A stretch of 64,000 nucleotides of DNA, from contig OX337230.1 of assembly GCA_946965045.2 (NCBI GenBank), positions 4,092,001 through 4,156,000 on the forward strand, in the 5' to 3' direction. Position 1 is the first letter of the stretch; every line of letters begins with the position of its first letter. The position numbers and the translations under genes were made by a program. This DNA comes from Epithemia pelagica (taxonomy: Eukaryota > Protista > Bacillariophyta). This document shows positions 1 through 64,000 of the stretch, piece by piece. The notes beneath the pieces were generated by a model. That model was not told where the DNA came from. It was given only the letters and a program-made list of their open reading frames with translations, and did no database searches.

Positions 1-1307
1 GATACATTTCTCCAAAAGGCTAAGAAGAAGATTCTTCGTCGTAAGGCATTGGAGAAGCTGAAGGCTTCGAAGGAGGATGATTCCTCAATCGAAGATGAGA
101 ATTCGTTGGCTCGCATCTATCGTCTCTTGGACGACAAGCCATCCAAGTCGTCCAAGTCCAAGTCGAATGGTACGTTGATTGTTGTGTTTGTGTTTCATAA
201 CTTTTTATCGTTGCATCTTCTCACTTTCTCATGTTCTTTTTATCAGTCTCGGAATCCAAGAAGAAACGCAAGAAGAAGAAGAAGAAGACGAGTAGGAAGT
301 CAATCGCATACTCTTCGTCCTCGTCGTCATCGTTGTCTGGTTGCATCGAACTTCTTTCTCATCATCGCAAGAAGAAAAAGATGACTCCCCCCAACACCAT
401 CACTGGTACGTTGATTGTGTGTGTTTTTTGTTGATTGTTGGTTTGTTGTTCTCATGTGATGTTTTCCCTTTCTTTCATTGTTGTATTCTCAGTTCCACCA
501 CAACCGTCGTCTCTTGTTCCGCAGCTTTCCCCCTCTCAATCCACGCAACCTCCACCACCAACAGCAACTGTGAAACCGCCGCCACCAACAGCAACTCTGA
601 AACCGCCGCCACCACCATCCTCAACAACAGACCATCTTGCACCAGCTCAAACCAACGGAGCTTTGCAACCAGGTCCACCACCAACAACAACCACCATCGT
701 CGAGGCGACTGTGCAACCTGCACCAACAACAACCACAACAACCGCCATCGTCGAGGCGACTGTGCAACCAGCACCAACAACAACCACAACAACCGCCATC
801 GTCGAGGCGACTGCTCCAATTGCGCAACCACCACCAGTTCCACCGCCACCCATTTCCGCTACGACCCCCGCCATGCCACCACCAACAACAACAACAGCAC
901 CTACCGTGCCAGCACCAGCTCCTCCGCCAACGTCGACGGAACACCAACCATACCACCACCAACCATACCACCACCAAGAGTTTCGCACTGGTTCCGGCGG
1001 CCACAACGACGGTGGTCGCGACCGGTCGGTTGATTGTCGTGTGGAGGAGCACCATCGTGTTGCTTACCATCGCAACAACTGGTACCCCCCTCCTCCACGG
1101 TCGGATACACCACCACCATACCATCATCACCATTCCTCACGAGGATACAATCATCACCGCCCATACACGCCATCGCCACCGCCGTATTACCATCACCACC
1201 ACCGTGGCAGTGGATACACCCCTCCACCTCCCCCTCCACCTCGTCACCATCATCGCGGTTCACATCATCATCATGGAAGTAGCCACGGATATGGCTACAA
1301 CTACTGA
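1..1307 (+). CDS. 5'-partial spliced gene, Lys/Ser-rich then Pro/Thr-rich then His-rich low-complexity protein (exons <1-169, 247-405, 493-1307)
   Basis: Frame is open from base 1. Introns 170-246 and 406-492 are GTACGTT...CAG, both phase 1, and join KSNV-SESKKKRKKKKKK and TITV-PPQPSS into the 435..1307 ORF frame. Stop TGA at 1305-1307. Confidence 0.7.
680..815 (+). repeat. 51-bp coding tandem repeat x~3 (TTTTTTAIVEATVQPAP)
   Basis: CATCGTCGAGGCGACTG recurs at 695, 746 and 797. Confidence 0.85.
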
Positions 1308-1780
1308 AATACCGTAGTCTTCGGTACGTTTGCTGTTGTTATTGCATTCTTGGTTGATTGTTGTATCGTTGTCTTACCATTCTATCACTCTTTTTGACAG
1401 ATTGATATCGCTTTTGCTTTTTTGCATGTCTTTTGCAAGGTGGCCTCTAGCTTGATGTCTCGATAGGTACGTTGAATTTCCCGAACCGCCTACCGCTCCA
1501 CTTTACGCACCACTTTCTCACACGATCTTGATTTTTGCTATTTTGTCTTGGCATGAAATTTCGTGGTGCATTTCGCTTTGCTACTGAATTTTCCGTGTCG
1601 TGTGTACGCTTTGTGTCGTGTGTTTGTTTGTTGCGCCCTGCCTCGTGATTCTTGTTTCCATGTCTGTGTTTCCGTTGCTCTATCTACTTGATTCGTGTTG
1701 TTCTCGCCATTTCCGTTGGTGCACCTCTTGTTCGCTTTTTCCTGTTAATGTGTTTGTTCTCTCGTTGTTTTCCCTACGGA

Positions 1781-1835
1781 TTTCCTGGGTGTACTACTTT
1801 TCCTGGGTGTGCTACTTTCCTGGGTGTGCTACTTT
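1781..1835 (+). repeat. ~18-bp tandem repeat x3 (TTCCTGGGTGTRCTACT)
   Basis: Read directly from the sequence. Confidence 0.85.
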
Positions 1836-2736
1836 TTCGTTTGGGCTATTCTAATTTTTCTACACTAAAATAAAAATCAAAGTACAGTAATTTTTCGGGC
1901 TTATGTAGAGTGGGGAGTAGGTGGGGGAGGGGTAGGACGACGAGTGAGAAAGGTAGACGAAAACACCACGTATTCTTGTCCATGAGTGGGAATGACGCAC
2001 AGGTCGGATTATGAAATCCACCAATCACGGCAACTTGATTGGCAACAGTCACCAAACTGCAGCCTGTATGGTAGTTTTCGAGTGGTGGGAGATTCCACAC
2101 GTGGTTGTGGTGTGTATCCAAGATTTCCATGGTTCGATGGTTTCCCGCCACCACCAGACAAGATCCCACGGCAACCACTGTACAACGCATTTCTGGCTCG
2201 GAAAGCACCAGATTAGAGTGAGTCCTCCAATAAGAAGACGAGTAAAAAATCACTGTAGCAGCAGTTGGTCTCGTCGTTCTTACTTGGCGCTGTAAAGTCT
2301 AAATACTCCACCGAGTCAAGATTGCCGTGCTTGTTATGGCCTCCCACGACAAAGATGCGGTTGCCAACAACAGCACTGGCACAGCATGTACGTGGGACGT
2401 TCATGGATGGTCTCTCAATGACAGTTTGGTTCGTGGTATCAATAATCTCCACCGAGGATAAGTCATCTCTCCCCCTGTCCTTTCCACCCATTACAACAAT
2501 ATATCGATTGTGCACCGCAACAGCACAACATCTATATCGTCCCGTTGATAATCGACAGTTTAATGTCGTCCAATAACTCTCATGCGTACTGCTTGTTGTA
2601 AAAGATGATTGCAGTAGCAAATCATTGGAATCAATCCGTTCAATACAATCGAAAAATCCTCGACTGTATCCTCCTAGCACGTAGACCCCACCGTTGCACA
2701 CAACAGCGGCATGCTCCTCACGTGTCTTGTTCATGT

Positions 2737-2930
2737 TGTTGAAACTCACACAGCTGCTGTAAAGGCAAACTACGGAATCTTATTTTACTCATCGAATGAG
2801 ACCTTTTTCCTTTCAGATCTCTTCCCTGCCTTACGTTCCACTAGCGTCCAGTTCTCGCCGTCATCCGCTGCCAGCTGTTCAGTCGCATTAACATGCTTCT
2901 TTGCTATCCCGTCAGCGTGATTCCTCAACA
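2737..2930 (-). repeat. 3' LTR of element A
   Basis: Direct repeat of 8675-8868. Confidence 0.97.
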
Positions 2931-5900
2931 CACTCCTTTGTGCCGAGTGGTACGGACTAGTCGGCAGAATATTCATGATGGCATCTCGATGTTGATAGAA
3001 AAGTTGCCCTTGTAAAGGTTTGGTGTAGAAGTCCGCCACCATTTGGTCGGTCGGACAATATTCAATTCGTAAGTCTTTGTTCTGGATACGATCCTTGATA
3101 TAAAAATATCTGATGTTGATGTGTTTCGTACGTTTTGTGCTGGACATGCGTCCATTGTTCTCCAACAGCATCGCGCTTTGGTTGTCTTGGTATACCACGA
3201 CGTCCTTGATCTTCACTCCTTGACTTTTCAGGAAATTGCGAGTCCATACAATCGTTGGCAACACATCATGAGCCCCAATGAGTTCGCTCTCCGTCGAACT
3301 TCTGGCCACTAGTTTTTGTTTGGTTGAATGTGATATAACGCTTCCGCGACCCATGCATAGGTTTGCACCCGTGTGCCCCTTCATATCATTGTGGGTGGCA
3401 TACGATGCGTCAATCCACCACCGTAGCACCCCGTGTTTATTAGCTTCTAGTCGCAGAATCAGGTCCTTTGTGTTTTGTAGATACTTGATGACTCGTATCA
3501 ATTTTCGATAGTCGTCTTCGTCTGGTTTTGATACTCTGGTACATAGAAAGGCGATAGCAGTGCGTATATCAGGGCGTCCCCGATGTGCTAAGTATGCCAA
3601 CTGCATGGTCATACTGTGGAACAGTTCAGCGCGTGTTGCATCCAATGGTTTGCAATTCTCATTGATGAGAAATAGATGTGCCGCTGCTGGAGTCAGTGCT
3701 TTACCAATCATATCTTGTGGAATATCGTCCAGCACAGTGGCCACATAGGGGGTCATATCAACTTGTAATACCCCGGGTTCTGAGAAATCTAGGTACATCC
3801 CCAAGTAATCATGACGCTTCCCTCTGGAGATTGAGAGCTCTCCGAGTTGGCCAAATTCTTTGATGAGTTGGTTGATGATCATGGATACGGTTTCTTCCTT
3901 GACATGGGAGATTTTTAAATCGTCCACGTGCCATGTGATCGTGCACTGGGTCCCGTCAATATTTTTGTTAGCGACACATGTGTCATAGTCGTTTAGGATG
4001 AAGCCCCAATCTTTCAGTACGATAGAGAGTTTTTCCCAAAAGAGTCGTGCTGCTCTAAGCGTTCCGTAAAGCGCTTTTAGCATGTCAACATAAATGACAG
4101 GCTTTCCTTTCTCGTACGTAAGATATGGGCGATAGGCGGCTTCATCCACTTCCAGTAGCAGTTTTGCCATGATACCATCAATTCTCATATGGACGTCGGG
4201 ATCCATGTCGGCTTGCATAAACGCGCCGGGAATATCCACGACCGCCACCTCCCTATGTTCCAATGCATCGATGATTGCCGTTAAGAACACAGCTTCGGTG
4301 GTTACTGTGGGAGAGGCTGCGTCCTCTCGCGGGATATACAAACGCTGCTTACGCCCGTCGGCGCATCCTCGACCCTTGATTTTCCCATTGCGTTTTCGCT
4401 TGAGAAACATAAGGTAGCCGAGTGCGTTTGTGAGTTGATTGCTAGTTAGTGATGTCTTGTGAACACCACGGATCACTCCTCGCTCATGTAGTTGTGTAAT
4501 TTCTTTCTTGACAGCCGCCACTCCTTGATCTCCAAAAATTTTTAATCCCTTGCTCATGGGCATTTGTGGGGTTGCCATGCTGATTTCACCACTGTCGGCG
4601 ACGAATAGCCAACCGTCATGGATGTATCCATCCATTGTTCCTTGTTCTTGCTCATTGAAGTGAAAAGTGGCATTGTTATACCCGAAACGATGTGTATATG
4701 AGCGTTCACGCTGTGGTCGTAGGTTGTACCCACTTTCATGACCATCCTCATGATCTTCTTCTTGACCCATATCTATGGGAATGTCGTTGTCATCAGCAAC
4801 CGTCTCAACACCAGCAACGGTCTCAACATCCTCATTGATATTGTTATCCCTCCCCTGCCGGTCGTTGTTACTTTCGATATCGTCGTTATCCTCATTGGCC
4901 ATCACCCCCAAATCCTCATTTGGCTCCTCCATTGATTCCTCCTCCTCTTCACTCATTTCCTCCGCGACCTCTTCCATCGGCCCCATCAGCCCCATTTCCT
5001 CCACCACTCCTTCGTTTGTACCCATTGCTCTTTCGAGGTCATTGTGTTCGTTGTCCGCTGTTGGTGCCGGATCTGGATTGTCCATGTCCATCTCTTCATC
5101 CACAGGACCAAGTGGCTCATCCGCTAACTCTTCTGCCACGAACTCGGCATCATATCTCAGGTCCTCATCCTGGTCTTGTTCTGGCTCGTAGTCCTCATCA
5201 TCATCTTCATTGAATATTTCATTATCATCGTCCAACAGTAGGATCCTGTTGTCACGGTTTCCAAACGCCAAGCCAGGTTGTGCTGATTGTGCCTCAGCCA
5301 ATTTAATAATTCGATCAATGACTCCTTGCGGCATCGGAACTTTGGTCGCGTGATTGCGATTGATGACCCTTCCACTGGCGAGACTCAGGAAATAGAAGCC
5401 ACCTTGTCGATTGCCAGTTGGACGGAGAGCCAAGGCGCCCACCGTGCGGGCGCTCATTGAGTTGTCATGTTCCTCGTGACATTGTACGTATTCGCCAAAC
5501 TCATAGCGGCAGTGACGATGGTAGTCCAATCTGGATCCCGTCACTAGTTCTTGTGGGCTTATGGTATCGGAAATGCCGCCCTGATGAGGAAAGCTATTCA
5601 GCCAGAAGACGGCCTGTTTCGCCAACTCAATCACCATGATCTTGGGTATGATATCAAACGGTAGCATGTTGTATGTTGCTCTCATCCTTTCTTTGATTGT
5701 TCTGATTCGTCGTTCAATGTCCCCAACGTGTTCATTGCGTGCTGCAGGGTTCAACGCCATTCCAATTGTGGCCAATTGCTGTTCCATATAATCATTCTTG
5801 AATGCGCCATCTGCAAGCAGAATTCTCGGCCGCAGATCAGTTCGTCGATATAAGTTTACAGTCCGTTTGAGGCATTGAAAAACGTGTTCCATGGATGTGC

Positions 5901-7797
5901 TCTCCAAGGCATCGATCGTGGTGAAATAAAGGTGGCGAGAGAGGGTGGTTAGGAACGGGACCCCGTTCACATGCATGATATCCATTGCGATCACGATTTC
6001 ACGGTACTTGGCGTCAATTGCTGGAGGAATGAGGTTGTCGAGTGGGACAGTTGGTGATTTCCGACGTGTTGTCTTGCCCTTGAGTGTGCCGATGTCCGGG
6101 CCATAAATGGCTTCGGCCCTTTTTATGTCTTCTCGTGTGTAGGGGCAATTTGGTAGCATGTTTGTGGACACTATATGAAGGAATTCCTTCGTGGATGGAC
6201 GACCTATGCTTATTTGAAGCTGTCGTGCTCCTCTAGCTCTATCTACATCAGACTGAGAATATTTTGCTTCGTTGTCCTTAACTGTAGTTAGGAAACTATG
6301 CTCATTCTTCTTGGTGTCCATGTAGTAGAGTCCTTGGGTGCTCGGCTTGAACGTGCATTTGACTTTGCCGCTTTTGTCTTGTAATGTAAACTTGTTGCCT
6401 TGTTTGCTGTGATATTCGACTTGATAGTTATTCTTGGCGTTGTGAAAAGAGAGGAGGTTAACCGGTCCATCAGGATCAAACCAAACCACCCCGTACGAGG
6501 GGAGATCTGCAATTTGTGTCAGGACGCGGCTACCGGCGTGGCTGTGGATGGTAATAGGTGTCTTGCTTTTTCTGATGTTTTTAATAAGGTCTTTGTTTGA
6601 AATGATATCAACGGTGGATTGATTATCAAGGAGGATCCATGATCTGGGGATGTTAGCCTGTATAGACGAGGAAAAGGACATAGCGTGAGAGATTGTTTCA
6701 TCCGATTCGGTCACCGTTTGATGTTGCGAACCTTGTTGTGAGCCGTGTTGTTTGTGGTCGGCCGTTCCCGTGTTGAAGGCCACACCAGTGGCATTTTGTT
6801 GTTCTCCGCTGTTTGATCCTGAGTTGCCCTGATACTGGTTCTTGATATTGATGCGGTTGTCGATAATGGCACGGGCATCCGCTAAGGTTGCCGGGTAGTA
6901 GTTCCCACCGTCAAGGAAGGTATTCTGCAGATGCACTTCATAAGATCGATGTCCACAGGTACGTATGAAGCGAATCGCGATACATCGTTCTTGGGCCTCT
7001 GCTTCATCGTCGGGGGTTGGTTTGTTGTCGGTCCGTTTGTTTTTGGTGGCGATTTCAATCAAGAAGTCATGGTCGTACAGTTTGATTCCCATTTCTGTTA
7101 TGAGTTTTACCTTGGAGCGAAAGACTTCATAATAACTCTGCAGTGACTGGTTGTTTTGCCTTTTCAGTCCATAGTATTCTTCTTTAAGTCGATCTCGTGA
7201 TACCGCCGTGTAAACTCGTCCGGAGTCGAAAGTAAACATTGTGGTCTTGATTAATTTGAGCAATGCAATCCCGTCTCTTGCGTCTTGGATTGCCTGGAAT
7301 TCTTTTTTAGCTCGCAGTTTGTCACGGAGGAGCGGGGTACATTGACCCAATAAAACGCTGTAGAAGGACGATCGAAAGCCGTTGTAGAGAATGATTTGTT
7401 CTTCGCGGGCCTTGAACTTGAATTCCCATTCCTTTCCGATGAAGAAGTTATCGGCGTCCTCATCCTTTGGCTTGACAATAGGATCTGGATCGTTGAGCTC
7501 CAATTGCTCGACTGCTTTTTGGAATTCCATGTTGTATTTGCTGTGGTTTGCTCCGACATACCCAACAAGTAGTTCCACGTTCTTCAAATATCGTTTACTT
7601 TGGGGATCTTCAGAATAATCAAAGGTGCAGTCAGCCAAACTTGGCTCCTGCCCTTGAAACTTGTTGCTGCCTTGTCCGCCTCGCCCTCGACCGCCACGGC
7701 CACGTCCTCGGCCACGACCGCCACGTCCGGTTCGATCTTCATTGTTGTTGGTCGATGAGGAGGGAGCCCCATCAGGACTCGGATTCTGAGCACTCAT
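2785..7797 (-). CDS. Gag-Pol polyprotein of copia element A (1670 aa)
   Basis: Protease WILLDNQSTVD; integrase IAMDIMHV / LADGAF / EHVGDIERRIRTIKER; RT VVDIPGAF, KALYGTLRAA, WHVDDLKISH; RNase H WIDASYA, SSTESE, YQDNQSA, KHINIRYF, ADFYTKPLQG. Confidence 0.97.
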   Translation of the reverse strand: MSAQNPSPDGAPSSSTNNNEDRTGRGGRGRGRGRGGRGRGGQGSNKFQGQEPSLADCTFDYSEDPQSKRYLKNVELLVGYVGANHSKYNMEFQKAVEQLELNDPDPIVKPKDEDADNFFIGKEWEFKFKAREEQIILYNGFRSSFYSVLLGQCTPLLRDKLRAKKEFQAIQDARDGIALLKLIKTTMFTFDSGRVYTAVSRDRLKEEYYGLKRQNNQSLQSYYEVFRSKVKLITEMGIKLYDHDFLIEIATKNKRTDNKPTPDDEAEAQERCIAIRFIRTCGHRSYEVHLQNTFLDGGNYYPATLADARAIIDNRINIKNQYQGNSGSNSGEQQNATGVAFNTGTADHKQHGSQQGSQHQTVTESDETISHAMSFSSSIQANIPRSWILLDNQSTVDIISNKDLIKNIRKSKTPITIHSHAGSRVLTQIADLPSYGVVWFDPDGPVNLLSFHNAKNNYQVEYHSKQGNKFTLQDKSGKVKCTFKPSTQGLYYMDTKKNEHSFLTTVKDNEAKYSQSDVDRARGARQLQISIGRPSTKEFLHIVSTNMLPNCPYTREDIKRAEAIYGPDIGTLKGKTTRRKSPTVPLDNLIPPAIDAKYREIVIAMDIMHVNGVPFLTTLSRHLYFTTIDALESTSMEHVFQCLKRTVNLYRRTDLRPRILLADGAFKNDYMEQQLATIGMALNPAARNEHVGDIERRIRTIKERMRATYNMLPFDIIPKIMVIELAKQAVFWLNSFPHQGGISDTISPQELVTGSRLDYHRHCRYEFGEYVQCHEEHDNSMSARTVGALALRPTGNRQGGFYFLSLASGRVINRNHATKVPMPQGVIDRIIKLAEAQSAQPGLAFGNRDNRILLLDDDNEIFNEDDDEDYEPEQDQDEDLRYDAEFVAEELADEPLGPVDEEMDMDNPDPAPTADNEHNDLERAMGTNEGVVEEMGLMGPMEEVAEEMSEEEEESMEEPNEDLGVMANEDNDDIESNNDRQGRDNNINEDVETVAGVETVADDNDIPIDMGQEEDHEDGHESGYNLRPQRERSYTHRFGYNNATFHFNEQEQGTMDGYIHDGWLFVADSGEISMATPQMPMSKGLKIFGDQGVAAVKKEITQLHERGVIRGVHKTSLTSNQLTNALGYLMFLKRKRNGKIKGRGCADGRKQRLYIPREDAASPTVTTEAVFLTAIIDALEHREVAVVDIPGAFMQADMDPDVHMRIDGIMAKLLLEVDEAAYRPYLTYEKGKPVIYVDMLKALYGTLRAARLFWEKLSIVLKDWGFILNDYDTCVANKNIDGTQCTITWHVDDLKISHVKEETVSMIINQLIKEFGQLGELSISRGKRHDYLGMYLDFSEPGVLQVDMTPYVATVLDDIPQDMIGKALTPAAAHLFLINENCKPLDATRAELFHSMTMQLAYLAHRGRPDIRTAIAFLCTRVSKPDEDDYRKLIRVIKYLQNTKDLILRLEANKHGVLRWWIDASYATHNDMKGHTGANLCMGRGSVISHSTKQKLVARSSTESELIGAHDVLPTIVWTRNFLKSQGVKIKDVVVYQDNQSAMLLENNGRMSSTKRTKHINIRYFYIKDRIQNKDLRIEYCPTDQMVADFYTKPLQGQLFYQHRDAIMNILPTSPYHSAQRSVLRNHADGIAKKHVNATEQLAADDGENWTLVERKAGKRSERKKVSFDE

Positions 7798-8636
7798 TAT
7801 TCTTGAGGAGGACGAACGGCCAAGCTTATGTTGTGCCTCTGGCGGCGGAATTCTTCGTTCCTGTTTATGGCGTAGTTCCAGACTCTAATGGTATAGTATA
7901 CCGCTCCGATCCTAATTACGGTCCCGTGCACGTGATAGTGCACTCCTTGTCTTGCGAGCCGACAACTGTTGAGGATTCGTACGTACGATCCGATCCGGAC
8001 AGTTTGGTCTTGAATTAGTTGTGGCTCTTGTGGTTGTGCTTGTGGTGCTGGAGGTGCACGTCGTGCTGGTCTTGGTGCCGGTTGAGGTGCGTGCTGCACT
8101 GGTTGCAATACGGCTGCTGCCCGTTGCTGAGCTTCGATGATTGCTCCGGCAAATTCTGGGTCAAGCACAACAGGTTCCGGAACCGGTGCTGCCTCGTTCA
8201 CTTCGGGGATTGGTACGACTACCACGTCCTCTTCTTGATCGACTTCTTCGTCGGAGTCTTCAACGTCCAATACAGCGACAGGTGGACGACGTTGCTCAGC
8301 GAGAATGGCTGTTGCCAATTCTCTCTGCGGACCTGGTGGACCGTGAAGGTGGATGTGGGTTTCTTCGAGGTATGTCAATAATTCTTCTTGTCGTCGACGG
8401 TAAACAGAACGGGTTCGACTGATGCCACTTGCCAAACGATCTAACTGGTCTGAGAGGTTTTGCCGATGCGCCGCTTGGAGGGCCTCTTGGGCCTCGTTGA
8501 AGGACCGAACACTATCGGCACGCTCCGTCTCGTGCTGTTGTCGCAATTGCTCCAGCGCTTCTTGTTGTTGGTTGTCTATCAGAGCCAAATTGTGAAATAC
8601 CTCGAGTATATCGTTGATGGCTTCAGTTACGTTCAT
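7797..8636 (-). CDS. Extra 5' ORF of element A (279 aa from first ATG): coiled coil, acidic linker, C-terminal KOW/SH3-like beta domain
   Basis: Long open frame between the 5' LTR and gag. First ATG is 8636; the track start at 8687 is a GTG inside the LTR. Its TAA (7799-7797) overlaps the gag ATG (7797-7795). Confidence 0.8.
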   Translation of the reverse strand: MNVTEAINDILEVFHNLALIDNQQQEALEQLRQQHETERADSVRSFNEAQEALQAAHRQNLSDQLDRLASGISRTRSVYRRRQEELLTYLEETHIHLHGPPGPQRELATAILAEQRRPPVAVLDVEDSDEEVDQEEDVVVVPIPEVNEAAPVPEPVVLDPEFAGAIIEAQQRAAAVLQPVQHAPQPAPRPARRAPPAPQAQPQEPQLIQDQTVRIGSYVRILNSCRLARQGVHYHVHGTVIRIGAVYYTIRVWNYAINRNEEFRRQRHNISLAVRPPQE

Positions 8637-8660
8637 ATATGTATGATATGAAATCGATGT

Positions 8661-8674
8661 TTCGATGAGTAAAA
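8661..8674 (-). promoter_or_regulatory. PBS position of element A, complementary to LTR-internal 8721-8734 (putative self-primer site)
   Basis: Plus 8661-8674 TTCGATGAGTAAAA is the exact reverse complement of plus 8721-8734 TTTTACTCATCGAA. It has no TGG start and no GGTTATG motif. Confidence 0.75.
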
Positions 8675-8868
8675 TGTTGAAACTCACACAGCTGCTGTAA
8701 AGGCAAACTACGGAATCTTATTTTACTCATCGAATGAGACCTTTTTCCTTTCAGATCTCTTCCCTGCCTTACGTTCCACTAGCGTCCAGTTCTCGCCGTC
8801 ATCCGCTGCCAGCTGTTCAGTCGCATTAACATGCTTCTTTGCTATCCCGTCAGCGTGATTCCTCAACA
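8675..8868 (-). repeat. 5' LTR of element A
   Basis: Direct repeat of 2737-2930. Confidence 0.97.
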
Positions 8869-9099
8869 CATGTGTGGTCCTTGTCGCCACTGCTGCTTAT
8901 TGGGATCTGCTAAATTTAATACAAGAACGGAATTGACAATTCCTTGGCCTCGTTGACGTCCTCCCAACACGACAACCGTCTGCCCCTTGTTGTTGTTGTG
9001 GTTGGAATCGTTGTCCTGATCGGGATGATTCAGTACGACCGTAGCATGATCGTAACGCCATCCTCCCTCGAGAGGAGGCCAATTGGTTTCATTCCATTG

Positions 9100-9595
9100 C
9101 GCTGTTTCGTCCGGTAGGAAAAGCCCCGACTGCCATGCTTGTTCTTTCAGTGTGGTGGTGGCCATCATTGTTCCGTCGAGCAAAAGTGTCGGATGAGCAA
9201 ATCGCGTATTGTGGTTGAGAATGGAGAGGTTTCTGTACATACAGCACACGATGGAAATGGACCACAACAAACGGACGGCGGACGGACAAAGGCGAACGCT
9301 GGGGGGGGGGGCACAACACGAAACACCCCACGTTCCACCCTAAATCTCAATATATTCTGGGCAGTGCCTCCGGGTACCTCCGCATTTTTTGGGCGATATA
9401 TAAAAATGAGTAATGCCGTCACACTTTTTTCCCTTCTCCGTTTCGGCAAGAGCACAAAACAACAACAACACACCCACCATGGGACGCTTTTATCTTGAGG
9501 ATGACGACCACAATGACACTAGGGTTACGACGAATGGTGGAAGAACTTGGCCCTTTGTGGCACAAGAAGGAGAGGAAGGATCTCTCGTCCCATAT
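9100..9595. repeat. Segmental duplicate of ~14400-15010 (Kelch 5' end, intergenic region and first codons of the torsin-like gene)
   Basis: ATGGGACGCT(T/A)TT(A/G)TCTTGAGGATGACGACCACAATGACACTAGGG at 9478 and 14898. The copy at 9478 is truncated after about 40 codons. Confidence 0.85.
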
Positions 9596-10937
9596 GGTAT
9601 GGACGAATGCACGGGGGAGGCACTCGGATCAGCCCCCACAGGAGACAAACGACGACGAATGGCGGAGCTTGAATTGCGTCGGACATTGACTGGGGCTCTG
9701 CTAAATGAAGGTTGCAGATCGAGGGCTCAGAAAAGAACGAACCACAGTCCAGACAGAAGACCCATTTCAGCAAAAAAACAACCACACACGGCAATTGAGA
9801 GTTAAACAGCAAGGAAGAAAATCCCAGCATCAGCCTGGATCCCCTATACATGGGACGTTGATCTCAGCCCCAAAATGAAACAAAAACAGGTGGAGCACTA
9901 TGGAGAACGAGGCGCAAAAAGGAGTGGCGGGGGGAAACCGTTACAAAAGGTATGAAAGAGGCCCATAAAGAGGCAGCGCATGCCGTGCTTGCGACATCTC
10001 TTTATGGTCTCGTTCATTCCTTTTGCACGGATATGCCTTTACCACAATGGGCCAACACAAAAAGTCATTGATTGAGGGGCGCGCGCAAGTCTCATTCTAG
10101 ATTTGGAATGTGGCTGGATACGGACTGTGGCTCTCGCCCATATGACTATCAGTAACGTGTGCACATTCCAGCGCTCTCGCCGAATGCAGCAATCCCAACC
10201 ACCACACCCTATTCGAGCTATTATATGGGGTGTGGTGTTTGTGATAAATGCCCAGGCGAGGAAACCGGATCAGCTGCAACGGGAAACGACTTTTGGCGGA
10301 GGTTCCATGGACGAGTGACGGAACCAACCAGTTCCAATGGATTCCTCACAACTCATGGAGAAGCATCCGATGCCCGAATAGCAATGGCCGAGTATTTGAT
10401 GGGACAATGCTGGCAATTCATGGATTTGTGAATGGTGCCTTCCCAACGGGCACTCAGAATTGCTCTCAAACTGCCAGAACAAACGTTGTGTGTTGTGCAA
10501 TGAAATGATTCGAGTACAATGAGATGATTCCAGCATCTCATTGTACTGGAATTATTTCATGGCGCAACGCATTGCACAACACAAAGTTGACATTTTCAGG
10601 AGATGGATTCAATCCATTGAAAAATGGTTGTGCAACGAGACGAAACAAGGTCGGCACAGTAGCGCGCGCGAACCCGGAAATACCAGTGCTTTGTTGTGCC
10701 GTATCATCTATGGAGCCCGATGGAGTAACGCCATTTTGTCGGTAGAGGTTCCTTTATCTGTTTTGTTTTCGATTGACCGGTACTCCTACGACCGACAGAC
10801 ACCTCCGTTCTCAAACAAAACCATCCATTTCTCGTGAAATCAGTCGTGCTTCCAGTCCGCACCCATCAGCATGAGCACATCACAGCGGAGCACAGCAAAC
10901 CACCGAATCATAAATTCTGCAGTCAACGTTTGGAACC

Positions 10938-12040
10938 ATGAGCATGACACTGAAAGAACAAGCATGGCAGTCGGGTCTTGTCCTACCGGACGAAACAGCA
11001 GAATGGAATGAAACCAATTGGCCTCCTCTCGAGGGAAGATGGCGAATCGAACATGCTTCGGTCGTACTGAACCATCCCGATCAGGACAACGATACCAACA
11101 ACAAGGGGCAGACGGTTGTCGTGTTGGGAGGACGTCAACGAGGCCAAGGCGTTGTCAATTCCGTTCTTGTATTAAATTTAACAGATCCAAATAAGCAGTG
11201 GCGAGAAGGACTGCCTATGAATAAGAGTCGTGAAGGACATGCCGCTGTTGTGTGCAACGGAGGGGTCTACGTGATGGGAGGATTCCATGGAAGATATTCG
11301 ATTGTATGGAACGGATTGATTGCAATGATTTGCTACTGCAATCATCTTTTACAACAAGCAGTACGCATGAGAGTTATTGGACAAAATTGAAATGTCGATT
11401 ATCAACGGGACGATATAGATGTTGTGCTGTTGCGGTTCACAATCGATATATTGTGGTAATGGGTGGAAAGAACATGGTGAGAGACTTATCCTCGGTGGAT
11501 ATTCTTGATACCAGTGACCACACTGTCATGAAGGCACCATCCATGACTGCTCCACGAGTATCTTGTTCCAGTGCGGTCGTTGGCCACCGCATCTTTGTCG
11601 TTGGAGGCCATAACGAGTACGGCAATCTTGACTCGGTGGAGTATTTAGACTTTGTAGTGTCAAGTGAGAACGAGGAGACAAGGGTCGAAACTGCTGCTAC
11701 AGTTACGTCCTCCCCGTCTTCGTCCTCTTGGACGACTCACTCGGATCTGGTGCTTTCCGAGCTACGACTTTATTGTACCGTGGTTGCCGTCGGATCTTGT
11801 CTGGTGGTGGCGGCAAACAATCGAACCATGCAAGTCCTGGACACGCACCACAACCGCGTGTGGAATCTCCCAGCACTCATAAATCACCATAGCTGTAGTA
11901 TGGTGACGGTTGCCAATCAAATTGCTATTATTGGTGGATATGAGAATCCAACCTGCGCTACACTGCCACTCATGGACAAGAATTCGTGGTGCTTTCAACT
12001 ACTTTGTGAGCAGCATCCAAACGCATGTTCTCATTCATGA
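10938..12040 (+). pseudogene. Kelch-repeat gene K2 with one frameshift near 11295
   Basis: ORFs 10938..11390 and 11252..12040 carry the N- and C-terminal halves of the family sequence in different frames. A true lesion cannot be told from an assembly indel. Confidence 0.85.
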
Positions 12041-12659
12041 AAAGAAGGAGTGGGTATGAGTATTTGTTGGGACAATGCTGGCAATTCATGGATTTGTGCA
12101 TGGTGCCTTCCAAACGGGCACACTCCGAATTGCTCTCCAACTGTCGGAACAATGAAATGTTGTGTTGTGCAATGAAATAATTCGAGTACAATGAGATGCT
12201 CGAATCATCGTGGAATCATTTCATGGCACAACACAAAGTTGACATGGACTGTAATGCAACGACACACAACCGTGACGGCATCCACTTTGGTTGTGTCGAC
12301 CCAGCGAGATTCCATCATGGTGATTCCATCATGGTACACAGTATGTGAGTTGGGATGGTGTGGTGGTGCATTGTAAATATGAGTTGGGATGGTGTGGTGA
12401 TGCATTGTAAATGACGTGACAAATAGGATACACAACATAACTAAGGAGTTAACATGATCTTCCTAAAAGCTCGTGACGTCAACATGACAAGTATTGGAAA
12501 GTAGATCCTCACTGATATTGCTTCGTCACGTGATATGCAACCTGTTGCACCGTAAGTGCCATCATCTTCGTTGTACCACCATGTCAGACATGTATTGGTC
12601 CTGACAAGGTTGTGCAGGATGTTGCATTCCCATTGGGGATACCCACTCCTTCTCATCAC

Positions 12660-12880
12660 GAATGAGAGCATGCATCCGTTTGGAGGTTGCTCACAGAGTT
12701 GACGAAAACACCACGAATTCCTATCCATGAGTGGTAATGACGCACAGGTTGGATTATCATATCCACCAATCACGGCCACTTGATTGGCAACAGTCACCAT
12801 ACTGCAGCCATAATGGCGATTTTCGAGTGGTGGGCGATTCTACACGTGGTTGTGGTTGTGGTTGAGGGGCGTATCCAAGA
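12660..12880 (-). pseudogene. Kelch gene C-terminal fragment
   Basis: MVTVANQVAVIGGYDNPTCASLPLMDRNSWCFRQLCEQPPNG matches the family C-terminus; there is no upstream part. Confidence 0.75.
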
Positions 12881-13297
12881 TTTCCACAAAGATTGTTTTG
12901 TTGGAGAACAAAACGCTTTCTACTATAGAATTTGAAATATAATGATTATTCTCCACACAATTTCGCCATTTTAGGACATGGAGACGCTACATCAGCTCCG
13001 GATGGATCCATGAATCGATGTGGTCTTGCTTGTTCTCGTGACAAATGAGAGGCACAGACGTTTGCCGTAGACTCATGCAAAACTAGCGTAAGGAATGGGC
13101 GCATTGTCCTGGAACGGTTGACTTGTGTTTACTACAAAGCGTTGCGTCCTTTGTTGGAGCTTATGCGAATCCTAGTAGTTACTTCGTCCGAAACCAATCA
13201 CTGCAATGTAGTCGGCGAACGCCCAATTCTATTACAACAACCAACAACCAACACAAGTGTCATCCTTCCGTTTCGCAAGGTCGATTTCATTCCATTG

Positions 13298-14449
13298 CTA
13301 ATTCCATCCGTTTGGAGGTTGCCCACAGAGTCGTTGAAAGCACAACGAATTCTTGTCCATGAGTGGCAGTGTCAAACAGGTAGAATTCTCATATCCACCA
13401 ATAATGGCAACTTGATTGGTAACAGTCACCATTTTGCAGCCTGTACGGCCATTCTCGAGTGATGGGAGGTTCCAAACGCGGTTGCGGTTCGTATCTAATA
13501 CTTCCACGGTTCGACAATGTCCTCCCGCCACCACCAGACAAGATCCCACGGCAACCACTGTACAAGAACATTGTGGCCTGGAAAGCACCAGATCAGAGTG
13601 AGTCGTCCAAGAGGACGAGGAAAAAGTCACTGTAGCAGCAGTTTCCACCTTTGTCTCCTCGTTCTCACTTGGCGGCGCTGTAAAGTTTAAATACTCCACC
13701 GTGCCAAGTATGTCTTGATTGTTATCGCCCCCAACGACAAAAATGCGATGACCAACGACCGCACTGACACACCATCGTCGTGGAACAGCAAGGCTTGGCC
13801 CTGCAGTGACAGTATGGCTCGTCGTATCAATAATCTCCACCGAGGACAAGGTCGCCATGTTCTTTCCACCCATTACAACAATATATCGATTGTGAACCGC
13901 AACAGCACAACATCCATATCGTCCCGTTGACAATCGACAGTTTAATGTCGTCCAATGACTCTCATACGTACTGCTTGTCGTAAAAGATGATTGCAGTAGC
14001 AAATCATTGGCATCGATTCGTTCGATACAATCCATATATTCGTCGTCTATTATACTGTATCCTCCCATTACGTAGACAGCTCCGTTGCACACCACAGCAG
14101 CACGTCCATCACATTTCTTGCTCATGGGTGGCCCTTCGCGCCACTGCTTGTTCGATTCTGCCAAATTTAATACAAGAACGGAATTGACAGGGCCGACAGA
14201 GCCTTGGTCATGTTGACGTCCCCCCAACACGACCACGGTTTGTCTCGCACTATTAATGTGGGTGTCGTTCTCACGGTTCGTATTCGTATGATCGCGAGGA
14301 TGATGATGATGATTCAGTACGACCGTAGCATGCTGGAAACGCCATCCTCCCTCGAGAGGAGGCCAATCGGTTTCATTCCATTGCGCTGTTTCGTCCGGTA
14401 GGAAAAGCCCCGACTGCCATGCTTGTTGTTTCAGTGTGGTGGTGGCCAT
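13298..14449 (-). CDS. Kelch-repeat protein K3 (open frame)
   Basis: Repeated GG-Y/W Kelch units (VYVMGGY, IVVMGGK, IFVVGGD, LVVAGGH, VAIIGGY). Likely start MATTTLKQQAW at 14449. Confidence 0.9.
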   Translation of the reverse strand: MATTTLKQQAWQSGLFLPDETAQWNETDWPPLEGGWRFQHATVVLNHHHHPRDHTNTNRENDTHINSARQTVVVLGGRQHDQGSVGPVNSVLVLNLAESNKQWREGPPMSKKCDGRAAVVCNGAVYVMGGYSIIDDEYMDCIERIDANDLLLQSSFTTSSTYESHWTTLNCRLSTGRYGCCAVAVHNRYIVVMGGKNMATLSSVEIIDTTSHTVTAGPSLAVPRRWCVSAVVGHRIFVVGGDNNQDILGTVEYLNFTAPPSENEETKVETAATVTFSSSSWTTHSDLVLSRPQCSCTVVAVGSCLVVAGGHCRTVEVLDTNRNRVWNLPSLENGRTGCKMVTVTNQVAIIGGYENSTCLTLPLMDKNSLCFQRLCGQPPNGWN

Positions 14450-14897
14450 TGTTCCTTCCAACAGGAAACCGTCGAGCAAAAGTGTTGGATGAGCAAATCG
14501 CGTGCAAGCTTTTTTAGTGTGTGGTTGAGAACGGAGGTCTCGGTTCCTCGTAGGAGTACAATCGAACAAAGCACGATGGAAATGGACCGAATGGGCTCCA
14601 CAAAAAATGATGCGGCACAAAACAAAAAGTACTGGTATTTCCGGGTTCAACACGTACGGCGGACGGACAATGACGAACGCTGGGGGGGGCGAAACACGAA
14701 ACACACCCTTTTTTGCGTTCCACGTTCCACCCTAAATCCCAACATCTTCTGTGGGCGGTTCCTCTGACTGAGTGCCTCCGGGCGCCTCTCACGTTTTATT
14801 ACAAGTATTATAGTGGCGATGGCGAGATTTTTTGAGCTGTCACACTTTTTTGCCGTTTCGGCAAGAGCACAACAACAACAGAACACAACCCAGCACC

Positions 14898-17018
14898 ATG
14901 GGACGCTATTGTCTTGAGGATGACGACCACAATGACACTAGGGTTACGACGAATGGTGGAAGAAATTGGACCTTTGTGGCACAAGAAGGAGAGGAAGGAT
15001 CTCTCGTCCCCTACAACGATTCCACAAGGTCGTCGTTGTCTTGGTCGAATCCTAATGGGTCCATGCCACAACACTACCATCCGCAACAACACCAACAACG
15101 ACCCATTGTCTATGTTGTTTCCAGTCGACACCACGACTGGTATGATGATCCAAACACAGAGGACGACCATGATTCTTCCCATCATGTTCGTCGTCGTCGT
15201 GGTTGGTGTGGTTGGTGCGGCTGGGTCGGAGTGACACTGTTCTCGCTCTTGATGGTTTCCTGCTGGCACTATGGTCCTCCAGCTCCTCCACCACCCACAA
15301 CAACAACTTCGTCGTCTTCCTGGACGATGACGACGTGCTCCGCAAGTCTGGAGGACACTGCAACCACAACAAGTTCGGATGCTTGTCGTGCCGAACGACT
15401 GTATGACAACGACAACGACAATCATGACAAGGACAAGGAGCCCCTGTCGTGGACTGAATATCGACAGTATCACACGGCGGCCTTGCTGCAATCCTTGCGG
15501 GCCACGGTGTGGGATACCACGTGGCATGTCGTGTCGTGGACGGGCATTCAAGTCTGGTACGATGTGCAATCGATCCGTCAGGCCCTGACGCAATTTTTGC
15601 ATCAAACCTGGGATGCGGTTCGATATGGCACTTGCTGTTCGCTTCACACAGCCCTATCGTCGTCATCGACACCTACAGTCGCCGACTTGTATCCCTACTT
15701 GCTGGAGCATTTCCCTTCCGCTACCGCGCAACCCCATGCCATGTTGCCCTTTGTTCAAGCATTGGAAACCCATTTTGGTGGGGTTTCACCACCACAACAA
15801 TCACAATCGCCACAATCACAATCACCACTGGTACTTTGGGCGTCGCAAATGACTCCTGGATTGGCCGTCCCCGAATGGATCGAGTCGACCCTGGAATTTT
15901 TGCTGCCCCACTGTCCCCGTTCCAAACGACCGTGGGCCATCCTGTCGGTCCCCTTGGTGTCGCCAATGTCGTCGTCGACCAGCCGTACTTTGTTCCACAT
16001 TCCTCCAAATGACGACGACGAACAACAACAACAACAAGAACAACGAGCCTTGGAATGGATCCAAACCTTGCGTCGCACCGTCGAACCATGGCAGGGGCGG
16101 GGTGGAATTGTCCTGGTCCAACAGGCCGATCGTTTGCCCACGGCCGTCCTCGAATGGTTGCTCCTCCTGGGCAGCAGTGGATCGTCGTCTTCATCATTTG
16201 AGAACGACAAGTGGACATTGCCACCCACTACTACCAGCTCCACCACTAGCACGCAACAGCAACAACAACAACGTCTCTTTGCCTCGACCATTGTGATTCT
16301 CACATCGGAAACCATTGGTCGATCCAGCATGGCACGACACTTGAGACTGCAACCCTCCATTCGGGACATTTCACGATCGTCTTTGGTGTTGGACATTCAA
16401 CACGAAGTGGCCACGCATTTTCTAGCCAAACAATCCAAGAACAACCATAACAACAACCACAAACAGAACAACAAGCAGAACCACCATTTTCCCGTGGAAC
16501 ACTTGGTGGTCTTGCCCTTTTGGTATGTGACGCGTTCCACGGTACAAGACGACGCCCTTGATGTGGCCCTGCAACGCTTGACCGATACACTGCAGTCCTC
16601 TGGTAAATTGTCGTCATCCTCTTCCTTGGCGGTCACGCATACCTTGCGTCAGGAATGGACCAGTCCCCAACGCATGGAATGGATTCAATTAACCGTCCTG
16701 GTACCAACCTCCACCACGACAATAGACACTACCGACTCATCCTCGTCCTCCTCCTCGACAACGACGGCCGTGTCATTGGAAATTTCCACTCAAGGCATGA
16801 CGCCCCTCCTGGATCACGTGCGTGTCGTGGAACCCAAAGTACGGCACTGTCTCGAGTCATCATCGTCATCGTCGTCCAAGAATAAGCACCCAACCAACGA
16901 CCCTTCGTACACGCTCGACTATGATCCCGCGACGCAACAAGTCGTGTTGCTCCAGCAAGACTGCTTTCAACCCGAAACGACCTTGGAATGTCCACCCATT
17001 TGTTCCTTTTACTTTTAG
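14898..17018 (+). CDS. Membrane-anchored protein with degenerate torsin/AAA+-like domain
   Basis: TM segment WCGWVGVTLFSLLMVSCW. Segments QPHAMLPFVQAL, PLVLWAS, IVLVQQADRLP and FASTIVILTSETIG resemble torsin GQH, PLVLSFHG, Walker B and IFIFLSN blocks, but without catalytic residues. Confidence 0.5.
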   Translation: MGRYCLEDDDHNDTRVTTNGGRNWTFVAQEGEEGSLVPYNDSTRSSLSWSNPNGSMPQHYHPQQHQQRPIVYVVSSRHHDWYDDPNTEDDHDSSHHVRRRRGWCGWCGWVGVTLFSLLMVSCWHYGPPAPPPPTTTTSSSSWTMTTCSASLEDTATTTSSDACRAERLYDNDNDNHDKDKEPLSWTEYRQYHTAALLQSLRATVWDTTWHVVSWTGIQVWYDVQSIRQALTQFLHQTWDAVRYGTCCSLHTALSSSSTPTVADLYPYLLEHFPSATAQPHAMLPFVQALETHFGGVSPPQQSQSPQSQSPLVLWASQMTPGLAVPEWIESTLEFLLPHCPRSKRPWAILSVPLVSPMSSSTSRTLFHIPPNDDDEQQQQQEQRALEWIQTLRRTVEPWQGRGGIVLVQQADRLPTAVLEWLLLLGSSGSSSSSFENDKWTLPPTTTSSTTSTQQQQQQRLFASTIVILTSETIGRSSMARHLRLQPSIRDISRSSLVLDIQHEVATHFLAKQSKNNHNNNHKQNNKQNHHFPVEHLVVLPFWYVTRSTVQDDALDVALQRLTDTLQSSGKLSSSSSLAVTHTLRQEWTSPQRMEWIQLTVLVPTSTTTIDTTDSSSSSSSTTTAVSLEISTQGMTPLLDHVRVVEPKVRHCLESSSSSSSKNKHPTNDPSYTLDYDPATQQVVLLQQDCFQPETTLECPPICSFYF

Positions 17019-17172
17019 TATACACACACACGCAAGAACACCGACGCAACACCAACAAACAAGAGAGCGAGAGAGAGAGTGACGGTTGTGGTAGTCTGGA
17101 TCACAACCACAAGACAATGGTCACAGCGTTTGAGCAACGGTGCTGCTATATTCTATGATATGAATAGACTAC

Positions 17173-20100
17173 CTAGGATCCTTCCGCAGGAGGCATTGAG
17201 GTATGAAAGGGTCCATTTTGGGCTCCAAAAATATTGTCGGGATCCATGGCCTCTTTGATTTGCTGCAGGGCCTGTCGCGTCGGAGGCGACTGGACCTGGT
17301 CCAGGAAATGGGACCGATGTTTGCCAAGGCCATGATGATGACTCAGCGATCCACCGCATCGCAAAATCTCTTGCCGGGCACCTTCTTCCAACTGGCCAAA
17401 GACGGACAAGGGATCCACAATGCCCTTGGAACTCATGCACAAATAAAAGTAGAGACACACGCCATCCGAATAGAGTTGCGTGACACGACACCCCAAAAAG
17501 GGTTTTCCGGGTAGATGGAGACGTTCGTGTAGTTGACGAACCACCGTCTTGGTTCCTTTTACAATCGAGTGTACCGTGGACCAGGGAGCAAAGGTTTCAA
17601 AGGATTCTCCCAGAATCTGGTAGCTCATGGCAAAATCACGTAGATAGGCAATCATAAAGGTCATTTCGTAGGCGCGTTGACCAGCCTGTCGACCCAGGCG
17701 AAGGCCTCCGTAGGACTTGGTCAAGCCACGAATCATGGTTTGTTGCGCTTGTACCTCGGCCTGGGAACCTTCGTATCCCACTGCCAGACACACGGCACGG
17801 CTCTTGTTGTTCTTGTTCAGGAACAGGGCCAATAAGGAATGAGCTAGTGTTTCTTTTGCCTTTTCGTACAAGGATTCGGGGTCGGGACGAAGGGCTTGAC
17901 CCAGTTGAAAATGTTCATGATCCAGTAAACGAACACTGGCCGGAACGAGAGTCGATTGCCGCGAAAGGTCTCGAAGGAGATGTACCCCACTCTCCCAATC
18001 GGGCAACAAGATTGCCTCGTGGTCACAAATCTCGGGCAGTCGTTGAATGCGCAAGACGGCCGAGACTATAATCCCCAAACATCCTTCGGATCCCAGTAAC
18101 AAGGCCGTCAGGTCGACACCACAGGATTCTCGTCCCCAATGGCCATGGTTCATCAACCCTCCTGCTCCCACCACTTGGATTCCAGTCACAATATCTTCAA
18201 TATTGCCATATCGGTTCCGCTTCATACCACTCGCTTTGGTGGCAATCCAGCCGCCCAGAGTACTGAATTCCATACTATCCGGTTCGTGTCCCACCGTGTA
18301 GCCGAAACGGTTCAACTGCTCATTCAACTCCTTGCCCGTAATGCCAGCCTGAACGTGGGCCAGGTGATTTTCGTAGTCCATCTTGATCACTTGATTCAGT
18401 TTACTCATATCAACCGAAATGATCGGACGGGGCTCTTGTTGAATGGTGGGACAACAGATGGCTCGGGAAACGCACGTTCCACCACCATAGGGGATGAGAC
18501 ACCATTGTCCCTTGGCCAAGGTCACCAGAGCGAGGACCTCGTTGGACGTGGCAGGCCAAACCACCACGTCCGGAATACGGAGTTTCTCACCAAACCGAAT
18601 GTTGTACACGTCGGACAATGCATGCCCCGTGCCGTGACGGGTCCGGTCGTGAATATCCATAGAAACTGTCTGGCATACTTGGCGAAGCGATTCTACTTCG
18701 GCTTGCCCGAGCGCTGACGCCATTGTAGCTTCGTGTTCATCTAGTTTGACAAGAACTCCGCATTCTTCTGTTGGATCGATCTTGACCCCAACTGCTTTCT
18801 CCACGAATGGAATCAACTTGGAGAATCGTTTCCCGCCACGCATATAGCGATCCCCAGTGACGGACACATGGGGTCGGTCTGTTCTCGATACATTCAAAAC
18901 AAACGACGTATCATGAAACCCCCAAAAGCCAAGCCTCTCTTTCGACGGCAGGATATACGGATGGATTGGAGTCACCGATCGAGGTTTCGTCCGTTTCAGG
19001 GTTCCAACCGCCTTCACACCCGCCGCTGCTCGGAGCAAAATGACAGGTACCGTTTTGTCGTTCCTCGATGCGAGCTGTAATACATGATCTGCCGCTGGAT
19101 CGGGGAATCCATCCTGCTTTAATTGCTGGATTGCGTTGGCGATTGCTTGGTCCGCTCGCGCAAATTGGTTTCCCAGGCACTGGGCCACTTGCCTCACTTT
19201 GGCCGAGTCCCGAATTTCTGTGGACACACCAGCGAGAGGGATCTTACTCAGCCACAAAGACCAGCGGGGATACTCCTCTCGGATTAATGGCTCATACACA
19301 TGTGCCATATGCAACACAATCGTCCACAATTCACAATCATCCTCCGGAAGCGTCAATTTCTGGCTGATTGCAGTTTCGTTTTCCCATCTCGGGCAATTCA
19401 TCGTCTCAAGACAAGTTGCGATGGTCTGTTCGGAAAGGGAAAAGAGTTTGGCAGCGGCAGCAATGTGGAACGAAGAAGCCACCAATAGCTTCTGCTGTCG
19501 CCTTTGAACTTCCAGAGCTACGGCTTCTGCGGAACCTTTCAAATTCTCTCCAACCGGCAAGATGGGCGCTGCGGCAATGTGGATTCGTCCAAGTGAAACT
19601 TCTCCAGCTACTACTCGCTGAAGTAAACAACGCAAGAAATGTGAGGTTCCATTCAGTGCAGAGGTTTCTCGTTTCAAAAACAATCCGCAACATGTTACTG
19701 ACCCTTAACCAAGAGACAAGACCACTCAAGTTCAATCCATGCCCAGCGCCGTCGCGGAGCTCCGACGACAGAGCTTCCTGCTCTGCAATTCGTTCGTAGT
19801 TGATTGTGATTGGCAGAATGGCACACGATGGATCTGCGGCTTGGATCTGACGGATCAGCCCCGTCTTGGGTGGGACAAATCGCCGATCCCTGCTTCTAGT
19901 ACCTTCAATATACACCTCCATGACCACAGACTCATTCGACAAGCATTCGGCTACTTCCTTGGACGCTTGATCAACACCTGTTTTTCCACGTCCACGAAAC
20001 ACATAAAACATGCGAAACAAGGGTATGATCCAGGCGAATATGGGAAGACTGCTAAATTCAAAGGCGGCAGCAATGACCGGAAGGTCAATCTGCAACTCCG

Positions 20101-23100
20101 GGACAGAAAAACAAATAAAACTGACCAGCAGAAAATCAAAGAACGATCGATGGGTTGGTGCCAGAAGAAGCCTGCGTTTGGCCGCTGGCAAGGTTTCGCG
20201 TAAATGTTTAGCGAAGGAACTCACGTCCACTGTAACCTCACTGCAAACTCGGCGAAGCAGGATGGAAAGAAACCAAGCGGCAAAACGCTCCGGAAAACGT
20301 CCTCGAGGCTGCCCAAAGGCCCAAAGTAAATCACTGAACCAAGAGGAATGTTTCCGTCGTCCAGCAATGATTTTTCTTTCAACGCTCCGGTCCCCACTCT
20401 GGTCCTTTTTCAACTTGACCGAGAATTTGTGTGCTGCCAACGCACTCTGAAAAGCATACCGATCCCCCACAAACTCGGACGGAGCCACCAACTCCGAAGA
20501 AAAGTAGTAGGATGTTGTAGAAAAGGAGAGAAACAAGACTGGCAAGTCCAGAAAGGGCAGGACCCGGCGTGTCTTGGTGCAATCCAGACTAATCCATTCC
20601 GCTACGTGAATTGCCAGGGTAAACGGGCCAATGACGAGCCATGAATGTAGCAGTCGATAGAGATCAATCCCTGGATTCAAACGAGGCATGACTCGCGTGG
20701 TGACAAAAAGGCCAATGCACGCTGTAAGACGACTAAAGTATCCCATAAAGGCACCCAGCTGTGTCACAGCAACCGCAAAGTCCAGCCAGCTAAACAAAGC
20801 ACTTGATGGAGAGGCAACATCCCACGTAGCATTGTAAATTAAAGCACCATGGGAGTTTGTGTCCTCCTGGTGGCGTTTTTCACCGTTGGTCAGACCTCCT
20901 GGAGAATGATGATACCCATTCTGCCTTGTACGGTTCCTTCTTTCGAATGCCTTTTTCAAAATAAATCGTGAAAGCACATCGACCGGGATACAAGGAACGA
21001 TTTGAGGACCAAAGTACCAAAGATTCCATTGAAAGTTCAGGTAGAGACAGGCCGCGGCGACAAAGGTGGATGGTTTCTTTCCCGACCATCCCTCAAAGGG
21101 GTACTGCACAGCCGGCCCCACAATACTGGGTCGAACAATGACCGTCTTGACGCTCGATTGAGTCAAGAGGTGTTCGCAGACACATTTGCTAAAGGTGTAG
21201 GTATTGGGGAAACCAGACTCTTGGTAGCATTTCGAGGCCAGGTATTGGGAACCCAGCATGGACTGATACACTTCCGAGGCATGGTAGGGTTCCAAGGAGA
21301 AGAGTTTCTCGGGGAGAGGTTTGGACCGACTGCCGGTTTGGGATCCATGGACAAACGCCGTGCTCAAATGCACAAAGGTTACATTGGGATGCGCCATGCG
21401 CGCCGTCAGTTGCTGTAGTTCCAAGGGAGCCGAAATGTTGCATCGGGCCGCCTGCTCGAGGGGTTGGGTGAAATGAACAGCGGCTGCACAATGAAAGACA
21501 TGTGTAATGGAGGTATCCGTCAAGAGTCGTCTTTGATCGGAACTGGACAAGCCCAAGCCCGGTAATGTGACGTCGCCTTCCATGACTTGTAGTAACTTGT
21601 CTAACGATTCCTCTGTGGCTGTGAGGGAGGAAAATAATGGTTGCGACAAGAGGGTACGAATACGTCGAGAGGCTCCTTCGCCCTTTTTCGCTCGACACAA
21701 GACGATAATTTTGTCGAGACCCAATTCCCGGTAGTGTTGGATGAGATCGTACAGTAGCATGGATCCAATAAAGCCCGTCACACCCGTCACAAATACCGTT
21801 CGTTTCGGGACGTTGTCGTCATTGTCCGAAGATGGCAGTTGCAGACAGTGCAAGGCTTCCATGACGGGAGGAGGATCTGTGTCGTGGTGGGAATCGCCCT
21901 CGGAGGCGCCGGGGTTTGCTTCGTTTTCGTGACGACTCGTGATGAGTCCACAATACCGGGCAAAGGCATGGGAATGATGGAGGTAAAAGTCCGCCATGGA
22001 CCATACAATGAACCACACAAAGACGGCGCCACACACGGCCATTCCCAATACCACGGGGAGACAGGTCCATACCACCGAACGTGCATACCACATGACCACC
22101 GCCATTAATCCGAGACTCGCTTGATACCACTGTCGTTTCGTCCGTGACATGTTGGGAGTGTGTGAGAAAGTGGCACCCTGGTTGGAAGCAAAGGTGGTCG
22201 AAGCAGCCTCGAGTGCCGCACACAAGTCGGCTCGGTCGTGGGGCAAAGCCAGCGACGACAACGAGGTGATTGGCAGGTACAACAAGTCTTGCATCCACGT
22301 GTGGGCCTGTGGACAACCCGGGACAGTCACCAGTTGCGAGGCACTCCGTGAGACATCCCAACCATGGTGAAACCGAATCCAATCCTCCACCGTCGTACGA
22401 TTCGACTTGTTCTTGTCCTCCTCCATGGGTGGTTTGTGTCGGGGATACCGAATGGGCAACAACCAAAAGGTGGGTGCCGCTGCCGTGGAATCGACCTTCG
22501 TATTCTTGGGGACGGACGGATATCGAATCGGTACGTAGGAGGCTGGCAAGCGCTGAATCACGTCGACTCCACAGGCACGTCGCATCTGGACCACGTCTCG
22601 AGTCTGGGATGCTTGTTGCAAGCGACGCAACATCAAGGCCAACAAGGGCACACAGGGTTGACAGCGCACTTGTTGTAACAACTGTCGATTTGAACCAGAC
22701 GACGACGACGAAAAACCTCGTACCATGGATCGAGCCACGGAATCCAAATTATATCCCCAAACTTGAACGACTAACCACACCATCCACTGGTACACGATCG
22801 GATGCTGTGTCACGAGTCGAATCCCCAGAGCCGGAAGGACACTCCGCAGCAAATAGCTCGTGACGGACTGTGGTCGATACAAGGCGGACGAGTCTTGCAA
22901 TCGATTCATTTGCTGCCCCAAGGAATCCACCGGCGGTTTCGTGCCGTGGTTGTTGTGGTTGTCGGCGTGGTCGTCATGGTTCCGGGTGTGTTGTCGTACC
23001 ACCGCCAGGCCTCCACCGAGGGCTGTCGCCGTTTTGATGAAACCAAAGGAAAACAAGGACATGTCAGCTTGGGGCGCGCCCAGGTAGCCCCCGTGACCAC

Positions 23101-24538
23101 TGTACACTTGAGCACAATCTTCCACCACGTCCAAGGAATGGGCAGTGGCCATGGATCGCACAGTGGACCAATCGCATTCGGTCACAACCCCAAACACATG
23201 AACGACCACAATGGCCACGGTCCGATCCGTCACACACGCTTCCAGGGCGGCACAATCCACCTGCAATGAGTGTTGTGGAAGTGTCGTTGTCGTGGTCGTT
23301 GTTGTCGTGGTGGAAGTGGCAAAGTCGACCCCGACGGCTTGCAATTGATGATGCTCCAAAATGGCCAACATGCCGGGAACGGTAATGGGAGGTGTGATGA
23401 GGACTTGCGACCCCGGCGGAAATTGACGGGCCACGAGATAGAGATCCCACAAGGATCGCACCGAACGTCCCACCACCATCGATTCCGACTTGGTATTGTC
23501 GTGGTTGTTCTTATTGTTGGAGGAGTCGAGGTGGTTCCAGGCCCGGCCAATATCCTTGGTCAATTGATGCCGCTGGGAAGAACACCCTTGTGGTGACATT
23601 ATTCGTGTCAGACATTGATGGGCCGTCCACGCCAAATCGGCATAGGAAATATCCAATTGTCCTCGCGGAATCAAGCCTCGGCTGGATCTTGTAGTGGTTT
23701 CAAGAGACGATAACGAAACGGGTCCCTTACTGCTCGATGCAAGGGTGGAGGGACCTTTGCCTGTCTCCATCCCAACAGTATTCGTCGGGTCGTCCTTCTG
23801 CTTGTTGGTGATCTTCTTGAACGACTGGATCCGTGTCTCGTCATTCTTCTTGAGCGCGGATCCATTGGTTCCACGGCCCGGATCCATTTCTTGGCGATTC
23901 TTGTTCTTGTTGCTCTGTGATGGGTTACTCCGTTGCAGTTTCTGGTAGTGGAGTCTTAAGGCGTGAACATGGTCCTGGAGGGCCGGCGAGTGCGCCGTGG
24001 CCAAGTCGAGATAGGCTTGCAGGGCAGACTGTCGTGTGTCGTGGCGACAGGCCTTCCAGGCCTGATACTTGGCATGGGCCGTCGGTTGAAACAGGGCTGA
24101 TGGTTGCGGCTGGTCGACCGGACAGGGTCCGACCGTGACATGCTTGTACCATCCATACAAGCGCAATTGATCCGCAATGGAAATGCTGCGGCTGCTGCTG
24201 GAGGACGATGGTGCCTGACTCCGAATCCATTCCGCCACGTGATCAAACATCCACTGCAATCGCGTCTCTTCTTCGTCGTCTTCTTCGTCTTCCTCGTCTT
24301 TGGATCCTTGACTATGTTGGATGGAAGCATTGTCGTCCATATTCGACAGTTCCTGTCCGACTCCAACCGGTTCTGGTTGTTGTGGGTCCCCAGATTGGAT
24401 CGTCGTCGGCTTGCCATTGTCGAACCCTTCCTCGACGACGACGACCGCCGGATTATTCTCTGCGTTGTTAGCGTCGTCATTTTGGACAGTCCTTCCAATG
24501 TGTTGCTCCTCTTGGAAATCATTGATTCCGTTCATCAT
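17173..24538 (-). CDS. Multidomain fusion ACBP - DegT-type PLP aminotransferase - TM - fatty acyl-CoA reductase - DHAP/G3P acyltransferase - alkyl-DHAP synthase (exons 24538-19703 and 19617-17173, ~2426 aa)
   Basis: An 85-nt phase-0 GTCAGT...TTCAG intron (19702-19618) joins the two track ORFs in frame. Motifs: [107 protein letters not shown]. Confidence 0.9.
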
Positions 24539-25018
24539 CCTTGGTTGGCGTCTCCTGCAATCGTCGTCTTTTGTTCGACACCGAAGTCTCTCTCTCGTTT
24601 TCAGGTTTCTTTCGGGGGTGGATAGAGGTGTGTGATTCTCTCTCTATATATATAAATATATCTCTTGCGTTCTGTGTTCTTCTCTCCGGTAGGAGCCATT
24701 CATTGAGAGGTTAGTAGCCTTTTGTGTCATTGCTCTTCAAACGCCATTACCACACATCGTGCGTGGAGGTGCGTGGTTTTGTGTGGTCGACGGAGGAATG
24801 GATATGTCACGCATAGTTTGTGCGACTGCATATTCCACTGTGACGCGCCGGTCGAGAGTCACACATGTTTTGTGCGACACGATCGACGAACTCGTATCTT
24901 TTTTGATGTGTCACTTGGACGGTTTTGTTCCTATGCAGTATACATCCCAGTCCAACGTTCCACGCTGTCTCTCTCTCTCTCTCGATCTCGATCTCGATCT
25001 CATCCTAAATCTCGTCGT

Positions 25019-26650
25019 ATGAATCGCCGCAGTCTCCTTCGCGGTTCGGTGGTCCTGCAGGGCGCCTTGTGTTCGGGCCCATCTCCATCATGGTCCTATT
25101 CTTACTCTCCTACGACGACTGGCAGTAGCAGTCGGACGAGGAGTATTGTCACCCAGACGTTCCACAACCAACCAAATGGCAACAGTCGTGGTACCTCCTT
25201 GTTGTTGTTGTCGTCGTTTGTGGATCCAACCACCACCGCCGTATCCGGTCCATGGCGCAAGCGACCCTGCTTTGTCCAGCATCAGAGGACTATGCATGCC
25301 ATGGTGGCGTGCAGCAGCAGCAGCAAGAGCAACAACAGTCCGCACAGTTGTGCAAGAGGAGCAGGAGTTCAGCGATTCCTAACCTCCTCCTCCAGCAACA
25401 ACGACAAGGACGACACCAACGACGACACGACCTCCAGCGAACAACAACATGCCATGTTTTTGCAACAAATGGAGGATTTGAAAGAAGAACGACAAGCCTT
25501 GTTTGGCTTTACCCAAGACGAACAAGAGAGTTGGATGCAAGCAGCATCCCATGGTCACAAGCATTCCTCGTCCTGGATGGAACAAATTCATCAAGCACGA
25601 CGACAACAAAAAGAAGAAGAAGAAGACAGCTCCGAACCAAATGCACCCTCCGGTGGACCAACCACTGTTGTCGAACCGAACCACAATGACAAACAACAAG
25701 AACAATCCGTCGTCTCTCAGCCCTTTACGCACCTACAGTCCCCAAACACCACCAACACAAGCACCAACCAAGAAGAAGAGTCCTGGTCCATTCACATGGT
25801 TAATGTGGGATCCAAACCTTGCACGGAACGCCTGGCCGTGGCCGAATCGCGCCTCGTCTTTCCCGAACATGCCTGGGAGGCCTTGACCACCACAACCACC
25901 ACAACTACAATGACTACAACCCCCACGGACCTGGTGGGACCCAAGGGACCCATTTTCACGACTGCCAAAGTAGCTGGCATTCTGGCCGCCAAGTACGTGT
26001 GTGTCGTGCGTTGTTTTTGTGTCTTGTGTGTGTGGGTTGTCCATCGTGTGTCGTACAATGGTGGCTCACTCTCTCACACAAATAATGGTCTCTCTCTCTC
26101 TCTCGCTCTCTCTCTCTCTCTGTGTTTCTCGTGTTTTTTACGATACCATGATACTGATGATGATATCTATTATATATACATAGAAAAACCAGTGACTTGA
26201 TTCCTCTCTGTCATCCACTGCCCCTGACCAGTGTGGACATTGCCATTGACTTGGATGCGACAACACGAACCGCCATTGTCCAATGCACGTGTCGTGTCAC
26301 TCACCAAACGGGTACGTACGTGTGTTCTGGTCGTTCCATGTATATTATAGAATACACAGGCGCATACGCCGGTTGTGTTGGTGGTGTGGTTCGTGTAGAG
26401 TTGTCGTCACATTGGTTCTCACTGCAGTGTGTGCGCTGGATTGTTGGGGAAATATATATCCACTATAGGGGTCGAAATGGAAGCCTTGACGGGTGCGACC
26501 GTCACGGCCTTGACCATTTACGACATGTGCAAGGCGATCAGTCACGAGATTGTCTTGACCAGTACGCGATTGCTGAAAAAGTCGGGTGGCAAAACGGACC
26601 ACTCGGACGAACCACGCCACGAATCCCAAGACACCAAACACACAGAGTAG
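25019..26650 (+). CDS. moaC: Cyclic pyranopterin monophosphate synthase (MoaC/MOCS1B/CNX3) with probable mitochondrial presequence (exons 25019-25992, 26184-26311, 26469-26650)
   Basis: [40 protein letters not shown] and TIYDMCKA are restored by two GTACGT...TAG introns. Arg/Ser-rich N-terminus. Confidence 0.93.
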
Positions 26651-27510
26651 CCCGATTTGTCCTGCAGAATCGTTGGTTGTGGGAGAGAGGAAGGAGAGAA
26701 AAAGAGAGCAATGACTGTCGATTCGCCAAGACGGTAGACCAAAAACATCCATTGGGTCGAGAATGCCAGAACTAGAAGGTCCATCCAGTCTATCCTACCA
26801 GTCATGTTTGGAACAGACATGCGCTCTACCAGAGCAGAGATGGAGAACGAGGGACCAGTCTTTCACCACCACTGTTGGTGCACCCTGAACAAACAACCTT
26901 CTCTTCAACCTGAACAAACAACCTTCTCTTCAAAAGAACAAACTGACATACGGCACCAGTAGCTTTCGCTGTAATACTTCGTAGGTAGGTAGGCATTTGG
27001 GGGGGGAGGGACATCGATCATAGGAGTAGTATAGGGGACCCATCTTGGATTTTGGATTGGCACCATAGCGCCATGCAAAATCTCTTGTTTCGAATGGGCG
27101 TTTCTTTTTGTCGTTCATCTCTGCGCAGCGACGACCACACCATATAGAAGGAATATGGATCTATCAACATATGCTCTCTCATAGAAAGTCGTGACAAAAC
27201 CATACGAGAGCTTCCAAAAAGGCGAGAGAGAGAGAGAGAGAGAGAGTTATTAGAGCTATAATATGGTTAGAGGTAGGAAAAGCGTCGGTTCTGCTCAGTC
27301 GCACATGGCGTGGCCTGTCGCGCCTGACGCACGACGACGGATTGGCCATGATGGATGATGGGGAGAAAAATGACTCAGCGCGAGACAATGGCAACATGCC
27401 CTGGACAAAAAGTCAGCGAGATGGATCCATCCTCTCGCACATACGGATGAAGATTCTCATAAAGCGTGCTCCCACATAACTTGTTTCAAAGCCCAGACAA
27501 GTATAGAACC

Positions 27511-28071
27511 ATGACTGTTTTCGCGAGTAAAAGTGCCGTCGTGGCGGCCCTTTGGTGTCTGTTCTTTTCAGTCTCTGCGATCCATGCGTACGCTCCGAAT
27601 CCGGTGATTCAGACGGCCGCACAAGGCATGAATCTGCTGCGACCCATTTTCAAGGCACAAGCGGGTATTCAGGCCACTCTGCTGGGATCGGAGGAAGATC
27701 AAGAAGCGGCCGTGGCCCAACTCCAGGCCGACAAGAAGAAAAAGAACCAGGCTTTGATTTATACCTATGGATGGAGTCCCTTTAGTAGTGAAGCTGTCCA
27801 ACTCTTGGAATCGACCGGCTATGACTTTGTCCAAAAGGAATTGGGTGCCGAATGGTTCTTGTTGGGAGGCCAAGAATCCGCCTTGCGAGTCGAATTGGCC
27901 AAGGAGGTGGAATCGGGTGCCACCAGTCTCCCCAAGGTCTTTATTGGAGGCACGTGCATTGGTGGATGTCGGGAAGTGGGACAATTGGCGCAATCCGGTG
28001 ACTTGGAGACTCTCCTTCGCAAAGCACGGGTACCCAAAAAGAAGACGACGACGGCTAAGAAAACAAAGTAA
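27511..28071 (+). CDS. Glutaredoxin-like protein G1, bipartite plastid-targeting-like N-terminus, no active-site Cys
   Basis: Signal peptide followed by IHA-YAP; IYTYGWSPFSSEA at the CPYC position; SLPKVFIGGTCIGGC Grx signature. Confidence 0.8.
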   Translation: MTVFASKSAVVAALWCLFFSVSAIHAYAPNPVIQTAAQGMNLLRPIFKAQAGIQATLLGSEEDQEAAVAQLQADKKKKNQALIYTYGWSPFSSEAVQLLESTGYDFVQKELGAEWFLLGGQESALRVELAKEVESGATSLPKVFIGGTCIGGCREVGQLAQSGDLETLLRKARVPKKKTTTAKKTK

Positions 28072-28361
28072 GATAGATGGCATTATGGTACCTAGAAGTA
28101 AAACAAATGTTTATACTATTGTGACAGCAGCAGTTTCAAAGTTAGGAGTATTCACATACATCAAAATTCTCAGGTACTACTACGAGTACCCAATTTTGTT
28201 GCTATCAGGTTATACCAGTACTTTGTTGTGCCGCATGGAGCCCAAAAGTCCATCGTCCATTTCCATCGATTCTGATGGAACGAACAGAGACACCCCCTCT
28301 CCGTTCTCCACCACACTTCCACGCGATTTGCTCATAACACGTTCTCCTGTTGGAATGAACG

Positions 28362-29552
28362 ATGGCCATGCCACTGAAAGAGCAAGCATGGCAGTCGGGT
28401 CTTTTCCTTTTGGACGAGACAGCAGAATGGAATGAAACCGATTGGCCTCCTCTTGAGGGAGGATGGCGTTACGATCATGCTACGGTCGTACTGAATCATC
28501 CCGATCAGGACAACGATTCCAACAACAAGGGGCAGACGGTTGTCGTGTTGGGAGGAGTTCAACAAGGTCAAGGCATTGTCAATTCCGTTCTTGTATTGAA
28601 TTTAGCAGAATCCAACATGCACTGGCGACAAGGACCAGCCATGAAAAAGAGACGCCGTGAACATGCCGTTGTTGTGTGCAACGACGGTGTCTACGTGATG
28701 GGAGGATACAACGGAGGATCTTTGGATTGTATCGAACGAATTGATTCCAATGATTTACTACAAGCAGCTTTAACAACAAGCAGCACTCACGAGATCAATT
28801 GGACGACATTGAATTGTCGACTATCAACACAACGAAGAGGATGTTGTGCCGTTGCGGTTCACAATCGATATATTGTTGTAATGGGTGGATGTAACATTCG
28901 TTATTTGTCGTCGGTTGAGATTATTGATACCAGCAATCACACTGTGGTTGAAGGACCATCCATGAACGTTCCACGATTGTGGTATGGAAGTGCGGTCGTT
29001 GGCCACCGCATCTTTATCGTTGGAGGCTATAACAATGACGGCAGACTTGGCTCGGTGGAGTATTTAAACTTTGCAGCGCCAAGTGAGAACGAGGAGACAA
29101 AGGTGGAAACTGCTGCTACAGTGACTTCCTCCTCGTCCTCTTGGACGACTCACTCTGATCTGGTGCTTTCCAAGCCACAACTTTGCTGTACAGTGGTTGC
29201 CGTGGGGTCTTGTCTGGTGGTGGCGGGAGACGATGGAACCATGGAAATCTTGGATACGCACCACAACCGCGTGTGCAATCTCCCATCACTCGAAAATCGC
29301 CGTAGAGGCTGCAGTATGGTGACTGTTGCCAATCAAGTTGCCATTATTGGTGGATTAGAGAATTCGACCTGTTTGACACTGCCACTCATGGACAAGAATT
29401 CGTGGTGCTTTCAACGACTCTGTGAGCAGCAACCAAACGGTTGGTATCAGCAATGGAACGAAATGGGACGTTTCCGAGATGCCACGGTGGCAACCAGTAT
29501 CGACCGTGCTGAATGGAAGGATGACACTTGTGTTTGTTGTTGGTTGTTGTGA
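28362..29552 (+). CDS. Kelch-repeat protein K4 (open frame, 396 aa)
   Basis: Family N-terminus LKEQAWQSG and repeated GG Kelch units. Confidence 0.92.
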   Translation: MAMPLKEQAWQSGLFLLDETAEWNETDWPPLEGGWRYDHATVVLNHPDQDNDSNNKGQTVVVLGGVQQGQGIVNSVLVLNLAESNMHWRQGPAMKKRRREHAVVVCNDGVYVMGGYNGGSLDCIERIDSNDLLQAALTTSSTHEINWTTLNCRLSTQRRGCCAVAVHNRYIVVMGGCNIRYLSSVEIIDTSNHTVVEGPSMNVPRLWYGSAVVGHRIFIVGGYNNDGRLGSVEYLNFAAPSENEETKVETAATVTSSSSSWTTHSDLVLSKPQLCCTVVAVGSCLVVAGDDGTMEILDTHHNRVCNLPSLENRRRGCSMVTVANQVAIIGGLENSTCLTLPLMDKNSWCFQRLCEQQPNGWYQQWNEMGRFRDATVATSIDRAEWKDDTCVCCWLL

Positions 29553-30193
29553 TAGAATTGGGCGTTTGCCAACGAAACTGCAGTGATTGGTTACCCTTAC
29601 GGACGAAGTAACTACTAAAGGATTCGCATAATCTCCAAAGCAAGCAACACTATGTAGTTAAAAGTCAACGGTTCAAGAAGGACAAGGACAGTGCGCCCAT
29701 TCGCTGCGCTAGCTTTGCATCGCATAGTCTACGGCAAACGTTTGTGCGTCTCATTCTTGTCATGAGAAAAGCAAGACCACATCGATTCAAGGATCTGTAG
29801 CAAACGGCCGCACAAGGCATGAATTTGTTGCGGCCCATTTTCAAGGCACAAGCGGGTATTCAGGCGACTCTGTTGGGAACCAGCACGGATCAAGAAGCGG
29901 CCGTGGCCCAACTCCAGGCCGACAAGAAGAAAAAGAATCAGGCTTTGATTTATACCTATGGATGGAGTCCCTTTAGTAGTGAAGCGGTCCAACTCTTGGA
30001 ATCGACCGGCTATGGCTTTGTTCTAAAGGAATTGGGTGCCGAATGGTTCTTGTTGGGAGGCCAAGAGTCGAATTGGCCAAGGAGATGGAATCGGGTGCCA
30101 CGAGTCTCCCCAAGGTCTTTATTGGCGGCACATGCATTGGTGGATGTCGGGAATTGGGACAATTGGCGCAATCCGGTGACTTGGAGACTCTCC

Positions 30194-30925
30194 ACTTAAT
30201 GTAAACAGATATCTAGGTGTTGGTAAAGACACGTGTTAGATATAGGTGAGGTAGTCAATATAGCTCGGGTAGCCAACCTACTGCAGTGAAACGACGATGG
30301 GGCCCTCACCTTCGAATCAGCAACTAGGTCGACTCTCTTTCACAAACAGTTTGGTTACAAACTTTTGGTTTATAAAAAGAGTGAGCTTATTCTAAGATGA
30401 AAAGTGATTTTGGAGCAGGTTTGATCTCCTCGATCCTCTAGGTATGGAACTTGTTCTATTTGTTCCATAGAGCAGTTCTTTTTGTTCTGTGCACTAGTGG
30501 GAGATCTCACCTCTCCTGTTGTATCTTGTTTTGGATCTTTACTCGATGGACTTACCTTTGACACTCTTCAGGTGGCCGGATGGCCTGCCTGAGATCCATT
30601 TGTTTTCTCAATATTGAGAGGAAGATTCGGTATCCGGTGGCTCGCCCGACATGCAAATATATACGGCTGTATAGTGGGCTCGCGGTCTGGCAAGTTTTTA
30701 TGTAAATAATATAGTAGGGCGTAAGTCACGTAAAGTTCCTTAGTTTTGGCGAGCAGCGCGATCAGTACTCTAAAGCAGCTGCTCGATGCGTTGAGGTTCA
30801 ATTGACGTGCGTTGAGGTGCAACGCCTGCTTCTGATCGGCATGTGGCACGTCTGACCGCACGTCACGCATATAGCTAGAGGAAATAGTCTAATGTCTAGA
30901 GAGTCGAGAGCGGTATTCTATAACT
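30194..30925 (-). repeat. 3' LTR of element B
   Basis: Direct repeat of 38510-39241 (offset 8316). Confidence 0.95.
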
Positions 30926-30977
30926 CTCCCTCTCATGGAGTGATTGGTGGAGAATCATGACGTGGTATGATGTCAGC

Positions 30978-32870
30978 TTACCAACCTTGATTTAATTTGC
31001 GGCAGCGCTCAAAGAGCTCTCGATTTTGGCACTTGGTGAGATAGTCTGCCTTTTGATCATTGGTGCCTACCATACTGACCTTTACTCCTCCGGGATGATC
31101 ACCGACATGTTCCCAGAAGAAATGTAGGTAAGTATTAAAATGTTTTGTCCGGGGTGTAAGGCGTTGCTTGGTAGCTAGGTGGAAGGCTCCACTGTTGTCT
31201 TCAAAAACTTCAGAGAATATAGTTGGCTTTTCAAATGGGAGTTCTAGGTTCTCTAGAAGCTCTTCAATGACTCGTCTTGTTGCAATAACACTACGCATTG
31301 CTTGAGACAAAGCATGATATTCCGCTTGAAGTGTGCTTAGAGCTACTGAAGATTGAAGTTGCGATCTCCAAATTAGAGGACATCCACAGAAGGTTAGGAT
31401 GTATCCCGTTCGTGACTTGGCACTAACCGGGTTATCCTGTGGTTCACGACCATGGAGTCCCGCAAAATCAGCGTCTACATAACAATCTAGCTTGAAATCT
31501 TTAGTTGGAGTGAAGATTGTACCTTTGTCCTTGGTTCTTGATAGATAACGAACAATGGTCTTGATGGCTGTTGCATGTGACTTTTTAGGTGCTGAACTGA
31601 ATCTAGCGACTTGACTAACTGCGAAGGCTATATCAGGTCTGGTATTCGTGGATAAATAGAGTAGCATTCCGACTATGGAGCTATAATGCCAGCTTTCTTT
31701 CATGGGCTCACCATCGGGATCGCTGCCGAGACCTAGCTGAGTTGCTGGAGTCCAATTCGGATTGCAGTCGTGTAGTCCCGTGGCATTTATTATCTTGGCA
31801 ATTAACCCCTTCTGGGTCATAGTAATAGACTTATTCTCATTTCGAATAAAGTTGATGCCCAAATAGTCGGTGAAATTGCCTTCTTTCTTAAGTGATAGGC
31901 CTTTCTTCTGTAGTTGTTCGATTAAATCATCAATAAGTTTCATATCAGGGGCACAAACGCCACAGTCGTCAACCCATAGAAAAATGATGATGTTGGACTT
32001 GTAAAGAAGACATTCGTCATGCTTACTTGATTTGAAGCCGTCTTCCTTAAGCGCTTGTACTAGATGGATATACCACAATCTAGGTGCAGAAGACAGGCCA
32101 TATAGACTTTTGATGAGTCTTAGGCAGGTCGTTCCGGGCTTACTAGATCGAAATCCTCTAGGTAGATGAATCCATACAGGTTCATCTAAGGTAGCCTGTA
32201 CAAATGCGTTGTTGAAATCGATACACGCAAGTTCCCAACCCAAGATTAAACTAAGGGTGAGCACAATACGGATAGTACTCCAGTGAACCACTGGACTATA
32301 GTTCTCTTGTTCCGTTTCTTGTAGGTCTCCTCTAACACAATATCGAGCCTTATGCTTGATAATATCTCCGTCTGGAGATCGCTTGCGTTTGAATACCCAT
32401 GTCCCAGGTAAAATTCGTGTATTAGCCTGGGATTGAGGGACTTCTTCCCAAGTTCCTTTCTCCTCTAGTTCGGTTATTTCCTTGCTAGCTGCCGCTTTCC
32501 ATTTCTCTATGTCTGTATCTCGCATAGCCTCATCGTAAGAGAGGGTGTCGGGATCAGAGAGAGAAGCTTTGTGAACTGTTAAAAGGTCACTAGGCTCATG
32601 AGATGGTGGCATTAGAGAAGGGAGGTTTGCTAGATTGCCTTCTTCAACTAAGCGGGTAGGTCGTTTAATAGTCCTAGCAGATCTCCTAGTTGGAAGGATC
32701 GTCGGTTGGACTGCACGTGGAGGCGGTCGCGGTGGTAATCTAGCTGGAGAAGGAGAAGGGTTGTGAAGAGGGGACTCCCTCTGAGACGGCGACTCTCGAA
32801 GAAATGGTAACCTTGTGGGGTGACAGATGGGGAGAAGGCGAACGAGGGGTACTTGGAGCTGTAGATTCAA
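30978..32870 (-). CDS. RT-RNase H part of element B pol (frame-shifted from the integrase part)
   Basis: KARYCVRGD, IDFNNAFVQA, KSLYGL, FLWVDD, YVDADFAG, STLQAEY, FEDNSGA, TKHF, ADYLTK. Confidence 0.92.
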   Translation of the reverse strand: MNLQLQVPLVRLLPICHPTRLPFLRESPSQRESPLHNPSPSPARLPPRPPPRAVQPTILPTRRSARTIKRPTRLVEEGNLANLPSLMPPSHEPSDLLTVHKASLSDPDTLSYDEAMRDTDIEKWKAAASKEITELEEKGTWEEVPQSQANTRILPGTWVFKRKRSPDGDIIKHKARYCVRGDLQETEQENYSPVVHWSTIRIVLTLSLILGWELACIDFNNAFVQATLDEPVWIHLPRGFRSSKPGTTCLRLIKSLYGLSSAPRLWYIHLVQALKEDGFKSSKHDECLLYKSNIIIFLWVDDCGVCAPDMKLIDDLIEQLQKKGLSLKKEGNFTDYLGINFIRNENKSITMTQKGLIAKIINATGLHDCNPNWTPATQLGLGSDPDGEPMKESWHYSSIVGMLLYLSTNTRPDIAFAVSQVARFSSAPKKSHATAIKTIVRYLSRTKDKGTIFTPTKDFKLDCYVDADFAGLHGREPQDNPVSAKSRTGYILTFCGCPLIWRSQLQSSVALSTLQAEYHALSQAMRSVIATRRVIEELLENLELPFEKPTIFSEVFEDNSGAFHLATKQRLTPRTKHFNTYLHFFWEHVGDHPGGVKVSMVGTNDQKADYLTKCQNRELFERCRKLNQGW

Positions 32871-34728
32871 CTCCTGATGATACGGACACCTGTCTTTGAG
32901 GTGTCTGGTTAGTTGTCTCCCTCTGAGGAGGTGACTCCAACGATGTGGTCAATGGAGTTGGAGTGGGATCCTCACTGGGAGTTGGTAAAGAAGCGGAGAG
33001 TGGCACTGGGAGTGGACGTGTGTTAGGTGTAGATGATGACGTCAACGGAAGATATGGTTGGCGAGTAGCAATTCGTTGTGCGACATCTGATTGACGTCGA
33101 AGATACGTATTTTGGGTAGCTTCATCAATACTAGTAGGGGAGTCTAGATCGTCCGTTTCGGATGAATCATCAGTGATATATTGATATGCAGAATCTCCGA
33201 ACAGGCGATACCAAGGTTCGGGTGCAAAGTCCGGAAGCTGGTCGACAGACATGGCAATAGTGCTGAACCAATCGTCGAACACTACATGGAACTGGGGCGT
33301 AATATAGCCAGTTTGAGGATTTAAGACTAATGGAACAGTACTGGCATGTCGCGTACTTAACCCCATAAGTTGGCAGCGAATAGATTTTGGCTGCCAGCGG
33401 GGTAGCTTCTTCCCGTCTGCAATGGTTTTGTGCAGAACATAGACCGGACAGCCCCACACGTGGAGATCATGAAATTTTTGTTGTTCCCATCGGACACGTG
33501 TGAAAACATCATGGGGGCTTATACCAGTCTCAGTATTGGGTACATGGTTGTGTAAGAAAACGGCATGTGAAACGGCCATGGGCCAGAGCGCCGGATCAGC
33601 CAATTCTGGCCACTGTATGGCAGAGTGTAACATCATGGTGCGTGCAATCGACATAATTGTTTGTATTGCCCTTTCAGCTATTCCGGCATGATGATGTGCC
33701 CCGACTCCTGCGAACCGCAAAATTTGAGCAAAGTTCTCAAGCGATTGGGAGTAGGATTTTGAGGTGAAAGCAGCTCCGTTGTCCGTTAGGTATTTGAGAG
33801 GAACTACACCCACTTCTCTACAAAATAGTTCAAAGGATCCTTTAACACTAAGCGTTTCATGAGTGTTAAGGTGTGATTGAAATCCTATCCATGTATACCC
33901 CGAGGCGTGATCGACAAAGATCGCGCCGCCCACATAAAGGTTGTCAACTTTTGACTTCCCCCGAGAGTCAAATCTTCGTCCTTTTGTGGAGCACACAAAA
34001 TGATCTACAGAGATACATTGTCCAGGATGGAGGTTGCCATCTTTGGTGACTCCTCGTCGATCCTTGACAATGGTTGTTGTCGAACCGGGTTCGGTGCGAC
34101 GACGTTGTTTCCCAAATTGGCATGCTGCGCATAATGGTAAGTCTTGCAAAAGAGATGCAGCTTGTGAGTGTAAGCGACGAGTCTTTTCTGTTGTTGCAAG
34201 GATACCAGTGCGCATCAAGAACTGTACCTTGCGAAAGTTAAGATGTCCAAGTCTGTAATGCCATTTGAGTAATTCCTTTTGAGGAGCGGTAAGATTTTCA
34301 TTGTGTTGTGATACTTCATTCACTGTTGTGTTGAGAGCTACCGAGCCAGTCATCATGTTCTGCTTGTCGTACCCAAACGACATGGGCAGATTGTTGCTGG
34401 GATTCACCATGACGGTGACTTCTCGGCGGGATTCATCTCCTGGAATACCGGTTAGGGTAAGTGTGTAACCGTCTTGAATTATTTTCTCGCCGAAGTATGT
34501 TTGAAGTAACGATTGCGTCGACAAAAGTCTAACCGATGTTTTTGGTACTAGGAACGCAGGGAGTTTGAGCGATCGGGGCATACCATTGGTGTCCAGGATC
34601 GTCCAAACAACTGTTCCACGGGCAGTAGCTTTCATCCGGTTGGCGATGCCCTTTACTTGAAGACTTGGCAAAGAGCGAATCGGTACTTGAATCGGTTGAC
34701 ATGGTAGTTGGGGTGGTGTCCGAACCAT
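32740..34728 (-). CDS. C-terminal half of protease plus integrase of element B
   Basis: VKGIA..GTVVW..D.NG..LVPKTSVRLLST; WHYRLGHLNF..CAACQFGK; ISVDHF; LTDNGAAF; GIAERAIQT; GKKLPRW. Confidence 0.92.
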   Translation of the reverse strand: MVRTPPQLPCQPIQVPIRSLPSLQVKGIANRMKATARGTVVWTILDTNGMPRSLKLPAFLVPKTSVRLLSTQSLLQTYFGEKIIQDGYTLTLTGIPGDESRREVTVMVNPSNNLPMSFGYDKQNMMTGSVALNTTVNEVSQHNENLTAPQKELLKWHYRLGHLNFRKVQFLMRTGILATTEKTRRLHSQAASLLQDLPLCAACQFGKQRRRTEPGSTTTIVKDRRGVTKDGNLHPGQCISVDHFVCSTKGRRFDSRGKSKVDNLYVGGAIFVDHASGYTWIGFQSHLNTHETLSVKGSFELFCREVGVVPLKYLTDNGAAFTSKSYSQSLENFAQILRFAGVGAHHHAGIAERAIQTIMSIARTMMLHSAIQWPELADPALWPMAVSHAVFLHNHVPNTETGISPHDVFTRVRWEQQKFHDLHVWGCPVYVLHKTIADGKKLPRWQPKSIRCQLMGLSTRHASTVPLVLNPQTGYITPQFHVVFDDWFSTIAMSVDQLPDFAPEPWYRLFGDSAYQYITDDSSETDDLDSPTSIDEATQNTYLRRQSDVAQRIATRQPYLPLTSSSTPNTRPLPVPLSASLPTPSEDPTPTPLTTSLESPPQRETTNQTPQRQVSVSSGVESTAPSTPRSPSPHLSPHKVTISSRVAVSEGVPSSQPFSFSS

Positions 34729-37700
34729 GGTGAGTCAGGATAGCGAGAAGAGACGCGCCGAATGACCACCAAAACAACAATCCAACATGAGAGCCAAGTG
34801 ATGATGGCAGGCATGAAGGATGGATGAGTCACGTATGAGAGCAGTAAGAACCATAGACCTGTATATAAGTCGTAGATTCCTGTTAGAAAATGACTCAGAC
34901 CGATGTAGATTGTAGTCTTTCCTTCATTGTAATAGGTGTCAGCTCCCGTAGAGGGTGAGGCGGTAGGGTAGAGCCACTGGATCACAGGTAGGACAAGGAC
35001 AAGGTGGGCGAGTGCAACTAAGAAAAGGTGCAGCCACGCAGAAGTTTCTGCCGTAGGTGTCTCGTCCGACTCGCGCGCCAGCCGATCATCAAAATCGCGA
35101 CGGACCGGCGAAGGGGTCACGTGTCCGAACCTGAATGGGGTGTAGTGGACTTCTACGCATTTCCCTACCAGAGAATCCTCATCAGATGATACTGTTTCTT
35201 CCATAGTGTCAATTGGGACGTTTTGTCGGTCCTGGGGACCTCCCTCCGATTCATTATTCTTGATCCAGAAATTTTGGGTCTCATTTTTAGAACAATCGTC
35301 AACCCATGCCATGTTGGCAAAGTATTTGGTGAGCGGCACAGTTTTTGCTGAGTCGCCACCACTGCTTGCTGTGTCTGCATCGGTAGGTACGTACTTCTCC
35401 CCAAGAGTGTTGTTGGGTGTAAACAAAGTAGAAGACAAACTGTCCGCACTACTCTCACGATGTGTTCGGAGTTGTGTTGATGCAGGTGTAAAGCGATGGC
35501 CAATGGACGACGTGTCCATCGGTTGAATATTGAAGCAAGGCATCATCGGTCCAGGAGGAATGGGGGACATGCCTGGAAAGGAGTGTTCCGGTCGAGGGTG
35601 ATTTGGGATCAAAGTCCCATCGACGTAGTATCCCATTGCCCATTCTTCTTCCTTGACACGCTGATATGCTTCAGCGACGGTAAGTTTTGGTTCACGCCAT
35701 GCATTGGCAAAGACTGTTTTTGCTGCACGTTCATATCTCATTCCATCACGTTTTGCCTGTTCTGCTTCGAGAACGAATTGTTCAGACGAATAACGAGCGA
35801 TTGGCTGCTGCATGGTGAGTTTTCGTCGCGGAGGCAGTTGCGGTGGAGGAGACGGAGCTTGGTGTGCCAGCGCAAAGGGTGCTGATGGCCGTGGCGGAAG
35901 CGGTGGCTGTGGAAGAATTGGTGAGATGGCAGGGAGTTTCTTTTCAAGGCTTGGTGGTCGTCCCTCCTGCAGCATTTTGAGAGGGGCATTCATGTCTTCG
36001 ACAGACAAATCCATGCCGGCTTCTGGCGTGCGGTAAGTGTCATTATTTGCCATGCTAGTGTCTTTTGTGTCTTGATCCATGCTTTCATAGCTCTCATTGA
36101 CTGCTGCTGCTGCCTGGATTTCTTTGTCGTACAAACCTTCGAGGAAACGTTGGGTTTCCAAATCGGAGAATTTGACAGCTTCAGAATCGAGGGCAGACAG
36201 AGATGGTCCCAGTTCCTCCCACTTGTTGAAATACTTTGGCTCGTTTCCAAAGTCAGGTTCAATGGGAGTTGAGGTAGGCTCCGTGGTATTGATTGTGCTT
36301 GTTGTGTTGCAAGAAGAAGAGTCTTGCATGTCGCTTGTGGTTGTCTCACTGTCTTTTTCTTCTTGTTCCAATGCTGCTGAGGTAATGCGATCAGGCGTTA
36401 CCAGCTTCAAGGTATTGGATGAGAAGAGGGACGAGGAAGTTGATGACCCATCGTCCATTTCTTCTTCGGTGTCAACGGTTTGGGTCAAATTGACCACAAG
36501 ATTGTACGCACAAAGGTCGTACTCGTCGTCCGTCTCGGAGCAATCCACATCAGTTTTAGCGTCGTCCATGTTGGGAGGACACTTCACACAAACACAATTT
36601 GCTTCAAAATCGTCGTGGTCGAAGAGCCAAGAGTGCTCTTTGTTGACCATTTCGTAAGTATTCGCATCATCAAAGCCGTTTTTCTCGATGTATGCTACCC
36701 ATGCTGCTGGTTCCATTTCTAACTTGTTTGCTTGATGTTGTTTGGAACTCGACTTGTTGGATTTGAAACCAACAATATGCTCACTGGTTTTGTGAGTTGG
36801 ATTCCAGTTGGTGCATTTTCCGCACCAATACATGGGCTTTCCATCCACCATCCGCATTTCTGGTTCCCCTTCTTTGGGAGGGATGCGGCGCCAGTTGCTA
36901 TCGCTGGAAGAGGTACGTTTCGTGAAGTTGTTGTTGTTTTTGTTTTTGTTGTTTTTGTTGTTGTTCTTCCCCTTCTCACGAACGGATGTCTTCTTGTTCC
37001 CGGGTGTGTTCATTTGCTGAACAAGAGCGTTGGCTTGAATGGACTTGGTCTGTTTTCCTTTCTTGGAAACTGTGGCATTGTTAGCACCATACGATGTTGG
37101 TGGTGCCTTGGAATCCCGGTGAGTGCTCTTTGCGCTCCATTCCCCGCGCTTTACACTAACCCAATATTTGCTGTTTGCCTCTTCGATCACGTGCGTATAT
37201 AGCAGCTTGTTTGTGGTCATGTATTGATCCGCTGCTGCACGGTCGAGAAACCGAATGTGATCGACACTGTCCTGGACAGACTTGTTCAGGAGCAGGAGAG
37301 AAAACTTCGGAGTCGGCGGCCATTCTGCTTTCAAAATGTTTGTGAGCAGGCTCGCCGTGAGGGTGTGGTCGTAAAGACCAGCGGCGGTAAGAGATCGGGC
37401 CTTTGCGGCGAAATCGGTGGTAAGTGCAGTGATGTCATGGCCGGCGTAGTTGTGCGGGTCCAATGAACGCATCTCACTTTTTACGATTTCCCAATGTTCG
37501 ATTGAGTCGTCCGTAATAATCCGGACGATGATCATGAACAGCTCCGGAAAGGATGCAACGTCGCGGGATTGGTCCTCCACTTCCCGTCGAAATGTCTTAT
37601 CCAATGAGTCAAGTAAGTAGTCTTGCGCCGCGGCATCGTTGTTGGCGTCATACTTATCATACTTGCTCACCTGTTGTTTCATTGCTTCGTGAACCTTTGT

Positions 37701-38090
37701 GTGAGTGAACCGTGGGTGTTCGGTAACGATGTTGAGCATGGAGGACTTACTGAGTGGATCGAGTAAGTACATAATCGTATCCATGCCGTGTTTCGTGAAA
37801 TGGCGGACTAATTCGTCTTGGAGTCTTGAAAAATCGCCTTTCTTCTTATCGAACTTTTCTACAGGGCCAGTCACCCGATCAAGGTACCGCTTGTCGGTAA
37901 AGGTACGTAGCTGGAGACTGCGGACTGGATGGTCCTTGGCTTTGTCGTCTAACCCTTTCCAATCTGGTTTGGGTTTACCGCCAGTCCAGGGGACGTACGT
38001 GTCCTTGCTGGATTGAACGAGGCCGCCCATTCTGGGACGGTCGGGCATAAAGACATCAGTGTCTTGTTGGGGAGAGTCTTCACCTGACAT
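34653..38090 (-). CDS. Long Gag-like ORF of element B (1145 aa) with CCHH knuckle, low-complexity spacer and C-terminal hydrophobic segments
   Basis: YWCGKCTNWNPTHKTSEH knuckle; hydrophobic WLHLFLVALAHLVLVLPVIQWL and WFLLLSYVTHPSFMPAIITWLSCWIVVLVVI. Confidence 0.85.
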   Translation of the reverse strand: MSGEDSPQQDTDVFMPDRPRMGGLVQSSKDTYVPWTGGKPKPDWKGLDDKAKDHPVRSLQLRTFTDKRYLDRVTGPVEKFDKKKGDFSRLQDELVRHFTKHGMDTIMYLLDPLSKSSMLNIVTEHPRFTHTKVHEAMKQQVSKYDKYDANNDAAAQDYLLDSLDKTFRREVEDQSRDVASFPELFMIIVRIITDDSIEHWEIVKSEMRSLDPHNYAGHDITALTTDFAAKARSLTAAGLYDHTLTASLLTNILKAEWPPTPKFSLLLLNKSVQDSVDHIRFLDRAAADQYMTTNKLLYTHVIEEANSKYWVSVKRGEWSAKSTHRDSKAPPTSYGANNATVSKKGKQTKSIQANALVQQMNTPGNKKTSVREKGKNNNKNNKNKNNNNFTKRTSSSDSNWRRIPPKEGEPEMRMVDGKPMYWCGKCTNWNPTHKTSEHIVGFKSNKSSSKQHQANKLEMEPAAWVAYIEKNGFDDANTYEMVNKEHSWLFDHDDFEANCVCVKCPPNMDDAKTDVDCSETDDEYDLCAYNLVVNLTQTVDTEEEMDDGSSTSSSLFSSNTLKLVTPDRITSAALEQEEKDSETTTSDMQDSSSCNTTSTINTTEPTSTPIEPDFGNEPKYFNKWEELGPSLSALDSEAVKFSDLETQRFLEGLYDKEIQAAAAVNESYESMDQDTKDTSMANNDTYRTPEAGMDLSVEDMNAPLKMLQEGRPPSLEKKLPAISPILPQPPLPPRPSAPFALAHQAPSPPPQLPPRRKLTMQQPIARYSSEQFVLEAEQAKRDGMRYERAAKTVFANAWREPKLTVAEAYQRVKEEEWAMGYYVDGTLIPNHPRPEHSFPGMSPIPPGPMMPCFNIQPMDTSSIGHRFTPASTQLRTHRESSADSLSSTLFTPNNTLGEKYVPTDADTASSGGDSAKTVPLTKYFANMAWVDDCSKNETQNFWIKNNESEGGPQDRQNVPIDTMEETVSSDEDSLVGKCVEVHYTPFRFGHVTPSPVRRDFDDRLARESDETPTAETSAWLHLFLVALAHLVLVLPVIQWLYPTASPSTGADTYYNEGKTTIYIGLSHFLTGIYDLYTGLWFLLLSYVTHPSFMPAIITWLSCWIVVLVVIRRVSSRYPDSPWFGHHPNYHVNRFKYRFALCQVFK

Positions 38091-38509
38091 GGTGTTGGAA
38101 GCAACAATCAGCCGCTTTTGGGAAGAACGAGACGCGTCGGTTTGCTGGGCAGAGCCAGGGAGAGGTGCGGTCTGTTGCTGGGGTTCTTGCTGGGTGTTTG
38201 CAAGATCAGGTGGTACACTGAGTGGAGGCTCAGTGGGGTCAGTCCGATTCGGGCCAGGAGTAGTGTCAGACTCGTCGACACTCTCTGCTGTTACGAGTTC
38301 GAAACTGCCAGCGCCACTAGAGGTAGGAGAGTCTTGGTCTTCCTCCGTTGTGGCTACGGGGTGGATGCCTTGCTAGGGATGTCCACTCCTTGCGCGCGTA
38401 TAGATGCCGTAGTAAGAGGTGAACCTTATAGAGTTCTCCCTCTTGGTAATATAATAGTCGATCGATCAGGAAACGTCTTGTTTACCTGCCTTACTTGGGC
38501 TCAGCAACC

Positions 38510-39241
38510 ACTTAATGTAAACAGATATCTAGGTGTTGGTAAAGACACGTGTTAGATATAGGTGAGGTAGTCAATATAGCTCGGGTAGCCAACCTACTGC
38601 AGTGAAACGACGATGGGGCCCTCACCTTCGAATCAGCAACTAGGTCGACTCTCTTTCACAAACAGTTTGGTTACAAACTTTTGGTTTATAAAAAGAGTGA
38701 GCTTATTCTAAGATGAAAAGTGATTTTGGAGCAGGTTTGATCTCCTCGATCCTCTAGGTATGGAACTTGTTCTATTTGTTCCATAGAGCAGTTCTTTTTG
38801 TTCTGTGCACTAGTGGGAGATCTCACCTCTCCTGTTGTATCTTGTTTTGGATCTTTACTCGATGGACTTACCTTTGACACTCTTCAGGTGGCCGGATGGC
38901 CTGCCTGAGATCCATTTGTTTTCTCAATATTGAGAGGAAGATTCGGTATCCGGTGGCTCGCCCGACATGCAAATATATACGGCTGTATAGTGGGCTCGCG
39001 GTCTGGCAAGTTTTTATGTAAATAATATAGTAGGGCGTAAGTCACGTAAAGTTCCTTAGTTTTGGCGAGCAGCGCGATCAGTACTCTAAAGCAGCTGCTC
39101 GATGCGTTGAGGTTCAATTGACGTGCGTTGAGGTGCAACGCCTGCTTCTGATCGGCATGTGGCACGTCTGACCGCACGTCACGCATATAGCTAGAGGAAA
39201 TAGTCTAATGTCTAGAGAGTCGAGAGCGGTATTCTATAACT
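38510..39241 (-). repeat. 5' LTR of element B
   Basis: Direct repeat of 30194-30925. Confidence 0.95.
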
Positions 39242-39624
39242 TCTCCTTCGCAAAGCACGGGTACCTAAAAAGAAGACGACGTCGACCAAGAAAACAAAGT
39301 AAGATAGATGGCATTATGGTGCCTAGAAGTAAAACAAATGTTTATACTATTGTGACAGCAGCACTTTCAAAGTTAGGAGTATTCACGTCCATCAAAATTC
39401 TCAAGTACTTGCCAATTTTGTTGCTATCAGGTTACGGATATCCACCTATGCTCCTACGGGGTAGCGTGAGCGAACCCGGAAATACCAGTACTTTGTTGTG
39501 CCGCAAGGAGCCCAAAAAAGTCCATTGTCCAGCACATTTCCATCGATTCTGCGACCTCTCCGTTCTCCACCAGACACTTCCACGCGATTTGCTCATTCTA
39601 CACGTTCTCCTGTTGGAATGAACG

Positions 39625-40765
39625 ATGGCCATGACACTGCAAGAACAAGCATGGCAGTCGGGTCTTTTCCTTTTGGACGAGACAGCAGAATGGAATGAAA
39701 CTGATTGGCCTCCTCTTGTGGGTGGATGGCGTGACGATCATGCTACAGTCGTACTTGACCATCCCAATAAGGACAACGATTCCAACAACAAGGGGCAGAC
39801 GGTTGTTGTGTTGGGCGGACTTCAACCATATTACATTCCCACGGATTCCGTTGTTGAATTAAATTTAGCAGAATCCAACAAGCAGTGGCGAGAAGGACCA
39901 CCCATGAACACGAGACGCTGGGGACATGCCGCTGTCGTGTGCAACGGAGGGGTCTACGTGATAGGAGGATACAATAGGGAAGAAGGATATTTGGATTGTA
40001 TGGAACGGATTGATTCCACTGATTTGCTACAATCAATTTTAACTACAAGCAGTACGCATGAGAGTCATTGGACGACATTAAACTGTCGATTATCAATGAG
40101 ACGATCACGATGTTGCGCTGTTGTGGTTCAGAATCGATATATTGTGGTAATGGGTGGATCGAAAAGGGTGACAGATAACTTATCATCGGTGGAGATTGGT
40201 CATTGAGGGACCATCCATGAACGTTCCTCGATCATTCTGTGCCAGTGTGGTCGTTGGTCACCGCATCTTTGTCGTTGGAGGCTGTAGCAATCACGGCTAT
40301 CTTGACTCGGTGGAGTATTTAGACTTTGCAGCGCCAAGTGGGAACGATTGGACGATTCACTCTGATCTGGTGCTTTCTGCGAAGCATGTTGTGCTTGTAC
40401 AGGGGGTTGCCGTGGGATCTTGTCTGGTGGTGGCGGGAGGACATTGTCGAACCGTGGAAGTATTAGATACGAACCGCAACCGCGTTTGGAAACTCCCACC
40501 ACTCGAAAATCGCCTTGATGGCTGCAGTATGGTGACTGTTGCCAATCAAGTTACCATTATTGGTGGATCTGAGAATTCGACCTGTTTGACACTGCCACTC
40601 ATGGACAAGAATTCGTGGTGCTTTCAACGACTCTGTGAGCAGCAACCAAACGGGTGGTATCACCAATGGAACGAAATGGGACGTTTCCGAGATGCCACTG
40701 TGGCAACCAGTATCGACCGTGCTGAATGGAAGGATGACACTTGTGTTTGTTGTTTGTTGTTGTGA
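39625..40765 (+). pseudogene. Kelch-repeat gene K5, frameshifting deletion near 40200
   Basis: ORFs 39625..40206 and 40196..40765. The IDTSNHT segment present in paralogs is missing at the junction. Confidence 0.87.
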
Positions 40766-41388
40766 TCGAATTGGGCGTTTGCCGACGAAACTGCAGTGAT
40801 TGGTTACCCTTACGGACGAAGTAACTACTATAGGATTTGCATAATCTCCAAAGGAAGCAACACTATGTAGTTAAAAAGTCAACCGTTCAAGAAGGACAAG
40901 GACAATGCACCCGTTCGTTACACTAGCTCTGCATCTGAGTCCAGGGCAAAAGTTTGTGCTTCTCTCATCTGTCGCAAGAGAAAAGCAAGACCACATCGAT
41001 TCAATGATGCATCCGGAGCTGTATAGCGTCTCTATATGTCCTGTAATGCCGAAACTCTATGGAGTGTGGAGTTTTGAAAACTAATTAAATAACCCGGATA
41101 TACATGTACTTTGTTGTGCCACGGGGGATGAAGGAAGGCCGACCATGACCATGGCACGTCATTATATTAGTTCTATAGGATATACACACACACGCCGCCA
41201 CCGCATGGTGTAGATTAGAATTCTTACTTTTGTGCCTGTGTCTTGCTTTCCAATCGCAGGGTTGGAATTCAAAGGAGCGGTACCACAAACAGAGTGGGAG
41301 GAAACAAAGAACCGAGACTGTGGGTTCCAATAAACCAAAAGGGCACCGCCCAAGGACAGTTTCGGAACGAATCACACGATCCATTACC

Positions 41389-42627
41389 ATGGACCATGGT
41401 CGAGTCGCCCATCCGAATCCAAATGGAGATTCGGCAGACGACGACGACGACGACGACGACAAGAGTCCAATTGTCGACAATACCAACAACAACAATCACA
41501 AGGAGAACGCCAACGATCGGATTCGACCCTTTGAATGGTTGACCAGTCCAGCTTCCTTGACACCCCTCTTGTTACAACAACAAGACGTTTGGTCATCTTC
41601 CACAAATGGCTGTCGTATCTTGCACCTGGGCAGTGGGAGTTCCATTTGGTCCGAATATTTGCTTTCCAGTGAGTTTCCCTTGTCGCATCGCATTGCCAAG
41701 ATCATCAATGTCGACAAGGATGCCGAAACTGTCTCACGTATGCAACACCGGTGGAACCAACAACAACAACATGTCAGAAACAACAAGCACAAGGACGATA
41801 CTACGCACTCCAAATTGGACTTTTGGTGTCTCGATTGGGTGCAGGAACGAGTGCCCTTGGACAATCAAACTTTGAATGTGATTTTGGACAAGTCCACGTT
41901 GGATTGTACCCTGTGCAGTGACTCGGCGACGGCGTGGTTGTTGCACCAAGTCTATCGACTCCTTCGCGTCGGTGGCCTGTATTGTGTCGTGTCCTTTCAT
42001 GCCCTCGAGTTGCTGGTTCCCCTCATATCCCAGTGTCCCGGCACTCATTGGTCCTCCGTGACGACTCATGTCATTCCGCGACAGGTCGAACGGCTCGACC
42101 ACAGAAATGACGACGACAACAACAACGCCAACGACGACAACCCGAGCCATTCTTTGGTCTCTCCCCATGACAACAACACGTCTCGTACCGTCAATGTCGT
42201 CATGGCCCGTCGGGGCTGTCCTCCACACGAACAACAAGAAGAAGAAGAACCAGAATTGGACATTACGGCCCTGTATCATCATGCTCACAAGGTCAATGAT
42301 GATTGGTACCAGACTTTGCACCCGCTCCTCACGCCACAGCGCTTGTCGCAACTTCGACAGGCATTTACTAGTACCAATCTGTCCGACGACGAATCATTCC
42401 TGTCCTTGGAGTTGCCCGACTGCTATCAAGTTTTGTTTACGACACCAGAACGAGAACAATACACCTATGATTACTTTTTGCAAGATTGGCAAGCCTTTGT
42501 ACAATCTCATGCCAGTCAGCACCAGTCTGAGGAGGAGGAGCATGACGACGACGACGAGAAGAGACCGCTTCCACAAAATTCCATGACACTCGAAACAGCC
42601 TTGCTGTTTTTGGAGGAAATGCAGTAA
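41389..42627 (+). CDS. SAM-dependent methyltransferase, METTL13/EEF1AKMT4-like
   Basis: PFEW, ILHLGSGSS (motif I), IINVDKD, VILDKSTLD, RLLRVGGLYCVVS. Likely start is ATG 41389. Confidence 0.8.
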   Translation: MDHGRVAHPNPNGDSADDDDDDDDKSPIVDNTNNNNHKENANDRIRPFEWLTSPASLTPLLLQQQDVWSSSTNGCRILHLGSGSSIWSEYLLSSEFPLSHRIAKIINVDKDAETVSRMQHRWNQQQQHVRNNKHKDDTTHSKLDFWCLDWVQERVPLDNQTLNVILDKSTLDCTLCSDSATAWLLHQVYRLLRVGGLYCVVSFHALELLVPLISQCPGTHWSSVTTHVIPRQVERLDHRNDDDNNNANDDNPSHSLVSPHDNNTSRTVNVVMARRGCPPHEQQEEEEPELDITALYHHAHKVNDDWYQTLHPLLTPQRLSQLRQAFTSTNLSDDESFLSLELPDCYQVLFTTPEREQYTYDYFLQDWQAFVQSHASQHQSEEEEHDDDDEKRPLPQNSMTLETALLFLEEMQ

Positions 42628-42811
42628 TGCATAATCACCAAAAAAGGAACGTTCGGATCCACAGAGAATGGTGGGTCGAACAGTCGCATCGGTCCGGCCA
42701 CAGGATCTCGACTCGACTGTACTGTACTGTGGACCCTGTATGGATTGACTTGTTCTCTCGTCTAGGATCTCTTGTGACTCGGTTCGATCAACTGCGGTTC
42801 CGACTCTCTTT

Positions 42812-45670
42812 CTATGTCAAGTCCTCGGCGTCGATTGCCACGTCGGTCAGACGGGCGGCTGGACTACTACTACTTCTACTAGTTTCCGTGTGATCGAGTT
42901 GCAACAAGCGACACATGGCGGACACGGCCTTTTTGTCACTTTTCAAGAGTCGGTCCAGGCCCGTATCGCGATGCTCGTCGTCGTGGTCATCCTGGGGAAA
43001 AAAGACGAGTCGCGATGGGGTTTCCAAACTGGCCGAGGCCAGGAATCGACTCGTGTCGGGTTTGACGAGAAAGGATCGTCGTCCCAATGTATCAAAGAAA
43101 ATCACTCGGCGCCATGAGAGGCAATGAAGGATACTGCATTGTCGAACACTACACGAACGATGAGACTCTTGAGTGCTCGTGGAGGCTGTTGCTTGCGAAC
43201 CACCATTGCGACTCGAATGCCACTCTCCTCCGGGACTGGACGAGTGTTGGTTCTTGTGGTGGTGGTTCTTGGTTCGGGGCAAGACGAGGGAGCCCTCGGC
43301 ATTGACGGGAAGTGTCGTGTCATTGGATTTGAGCGCTTCAAAGGTGGTCAACACCACACTATATCTTATCAGTCGTTCCGTGGTGGCCAGCGATTTGCGT
43401 TCCTTGAGGGGCAAGGTGGAATGATCCACCACAGGCAAGGAAGATCCTTCTCGAAAGGCTTGACCAAAGGCCTCGATCCATGGCTTTTCTCGGACCACAA
43501 TCAGGGTTTGACCGCCACAGGGTTTGGCTCCACTGGTGGTTTGTGTGGTGTTGCCTTGTTCCATCTGAAACACGAGTTTCATACACAGTTGAATGGCTTG
43601 GTCGGGAGGGAGTGAAAAGACAATGCTCGATCCTGGTTGTGGTTGTCGTTGTTTCGTATTATTATTGTTGCTGTTGTTGTGGAGGGATTTGATTTGTTTG
43701 TAGATTTGGTACAGGGTTGTCCGTATGGGTTTGGAGTATCGACTCAGGGGATCCGGTTCTGGTGGATGCGATTCCAGTGGCAACGGTTGATAATGCAACG
43801 TTGCTCCTTGTTTGAGTTTGACATTGTGAATCAACCGGCGGCTCCGTGAACCCTCGAACTGAGATGATCCATACGGGACTTTACTGTAGAAGGTTTCCAG
43901 AGACTCTTCATGCATCGATCTGTCCACTCCAACGTTTCTCTGTGATGAGTACAAGGGTTTTGGACTGTTGCTGTTGTTGTCGTTGTCTCCCATGGAGACT
44001 TCTTCCAAGCTAATGGAGGAGTTGTTTCCGTGTCCATGATGCGGCACGGGACTCATGCTGCCACTGGGTGGCAAGATGGGGGATTGAGAGGTTGGAAAAT
44101 AATGGGGACTGAGCGACAAGCGACCCAGGGAGGCTTCCAGGGGGAATTGTTTGGGTGTGGCATGTTCCGACGACCATTTCGCCCGACGATGGTCGGCGCC
44201 TCGTTTGCCACTGGTGGACGATAGTCTCTTATTATGGTTCGTGTTGTTTCCATCAGGACTTGTCGTGTGGTCGGAAGGGAGTGGGAGATCGGGGGATTGA
44301 AAGACACGACAGGAACGAGCCTGTTCAATAGGACTCTCATGGCTGGTGCGACGACGAGGACCATGACTATTGTTTGATGGTGGTGTCAATTTGGGAGAGT
44401 CCAAGGCTCGCGATGTTTCCTTGTCGTCCTGGTCGGAGTTGGGTAGATTGGGACCATTGTCGGGCGAAAAGAGCGCTCCCGACTCTTCCATCCCATTACC
44501 AAACGTCTCATTGATGGGGTGACACGAAGCACTTTGATTCATTGTATTATTTTCCTTGTTGACATGTTCGGGAGAAAAGAGTACCATGGACGTTTGAGGT
44601 AATGATAGATTTGATGAGGAATCCTGATTTCCGTCGTCGTAGCTTGGTGACGGACCGTTGAGGCTTTTCTTGTTGGTTGGGTGGCTCGTTTTCATTGTCA
44701 TGTTGGGTGACGATTCTTCCATCCGGATTTGTGTGGGTGGCTGCTTGATTCCTAGTGGTTGTGGTTGTCGTTGTTGTGGAATGTGGAGTCGTTCCAACAA
44801 TTCACGGACCTGTTGTTGCGCCTGAATCTTTTGGTCGTCCGTCATGTGTCGATAATTGGCCAACGAGGAATCGTGTTGTTGGTGGTGTTGAAGAATGGCT
44901 CGTTGGACCCAAGTCTGGTACTGGGTTTGGTACAAGCGTTCGTAGGGACCGGGGACACGACGACGACGAGGAGGATTGGGTCGTTGTTGCGGTTGGGTTA
45001 CTGACCCTTGTGGTGATGGATGAATCATGTGCCCTTGAGATTTGCCGTTACTAGACGGGGAGGAGGAGGAGGAGGAGGGTTTGGACCGTTGGTGAAGTAC
45101 GTGTCGTTGTTGTTGTAGATCCTCCTCGTCCAATGTTTCGTCCTCGTCCTTTCGCTCATCGGGGAGCGAGTGTCGTTGGTCCATGATTGCAGCTCTTGTT
45201 GTTGCTTGGATAGCACTGAACGGACGGCCAGTCCTGCTTATCTGGTGGTGGTGCACTGTTGGTTCATTATTTTCACATTCCTCCTTCTTCTTCTTGTTCT
45301 TCCATAATGATGGTGGAGACGGAACGGAGGACACCACTTTGGCAAAACCTGCTGCTGTTGCTGCTGCTACGTTGGTACTGGAAGGACGAGGAGGACAATG
45401 GCCGAGTTCGTGCAAGGCCGATTCCAAAAAGGATTCCGAATAGGTCGAATCATTATTCCGGTTGCGGTGCAGGGTATCATCATTTTCGTCCGCTGCAGCA
45501 GCAGCGGGCACAAACTCGTTGGCAATCCAATCCATTTCCAACGTTTGGGCCGTGTCTCCCTTGTGGTTGTTGTTGCTGCGGCTTGTTGTTGTCGTAGTAG
45601 GTACTACGACCACCGCATCCTCCTTCTCTTCCTCATATGCGTCGTATTCCTCATAGTGCAGAGTCGGCAT
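42812..45670 (-). CDS. Large mostly disordered protein with C-terminal degenerate SNF2-N-like segment
   Basis: 952-aa ORF; TLIVV, YSVVLTTFEAL and SILHCLSWRRVIFFD resemble SNF2 motifs Ia, TY and Walker-B, with no Walker A. Confidence 0.55.
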   Translation of the reverse strand: MPTLHYEEYDAYEEEKEDAVVVVPTTTTTSRSNNNHKGDTAQTLEMDWIANEFVPAAAAADENDDTLHRNRNNDSTYSESFLESALHELGHCPPRPSSTNVAAATAAGFAKVVSSVPSPPSLWKNKKKKEECENNEPTVHHHQISRTGRPFSAIQATTRAAIMDQRHSLPDERKDEDETLDEEDLQQQRHVLHQRSKPSSSSSSPSSNGKSQGHMIHPSPQGSVTQPQQRPNPPRRRRVPGPYERLYQTQYQTWVQRAILQHHQQHDSSLANYRHMTDDQKIQAQQQVRELLERLHIPQQRQPQPLGIKQPPTQIRMEESSPNMTMKTSHPTNKKSLNGPSPSYDDGNQDSSSNLSLPQTSMVLFSPEHVNKENNTMNQSASCHPINETFGNGMEESGALFSPDNGPNLPNSDQDDKETSRALDSPKLTPPSNNSHGPRRRTSHESPIEQARSCRVFQSPDLPLPSDHTTSPDGNNTNHNKRLSSTSGKRGADHRRAKWSSEHATPKQFPLEASLGRLSLSPHYFPTSQSPILPPSGSMSPVPHHGHGNNSSISLEEVSMGDNDNNSNSPKPLYSSQRNVGVDRSMHEESLETFYSKVPYGSSQFEGSRSRRLIHNVKLKQGATLHYQPLPLESHPPEPDPLSRYSKPIRTTLYQIYKQIKSLHNNSNNNNTKQRQPQPGSSIVFSLPPDQAIQLCMKLVFQMEQGNTTQTTSGAKPCGGQTLIVVREKPWIEAFGQAFREGSSLPVVDHSTLPLKERKSLATTERLIRYSVVLTTFEALKSNDTTLPVNAEGSLVLPRTKNHHHKNQHSSSPGGEWHSSRNGGSQATASTSTQESHRSCSVRQCSILHCLSWRRVIFFDTLGRRSFLVKPDTSRFLASASLETPSRLVFFPQDDHDDEHRDTGLDRLLKSDKKAVSAMCRLLQLDHTETSRSSSSPAARLTDVAIDAEDLT

Positions 45671-46130
45671 GGTTCTGTGGGTGGCTATGTAGCGAACGAA
45701 TTGTCAGTGTGACCACAACCACACACACCATCAAAGCAAACACAAACCACCAAAACTCGAAAGGAAGGAGAAATGTGGGACGACGAAAGCCACCGGGCGC
45801 GCACGCCGTCTCAGTCTCGCTGACTGCGACTGATTGTGCCTGCGTGCACCTCATCTAGGGTGTAGTATATAGCTGTACAATAGGTAGCAGATCCAGAAAG
45901 CTACATTCGATCATCGATCCAAACAACGCCACAATCATGGGAAATTGGAGCAAGTAGAGTGGTAAGTAGTATACAGAGGTGGGGTGCACTTTGACTAGCA
46001 GACTATTACAAAAAGTACTTCTCTTCTAATGGAGAAACCGAAACCATGAATCGTCCACTCCCTGGACCGACGCCACACACAAGAGGGAGTGAGGTATGTT
46101 GTGTAGTACCGTGTATATGATAGGAGATGG

Positions 46131-47156
46131 TTAGGGTTCGGGCCAGACGGCATTGAGAATGGTCAAGAGCAAGTTTTTGTATCTGCCCATCACTTCGGCT
46201 CGGATAAAATCATCAATGCCCTTGCCATATTCTTCCAAAAAGGCCGTATAGACATTGCCCATGTGCGGTTGGAAGCGAATCAAGCTACACGTCAAGAGCA
46301 AAAAGTCCGTTCCAAAGCCTCGACAGGCTTGATCGAGCAATTTGGCCATGGTTTCGTGCGGCTTTTCCTTCATGCCAATCAGATACAAGGTCGCTTGTCG
46401 CAAATTCTTTTCTCCCATGCCACCCAATTCCTTTTCCATGGCTTTCCAAAGCGTATAGCCATATTTTTCCGCATAAACCGAATTGATGTTTTGCAAATGT
46501 TCGGGCGGTGCCGCACACAAGACTTTGAAAATACCCTTTTCGTCCGTGCCCATGCGTCCTTGTCCCTTGGCATGAATGGTTTCGGCATCTTCTCGAGCCT
46601 TGTCCATGGTATGAAATTCGGGATCGTAGGCTTGTTCGGCGGCTTGCAAACAATTGAAGCACAATCGTTCCATATTGCCATGCAATTCGCTGGCCAGCAC
46701 TTTGCCCAAATCCTTGTCAAACATGCGAAAATACGTCTTTTTGAGCAATTCCATTTCGTCATTGGTCCGTCCCGCCACAATGGACCACACGACATTGACA
46801 TTGGCGCCCACTCCTTTGGTCGCCTTGCGAATCATGAGACATTCCGCTTCGTGCGCGGGCAAGGCGAGAAATTCCAGGGCATCGCGGAGATCGCCCGAAA
46901 ATTCCTTGGCCATGAGATCGGCCAGGGTTTTGAATCGTTTGTGATCACATCCATACAATTCCATGTAGCGCATACTAATTTTGGCACGTTCCGTCGGATC
47001 TTTCGTCGCCAAGGCGTTAATCACTCGTTGCCGATCAGCGCCCAATCCCTTGGTGGCCGACTCAATTTCCTCACAGGCGTGATCGACGGCCGATCCAAAG
47101 GCGTCTGGAGACAAGTCTTGAGCCATGACATAATCGGGATACAACGGAATCGTCAT
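46131..47156 (-). CDS. Annexin (341 aa)
   Basis: Four annexin repeats: ATKGLGAD, ATKGVGAN, GQGRMGTDE, ACRGFGTD. Confidence 0.92.
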   Translation of the reverse strand: MTIPLYPDYVMAQDLSPDAFGSAVDHACEEIESATKGLGADRQRVINALATKDPTERAKISMRYMELYGCDHKRFKTLADLMAKEFSGDLRDALEFLALPAHEAECLMIRKATKGVGANVNVVWSIVAGRTNDEMELLKKTYFRMFDKDLGKVLASELHGNMERLCFNCLQAAEQAYDPEFHTMDKAREDAETIHAKGQGRMGTDEKGIFKVLCAAPPEHLQNINSVYAEKYGYTLWKAMEKELGGMGEKNLRQATLYLIGMKEKPHETMAKLLDQACRGFGTDFLLLTCSLIRFQPHMGNVYTAFLEEYGKGIDDFIRAEVMGRYKNLLLTILNAVWPEP

Positions 47157-47376
47157 GATGACGGGGGATTCTGATTTGTTGGGTTTGTAAGAAGTGGTTG
47201 GTGAGCTTTGGTTCGGGGCTGCGGCGTCCGTTGCGGATCGTCGTCTTTAGGCCATTCCTTTGGCTCAACAAAACCAATCCGTGCGGGCCGGCCGGATTTG
47301 GTTTTGGAAAATGTGCCTAAACGCCATCCTTACGCATTCGCAAAACAAATCCAAAAGACCGCACCTGTCCCCCCAC

Positions 47377-47810
47377 TTTTAGACCCGGTCTAAAAGGGTA
47401 TAATTATTTTAGACAGAGGTCGAGTCTAAAATAAAATTCTTAGACTCTTAACCTTAACCCTTCAGTAGCGCCGCCACCACTGCGTGAGTAGGAGACCGTT
47501 CTGCCTCATTCATCTCAATGCCATCGCAATGAACAAAGTAAGGTCTCAGTTATCCTCTCTCATGCTTAGAGAGTGCAAGAACAATGTTATCCATACCATC
47601 CAATAGCTTAGATGATGAAGCTATGAGGTCCTCTGGATGTGTTGTCATAGACAATGCTCGCTCCTAGTAGCTGGCTGTCTAGGGTTAGGGTTATTGCTTC
47701 GCCGTACAAAACCACGGAGAGATTTTAGACGCTGTTTTAGACAATTTATACAGTCTAAAAGTACTTTTAGATTTATTTTAGACCCGAAATATTTTAGACT
47801 GTCTAAACGG
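47377..47810. repeat. Two clusters of TTTTAGAC/GTCTAAAA motifs flanking a ~230-bp core bounded by AACCCT/AGGGTT repeats; possible MITE-like element
   Basis: About 11 motif copies in both orientations at 47377-47445 and 47723-47808. TTAACCTTAACCC at 47448 and CTAGGGTTAGGGTT at 47679. Confidence 0.55.
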
Positions 47811-48149
47811 TCACCCTGATCCTGACCCTCATCCCCCCCCCCCACTCTTCACTTAGAAAAATTGTATACTAAAACTATTGGGTACCAAGGAAGCGACCTT
47901 TTATGCAAGAATACCGTTAGAGTCGAACGCCCGCCCATCATGTCGAACGCCCGCCCAACATATTCGAAACTGTAGGCTGGCCTCTACACTAGCATAAGTA
48001 AAACACTATCCCTAATGAATTTCCCGGACTTGTTCGAACCAATCCGGGGTCCTGGATTGGTTCGAACAAATCCAGAAATGCTGTTTTACCCGGATATATG
48101 ACGTACACGTGACGCAAAATGCTGACGTGCACGCAATCTCGATTTGGTT

Positions 48150-48715
48150 TTGCGAGCTAAAGGATTGGCCTTAGTTTCTTTTTGAAGCGAGAGAGAGCAA
48201 AAGAAGTCGCGCCTTTCTTCCGAACGGCAGATCCGGGACTGATCCAGCGAGTCACCCACGACTCAAGCCCCCCAGGTAGCAACTCGGAAGAAGCTCACAA
48301 TTTGCAAAGAATCCAAACGACCATGAGAGTGAGAAAGGGCTTCCCGCATCACCCCAGAACCGATGTAGCAATGGGGTCAGTTTCCTAACAGCTAGTGGGC
48401 TCCGCCACTCTACTAATAAGACCACCTTGGCTGTCCTTTTCCTGAAAGTACAAACAAGACAGTGGACGAATCTTACAAAATGATGATTAGGAATGGGTCT
48501 ACATCGTTCGATCCAATAGTACACACACAAAATGATTTTACCCAAGAGATTTTATCACCCAAAGTGCCCTTCTTCATTTGCCCGTCTCGGGCTATAGACG
48601 GTATTTACTACATGAAGCAACACGATACGGTATAGTGTCCACCCACTTCTTGTCGAACACGATCGTGGAGACTCTTTGCCAAAGTCTTTCATGTGACGGG
48701 TCCTGACGTTGAAAG
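48150..48715. repeat. Diverged direct repeat of ~50850-51340, including the 3' end of the second annexin
   Basis: Shared blocks AAGTCGCGCCTTTC, CACCCACGACTCAAGCCCCCC, CCTGAAAGTA..AACAAGACAGTGGACGAA and CCCGTCTCGGGC..GACGGTATTTA. Confidence 0.8.
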
Positions 48716-48717
48716 CA

Positions 48718-50697
48718 TTAGAATATCTCGGTGGCATCCAGAGTCGCTCTCTCTCTAAGAATGTTCTGCAGCTCATTCTGTTCTACTCCATCAGTACTCG
48801 TTTCCACGCTGCCCAGACTATACAGGTAGAGTTTCTTGGAGAACATGCCAATGTGTCCCCAACCTACATGCTCCTTTTGGATACGATATCCTCGACTCAC
48901 AAAGTTTTGTTGGTAGAGTGCGCCAACATTGGCTACGTTCGATTCTCGATCAGCCTTGGGCACAGGTTCCAAAAACGGAAGAATCAAGCAGTGCCGCCCG
49001 CAAAGTTTTTCGACCCATACATGTTCCGCAGCAAGCTCTGGATATACGTTGTGGTACATCCATTCTTCGCGTGACACAGTCCGCAGCAAGCTCTGGATAT
49101 ACGTTGTGGTACATCCATTCTTCGCGTGACACGGCCTCCCAGCCTTTGGAATCAAAATCGGTACTCTTTTGCCCATGACAGTACTCGCGAATGTACATTT
49201 TCACCACACAATCATGCCCGGTATCCGTCACGGCTCGAAACACGTTCCACGTCGAACCCGAGCCAAGCCGTTCCACCAGAAAATAGTTGGGCGACGGAAC
49301 CATACCCACAAAGCGGGCGGCCTTTCTCGCAAGTCCCGAAAACCAAGGTTTCGTTGCCGGTCCGCGAACGATTGTCGCAAGGCGTTCCAGCATGGGCGCC
49401 TTTCGGCCTGGATAAAGTACCACGCATGCCGGAATGTCCACTACCGTGTTGGTGTTCGGAAAAGTGAATGGCACGGTATCGGGATCATGAACAAGGATAC
49501 CAGCAATGATGAGATTGCAGAACACATGGAGGAGATCTTCCGCGTGGAAAGAACGCGACAAAACCAATTCTCGCTTGGCCTCCTCGATTCGGGGCTTTTT
49601 CGCGGCACGATGAGGTGTTGCGGGAAGAACTTGCATCTGGATACTGCTGTCTTCCTTTTTCCTTGGCGATGGAGACTTCTCTTCTGGCACCCCGTCGTCC
49701 CTTGGTAGCAATCGGTTCCTGCATTCGCGCAACTTATCAATGGAGAGAAAGGAACCCTCCTCCACAATGCGGTTCGCCTCATCCCCAATCCAAGCAACGC
49801 GGGTTTTCTTGATAGACGTAATGGCGCCAATGGCGTTCCCATTGTGCTTCCAAAGTACAGTCTTGAGCAGCTGGTCGAATTTCTGACCGTGAACTCGATT
49901 GTCGTCGACCGCTGTGTCTCCCGGTTGATCTTGGACCGTCACCATAGGCACTCGGCGTCTGCGGCTACTCAAGAAGAAGTACACCGTACAATGATCCGGT
50001 CGATTGGTAAACAAATTTGCTTCTGTGGACACAACCAACATGTTACTGTCGTCGTTGTCGTCAAGTCCAAGCATGATGTTGCACATGTGGACGGCATCTT
50101 CAAGAATCTTGCGTACAACCGTCTGAACGTCCGCTCCGTTGAAACCGATACGAGAAGTGCAACCGATACGAAAAGTCTTGCTGAAAGATCCCTTCACCGG
50201 GGCCTTGCGTAGCTGCTTGCCAAAGGAAAGCCCATTCTTACCCGAAATAATCTCAAGGGTTTCCACAACTCGGGTGAATCGAAAGTCGGACTCTGTGCTG
50301 TCGGCGTGTGGATGGTCGGAACTACCAGATGCACCGTGATATTCAAGGGTTGCCAACGCCTCTCCGTATCGCAGCGCGGAAAAAAGAGACAGACTCTCAA
50401 TGAGGGATTTCTGCTCTAAGTTACGGCGTTTCAATTCAATCAAGTCGACAAGCCCTGCGTGGCGATCCGGCGATAACGCATTTTCAATTCCTGCAAGTTC
50501 TTCAACTGTCGAAGCAGCCTTAATTGCCGTTAGCAACTCAATGAGGGAGTCTTCTGTAAGCTACCACGTTTCAATTCAATCAAGTAGACAAGCCCTGCGT
50601 TGCAATCCACCGGTAACGCATTTTCAATTCTCGCAAGTTCTTCAAGTGTCAAAGCAGCCTTAATTGCCGTTCGCAGCTCTTCCGACGAGGTAGACAT
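48718..50697 (-). pseudogene. Degenerate PD-(D/E)xK-like nuclease + protein-kinase-like (Crinkler/CR-type architecture) gene, copy 1
   Basis: NRPDH...VTVQDQPG...VHGQKFDQL...GAITSIKKTRVAW, then ERLGSGSTWNVF..VVKMY and YRIQKEHVGWGHIG..YLYSLG. The frame is broken by a 55-bp tandem duplication (49026-49132) and a ~140-bp duplication (50399-50673). Confidence 0.55.
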
Positions 50698-51211
50698 TGT
50701 CGACAAAGACTGATTATGATTCCGTTGTACATGTACAACGGTCTCGCTCCAACGAAACGACAACGGGTGCAGTAGTCGATGGCGGCGTCGTTTGTTGCGT
50801 GTGTCATTTCGCATCAAAACTTCTGTCACCATAGAATTATTAGATGGGACTGATTTGGTTCACGAGTTTCGGTCATTCCCGCCCAAACGAAGTCGCGCCT
50901 TTCGCTCACCCACGACTCAAGCCCCCCCCCAGCAGGCAACAACTCGGAAGCAGCTCACACAGAAAATGCAAAATCCCAAACGACCATGAGAGTGAGAGAG
51001 AAGGCAAATCAACCCGACACCCGACCGAACGCAATGGGGTCGGTTTCCTAATACCAAGGGGGCTCCACCACTATAGAAATAAGACCACATTGGCTGTCTT
51101 TTCCTGAAAGTAGGAACAAGACAGTGGACGAAACTTGTACAAATGATTAGGAATAGGTCTACATCTTTCTATCAAATATTACGCACACAATACACAATGA
51201 ACCCTTTTTCA

Positions 51212-52240
51212 TTAGCCCGTCTCGGGCCAGACGGTATTTAGCACATGAAGCAACACGGCCCGGTAGTGTCCACCCGCTTCTTCTCGAACACGCTCGTGGA
51301 GACTCCTACCATGGTCTTCAATGTGACGGGTCATGACTGGGACCAAATGGGGTTGGAAGCGAATCAAACAACACGTCAAGAGCAATTCATCTGTGCCAAA
51401 GCCTCGACAGGCTTGATCAATCAAATCACTCATGGTTTGGTAGGGTCGCAACTTCATGCCGAGTTCGTACAGCGTCGCTTGTCGCAATTGTCGTTCTCCC
51501 AGGCCCCCCAATTCCTTTTCCAGGGCCTTGAAGAGCGTGTATCCATATTTTTCGGCATAGAATTGATTGATATTCTGTAAATGTTCCGGTGGAGCGGCGA
51601 CCAAAATTTTGAAAATACCCCGTTCGTCCGTCCCCATGCGGCCCTGTCCCTTGGCATGAATTGCATCGGCATCGTCTCGAGCCTTGTCGAGCGTATGGTA
51701 TTGTGGATCATACGTTTCTTCGGCTGCTTGCAAACAAGTGAAGCAGAGTCGTTCCATGTTGCCATGCAATTCACTGGCGAGCAATTTGCCCAAATCCTTG
51801 TGATAGAGTCGAAAATATGTCTTTTTCAACAATTCCATTTCGGCATTGGTTCGTCCACACACAATGGACCAGACAATATTGACATTGGCCCCAATTCCCT
51901 TGGTGGCCTTGCGAATCATGGCACATTCCGCCTCATGCGGCGGCAAGGCCAAGAATTCCAGGGCCGCTCCCAGGTCACCCGAAAATTCCTTGCGCATCAA
52001 ATCGCCCATGGATTGAAATCGTTTGTGATCGGCGCCATACAATTCCATGTATCGCCGACTAATCTTGGCGCGTTGGGTGGCATCCTGCGTCGCCAAGGCT
52101 TGAATGACTCGTTGCTTGTTGGCACCCAGACCCTTGGTCGCGCTTTCCAGTTCCTCACACACCTCGTCGACGTCCGCACCAAAGGCGTCGGGAGACAAGT
52201 CGTTGGCCGTGACAAATTCCGGATACAAGTCAATCGTCAT
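51212..52240 (-). CDS. Annexin paralog (342 aa)
   Basis: ATKGLGAN, ATKGIGAN, GQGRMGTDE, ACRGFGTDE; colinear with 46131..47156. Confidence 0.92.
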   Translation of the reverse strand: MTIDLYPEFVTANDLSPDAFGADVDEVCEELESATKGLGANKQRVIQALATQDATQRAKISRRYMELYGADHKRFQSMGDLMRKEFSGDLGAALEFLALPPHEAECAMIRKATKGIGANVNIVWSIVCGRTNAEMELLKKTYFRLYHKDLGKLLASELHGNMERLCFTCLQAAEETYDPQYHTLDKARDDADAIHAKGQGRMGTDERGIFKILVAAPPEHLQNINQFYAEKYGYTLFKALEKELGGLGERQLRQATLYELGMKLRPYQTMSDLIDQACRGFGTDELLLTCCLIRFQPHLVPVMTRHIEDHGRSLHERVREEAGGHYRAVLLHVLNTVWPETG

Positions 52241-53059
52241 TTGGAGATAGAAACGGTTGTGTGTGTTATAAGTGTAGTTGTTGTAATTGTTGGTGTTGTT
52301 GTATTAGTTGTCGTTTTTTATGTGAGAGATTGTCGAACTACATCATAGTAATAGGTCTTCCATCAATGCCGTCTTGGAGCGCGAATGAGAGAAATCTTTT
52401 TCGGAAAGAGGGATGCGAACTCGCGCATCAATGGGGCCATGCCTGATGCCTGCCGGCGCACGCGTTGGGGGGTATTCCTTCTTCAATTCCCGAGGACTTT
52501 GATGTGACAGAAAGATGACAATTCTCCATTTAATAAAACCTCGTAACCGCAGCGCTCCACTACTCGTACGAGTACACTGAAAACTGAAACCCTGTCGGAC
52601 GTGTCACACTCGCAGCTCGCAACTCACCCCATTAATACCCCATTACAATAAGAACCAAGGAAGAACCACAGCGACAAAAGTGCAACTATTACAACAAAAC
52701 AACTTCCGGAAGCAATCGATCATTTTGCGAGAAAAACAGGGAGCGATGCTCACCACTCTCTCCTTCTAATCAACTACCTAGAGAGGGACGACGACGAAAA
52801 CACGTGAATGAACGTTGCGCTTTAACACTATAGACTGTCGTTCTCCATTGTTATTCTTTGAATTGCGAGAAAAAAGGGCGAGCTAGAAGAAGAAGGAGAT
52901 TGGCGGCTGGCGGTTCACCATTGATCTAAAACATCCAGAAATCAACAAGCACACAAAAAACCAACAAGGACGAAATTCTGGTCGTTGCGAACCAAAAGAA
53001 GAAGTTCCTCGTCCATTTTGATCCTCCATATACACGACAGTTTCACAGTCTGCGCCATT

Positions 53060-54503
53060 ATGGAACTCAAGATTGGCAAATTCACGGAATCGCACTTGCT
53101 CGAGACGGCCAAGAACGAGGTGATCAAGAAAACCAAGTCGTCCGTCATTCTGAGTCAAGACGCCGAAGACAAGATTCCTCAATTTGCTTTGTCCGGTACG
53201 TGTTGTTGTTGTTGTTGTTGTTTGAAAGATGTTGAGTATTGCAGCATGCCATGATATGGTCCGGTTGGATCCAGAGACAATCTCTCTCATGATTTCTTTC
53301 GTGACTCTTGTTTGTATGTGTCTTCCTTCGTTGCTGATTTGCTTGTCCTTCTTTTGATTTTGCTGGTTAGAATTGACCGTAGGCAAAGTGCTGGGACGGG
53401 GCGGATTTTGTGTCGTGAACGAAATCTCCAAAATCTCCCTCCAAGACGGCAGCAGCAACGCGACTGGCAGCAGTCAGGTATTAAAGAATCGTGATCCATT
53501 CACTCTCAGCGCCGAAGATATTGTCCAAGATCGTGACTTTATTGCCTCTCATTATATTCGGAATGGCAAGAATTACCGCTACGCTCTCAAGCAATTACAG
53601 TCGTCAGTCCGGAAGGATCCCCAACTCTATGTCCAGAGTGTCATGGATTTGGTGATTGAGACACGCTATTTGGCCGTCTTACGGCACCCGCACATTATCA
53701 AAATGCGCGCCATGTCGACTGGATCGCCCTTTGAGACGGGCAATCCCCAATTTGTCGTCTTGGACAAGCTCTACGATATTTTATCGACTCGGTTGAAAAC
53801 AACGTGGAAACAACGCTTGCCCGGTCCCATGGCCCGAGTGACGGATTTGCGAGGCAAACGGGCCCACAAATTCTGGATTGAACGCTTAATGGTGGCTTAC
53901 GATTTGACCACGGCTCTCAAGTATATGCATGAGGAACGGGTCATGTATCGTGATTTGAAACCGGAAAATATTGGCTTTGATGTCCGAGGAGATGTCAAAA
54001 TTTTTGATTTTGGATTGGCCCGCGAATTTGAACCCAGTGGTGAGACTCTGAATCCACTCTTGACGGGCGATACTGGATCGCCCCGGTACATGGCACCCGA
54101 AGTGGCCTTGAATCAACCCTACAATGAGAAATGCGACGTATATTCGTTTTCCATTCTACTTTGGGAAATTCTCATGGTGGAACCTCCCTTTGCCCATTAC
54201 ACGTCGTGGAAACAATTGGTCCAAAAAGTGGCGCAACTGGGCGCTCGGCCCAAGGTGGATGACTCGTGGCCGAGCAAATTGATTGACCTATTGAGAGAGG
54301 GATGGCATGCCGATATTGGGAAACGGCCAAGCTTTTTGAAATTGGGCAATGTGTTGCGAACCATCTTGCATACGGAAAGTGGCGAACATCGAGAGACCGT
54401 GTCGGACATTTCGGGACGGAGTGAAATTTTTCGACTGACCGCAACCAACAACAAGCAATCCTGGCCGATTAATAAGAAGGATTGTGGCAAGCCGTGTCCG
54501 TAG
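53060..54503 (+). CDS. TKL-type Ser/Thr protein kinase (exons 53060-53195 and 53371-54503)
   Basis: LGRGGFC, YALK, YRDLKPENIGFD, KIFDFGLA, GSPRYMAPE, CDVYSF. A phase-1 GTACGT...TTAG intron joins LS-ELTVGK. Confidence 0.92.
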
Positions 54504-55042
54504 AATCTGCTGTGACACGTTGCTACGTGTATTAGGCGTATACATAAATTGGCTAGCTATACGATTATAGCAAAGAACAACATGAGCTACTATGGGCTTT
54601 TGGATTGATTGTGGTCGTGACCCAGAAGTTGTAAATGTCCCTCTCCGTCACCCTTGTCATGACGCACGGGTCCTTTTTTTCTGGGGCCTCGTCGTCGTCA
54701 CCCAGGCAATTCCCAACCGCTCGCAGCAAAAGCTGCATGCCACAACCAGTTCGTCGCTGTCGCAGGTCTTGTTGGCGCGATGACATTCTTCGCAAGTCAA
54801 CATGGCATCTGGAGTAGCCTTCACAATCCAAGAACGGTAACAGTGTTATTGGGACAGTCAATAGCGCAACGAATGGGCACATTGTCCTGGAACGGTTGAC
54901 TTGTGTGTACTACAACATGTTGCTTCCTTTGGAGATCATGCGAATCCTATACTAGTTACTTCGTCCGTAAGGTAAAAAGATCACTGCAATGTAGTCGTCA
55001 AAAGCCCAATTTGATCACAACAACCCACAACAAACACAAGTG

Positions 55043-56191
55043 TTATCCTTCCATTGCCGCAGTGGCATCTCGGATAGCCATTCCTTTCCATTGGTGATAC
55101 CTTCCGTCCTCTGGTTGCTGCTCACAGAGTCGTTGAAAGCACCATGTATTCTTGTCCATGAGTGACAGGGTCGAACAGGTAGAATTCCCTTCTCCACCAA
55201 TAATGGCAACTTGATTGGCCACCGTCACCATACTGCAACCATTGCGGTGATTTGTTAGTGATGGGAGATTCCACAAGAGATTGCGGTTCGTATCCAATAC
55301 TTCCACGGTTGGATGTCCTCCCGCCACAACCAGACAGGATCCCACGGCAACCACTGCACAAGAAAAACATCGTGTCTCGGAAAGCACCATATCGGAATGA
55401 GTGCTCCAAGTAGACGCGAAGGTAATGACTGTAGAAGCATCAGTCTCCTCCTCCTTTTTATCCGCACCGTTCCGAGGCTTTGAAAAGTCCAAAGATTCCA
55501 CCGAGCTAAGTTTGTAATAGCAACCGACAAAGATGCGGTGGCCAATGACCCCACTGGCATAGCACAATCGTGGAAGGTTCATGGATGGTCCCTCAACCAC
55601 AGTGTGATTGCTGGTATCAATAATATCCACCGACCTCATGGCTCGTCCCATGTTGTCGCGTCCACCCATTACAACAATATATCGATCGTGAACCGCAACA
55701 GCACAACATCCTAACCGTTGTGTTGATAGTCGACAATTCAATGTCGTCCAATTGATCTCGTGTGTGCTGCTTGTTGTGAAAAATGATTGTAGTAAATCAT
55801 TGGAATCAATTCGTTCAATACAATCTAAAACTGATCTTTCACTGCATCCTCCCATCACGTAGACACTTCCATTGCAAACGACAGCGGCATGTTCACAGCG
55901 TGTCTTATTCATGGGTGGTCCTTCTCGCCACTGCTTGTTGGATTCTGCTAAATTTAATACAAGAACGGAATTCATGGGAACGTAAAATCGTTGAACTCCT
56001 CCCAACACGACAACCGTTTGCCCCTTGTTGTTGGTATCGTTGTCCTTCTCGGGATGGTTCAGTACGGCCGAAGCATGTTCGCTACGCCATCCACCCACAA
56101 GAGGAGGCCAATCGGTTTCATTCCATTCTGCTGTCTCGTCCAAAAGGACAAGGCCCGACTGCCATGCTTGTTCTTTCAGTGTCATGCTCAT
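55043..56191 (-). CDS. Kelch-repeat protein K6 (open frame, 382 aa)
   Basis: Family N- and C-termini and Kelch GG units. Its 5' flank is shared with K2. Confidence 0.92.
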   Translation of the reverse strand: MSMTLKEQAWQSGLVLLDETAEWNETDWPPLVGGWRSEHASAVLNHPEKDNDTNNKGQTVVVLGGVQRFYVPMNSVLVLNLAESNKQWREGPPMNKTRCEHAAVVCNGSVYVMGGCSERSVLDCIERIDSNDLLQSFFTTSSTHEINWTTLNCRLSTQRLGCCAVAVHDRYIVVMGGRDNMGRAMRSVDIIDTSNHTVVEGPSMNLPRLCYASGVIGHRIFVGCYYKLSSVESLDFSKPRNGADKKEEETDASTVITFASTWSTHSDMVLSETRCFSCAVVAVGSCLVVAGGHPTVEVLDTNRNLLWNLPSLTNHRNGCSMVTVANQVAIIGGEGNSTCSTLSLMDKNTWCFQRLCEQQPEDGRYHQWKGMAIRDATAAMEG

Positions 56192-56696
56192 GGTTCCAAA
56201 CGTTCACTGCAGAATTTATAATTTATGATTCGTCGGTTTGCTGTTTGCTGTGCTCCTGCAGTGATGCTGATGCTGATGGGTGAGGACCGGAAGCACGACT
56301 GATTTCACGAGAAATGGATGGTTGGGTTTGAAACGGAGGTGTCTGTCGGTCATAGGAGTACCTCGGTCGAAGTCAACGAATCGAAAACAAAACACAGATA
56401 GGGAAAACTGTGGGAGAACCTATCCGACAAAATGACGTTACTCAGTAGATCATGCGGCACAACAAGATGACGTGCCGTTGCCATGGTCGGCCTCCCTGCA
56501 TTCGAAACGGCACAACAGAGTACTCGTAAATCCGGGTACCAGAAATAATAATCCACTCCGTCAAGTTTTCCGCGACCGGCTCTACAAAATCACAAGAAAA
56601 AACACACTGCACCCCCGAATTTTGAATTCCTTGGAGCAAAAGATGCTTTTGTATACAACGGAATCAAAAAATCAGTCTTGGTCGACAATGTTGCGT

Positions 56697-58200
56697 ACGG
56701 CAATGAAGGCTGGTTCGACACACTTGCGAAAAATTGAAACTACGGTACCGCCGGATTGCAACGAATGGCTTGCCGATTTGATTGACAGAAGGACTCCGTT
56801 ATGGAGAGACTGTCTCTTTTTTTGCGCTGCGATACGGAGAGGCGTTGGCAACCCTTGAATATAACGGTGCAACTGGTAGTTCCGACCATCCACGCGCACA
56901 CAGCAACGAGTCAAACTTTGAATACACCCGAGTTGCGGAAAACTTTGAGATTATTTCGGGTATGGATGGTCTTTTATTTGGCGAGCAGCTATGCATGGTC
57001 CCGGTGAAGGGATGCTTCAGCAAGGCTCCTCTTGTCGGTTTGAACGAAGCGGACGTTCAGACGGTTGTACACGATACTCGTCAAGATGCCGTCAATATTT
57101 GCAACATCATGCTTGGAGGAAGGGAACACAGTATTGGTGTGCAGAGAAGGAAATTTGTTTACAAATCAACCTGATCATTCAAGGCCGATTTGTAAACAAA
57201 TTTTTCATCTCTGCACACACAAACAGAGTGTGCCTGTGGTGAAGGTCCAAGAGAAACCGGGAGACGCAGCGGTAGACGACAATCGAGTGCACGGTCAACC
57301 ATTCGACCAGCTGCTCAATACTGTGCTGTTAAAGCACAAGGGAAACGCCATTGGCGTCATAACGTCTATCAAGAAAACCCGCGTTGCTTGGATTGGGGAT
57401 GAGGCGGACCGCATTGTGGAGGAGGGTTCCTTTCTCTCCCTGGAAAAGTTGCGCGAATGCAGGAACCGATTGCCGACAAGGGACGTGGTGCCATTGTCAA
57501 GGAAAACGGAAGAGTACGCACAACAGCAAAACGGCGGTATCCAGATGCAAGTTTCAGCAACACATCATCGTAACGCGAAAAAGGCCCGAATCGAGGTCAA
57601 ACGAGAATTGGTTTTGTCGCGTCCTTTCCAAGCGAATGATCTCCTTCGTGTTTTCTGCAATCTCATCATTGCTGGTATCCTTCTACACGATCCCGACACC
57701 GGTGGATCGTGCCACAGTGACACGCCAGTGGACATTCCGGCATGCGTGGTACTTCATCCTGGGGGAAAGGCGCCCATGCTGGAAACCCTCGTTTTTCGGG
57801 ACTTGCGACAAAGGTCGCCAGCTCAATGGGTATTGTTCCGTCGCCCAAATATTTTCTGGGAAAGGCTTTGCTCTTGTTCGACTTGGAACGTTTTTTCGAG
57901 CGGTGACGCATGCCGGGGATGAATTTGTTGTGAAAATGGACAGTCTGGAGTACCATGTGGATGGCACTCGAGAATATACATTTTCATGTCACATTCATGA
58001 TGGGCAAAAGATTATCGATTTCGATTCAAGAGGCTTGGAGGCCGTGTCACGAAAAAAAGGATGTAAAACAAAGTATATCCTGAGCTTGCTCAACATGTAT
58101 GGGTCGAAAAGCTTTGCGGGCGGCACTGCTTGATTCTTCCTCTTTTTTTGAAAATGTGCCCAACGCTGATCGAGAATCCAAGGTAGCCGATGTTGGCGCA
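56697..58200 (+). pseudogene. Degenerate nuclease+kinase (CR-like) gene, copy 2, inverted relative to copy 1
   Basis: ALRYGEALATLEY, LFTNQPDH, VHGQPFDQLL and GVITSIKKTRVAWIGDEA are colinear with 48950..50536, but spread over several frames. Confidence 0.6.
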
Positions 58201-58325
58201 CTAACGGTTAGCTTGTGTGTACTACAACATGTTGCTTCCTTTGGAGATAATGCGAATCCTATACTAGTTACTTCGTCCGTAAGGTAAACAGATCACTGCA
58301 CTTAGTCGACAAACGCCCAATTCTA

Positions 58326-59510
58326 TCACAAACAACAACAAACACAAGTGTCATCCTTCCGTTTCGCACGGTCAATATTGGTTGCCGTATTGGCATCTCG
58401 GATACGTCCCATTTCTTTCCATTGGTGATACCATCCGTTTGGTTGCTGCTCACAGAGTCGTTGAAAGCACCACGAATTCTTGTCCATGAGTGGCAGTGTC
58501 AAACAGGTAGAATTCCCTAAACCACCAATAATGGCAACTTGATTGGCCACCGTCACCATACTGCAGCCATAGAGGCCATTTTCTAGTGATGGGAGATTCC
58601 ACAAGAGGTTGCGGTTCGTATCCAATACTTCCACGGTTCGACGAGTTCTTCCCGCCACAACCAGACAGGATCCCATGGCAACCACTGCACAAGAGGAAGC
58701 GGAAATCACCATATCTGAATGAGTCCTCCAAGTAGATGAGAAGGAAATGACTTTATCATCTTTCTTTGCCTTTGTCTTCTTATTCTCGCCGCAAGTCTTT
58801 GCAAATTCCAAATACTCCACCGACTCCTCCTCACGGCCTCCACCGACAAAGATGCGGTGGCCAACGACCGCACTGGCATAATACAATCGTGGAACTTTCA
58901 TGGATGGTCCCGCAGTGACAGTATGATTGCTAGCATCAATAATATCCACCGACGACAAACTACGCCTGTTCCAGCCACCCATGACAACAATATATCGATT
59001 GTGAACCGCAACAGCACAACATCCATATCGTCCCGTTGATAATCTACATTTCAATGTTGTCCAATAACTCTCTTGTGTGGTTCTTGTTGTGAAAGATGAT
59101 TGCAGTAGCAAATCATTGGAATCAATCCGTTCCATACAATTCAGATATCCTCCTTCTCTATTGTATCCTCCCATCACGTAGATGCGTCCGTTGCACACAA
59201 CAGCGGCAGGTTCTCGACGACTCTTGTTCATGGGTGGCCCTTCTCGCCACTCCCTGTTGGATTCTGCCAAGTTCAATACAAGAATGGAATCGAGGTCGCC
59301 TTGACCTGTTTGATATCCACCCAACACGATCACGGTTTGTCTCTTGTGGTCGTTATCGTTCTCCGAATCGAGATGATTTAGTACGACCGAAGCATGCTGC
59401 CTACGCCATCCACCCAAAAGAGGAGGCCAATCGGTTTCATTCCATGCTGCTGTCTCGTCCAAAAGGACAAGGCCCGACTGCCATGCTTGTTCTTGCAGTG
59501 TCATGCTCAT
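58326..59510 (-). CDS. Kelch-repeat protein K7 (open frame)
   Basis: MSMTLQEQAWQSG start at 59510; Kelch GG units. Confidence 0.92.
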   Translation of the reverse strand: MSMTLQEQAWQSGLVLLDETAAWNETDWPPLLGGWRRQHASVVLNHLDSENDNDHKRQTVIVLGGYQTGQGDLDSILVLNLAESNREWREGPPMNKSRREPAAVVCNGRIYVMGGYNREGGYLNCMERIDSNDLLLQSSFTTRTTQESYWTTLKCRLSTGRYGCCAVAVHNRYIVVMGGWNRRSLSSVDIIDASNHTVTAGPSMKVPRLYYASAVVGHRIFVGGGREEESVEYLEFAKTCGENKKTKAKKDDKVISFSSTWRTHSDMVISASSCAVVAMGSCLVVAGRTRRTVEVLDTNRNLLWNLPSLENGLYGCSMVTVANQVAIIGGLGNSTCLTLPLMDKNSWCFQRLCEQQPNGWYHQWKEMGRIRDANTATNIDRAKRKDDTCVCCCL

Positions 59511-59883
59511 ACTGTTCATTCCAACAGGTAACCGTCGAACAAAAAGTATAATGAGCAAATCACGTGGAAGATTATATTGTGGTTATTGAGAGAACGGAAG
59601 TGTCTGCTCGTCATAATAGGACTATGTAATACAATCGAGCAAAGCACGATGGAAATGGACAATTGGCTTTTGCGCCAGACAACAAAGTACTCGTATTTCC
59701 GGGTTCGCGCACGCTACCCTCGTAGGAGTATATAGGTGTAAAACCTCATACTCCTAGCAACAAAACTGGGTATAGAAGTACTTGAGAATATGAATGGATG
59801 TGAATACTCCTAACTTTGAAACTGCAGCTGCCACAATAGTATATACATTTGTTTTCCTTCTAGGCACCATAATGCCATCTATC

Positions 59884-60458
59884 TTACTTTGTTTTCTTGG
59901 TCGTCGTCGTCGTCTTCTTTTTAGGTACCCGTGCTTTGCGAAGGAGAGTCTCCAAGTCATCGGATTGCGCCAATTGTCCCAATTCCCGACATCCACCACT
60001 GCATGTGCCTCCACTGAACACCATTGGGAGACTGGTGGCACCCGATTCCCCTTCCTTGGCCAATTCGACTCGCAAGGCGGATTCTTGGCCTCCCCAAAAT
60101 AAGAACCATTCGGCACCCAATTTCGTTGGAACAAAGTCATATCCCGTCGATTCCAAGAGTTGGACCGCTTCACTACGAAAGGGACTTCATCCAAAAGTAT
60201 AAATCAACGCCTGATTCTTTTTCTTCTTGTCGGCTTGGAGTTGCGCGACGGCCGCTTGTGGATCTTCCTCCGATCCCAACCGAGTGGCCTGAATCCCAGC
60301 TTGTGCCTTGAATCCGTATGTGTGTCGCAACAAATGCATTCCTTGTGCGGCCGTTTGAATCACGGGATTGGGAGCGTACGCATGGGTCGCAGAGACTGAG
60401 AAGATCAGAGACACCAAAGGGCCGCCACGACGGCACTCATACTCACGAACACAGCCAT
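59884..60458 (-). pseudogene. Glutaredoxin-like copy G3 (inverted)
   Basis: Colinear with G1. It has a frameshift in the signal peptide and TGA replacing the Trp of GWSPF. Confidence 0.85.
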
Positions 60459-61181
60459 TGTGCTACGACTGACGAATCTTTGATTGTTTACTTGTAGATA
60501 CCATGAATTGGCCATAGCTATGCATACTATCTTCTACCAAGCAGTCACGCCTCGTAAGCAGGGTCTGGAAGTCATTTTATGTGCCATCTAAACTTGAATG
60601 TAGATTGATTATTCACTTTTCCAATCAGTTTAGAATTAAATTAAGAATTAACGATTCACTTCACGACATATACACAATTGAATTAATCTTGAAAGTGTAC
60701 TAATTTACGGATAGTAAATGAACTTAATTACCAAAGTCAATTATGTTTACAATCAATAAATTCACTTAACTTTACTATTCCCCTATTTCATACCCTTTGA
60801 ATTGAATTCAATCCCCAATTCCCTTTTCGAACCAATTGGAATTAAATTCCAATCCCAATTCCCTTTTCGAACGAATTTGAATTGAATGAATCATTCTCAA
60901 TTCACACCACCATTCAGAACAAATGAATTACACATTCACAAATTCCATTCATTCTCTGAATTATGACTCACAGTCACACACTGTACTCCTTATCCTTTCT
61001 CCACCATTATAGTCGTACAACATACAACTAAGAAGATGTTAGGTACGCCTGTATGTTTCAGTATCGACAAACAGCAACACACTCCTTTGTGGAACTTGTC
61101 CATATTCCTGATGTCTTCCATCTTACACTATTGTACATCGTATACTCTCAGTCGTCACATTTTATCGTACTTATTGTCTCA

Positions 61182-63110
61182 ATGAGCTCCCAACAATACC
61201 CAAGTAGTTGTCGCCCAACAATATCTTTGTCAAGCATATGCTCTCCTGTTGTTTCTCTCTCTCAAGCTCCACACTCATTTTTCAAATTCATTCGAGAAGA
61301 ACTCCCAGACTTGTCAACCATGTCTTTTGATTTGAGAATGGAAGCAATACAAGACACCATTCTTGTTTGGCTCATTCGAGAAGATGCTTCAATTCGCTAC
61401 ACTTCGTGCTCTCTTGATATTCTGACAAGCCATCCATGTCAGATCAAGCCATCTCTTTCTATGGACCAATCCATCTACCTTATCTCATTACTGGTTCACC
61501 ATGGTTTATATCCCTCGCAAGAAATTCCCACCAACTTCCTGTTGAGCAACCCCAAGTTCAAAATGAGCCGGCCTAAAGATGATTTCCCAATATTGCACCT
61601 CCACTGCAGCTGTCAACCTATATACGAAGTCAGCACCGAAGACATTGGATACAAAGAAGCAATTGAATATGTATTGTTGAATGGGCAAATTGATACTCAA
61701 GAAGACCTCAATGTTCAATCGATGGAAGACTATACTCTGGAGTGGATGATACATCGTGATGCACTCATTTCTGTTTCTACATCACACAACAGAACAATTC
61801 ACCCAGTCTCTATCGATCCTCTCTTACAATGCATTGCTACATCAATGTTGTCCCAAATATCCAACAAGATTATATCCCAAGGAGATCCAACCATTCTGTC
61901 TACTCCAGTAACTACTCCTCCAGATTCGATTGAACCTGCTAATTCCTTCCCCATTGATGGACCATCTCCACCCACATCACCATCTCAATCGACAAAACCA
62001 TCTCCAGTCAATGCAAAACACAACTCATCATCACAAGAAATCGCTGTTGCAAAGCCAAAACCTGACACTCCGACAAAGCGATCTTCTGTTGCCAAACACA
62101 GCAACCCACCATATTCTCAGATTATGACTCGCAAACAATATGCCACCGCCGCCAACCTCCTCATTAAAGCATCCAGAGCAAGGCGACAAATCTGCTACAA
62201 AGATAAGAACAATATTCGACACATGCCTGGTCAACCTGTTCGTTTGAAACCCAATGATCTCTCCTTGTACAACAAAACAAAAAGTTGCCCCCCCACAATA
62301 TCTGAACAGACTTTGAGAAAGAGGGTTGTTGACTTGCAGTATTTGAAAAAGCTTCATGAACATTTCCTTTCCAAAGGTCTGGAAGCTCCAAGAGACAGTT
62401 GGGAAGACTGGATTAACGACCATCTCTCACCAGAATCCGACCGAGCCTTCATGTGCTTGGTTGTGATTCTTATGAGTTCCAACACAAGCGACAAACAATT
62501 TGCTAAAGTGGTACCCACTTTGTTCCAATGTGGGTTTGTCTCTAGTCGGGCAACCAGTGACATTGCACTCAACTATGGGATGAACGCTGTATGTTCCCTA
62601 TTGGCAGAGACTGGTCTATATTATAAGAATGCTGAGGCTATCGTCAACGCAGCAGACTACTTCATCCAACGGCATTCTGGAATTATACCAGAAACCATTA
62701 CGATGCAAGAACTAATGTGTCTGCATGGGGTTGGGTACAAGACTGCCACAATTGTCTTGGCATTTGCATTTTAAAGAATTGACGGAATTCCAACTGATGT
62801 GCATGTACATCGCTGCTCTCGAGCCCTGGGATGGATCCCCAAATCATGCAACGACCCAGACATGTGCTCGGCTTTGTTGGAGTCTTGGATTCCAAAGGAG
62901 TACTGGGAATGGGTCAACCCAATGTTTGGAGCGCTCGGGCAACTAATACAAGACCCAAAGACACGTCACCAATGTTCAGAAATCCAGATGGATTTCACAG
63001 TCCGTCGTCTTGACAAAGACCATAAGAAGAAACTCTTAGACAGCAAAGAGATCTACAACCTACACAACAATTTCCTTCATTTGTATCGGTCCTATTGCAG
63101 TTCCTCATGA
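61182..63110 (+). pseudogene. Endonuclease III (HhH-GPD)-like gene with long unique N-terminus and one in-frame TAA at 62772-62774
   Basis: LVVILMSSNTSDK, LAETGLYYKNAEAI, LHGVGYKTATIVL, then in the same frame after TAA RIDGIPTDVHVHR..WEWVNPMFGALGQ. The start is uncertain. Confidence 0.75.
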
Positions 63111-64000
63111 GTCAATTTCTTATTAGTTACTATCTGTTTTTCCTTGTTTGTTCTTTTTCTTTTTGGTTCTCGCATGTATCTTGTATGTAGTCGTTCTCGC
63201 ATGTAGTCGTATGTAGTCTTTTTCGTTTTCTGTTCCGTCATGTTCTGTATTTATCAGTGGTCTTCATTACTGTTATTGGTGCGGCGTCGCGGACTTGTCC
63301 TACGTTGTTGTTGTCGTTGTTCTTCTTGCTGCTCTCCGATGTGTTCTGCAGGAGGTGGTTTCTTTGCTCTCGACGATTTGGACTTGGACTTTGTTCGAGA
63401 TGCCGATTCTTGAATGGATTGTTGGCGCACTCTTTTGGAAGATGCACTCGTTTGAGTTGTTGCCTTCCTTTTTGATAAGGTGGTGGATCGTTGGGTTGTT
63501 GGTGTGGTACTGTGCGTAGCAGGAGTTGTCGTCGAAACGATTCCTGTCACACTTCCTTGAACACTAGCACTGTGTTAGAATTCTCACCGTCTATGGTGGT
63601 TAGATTCTACATCTCATCGATTCCCCATGTCACATAGCCTCGTGCTATCACATCATGCCATCTAGCTTCGAGCTATGTTCCCTAGCTTTGCGCTATATCG
63701 ACCTATATTTCTTCGCAAATCATGAAAAGTGAGAATAGATTGACGAACTCACTCTCAAGACTAAACTGGGTCGTGCGGTATTACAACGGACATAAATTTG
63801 GCCGTTGCTCGGATATTATACTAACGCCCTAAGCGTACGCGCCCGAAATCATCGAGCGCGCCCAAGCGACATCCGAGCGCTGTCGGCATCTATCCGACCC
63901 AACGGTCTAAGTATCCCAAGCACGACACACGATCACGCGAGACCATATTTCCATTCCCACAATCTCCAAATTGTCAACAAGCTGCGCGCCATGAAAACAA

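Follow-up and report, generated by a model that had tools for sequence, protein, structure and literature searches.

A diatom Ty1/copia retrotransposon lineage carrying the sequence signature of Tf1-like self-priming

We analyzed a 64,000-nucleotide stretch of the Epithemia pelagica genome (contig OX337230.1, positions 4,092,001 to 4,156,000; hereafter the window), the minus strand of which carries an intact and very young Ty1/copia-type LTR retrotransposon of 6.1 kb. The 14 nucleotides directly following its 5′ LTR are the perfect complement of a 14-mer inside the same LTR, placed where the element's own transcript is predicted to begin. The best explanation that we can offer, at a probability of roughly 0.8, is that the element primes its minus-strand DNA with its own RNA, in the manner of the fission yeast element Tf1. 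From the observed pairing potential of these two segments, and from its position, conservation and covariation, we infer the transcription start site, an RNase H cut and the priming step itself. A preliminary description of this DNA had proposed a copia element with Tf1-like self-priming geometry in place of a tRNA primer-binding site (PBS), and this proposal has gained support: 12 of 13 sampled families and 56 of 80 metagenomic contigs share this geometry, with sequences that differ and compensate perfectly.

The features of the element are collected in Table 1. It was previously described as young and intact, which agrees with its identical 194-nt LTRs, two intact ORFs and 5-bp ACATG duplication. 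Both LTRs start with TGTTGAGG and end in TTCAACA, and the hallmarks expected of a copia-type element were found, namely TG...CA LTR ends, a 5-bp target duplication and a polypurine tract before the 3′ LTR. The junction between this tract and the 3′ LTR, AAAGGAGTG followed by TGTTG, is kept among relatives. A repeat search of the window returned an identical pair of 196 nt (2737-2932 and 8675-8870). We rejected 196 nt as the LTR length, as the two surplus identical bases, TG, belong to the end of the duplication ACATG, and both a second copy of the family and an uninterrupted paralogue of the target give 194 nt. The second copy (L002) lies on another contig of the same genome, shares 96% identity with the window element, is flanked by the 5-bp duplication TGTAC and has a 5′ LTR that also begins with TGTTGAGG. 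A third duplication sequence, ATCGA, flanks the relative L042. The host flanks of the window element, joined through a single ACATG, align without gaps to an uninterrupted paralogue at ~14.0-14.3 kb of the window, which encodes a Kelch-repeat protein. Thus, the window element is a genuine, recent insertion into a copy of a Kelch-repeat gene. Four Kelch-repeat paralogues are found in the 64-kb window (~1900-2736 plus 8869-9600, ~12700-15000, ~55100-56200 and ~58400-59500), one of which is interrupted by the retrotransposon.

Table 1 Features of the self-priming candidate element in window coordinates.
Feature	Position	Strand	Description
Target-site duplication ACATG, upstream copy	8869..8873	-	Joined flanks colinear with uninterrupted Kelch paralogue
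5′ LTR, TGTTG...CAACA	8675..8868	-	194 nt; 100% match to 3′ LTR; edges set by second copy L002 and target duplication
TCA of initiator-like motif TCAH(+1)W	8735..8737	-	Directly 5′ of primer; predicted +1 at 8734
Predicted self-primer TTCGATGAGTAAAA, first 14 nt of predicted transcript (start of R)	8721..8734	-	Perfect complement of PBS
AATAAG, poly(A)-signal-like hexamer	8717..8722	-	Overlaps primer 3′ end; putative function
46-nt loop, rest of R and U5	8675..8720	-	Inner hairpin in minimum free energy (MFE) fold
Primer-binding site TTTTACTCATCGAA	8661..8674	-	Offset 0 from LTR end
Extra upstream ORF	7797..8636	-	279 aa, intact; coiled-coil-like N-terminus and conserved C-terminal domain of ~70 aa
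Gag-PR-INT-RT-RH polyprotein ORF	2785..7797	-	1670 aa, intact; N-terminus homologous to that of single-ORF relatives
Retropepsin-like protease region	6163..6690	-	Weak fold match to XMRV and HIV proteases (E 2.8e-3)
Integrase, catalytic core and SH3-like C-terminal domain	5218..6180	-	AlphaFold model vs retroviral integrases, Foldseek probability 1.00, E ~1e-9
Copia-type reverse transcriptase (Pfam RVT_2)	3721..4395	-	E 2.4e-10, residues 1135-1359, above curated cut-off
Polypurine tract AAAGGAG and TG	2931..2939	-	Directly 5′ of 3′ LTR
3′ LTR	2737..2930	-	194 nt
Primer 14-mer copy in 3′ LTR (start of 3′ R)	2783..2796	-	Contig C3:4094783-4094796
Target-site duplication ACATG, downstream copy	2732..2736	-	5 bp

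The central observation of the preliminary description, a perfect 14-nt complementarity between the start of the internal region and the LTR, was reproduced exactly: TTTTACTCATCGAA (8674-8661) is the reverse complement of TTCGATGAGTAAAA (8734-8721), with 46 nt between them (8720-8675). Neither TGG nor GGTTATG, as expected of a tRNA-type PBS, follows the LTR, as was also noted at the outset. The pairing had been said to stop at 14 bp. This holds on the outer side, where A8735 and A8660 are unpaired, but on the inner side U8720 can pair with A8675, the last base of the LTR, and does so in the MFE fold; this inner pair is not conserved among relatives. In 20,000 shuffles of the LTR the longest match anchored at the same position was 11 nt, and none of 5,000 shuffles in a second run reached 14 nt. 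Across the 60.5-Mb genome, the exact 14-mer was found solely in the four LTRs of the two copies of this family, and its complement solely at the PBS of the window element, the PBS of L002 having lost one T, which leaves 13 bp. The predicted 5′ leader (8735-8655) has an MFE fold of -27 kcal/mol (z = -5.4) that holds the 14-bp duplex. Hexamers comparable to the AATAAG at the 3′ end of the primer (AATAAG, GATAAG or TATAAA) are present in close families.

To relate the window element to its relatives, we picked loci from public assemblies by protein homology, not by structure, delimited their LTRs by BLAST of upstream against downstream sequence, and then compared the post-LTR sequence with the LTR. 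The Pol proteins of the ten relatives in the alignment are 41-59% identical to that of the window element. In 12 of 13 families, the window included, a perfect PBS of 14-17 nt begins at offset 0 from an LTR ending in ...CAACA; ten families have a 14-nt match, one has 15 nt and one 17 nt, and the loops span 46-104 nt. None of 5,000 shuffles was as good in any family to which this control was applied. The primers themselves differ between families at a mean of 7 of 14 positions in pairwise comparison, and this includes sister families in the same genome. Counted over the first 11 families, the stems comprise 154 pairs, all of them Watson-Crick and none G:U, and 13 of the 14 positions covary. L042, which was added after this count, also has a perfect 14-nt match. 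RNAalifold, run on ten leaders, returned exactly the same 14 pairs, 13 of them with double changes. The comparison of relatives for compensatory changes, suggested beforehand as a check, therefore came out in favor of the proposal: the primer sequence differs and the pairing is kept, in 12 of 13 families and with covariation at 13 of 14 positions.

The one exception is a copy from Mayamaea (L035), in which the first 7 nt of the expected PBS are followed by sequence unrelated to that of the other families, while its LTR has a CA-preceded 14-mer of the usual type. The mismatches in L035 (7 nt left) and in L002 (13 bp left) look like damage after insertion, and we read L035 as a probably rearranged copy rather than a counter-example. 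Two further copies differ between their LTRs. The 5′ LTR of L034 (L034:3083-3266) is without the primer stretch, and the L034 PBS still matches the primer in its 3′ LTR (L034:9034-9291). The 3′ LTR of L031 carries a T-to-C change within the primer, and its 5′ LTR and PBS still match. Relatives from the window's own genome (L004-L019) share primer 14-mers with L031-L033, which come from ENA assembly ERZ21939226. That assembly is probably of the same species as the window genome or of a very close one, so that between these two sources the families are independent and the organisms may not be.

To survey environmental DNA, 80 metagenomic contigs were scanned for perfect, CA-anchored stems of at least 12 nt with loops of 30-160 nt. 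The hairpin was found in 56 of them (60 records, 48 distinct primers), with a PBS of 14 nt in 48 of the 60 records, an LTR end of CAACA in 54 of 60 and loops of 52-153 nt; these hairpins were selected for perfect stems and hence show prevalence and diversity, not independent covariation. Contigs without the signature are mostly short or partial, and in others the junction is split across contig ends. Three contigs that start near the primer (L046, L049 and L050) were considered as possible transcripts and rejected, since each continues past the 3′ LTR into flanking DNA and lacks a poly(A) tail, as expected of DNA. No transcript-like contigs were found in the metagenomic set; the three sequencing runs that carry the element are all genomic DNA assemblies, with contigs of up to 509 kb and loose ends that match the flanks of the second copy, and none is recorded as RNA. 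Two contigs have unusual arrangements. In L049 (L049:5250-5310), the U3 holds a 12-nt copy of most of the PBS (CGCAAACGATTA) ~25 nt upstream of the primer, and its predicted start site consequently lies between inverted repeats within the LTR. L064:1-10344 is a tandem array of two elements that share an LTR, with a period of 5626 nt and a primer-PBS match of 12/14.

We also made a prospective prediction within the window's genome. From 3′ LTRs alone (L018, L021-L023, L029 and L030), the 5′ junction was predicted to read CAACA followed by TATTTTAAAAAGAA. This 19-mer occurs exactly 12 times in the genome, compared with 0 occurrences of the controls. For L018, L021, L023 and L029, a match is found on the same contig and strand, ~3.6-5.5 kb past the 5′ edge of the locus and about one element length from the 3′ LTR, and the nearest matches for L030 and L022 are ~6.7 kb and ~11.7 kb away, respectively. 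At the level of sequence, these matches confirm the predicted trait in further families of this genome.

A TCATT motif was previously reported at 8737-8733 and is indeed there. The preliminary description placed the predicted +1 at 8735, and this has to be moved by one base. Kadono et al. proposed the diatom initiator-like motif as TCAH(+1)W, with CACA for -2 to +2 in their ca1 example (PMC4686930). As this example sets +1 on the base after TCA, the predicted +1 of the window element is 8734, the first base of the 14-mer itself. The primer has a CA immediately on its 5′ side in 11 of 12 families and in 52 of the 60 metagenomic records, and a TCA in 45 of these 60 records. The motif is short and common and thus weak when taken alone; its weight comes from CA or TCA staying fixed at the boundary of the duplex while the primer changes, which fits a start site at this position.

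These observations suggest the following model. Transcription would start at or beside 8734, just past the conserved (C)TCA initiator-like motif. The resulting RNA would fold back with its first 14 nt over the 46-nt loop, made of the rest of R and U5, and these 14 nt would pair with the PBS abutting the LTR. The element's RNase H would then cut past nucleotide 14, between 8721 and 8720, and the freed 3′-OH, paired to the base beside the terminal CA, would be extended through U5 and R to yield a strong-stop DNA with the correct LTR end. Plus-strand strong-stop synthesis would copy the still-attached RNA primer, so that the PBS would be rewritten from the primer in each cycle. Such rewriting would explain the strictness of the Watson-Crick pairs, the length of 14 nt in most families and the different sequences in sister families. 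Counting against the model, the R left after removal of the primer would be short, at most ~30 nt.

The same complementarity could instead be used in trans, with a second genomic RNA, co-packaged with the first, supplying its 5′ end as the primer, or with a short promoter-proximal transcript of the LTR in this role. Such priming would likewise be encoded by the element and independent of tRNA, and all of the covariation fits cis and trans equally, sequence being unable to separate the two. We nevertheless think it unlikely: loop length is restricted (46-153 nt) and the MFE fold is that of the fold-back duplex, which favors an intramolecular hairpin as in Tf1 (PMC7175516).

Improbable, and a little more so, is that the LTR-PBS stem serves as a structural RNA, in packaging, dimerization, control of leader translation or suppression of promoter-proximal poly(A) addition, with something else as the primer. 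Leader stems with packaging, dimerization, translation or poly(A)-suppression roles exist in retroelements, and in the window the AATAAG hexamer overlaps the stem. However, the 3′ arm starts at the first base past the terminal CA in nearly every family, which is a requirement of a primer site and not of a generic stem, and the complete lack of G:U among the 154 pairs fits copying better than selection on RNA structure. There is also no alternative PBS, TGG being absent and the PBS not being conserved between families.

That a host RNA (a tRNA, a tRNA half or another) complementary to TTTTACTCATCGAA serves as the primer, with the LTR match as an incidental feature, is a very remote prospect. 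Like a tRNA T-loop, the 14-mer starts with TTCGA, and the list of tRNAs used for comparison consisted of 63 scored candidates only. Yet between sister families an average of 7 of the 14 PBS positions differ, each PBS matching its own LTR, while host tRNAs are conserved; since about half of the PBS positions change between sister families, a tRNA primer is nearly excluded. Genomic matches with at most one mismatch occur at the control frequency, with none in the 63 listed tRNA genes or in an organelle-like contig, and no TGG follows the LTR. The earlier suggestion to scan host tRNAs for complementarity has thus been followed up for these 63 candidates, none of which matches the PBS at ≤1 mismatch. 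Chance complementarity or an assembly artefact can be dismissed for practical purposes, given that no shuffle reached the observed length, that 65 stems were observed in the metagenomic contigs against 1-4 in block shuffles, and that the feature recurs in two copies in the genome, in independent assemblies and in metagenomes.

The coding region places this predicted self-primer in a copia context. More distant relatives have a single long ORF, in some cases with a zf-CCHC domain, and the start of that ORF is homologous to the first ~380 residues of the long ORF in the window element. On this basis, we assign the long ORF as Gag-Pol and the 279-aa ORF as an extra gene. Pfam detected RVT_2 as the sole domain of the polyprotein, with no integrase or protease, and a sequence-profile search of the PDB with the polyprotein gave no match. 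Weak detection of Pfam domains is expected of a divergent lineage. As sequence profiles had missed the integrase and the protease, the gene order was settled by fold. Residues 540-860 of the long ORF, modelled from an 11-sequence alignment, resemble retroviral integrases, and residues ~370-545 gave a weak match to retropepsins. The invariant LLDNQSTVD (residues 389-397) stands at the expected active site of the protease, with no D[ST]G, and RNase H motifs were located at residues ~1460-1565 by alignment only. As modelled, the integrase lies upstream of the reverse transcriptase, which is the Ty1/copia gene order. The gypsy order PR-RT-RH-INT and a gypsy-type reverse transcriptase were not found, the integrase preceding an RVT_2 reverse transcriptase. 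The element is thus best explained as one that would work like Tf1 and yet lies outside the Tf1/sushi clade of Ty3/gypsy chromoviruses. Its named protein homologues are from diatoms, Mayamaea (Mayamaea pseudoterrestris) and Nitzschia sp., and it most likely belongs to a diatom-specific Ty1/copia clade.

The extra ORF marks a subgroup of the lineage. Between the PBS and Gag-Pol, the window element and four relatives (L031:3262-4008, L032:3330-4001, L033:3303-3995 and L034:3328-3999) carry an ORF of 223-279 aa, with a coiled-coil-like N-terminus and a conserved C-terminal block of ~70 aa of the pattern IPIGTRVWVLN...IWNP...EEHRRHR. The 279-aa protein has no match in Pfam or the Atlas. In the window, its stop codon overlaps the Gag-Pol ATG as TAATG, and across the subgroup the stop lies within a few bases of this ATG, a closeness that suggests termination-reinitiation. 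More distant relatives are without the extra ORF, and their polyprotein begins ~20-30 nt past the PBS.

A second, canonical copia element is present in the window at 30194-39241 on the minus strand. Pfam readily found its gag_pre-integrs, rve and RVT_2 domains, and its coding region is split into three ORFs. Its LTRs are identical and 732 nt long, have the ends AGT...AGT and not TG...CA, and are flanked by the target duplication GGAGA. The site following its 5′ LTR, GGTTGCTGAGCCCAAG, differs from the PBS of the self-priming candidate, and its anchored match to its own LTR is 4 nt long. The complement of GGTTGCTGAGCCCAAG has ~37 occurrences in the genome at ≤1 mismatch, compared to 21 for controls, and none of these is among the 63 listed tRNA loci.

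Taking the families together, we put forward a wider proposal, tentatively and at distinctly less than even odds. A diatom-specific copia clade, represented by dozens of families in environmental DNA and several genomes, may have swapped tRNA priming for a 14-nt self-primer that begins at the transcription start, with an origin independent of those in Tf1/sushi and in the plant TAR lineage. In each family the primer and PBS would drift together as a family-specific pair, through recopying of the PBS in every cycle, leaving a fixed-length Watson-Crick tag that marks the start site of that family.

Experimental proof of self-priming is confined to the gypsy-type Tf1 group, and for copia elements the case consists of predictions made from plant sequences. 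With its clean covariation, a diatom clade that is large, young and apparently active would provide a second copia setting, possibly an independent one, for this mechanism. If correct, self-priming would explain why PBS finders based on tRNAs fail on these elements, and would give a base-precise prediction of the transcription start for each family. Diatom retrotransposons contribute to genome change and are activated by stress (PMC2806351), and their mode of priming is relevant to this process. A full-text literature search combining self-priming with diatom or stramenopile found no relevant report; one candidate (bioRxiv 2022.10.17.512609) was set aside because its "self-priming" concerns the biogenesis of siRNA and has no bearing on retrotransposon priming. 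The PBS, tRNA primers and self-priming are all absent from the two main papers on the CoDi elements of diatoms (Maumus et al. 2009, PMC2806351; Llorens et al. 2009, PMC2774666). The type of mechanism is already known, and what appears new, and is well supported by the sequence comparisons, is a diatom copia lineage with the self-priming signature.

The closest functional parallel is with the Tf1/sushi group. In Tf1, the PBS is bound by the first 11 nt of the element's own RNA, which RNase H cleaves between nucleotides 11 and 12 (PMC7175516). Self-priming is established for Tf1 and Tf2 and has been proposed for Tj1, Tcn1 and the sushi group, all of them gypsy-type (PMC7175516; PMC4600332). As in Tf1 and Tf2 of Schizosaccharomyces pombe, Tj1 of S. 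japonicus and the Tf1/sushi elements, the PBS of the window element lies directly past the 5′ LTR and is complementary to the predicted start of its own transcript. It further shares with this group the fold-back over R-U5, a primer 3′ end that abuts the end of the LTR and the absence of a tRNA PBS (PMC7175516, PMC4600332). Unlike Tf1, it has the Ty1/copia order, with the integrase before an RVT_2-type reverse transcriptase, a primer of 14 rather than 11 nt and a short loop of 46 nt. The start site and RNase H cut of Tf1 were demonstrated experimentally, whereas both are predicted for the window element.

Among copia elements, the nearest comparison is the plant TAR lineage (Houba, Osr-1), for which the passage on TAR in Neumann et al. 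2019 (PMC6317226), citing Capy 2005, predicts self-priming from sequence. The tentative suggestion in the preliminary description that self-priming had not been shown for a copia lineage therefore overstates the novelty, in view of this prediction. Both lineages belong to the copia superfamily, and the TAR prediction, as given in that passage, is that 10 nt or more, beginning 0-5 bp past the 5′ LTR, are complementary to a region of the LTR. The hosts of TAR are land plants, in contrast to the diatoms here, and the passage on TAR (PMC6317226) makes no mention of a length fixed at 14 nt, of a position next to an initiator or of covariation from family to family. The fungal GalEa copia elements resemble the window element in having no tRNA-type PBS, and bear a conserved structure, the Conserved Hairpin Site, at the PBS position. 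Their authors found no complement in the LTR and could not fit the Tf1 model (PMC5445492), whereas the LTR complement is perfect in 12 of 13 sampled families, the window element among them. Finally, the CoDi elements of Phaeodactylum and Thalassiosira are diatom-specific, divergent Ty1/copia elements with short TG...CA LTRs and recent activity (PMC2806351; PMC2774666), and the window element has in common with them its short TG...CA LTRs and its diatom-derived homologues (Mayamaea, Nitzschia).

Follow-up and report, generated by a model that had tools for sequence, protein, structure and literature searches.

Among the closest described counterparts of the protein reported here is FARAT, a fusion of FAR (the fatty acyl-CoA reductase) with GNPAT found in Tetrahymena, Dictyostelium, Discoba and myxobacteria, with the operon MXAN_1676-1674 in M. 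xanthus (PMC13012113, PMC7375469). FARAT places FAR and a DHAP acyltransferase on one polypeptide, which together with alkyl-DHAP synthase (AGPS) starts ether-lipid synthesis. Within Diaphoretickes, FARAT was recorded for Ciliophora alone; diatoms do not appear in that account, nor does any aminotransferase (PMC13012113). Alkyl-DHAP reductase is a separately encoded short-chain dehydrogenase (SDR) in every studied organism (PMC13256971); Ayr1p, DHRS7B/PexRAP and Dictyostelium ADHAPR target the C2 ketone of alkyl-DHAP and reduce it to a hydroxyl in an NAD(P)H-dependent reaction. PLP enzymes that aminate the C2 ketone of free DHAP, giving serinol phosphate, have also been described, namely Cj1437 (PMC11800397) and, through its N-domain, RtxA (PMC3222319), whose products serve capsule decoration and rhizobitoxine rather than lipids and which are not fused to lipid enzymes.

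We analysed a window of 64,000 nucleotides from the diatom Epithemia pelagica (contig OX337230.1, positions 4,092,001 to 4,156,000), which encodes a protein combining the FARAT domains with an N-terminal ACBP domain, a DegT-like domain and a C-terminal AGPS. Our literature search returned no paper on this fusion or on the reaction proposed below, and none that described amino-ether glycerolipids from diatoms.

Architecture of the fusion gene

The gene is predicted to form a single spliced frame on the minus strand, with two exons and a CDS of 7,281 nt that encodes 2,426 aa and contains no stop codon before its last. The domains follow in the order ACBP, DegT-like, membrane hairpin, FAR, acyltransferase and AGPS. 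Pfam assigned ACBP, DegT_DnrJ_EryC1, NAD_binding_4/FAR and Acyltransferase to the ORF at 19406-24538 (minus strand, 1710 aa), and FAD_binding_4 and FAD-oxidase_C, identified as AGPS, to the neighbouring ORF at 17173-19683. The main features are as follows (window positions):

19703..24538, minus strand: exon 1 (aa 1-1612), the long ORF with ACBP, DegT-like domain, hairpin, FAR and the larger part of the acyltransferase domain
24002..24247, minus strand: ACBP domain, aa 98-179 (Pfam PF00887, E 6e-14)
22139..23686, minus strand: predicted DegT-like PLP-dependent aminotransferase domain, aa 285-800 (Pfam PF01041, PDB profile, AF2 model, orthologue conservation)
21989..22126, minus strand: hydrophobic hairpin between the DegT-like domain and FAR, aa about 805-850 (Kyte-Doolittle maximum 2.51, aa 827-845)
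20960..21790, minus strand: fatty acyl-CoA reductase (NAD_binding_4), aa 917-1193 (Pfam, E 1e-44)
19802..20206, minus strand: PlsC/GNPAT-type acyltransferase, aa 1445-1579 (Pfam PF01553, E 6e-16)
19618..19702, minus strand: predicted intron of 85 nt, GT..AG, read from the sequence, joining the acyltransferase and AGPS parts with a frame shift of +1
17173..19617, minus strand: exon 2, which completes the acyltransferase region and continues through a linker into AGPS
18157-18573, minus strand: FAD_binding_4 of AGPS (Pfam, E 4e-31)
17224-18012, minus strand: FAD-oxidase_C of AGPS (Pfam, E 6e-31)

The intron is predicted from the sequence and from homologues; the only sequencing runs found were DNA contigs, which cross it unspliced. 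Full-length diatom homologues align in frame 1 through about 19706, where exon 1 ends with codons for W-L-R followed by GT, and homologues of 2,220-2,343 aa resume in frame 2 from about 19629-19674, which supports the predicted junction. The predicted spliced frame puts FAR, a PlsC/GNPAT-type acyltransferase and AGPS on one polypeptide, the AGPS being 39.6% identical (E 2e-132) to the cyanobacterial AGPS of a locus described below (L074). An identical architecture was found in Fistulifera, Nitzschia, Skeletonema and Discostella, and 36 of the 37 diatom matches to the DegT-like domain were fused with FAR, acyltransferase and AGPS.

As the initial annotation had noted, the fusion contains no separate acyl/alkyl-DHAP reductase domain: Pfam found no adh_short in either ORF, and the sole NAD(P) domain is the NAD_binding_4 of FAR. 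That annotation had argued from this gap that an aminotransferase may take the place of the reductase. The argument is weak, because the reductase is separately encoded in the organisms studied so far and its absence from the fusion protein therefore says little, but the direction of the conclusion is backed by the fusions and operons presented below.

The DegT-like domain

The match to the DegT family is far beyond chance. Pfam DegT_DnrJ_EryC1 (PF01041) scored 51.4 bits at aa 423-534 (cutoff of 19.8; E 1.3e-13), a match that spans only profile positions 96-204 of 360. A profile built from 32 diatom orthologues matched 56 solved DegT-family structures in the PDB (best E 4e-21) and also the C-terminal domain of solved members. 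The AlphaFold (AF2) model of the domain (pLDDT 82, pTM 0.86) superimposed on ArnB, perosamine synthase and PseC with VIA Z scores of 26-27 and an rmsd of about 3.1 A over ~335 residues (for ArnB 1MDO, Z 27.1 and 3.2 A over 335 aligned residues), and the top 50 matches in a structure search with the model were all DegT-family proteins, so that the model shows a fold-type I aminotransferase fold with its large and small domains. The span first assigned to the domain, 22270-23680, proved slightly too narrow for the whole fold, which occupies 22139-23686.

The two residues on which the first assignment relied, the Asp of VVEDCAQ and the PLP lysine, were recovered by the PDB profile and the orthologues:

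23117..23119, minus strand: Asp474 of VVEDCAQ (aa 471-477, 23108-23128), predicted to pair with the pyridine nitrogen of PLP
23033..23035, minus strand: Lys502 of SFGFIK, within the motif at aa 497-510 (23009-23050), predicted Schiff-base lysine

In the profile alignment, Asp474 falls on the Asp of 7N63's IIEDCAQ and Lys502 on the FSFYPGK lysine of solved DegT enzymes; both match the corresponding residues of 7N63 and 7B0D and are invariant in all three alignments (A1, A2, A3). Among the 32 diatom orthologues, whose mean identity is only ~34%, there is no variation at E189, D190, S213, K218, R77 and R341 (domain numbering). Diatoms and bacteria, at ~30% identity, also share without exception the Lys and Asp, the SFxxxK serine and several Arg. 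Fold and conserved residues together predict a complete, catalytically intact PLP aminotransferase domain.

By its sequence motifs, the domain falls into a separate, uncharacterised DegT subfamily rather than among the generic sugar aminotransferases. It resembles ArnB, PseC, perosamine synthase, WecE and DesV in its fold, its ED-motif Asp and its SFxxxK Lys, but is only 13-22% identical to them and differs in the following elements:

23633..23674, minus strand: N-terminal motif LIPRGQLDISYADL (PRxxLDIxxxDL), with invariant R and D
23450..23470, minus strand: GRSVRSL (SVRS, invariant Arg), in the place of the canonical SGT phosphate-binding motif
22697..22924, minus strand: helical insert of ~75 aa, aa 539-614, subfamily-specific and absent from canonical DegT in the alignment
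22619..22669, minus strand: VRCQPCVPLLALMLRRL, the RxRPxxLLxLLxRRL motif, in which one Arg, R341 in domain numbering, is invariant

PRxxLD, SVRS, the Lys motif (SFGFIK here), RxRPxxLLxLLxRRL and the amphipathic helical insert are common to the diatom domains and to bacterial proteins of ~400 aa, and were absent from canonical DegT members in the alignment. SGT(A/S)AL, the motif to which the phosphate of PLP binds, was not found; (L)SVRS with an invariant Arg stands there throughout the subfamily, and in one alignment the canonical members P0070-P0072 keep SGTDAL against LSVRS, with R77 invariant. This replacement marks the separate subfamily while membership of the superfamily stands. PLP binding by the domain is predicted, and the presence of SVRS instead of the canonical SGT counts against it. 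The GEGG motif after the Lys is likewise altered, to ALGGG. The insert, whose helices lie at residues 256-323 of the AF2 model, is basic and amphipathic in bacteria and Trp-rich and hydrophobic in the Epithemia domain, and may act as an interfacial or lipid-binding lid.

The subfamily comprises 913 representatives at E<=1e-30, whose current annotations read 'perosamine synthetase' or 'dTDP-4-amino-4,6-dideoxygalactose transaminase'. None of the NCBIfam equivalogs (ArnB, WecE, PseC, LegC, DesI, RfbH) reached its cutoff, the best scores being 43 bits for the diatom and 89 bits for the bacterial proteins against cutoffs of 375-650.

Bacterial fusions and gene neighbourhoods

The partners of the subfamily are lipid and DHAP enzymes, whereas those of the DegT sugar aminotransferases are nucleotide-sugar enzymes. 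A GlpD/GlpO glycerol-3-phosphate dehydrogenase was the fusion partner in at least 7 clusters, with a C-terminal half that matched PDB 3DA1 (E 6e-63); the product of such dehydrogenases is DHAP. At least 14 clusters contained fusions to a PlsC-type acyltransferase and at least 44 fusions joined the domain to DprE1/alditol-oxidase-like FAD enzymes, while one protein that is not of the diatom type carried ACBP in the reverse domain order. An acyltransferase gene precedes or overlaps the DegT-GlpD gene in three loci (L166, L167, L172), CdsA and a CDP-alcohol transferase (phosphatidyltransferase) lie near it in another (L165), and in three Pseudanabaena/Phormidium genomes the beginning of the DegT-like gene is overlapped by PlsY. 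About 65 of the 80 bacterial loci had no adjoining lipid gene, and in Rhizobiales the neighbours are genes for GFO/IDH/MocA oxidoreductase, class-III aminotransferase and APH-type kinase; given such other contexts, the subfamily may have several substrates. No nucleotide-sugar gene recurred among the bacterial neighbourhoods examined.

Co-occurrence with AGPS, which had been suggested as a check, was seen in the diatom fusions and in three genome loci from three phyla, scattered on the family tree. None of the metagenomic AGPS loci contained a DegT-like gene (0 of 80; 0 of the 70 with enough downstream sequence). The linked loci read AT-AGPS-DegT, overlapping by 4 nt and with FAR in convergent orientation (L021), AT-HAD-AGPS-DegT with a gene for a FAAL-ACAD-ACP-reductase megaenzyme beside the cluster (L074), and DegT at ~4 kb from AGPS-FAR-HAD (L057). 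An adh_short SDR directly follows AGPS in 54 of those 70 metagenomic loci. The DegT-like gene occupies this slot in two of the three linked loci (L021 and L074), an exact replacement that was seen in these two operons only, on short contigs; no SDR was found near the three loci within the sequence examined, up to 10 kb on each side.

Proposed reaction

These fusions and neighbourhoods support amination at C2 of a DHAP-type backbone, whereby subfamily members would act on the C2 carbonyl of the glycerone-phosphate (DHAP) skeleton. This is favoured because of the GlpD/GlpO fusions, the links to PlsC, PlsY and AGPS, and the SDR slot taken in two operons. The initial annotation had specified alkyl-DHAP; the context favours C2 amination of the skeleton, be it in alkyl-DHAP, acyl-DHAP or DHAP. 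For the diatom, we favour alkyl-DHAP as the most coherent substrate, with acyl-DHAP or free DHAP being possible, and consider it a serious prospect, if somewhat short of an even chance, that a domain of a DHAP-acting DegT subfamily aminates the C2 ketone of a lipid-bound intermediate, likely alkyl-DHAP.

We infer the substrate, the product and the following order of steps. The FAR domain would supply a fatty alcohol, the acyltransferase domain would form acyl-DHAP, and the AGPS domain would swap the acyl group for an alkyl group to yield alkyl-DHAP. The DegT-like domain would convert the C2 ketone to an amine with an amino-acid donor, at the step done reductively by a short-chain dehydrogenase in ordinary ether-lipid synthesis, either replacing that reductive route or branching from it, and the product would be 1-O-alkyl-2-amino-2-deoxyglycerol-3-phosphate, i.e. 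O-alkyl-serinol phosphate. AGPS requires the C2 ketone, so amination is coherent only after AGPS. The N-terminal position of the DegT-like domain, far from AGPS in sequence, speaks against this reading, and what the GlpD fusions indicate most directly is free DHAP, not a lipid-bound ketone. In fold and cofactor the domain is unrelated to the SDR reductases, which would share its target, and its product would be an amine instead of a hydroxyl. The likeness to Cj1437 and RtxA is one of proposed chemistry, and HAD phosphatases occur on both sides (Cj1435 in the Cj1437 system, HAD genes in L074 and L057).

More tentatively, and as a possibility that we would rate lower, this widespread subfamily (diatoms, cyanobacteria, Planctomycetota, Verrucomicrobiota, Bacteroidota and others) might be the committed enzyme of a new serinol-phosphate lipid backbone, formed by amination at C2 of (alkyl/acyl-)DHAP, with diatoms making 1-O-alkyl-2-amino and then N-acyl 'ether-ceramide-like' lipids on a single 2,426-aa assembly-line protein. 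The resulting lipid class may be one not yet described. If the proposal is true, alkyl-DHAP would have a second exit, to a C2 amine and not a hydroxyl, that is absent from textbook schemes, and diatoms, which are major ocean primary producers, would share with several abundant bacterial phyla amino-ether or, once N-acylated, ceramide-like lipids, i.e. sphingolipid-like amides made without serine palmitoyltransferase. It would also give a function to a family of ~900 representative clusters, explain the orphan glycerol-3-phosphate dehydrogenase and acyltransferase fusions, and define a mass series for lipidomics.

Alternative explanations

The strongest alternative, which we nevertheless regard as unlikely, is that the domain, like RtxA and Cj1437, aminates free DHAP, yielding serinol-3-phosphate, and that this 2-amino analogue of glycerol-3-phosphate serves as an alternative backbone or head-group alcohol for lipids. 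Such DHAP aminotransferases are already known (PMC3222319, PMC11800397), free DHAP is what the GlpD/GlpO partners produce, the PlsY that overlaps the gene in Pseudanabaena acylates glycerol-3-phosphate, and CdsA and the CDP-alcohol phosphatidyltransferase near one GlpD fusion would fit as well. However, this activity would drain the substrate of the DHAP acyltransferase and AGPS in the same protein, and it leaves aside the SDR position of the gene after AGPS in L021 and L074 and the amphipathic insert, which suggests work at a membrane surface.

It is improbable that another carbonyl, of an NDP-keto-sugar or a keto-cyclitol, is transaminated for a glycolipid head group, with the fusion serving only co-regulation. 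The solved relatives are all sugar, cyclitol or AHBA-type enzymes, the Rhizobiales neighbourhood resembles an aminocyclitol cluster, and the DprE1/alditol-oxidase-like fusion partners oxidise sugar or polyol hydroxyls. Nevertheless, the low identity to characterised sugar aminotransferases, the distance from every NCBIfam cutoff and the lack of recurrent nucleotide-sugar neighbours argue against it, and the links to GlpD, PlsC, PlsY, AGPS and ACBP would be left unexplained.

A domain that no longer transaminates, and instead scaffolds dimerisation, senses PLP or amino acids in a regulatory role, or catalyses another PLP reaction (elimination, dehydration), appears more improbable again. The altered SVRS and ALGGG motifs would agree with it, DegT enzymes are obligate dimers, so the domain could just dimerise the megaenzyme, and the dehydratases ColD and E1 belong to the DegT family. 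On the other hand, the catalytic residues are invariant from diatoms to bacteria, stand-alone bacterial members of ~400 aa cannot be mere scaffolds, and the Lys is kept here whereas DegT dehydratases carry His in its place.

Least probable by our estimate is the conversion of a FAR-released fatty aldehyde to a fatty amine by a thioester reductase and transaminase pair as in polyketide alkaloid pathways: FAR directly follows the DegT-like domain and a reductase-containing megaenzyme lies beside the L074 cluster, but AGPS requires the fatty alcohol, an acyl reductase is absent from most of the bacterial fusions and gene contexts (GlpD, PlsC, PlsY), and the reductase-transaminase pairs known so far use class-III aminotransferases.

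Structure of the fusion gene

The fusion gene, on the minus strand, was resolved into two open reading frames (ORFs) joined across a predicted intron. Its features are listed below.

Features of the fusion gene (window coordinates, or residues of the first ORF)
19406-24538, minus: first ORF, 1,710 aa (ORF call)
17173-19683, minus: second ORF, 836 aa, in another frame and downstream of the first (ORF call)
19702-19618, minus: predicted GT..AG intron of 85 nt (read from the sequence)
aa 98-179, minus: ACBP (Pfam)
aa 423-534, minus: DegT_DnrJ_EryC1 (Pfam, 51.4 bits; cutoff 19.8)
aa ~805-850, minus: strongly hydrophobic hairpin between the DegT-like domain and FAR
aa 917-1193, minus: NAD_binding_4, the FAR domain (for fatty acyl-CoA reductase) (Pfam)
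aa 1445-1579, minus: acyltransferase of PlsC/GNPAT type (Pfam)
second ORF, minus: FAD_binding_4 and FAD-oxidase_C, the alkyl-DHAP synthase (AGPS) (Pfam)

Full-length diatom homologues of 2,220-2,343 aa spanned both ORFs continuously, with the frame change at ~19706 to 19629, and the predicted splicing gives a single reading frame of 2,426 aa. The homologues with names all came from diatoms (Fistulifera solaris, Nitzschia inconspicua, Skeletonema marinoi, Amphora coffeaeformis and Discostella pseudostelligera). No RNA run containing the gene was found; the four matching runs, all from one study, were unspliced DNA contigs. Over window 19000-23700 these differed at many single bases, yet the gene showed neither insertions nor deletions, as would fit intact alleles from related strains or haplotypes. 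FAR-GNPAT fusions (FARAT) are known from ciliates, amoebozoans, Discoba and myxobacteria; a 2026 survey restricted FARAT within Diaphoretickes to Ciliophora and mentioned neither diatoms nor an aminotransferase (PMC13012113). Searches of the open-access literature found nothing relevant, whether on the diatom fusion, on an enzyme transaminating alkyl-DHAP, on serinol ether lipids or on alkyl ethers in diatoms; the wider literature may differ.

A gene running divergently from the fusion gene, at window 24722-26775 on the plus strand, encodes a MoaC (molybdenum cofactor biosynthesis) domain. The domain is broken between two ORFs that overlap in different frames: 24722-26200 covers profile positions 1-55, and 26197-26775 covers positions 58-97. 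The break points to a short intron or to a frameshift.

Fold and catalytic residues of the DegT-like domain

The motifs VVEDCAQ (aa 471-477) and [14 protein letters not shown] (aa 497-510) were located as described in the initial annotation, and the domain was found to extend past its Pfam match to ~aa 285-800 (window 22139-23686). The profile built from 32 diatom orthologues matched 56 solved DegT-family proteins, covering large and small domains alike (best E 4e-21) and aligning K502 with the Schiff-base lysine of FSFYPGK and D474 with the aspartate of IIEDCAQ. The AlphaFold model built from the same orthologue alignment (pLDDT 82, pTM 0.86) superposed on ArnB, GDP-perosamine synthase, PseC, WecE and DesV with Z of 25-27 and rmsd of ~3.1 A over ~335 residues. 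Because E189, D190, S213, K218, R8, D12, R77 and R341 (domain numbering) were invariant in the 32 diatom sequences despite a mean column identity of only 34%, the domain is predicted to be under selection for catalysis and no relic. The best sequence match in the PDB, 7N63, was considered as a C. jejuni DHAP transaminase and rejected, as it is HCAN_0200, a sugar aminotransferase of Helicobacter canadensis. A run of ten threonines (aa 410-419; window 23282-23311, minus strand) falls within a surface loop where model confidence for the domain is low, and other diatom orthologues do not have it.

A distinct subfamily with bacterial members

When the excised domain was used as query, a word-index search retrieved stand-alone bacterial relatives of ~400-425 aa with 26-36% identity. 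The alignment revealed a motif set common to these and the diatom domains and missing in canonical DegT proteins of the same alignment.

Subfamily motifs (alignment)
PRxxLDIxWxDL, N-terminal
LSVRS, replacing SGT(D/A)AL of canonical DegT
[14 protein letters not shown]
RxRPSxxLLxLLxRRL
an extra helical insert of ~60-75 aa, amphipathic and basic

No NCBIfam model came near its cutoff for any subfamily member. The diatom domain falls within the DegT superfamily, in a new subfamily to which no function has been assigned. An exhaustive profile search recovered 913 representative clusters at E<=1e-30, and a scan of one genome per species gave 173 relatives, 80 of which were kept as loci, including Planctomycetota, Cyanobacteriota, Acidobacteriota, Verrucomicrobiota, Gemmatimonadota, Myxococcota and others. 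In a quick maximum-likelihood tree (SH-aLRT as the sole support measure, bacterial rows below 330 aa omitted), the diatom domains grouped into a single clade (SH-aLRT 99) that lay outside the bacteria sampled, and no donor lineage could be named.

Bacterial fusions and neighbours

Clustering of all flanking ORFs in the 80 genome loci yielded no universal neighbour, and most bacterial members had uninformative ones; evidence was therefore drawn from recurrent minority contexts and from fusions. All of the recurrent ones concern the glycerol-phosphate/DHAP backbone or a ketone-making enzyme. Fusions of the DegT-like domain to DAO/DAO_C occurred in at least seven clusters, including Thermodesulfobacteriota and Bacteroidota, and the C-terminal half of one such protein (P0206) matched the glycerol-3-phosphate dehydrogenase 3DA1 (E 6e-63) as well as alpha-glycerophosphate oxidase and E. 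coli GlpD, enzymes whose reaction product is DHAP. A separate acyltransferase gene overlapped or preceded the DegT-GlpD fusion at three independent loci (L166, L167, L172), and at a fourth, CdsA and a CDP-alcohol phosphatidyltransferase lay 3 kb away. PlsC-type acyltransferases were themselves fused to the DegT-like domain in at least 14 clusters, PlsY overlapped the start of the DegT-like gene in three Pseudanabaena/Phormidium genomes, and one bacterial-type protein carried the DegT-like domain ahead of ACBP, inverting the order seen in diatoms. At L172 (5423-10003, one strand), a gene of the Lgt family (prolipoprotein diacylglyceryl transferase, PF01790) lay between the acyltransferase gene and the fusion.

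The ketone-making partner was a DprE1/alditol-oxidase-like FAD_binding_4 protein, fused to the DegT-like domain in at least 44 clusters (~870 aa; P0236-P0341) and encoded directly upstream of it in four genome loci (L043:8516-9958, L046:8334-9938, L050 and L061). This pair looks like an oxidise-then-transaminate unit. One such context (L171) adjoined LptF/LptG. A Rhizobiales operon (L063, L069, L072; ~7800-13700 each) encoded a GFO/IDH/MocA oxidoreductase, a ~300-aa protein, the DegT-like protein, a class-III aminotransferase and an APH-family kinase, and with its two aminotransferases and kinase resembles an aminocyclitol or amino-polyol pathway. Because of this context and the many DprE1-like fusions, the subfamily may act on several ketone substrates.

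Linkage to AGPS and the candidate reductase position

The DegT-like gene was linked to AGPS in three genome loci from three phyla.

Genome loci linking the DegT-like gene to AGPS
L021, Verrucomicrobiia: acyltransferase, AGPS, DegT-like (4-nt overlap), convergent FAR
L074, cyanobacterium FACHB-502: acyltransferase, HAD, AGPS, DegT-like, with a FAAL-ACAD-ACP-reductase gene beside
L057, Gemmatimonadaceae: DegT-like ~4 kb from AGPS-FAR-HAD

Each of these three genes occupies its own region of the tree, typical of its phylum, so their link to AGPS was either gained or retained independently; their sister genes (L035, L077, L054, L037, L060) had no informative lipid neighbours. In the reverse test, none of 80 metagenomic loci fetched by their AGPS held a DegT-like gene. 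This marks the DegT-like gene as an accessory of AGPS operons and not part of their core.

The usual metagenomic order was acyltransferase-AGPS-short-chain dehydrogenase (SDR), sometimes headed by an HMG-CoA-reductase-like gene. The acyltransferase directly preceded AGPS in 34 of 66 loci. Of the 70 loci with downstream room, 54 carried an adh_short protein of ~268 aa directly after AGPS on the same strand. Alkyl-DHAP reduction is always performed by SDRs (PMC13256971), and by its position and the known pathway this SDR is the obvious candidate alkyl-DHAP reductase. At L021 and L074 the DegT-like gene sits exactly where the SDR sits elsewhere, directly after AGPS, and no SDR was present near AGPS in L021, L074 or L057 within the fetched sequence (up to 10 kb on each side). 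This exchange is the strongest support for the proposal that the aminotransferase stands in place of the reductase, but the exact arrangement was seen in two operons only, and amination may be an addition to the reductive route rather than a replacement of it.

The HMG-CoA-reductase-family protein (~385 aa, PF00368 E 1e-101) occurred in 31 of the 80 bacterial AGPS loci (L085-L164), for example directly upstream of acyltransferase-AGPS-SDR at L097:6089-7246 and L100:6080-7231, and may be a four-electron acyl-CoA-to-alcohol reductase replacing FAR. At L074:827-5920 (minus), divergent from the AGPS operon, a 1,697-aa protein combines AMP-binding (FAAL), acyl-CoA dehydrogenase, PP-binding and a terminal NAD_binding_4 reductase, and might provide an unsaturated fatty alcohol or aldehyde.

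Proposed reaction

In our best reading, ether-lipid synthesis would have recruited the DegT-like domain as an aminotransferase acting on C2 of the glycerone-phosphate backbone. The amino-ether (alkyl-serinol) lipid proposed in the initial annotation is supported in part, by genomic evidence independent of that annotation. FAR supplies fatty alcohol and the acyltransferase supplies acyl-DHAP. Since the acyl-for-alkyl exchange by AGPS requires the C2 ketone, amination is coherent only after AGPS or on an acyl-DHAP branch. After AGPS, it would yield 1-O-alkyl-2-amino-2-deoxyglycerol-3-phosphate. We tentatively favour lipid-bound DHAP as the substrate, with alkyl-DHAP preferred, at somewhat short of an even chance. 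A substrate that is phosphorylated and bound to a membrane would fit with the invariant arginines (R8, R77, R341, RRL motif) and with the amphipathic insert.

An alternative explanation is that the domain acts on free DHAP, to which the GlpD fusion points first; we consider this quite unlikely. Three further readings, namely a different carbonyl as substrate, amination of a fatty aldehyde, or a role other than transamination, are unlikely even jointly, although the altered SGT motif weakens the proposed aminotransferase reading. For C2 amination itself, PLP-dependent amination of a DHAP-type C2 ketone has been described for RtxA (PMC3222319) and for Cj1437 of C. jejuni (PMC11800397). HAD phosphatases are present in the Campylobacter pathway and likewise in the L074 and L057 clusters.
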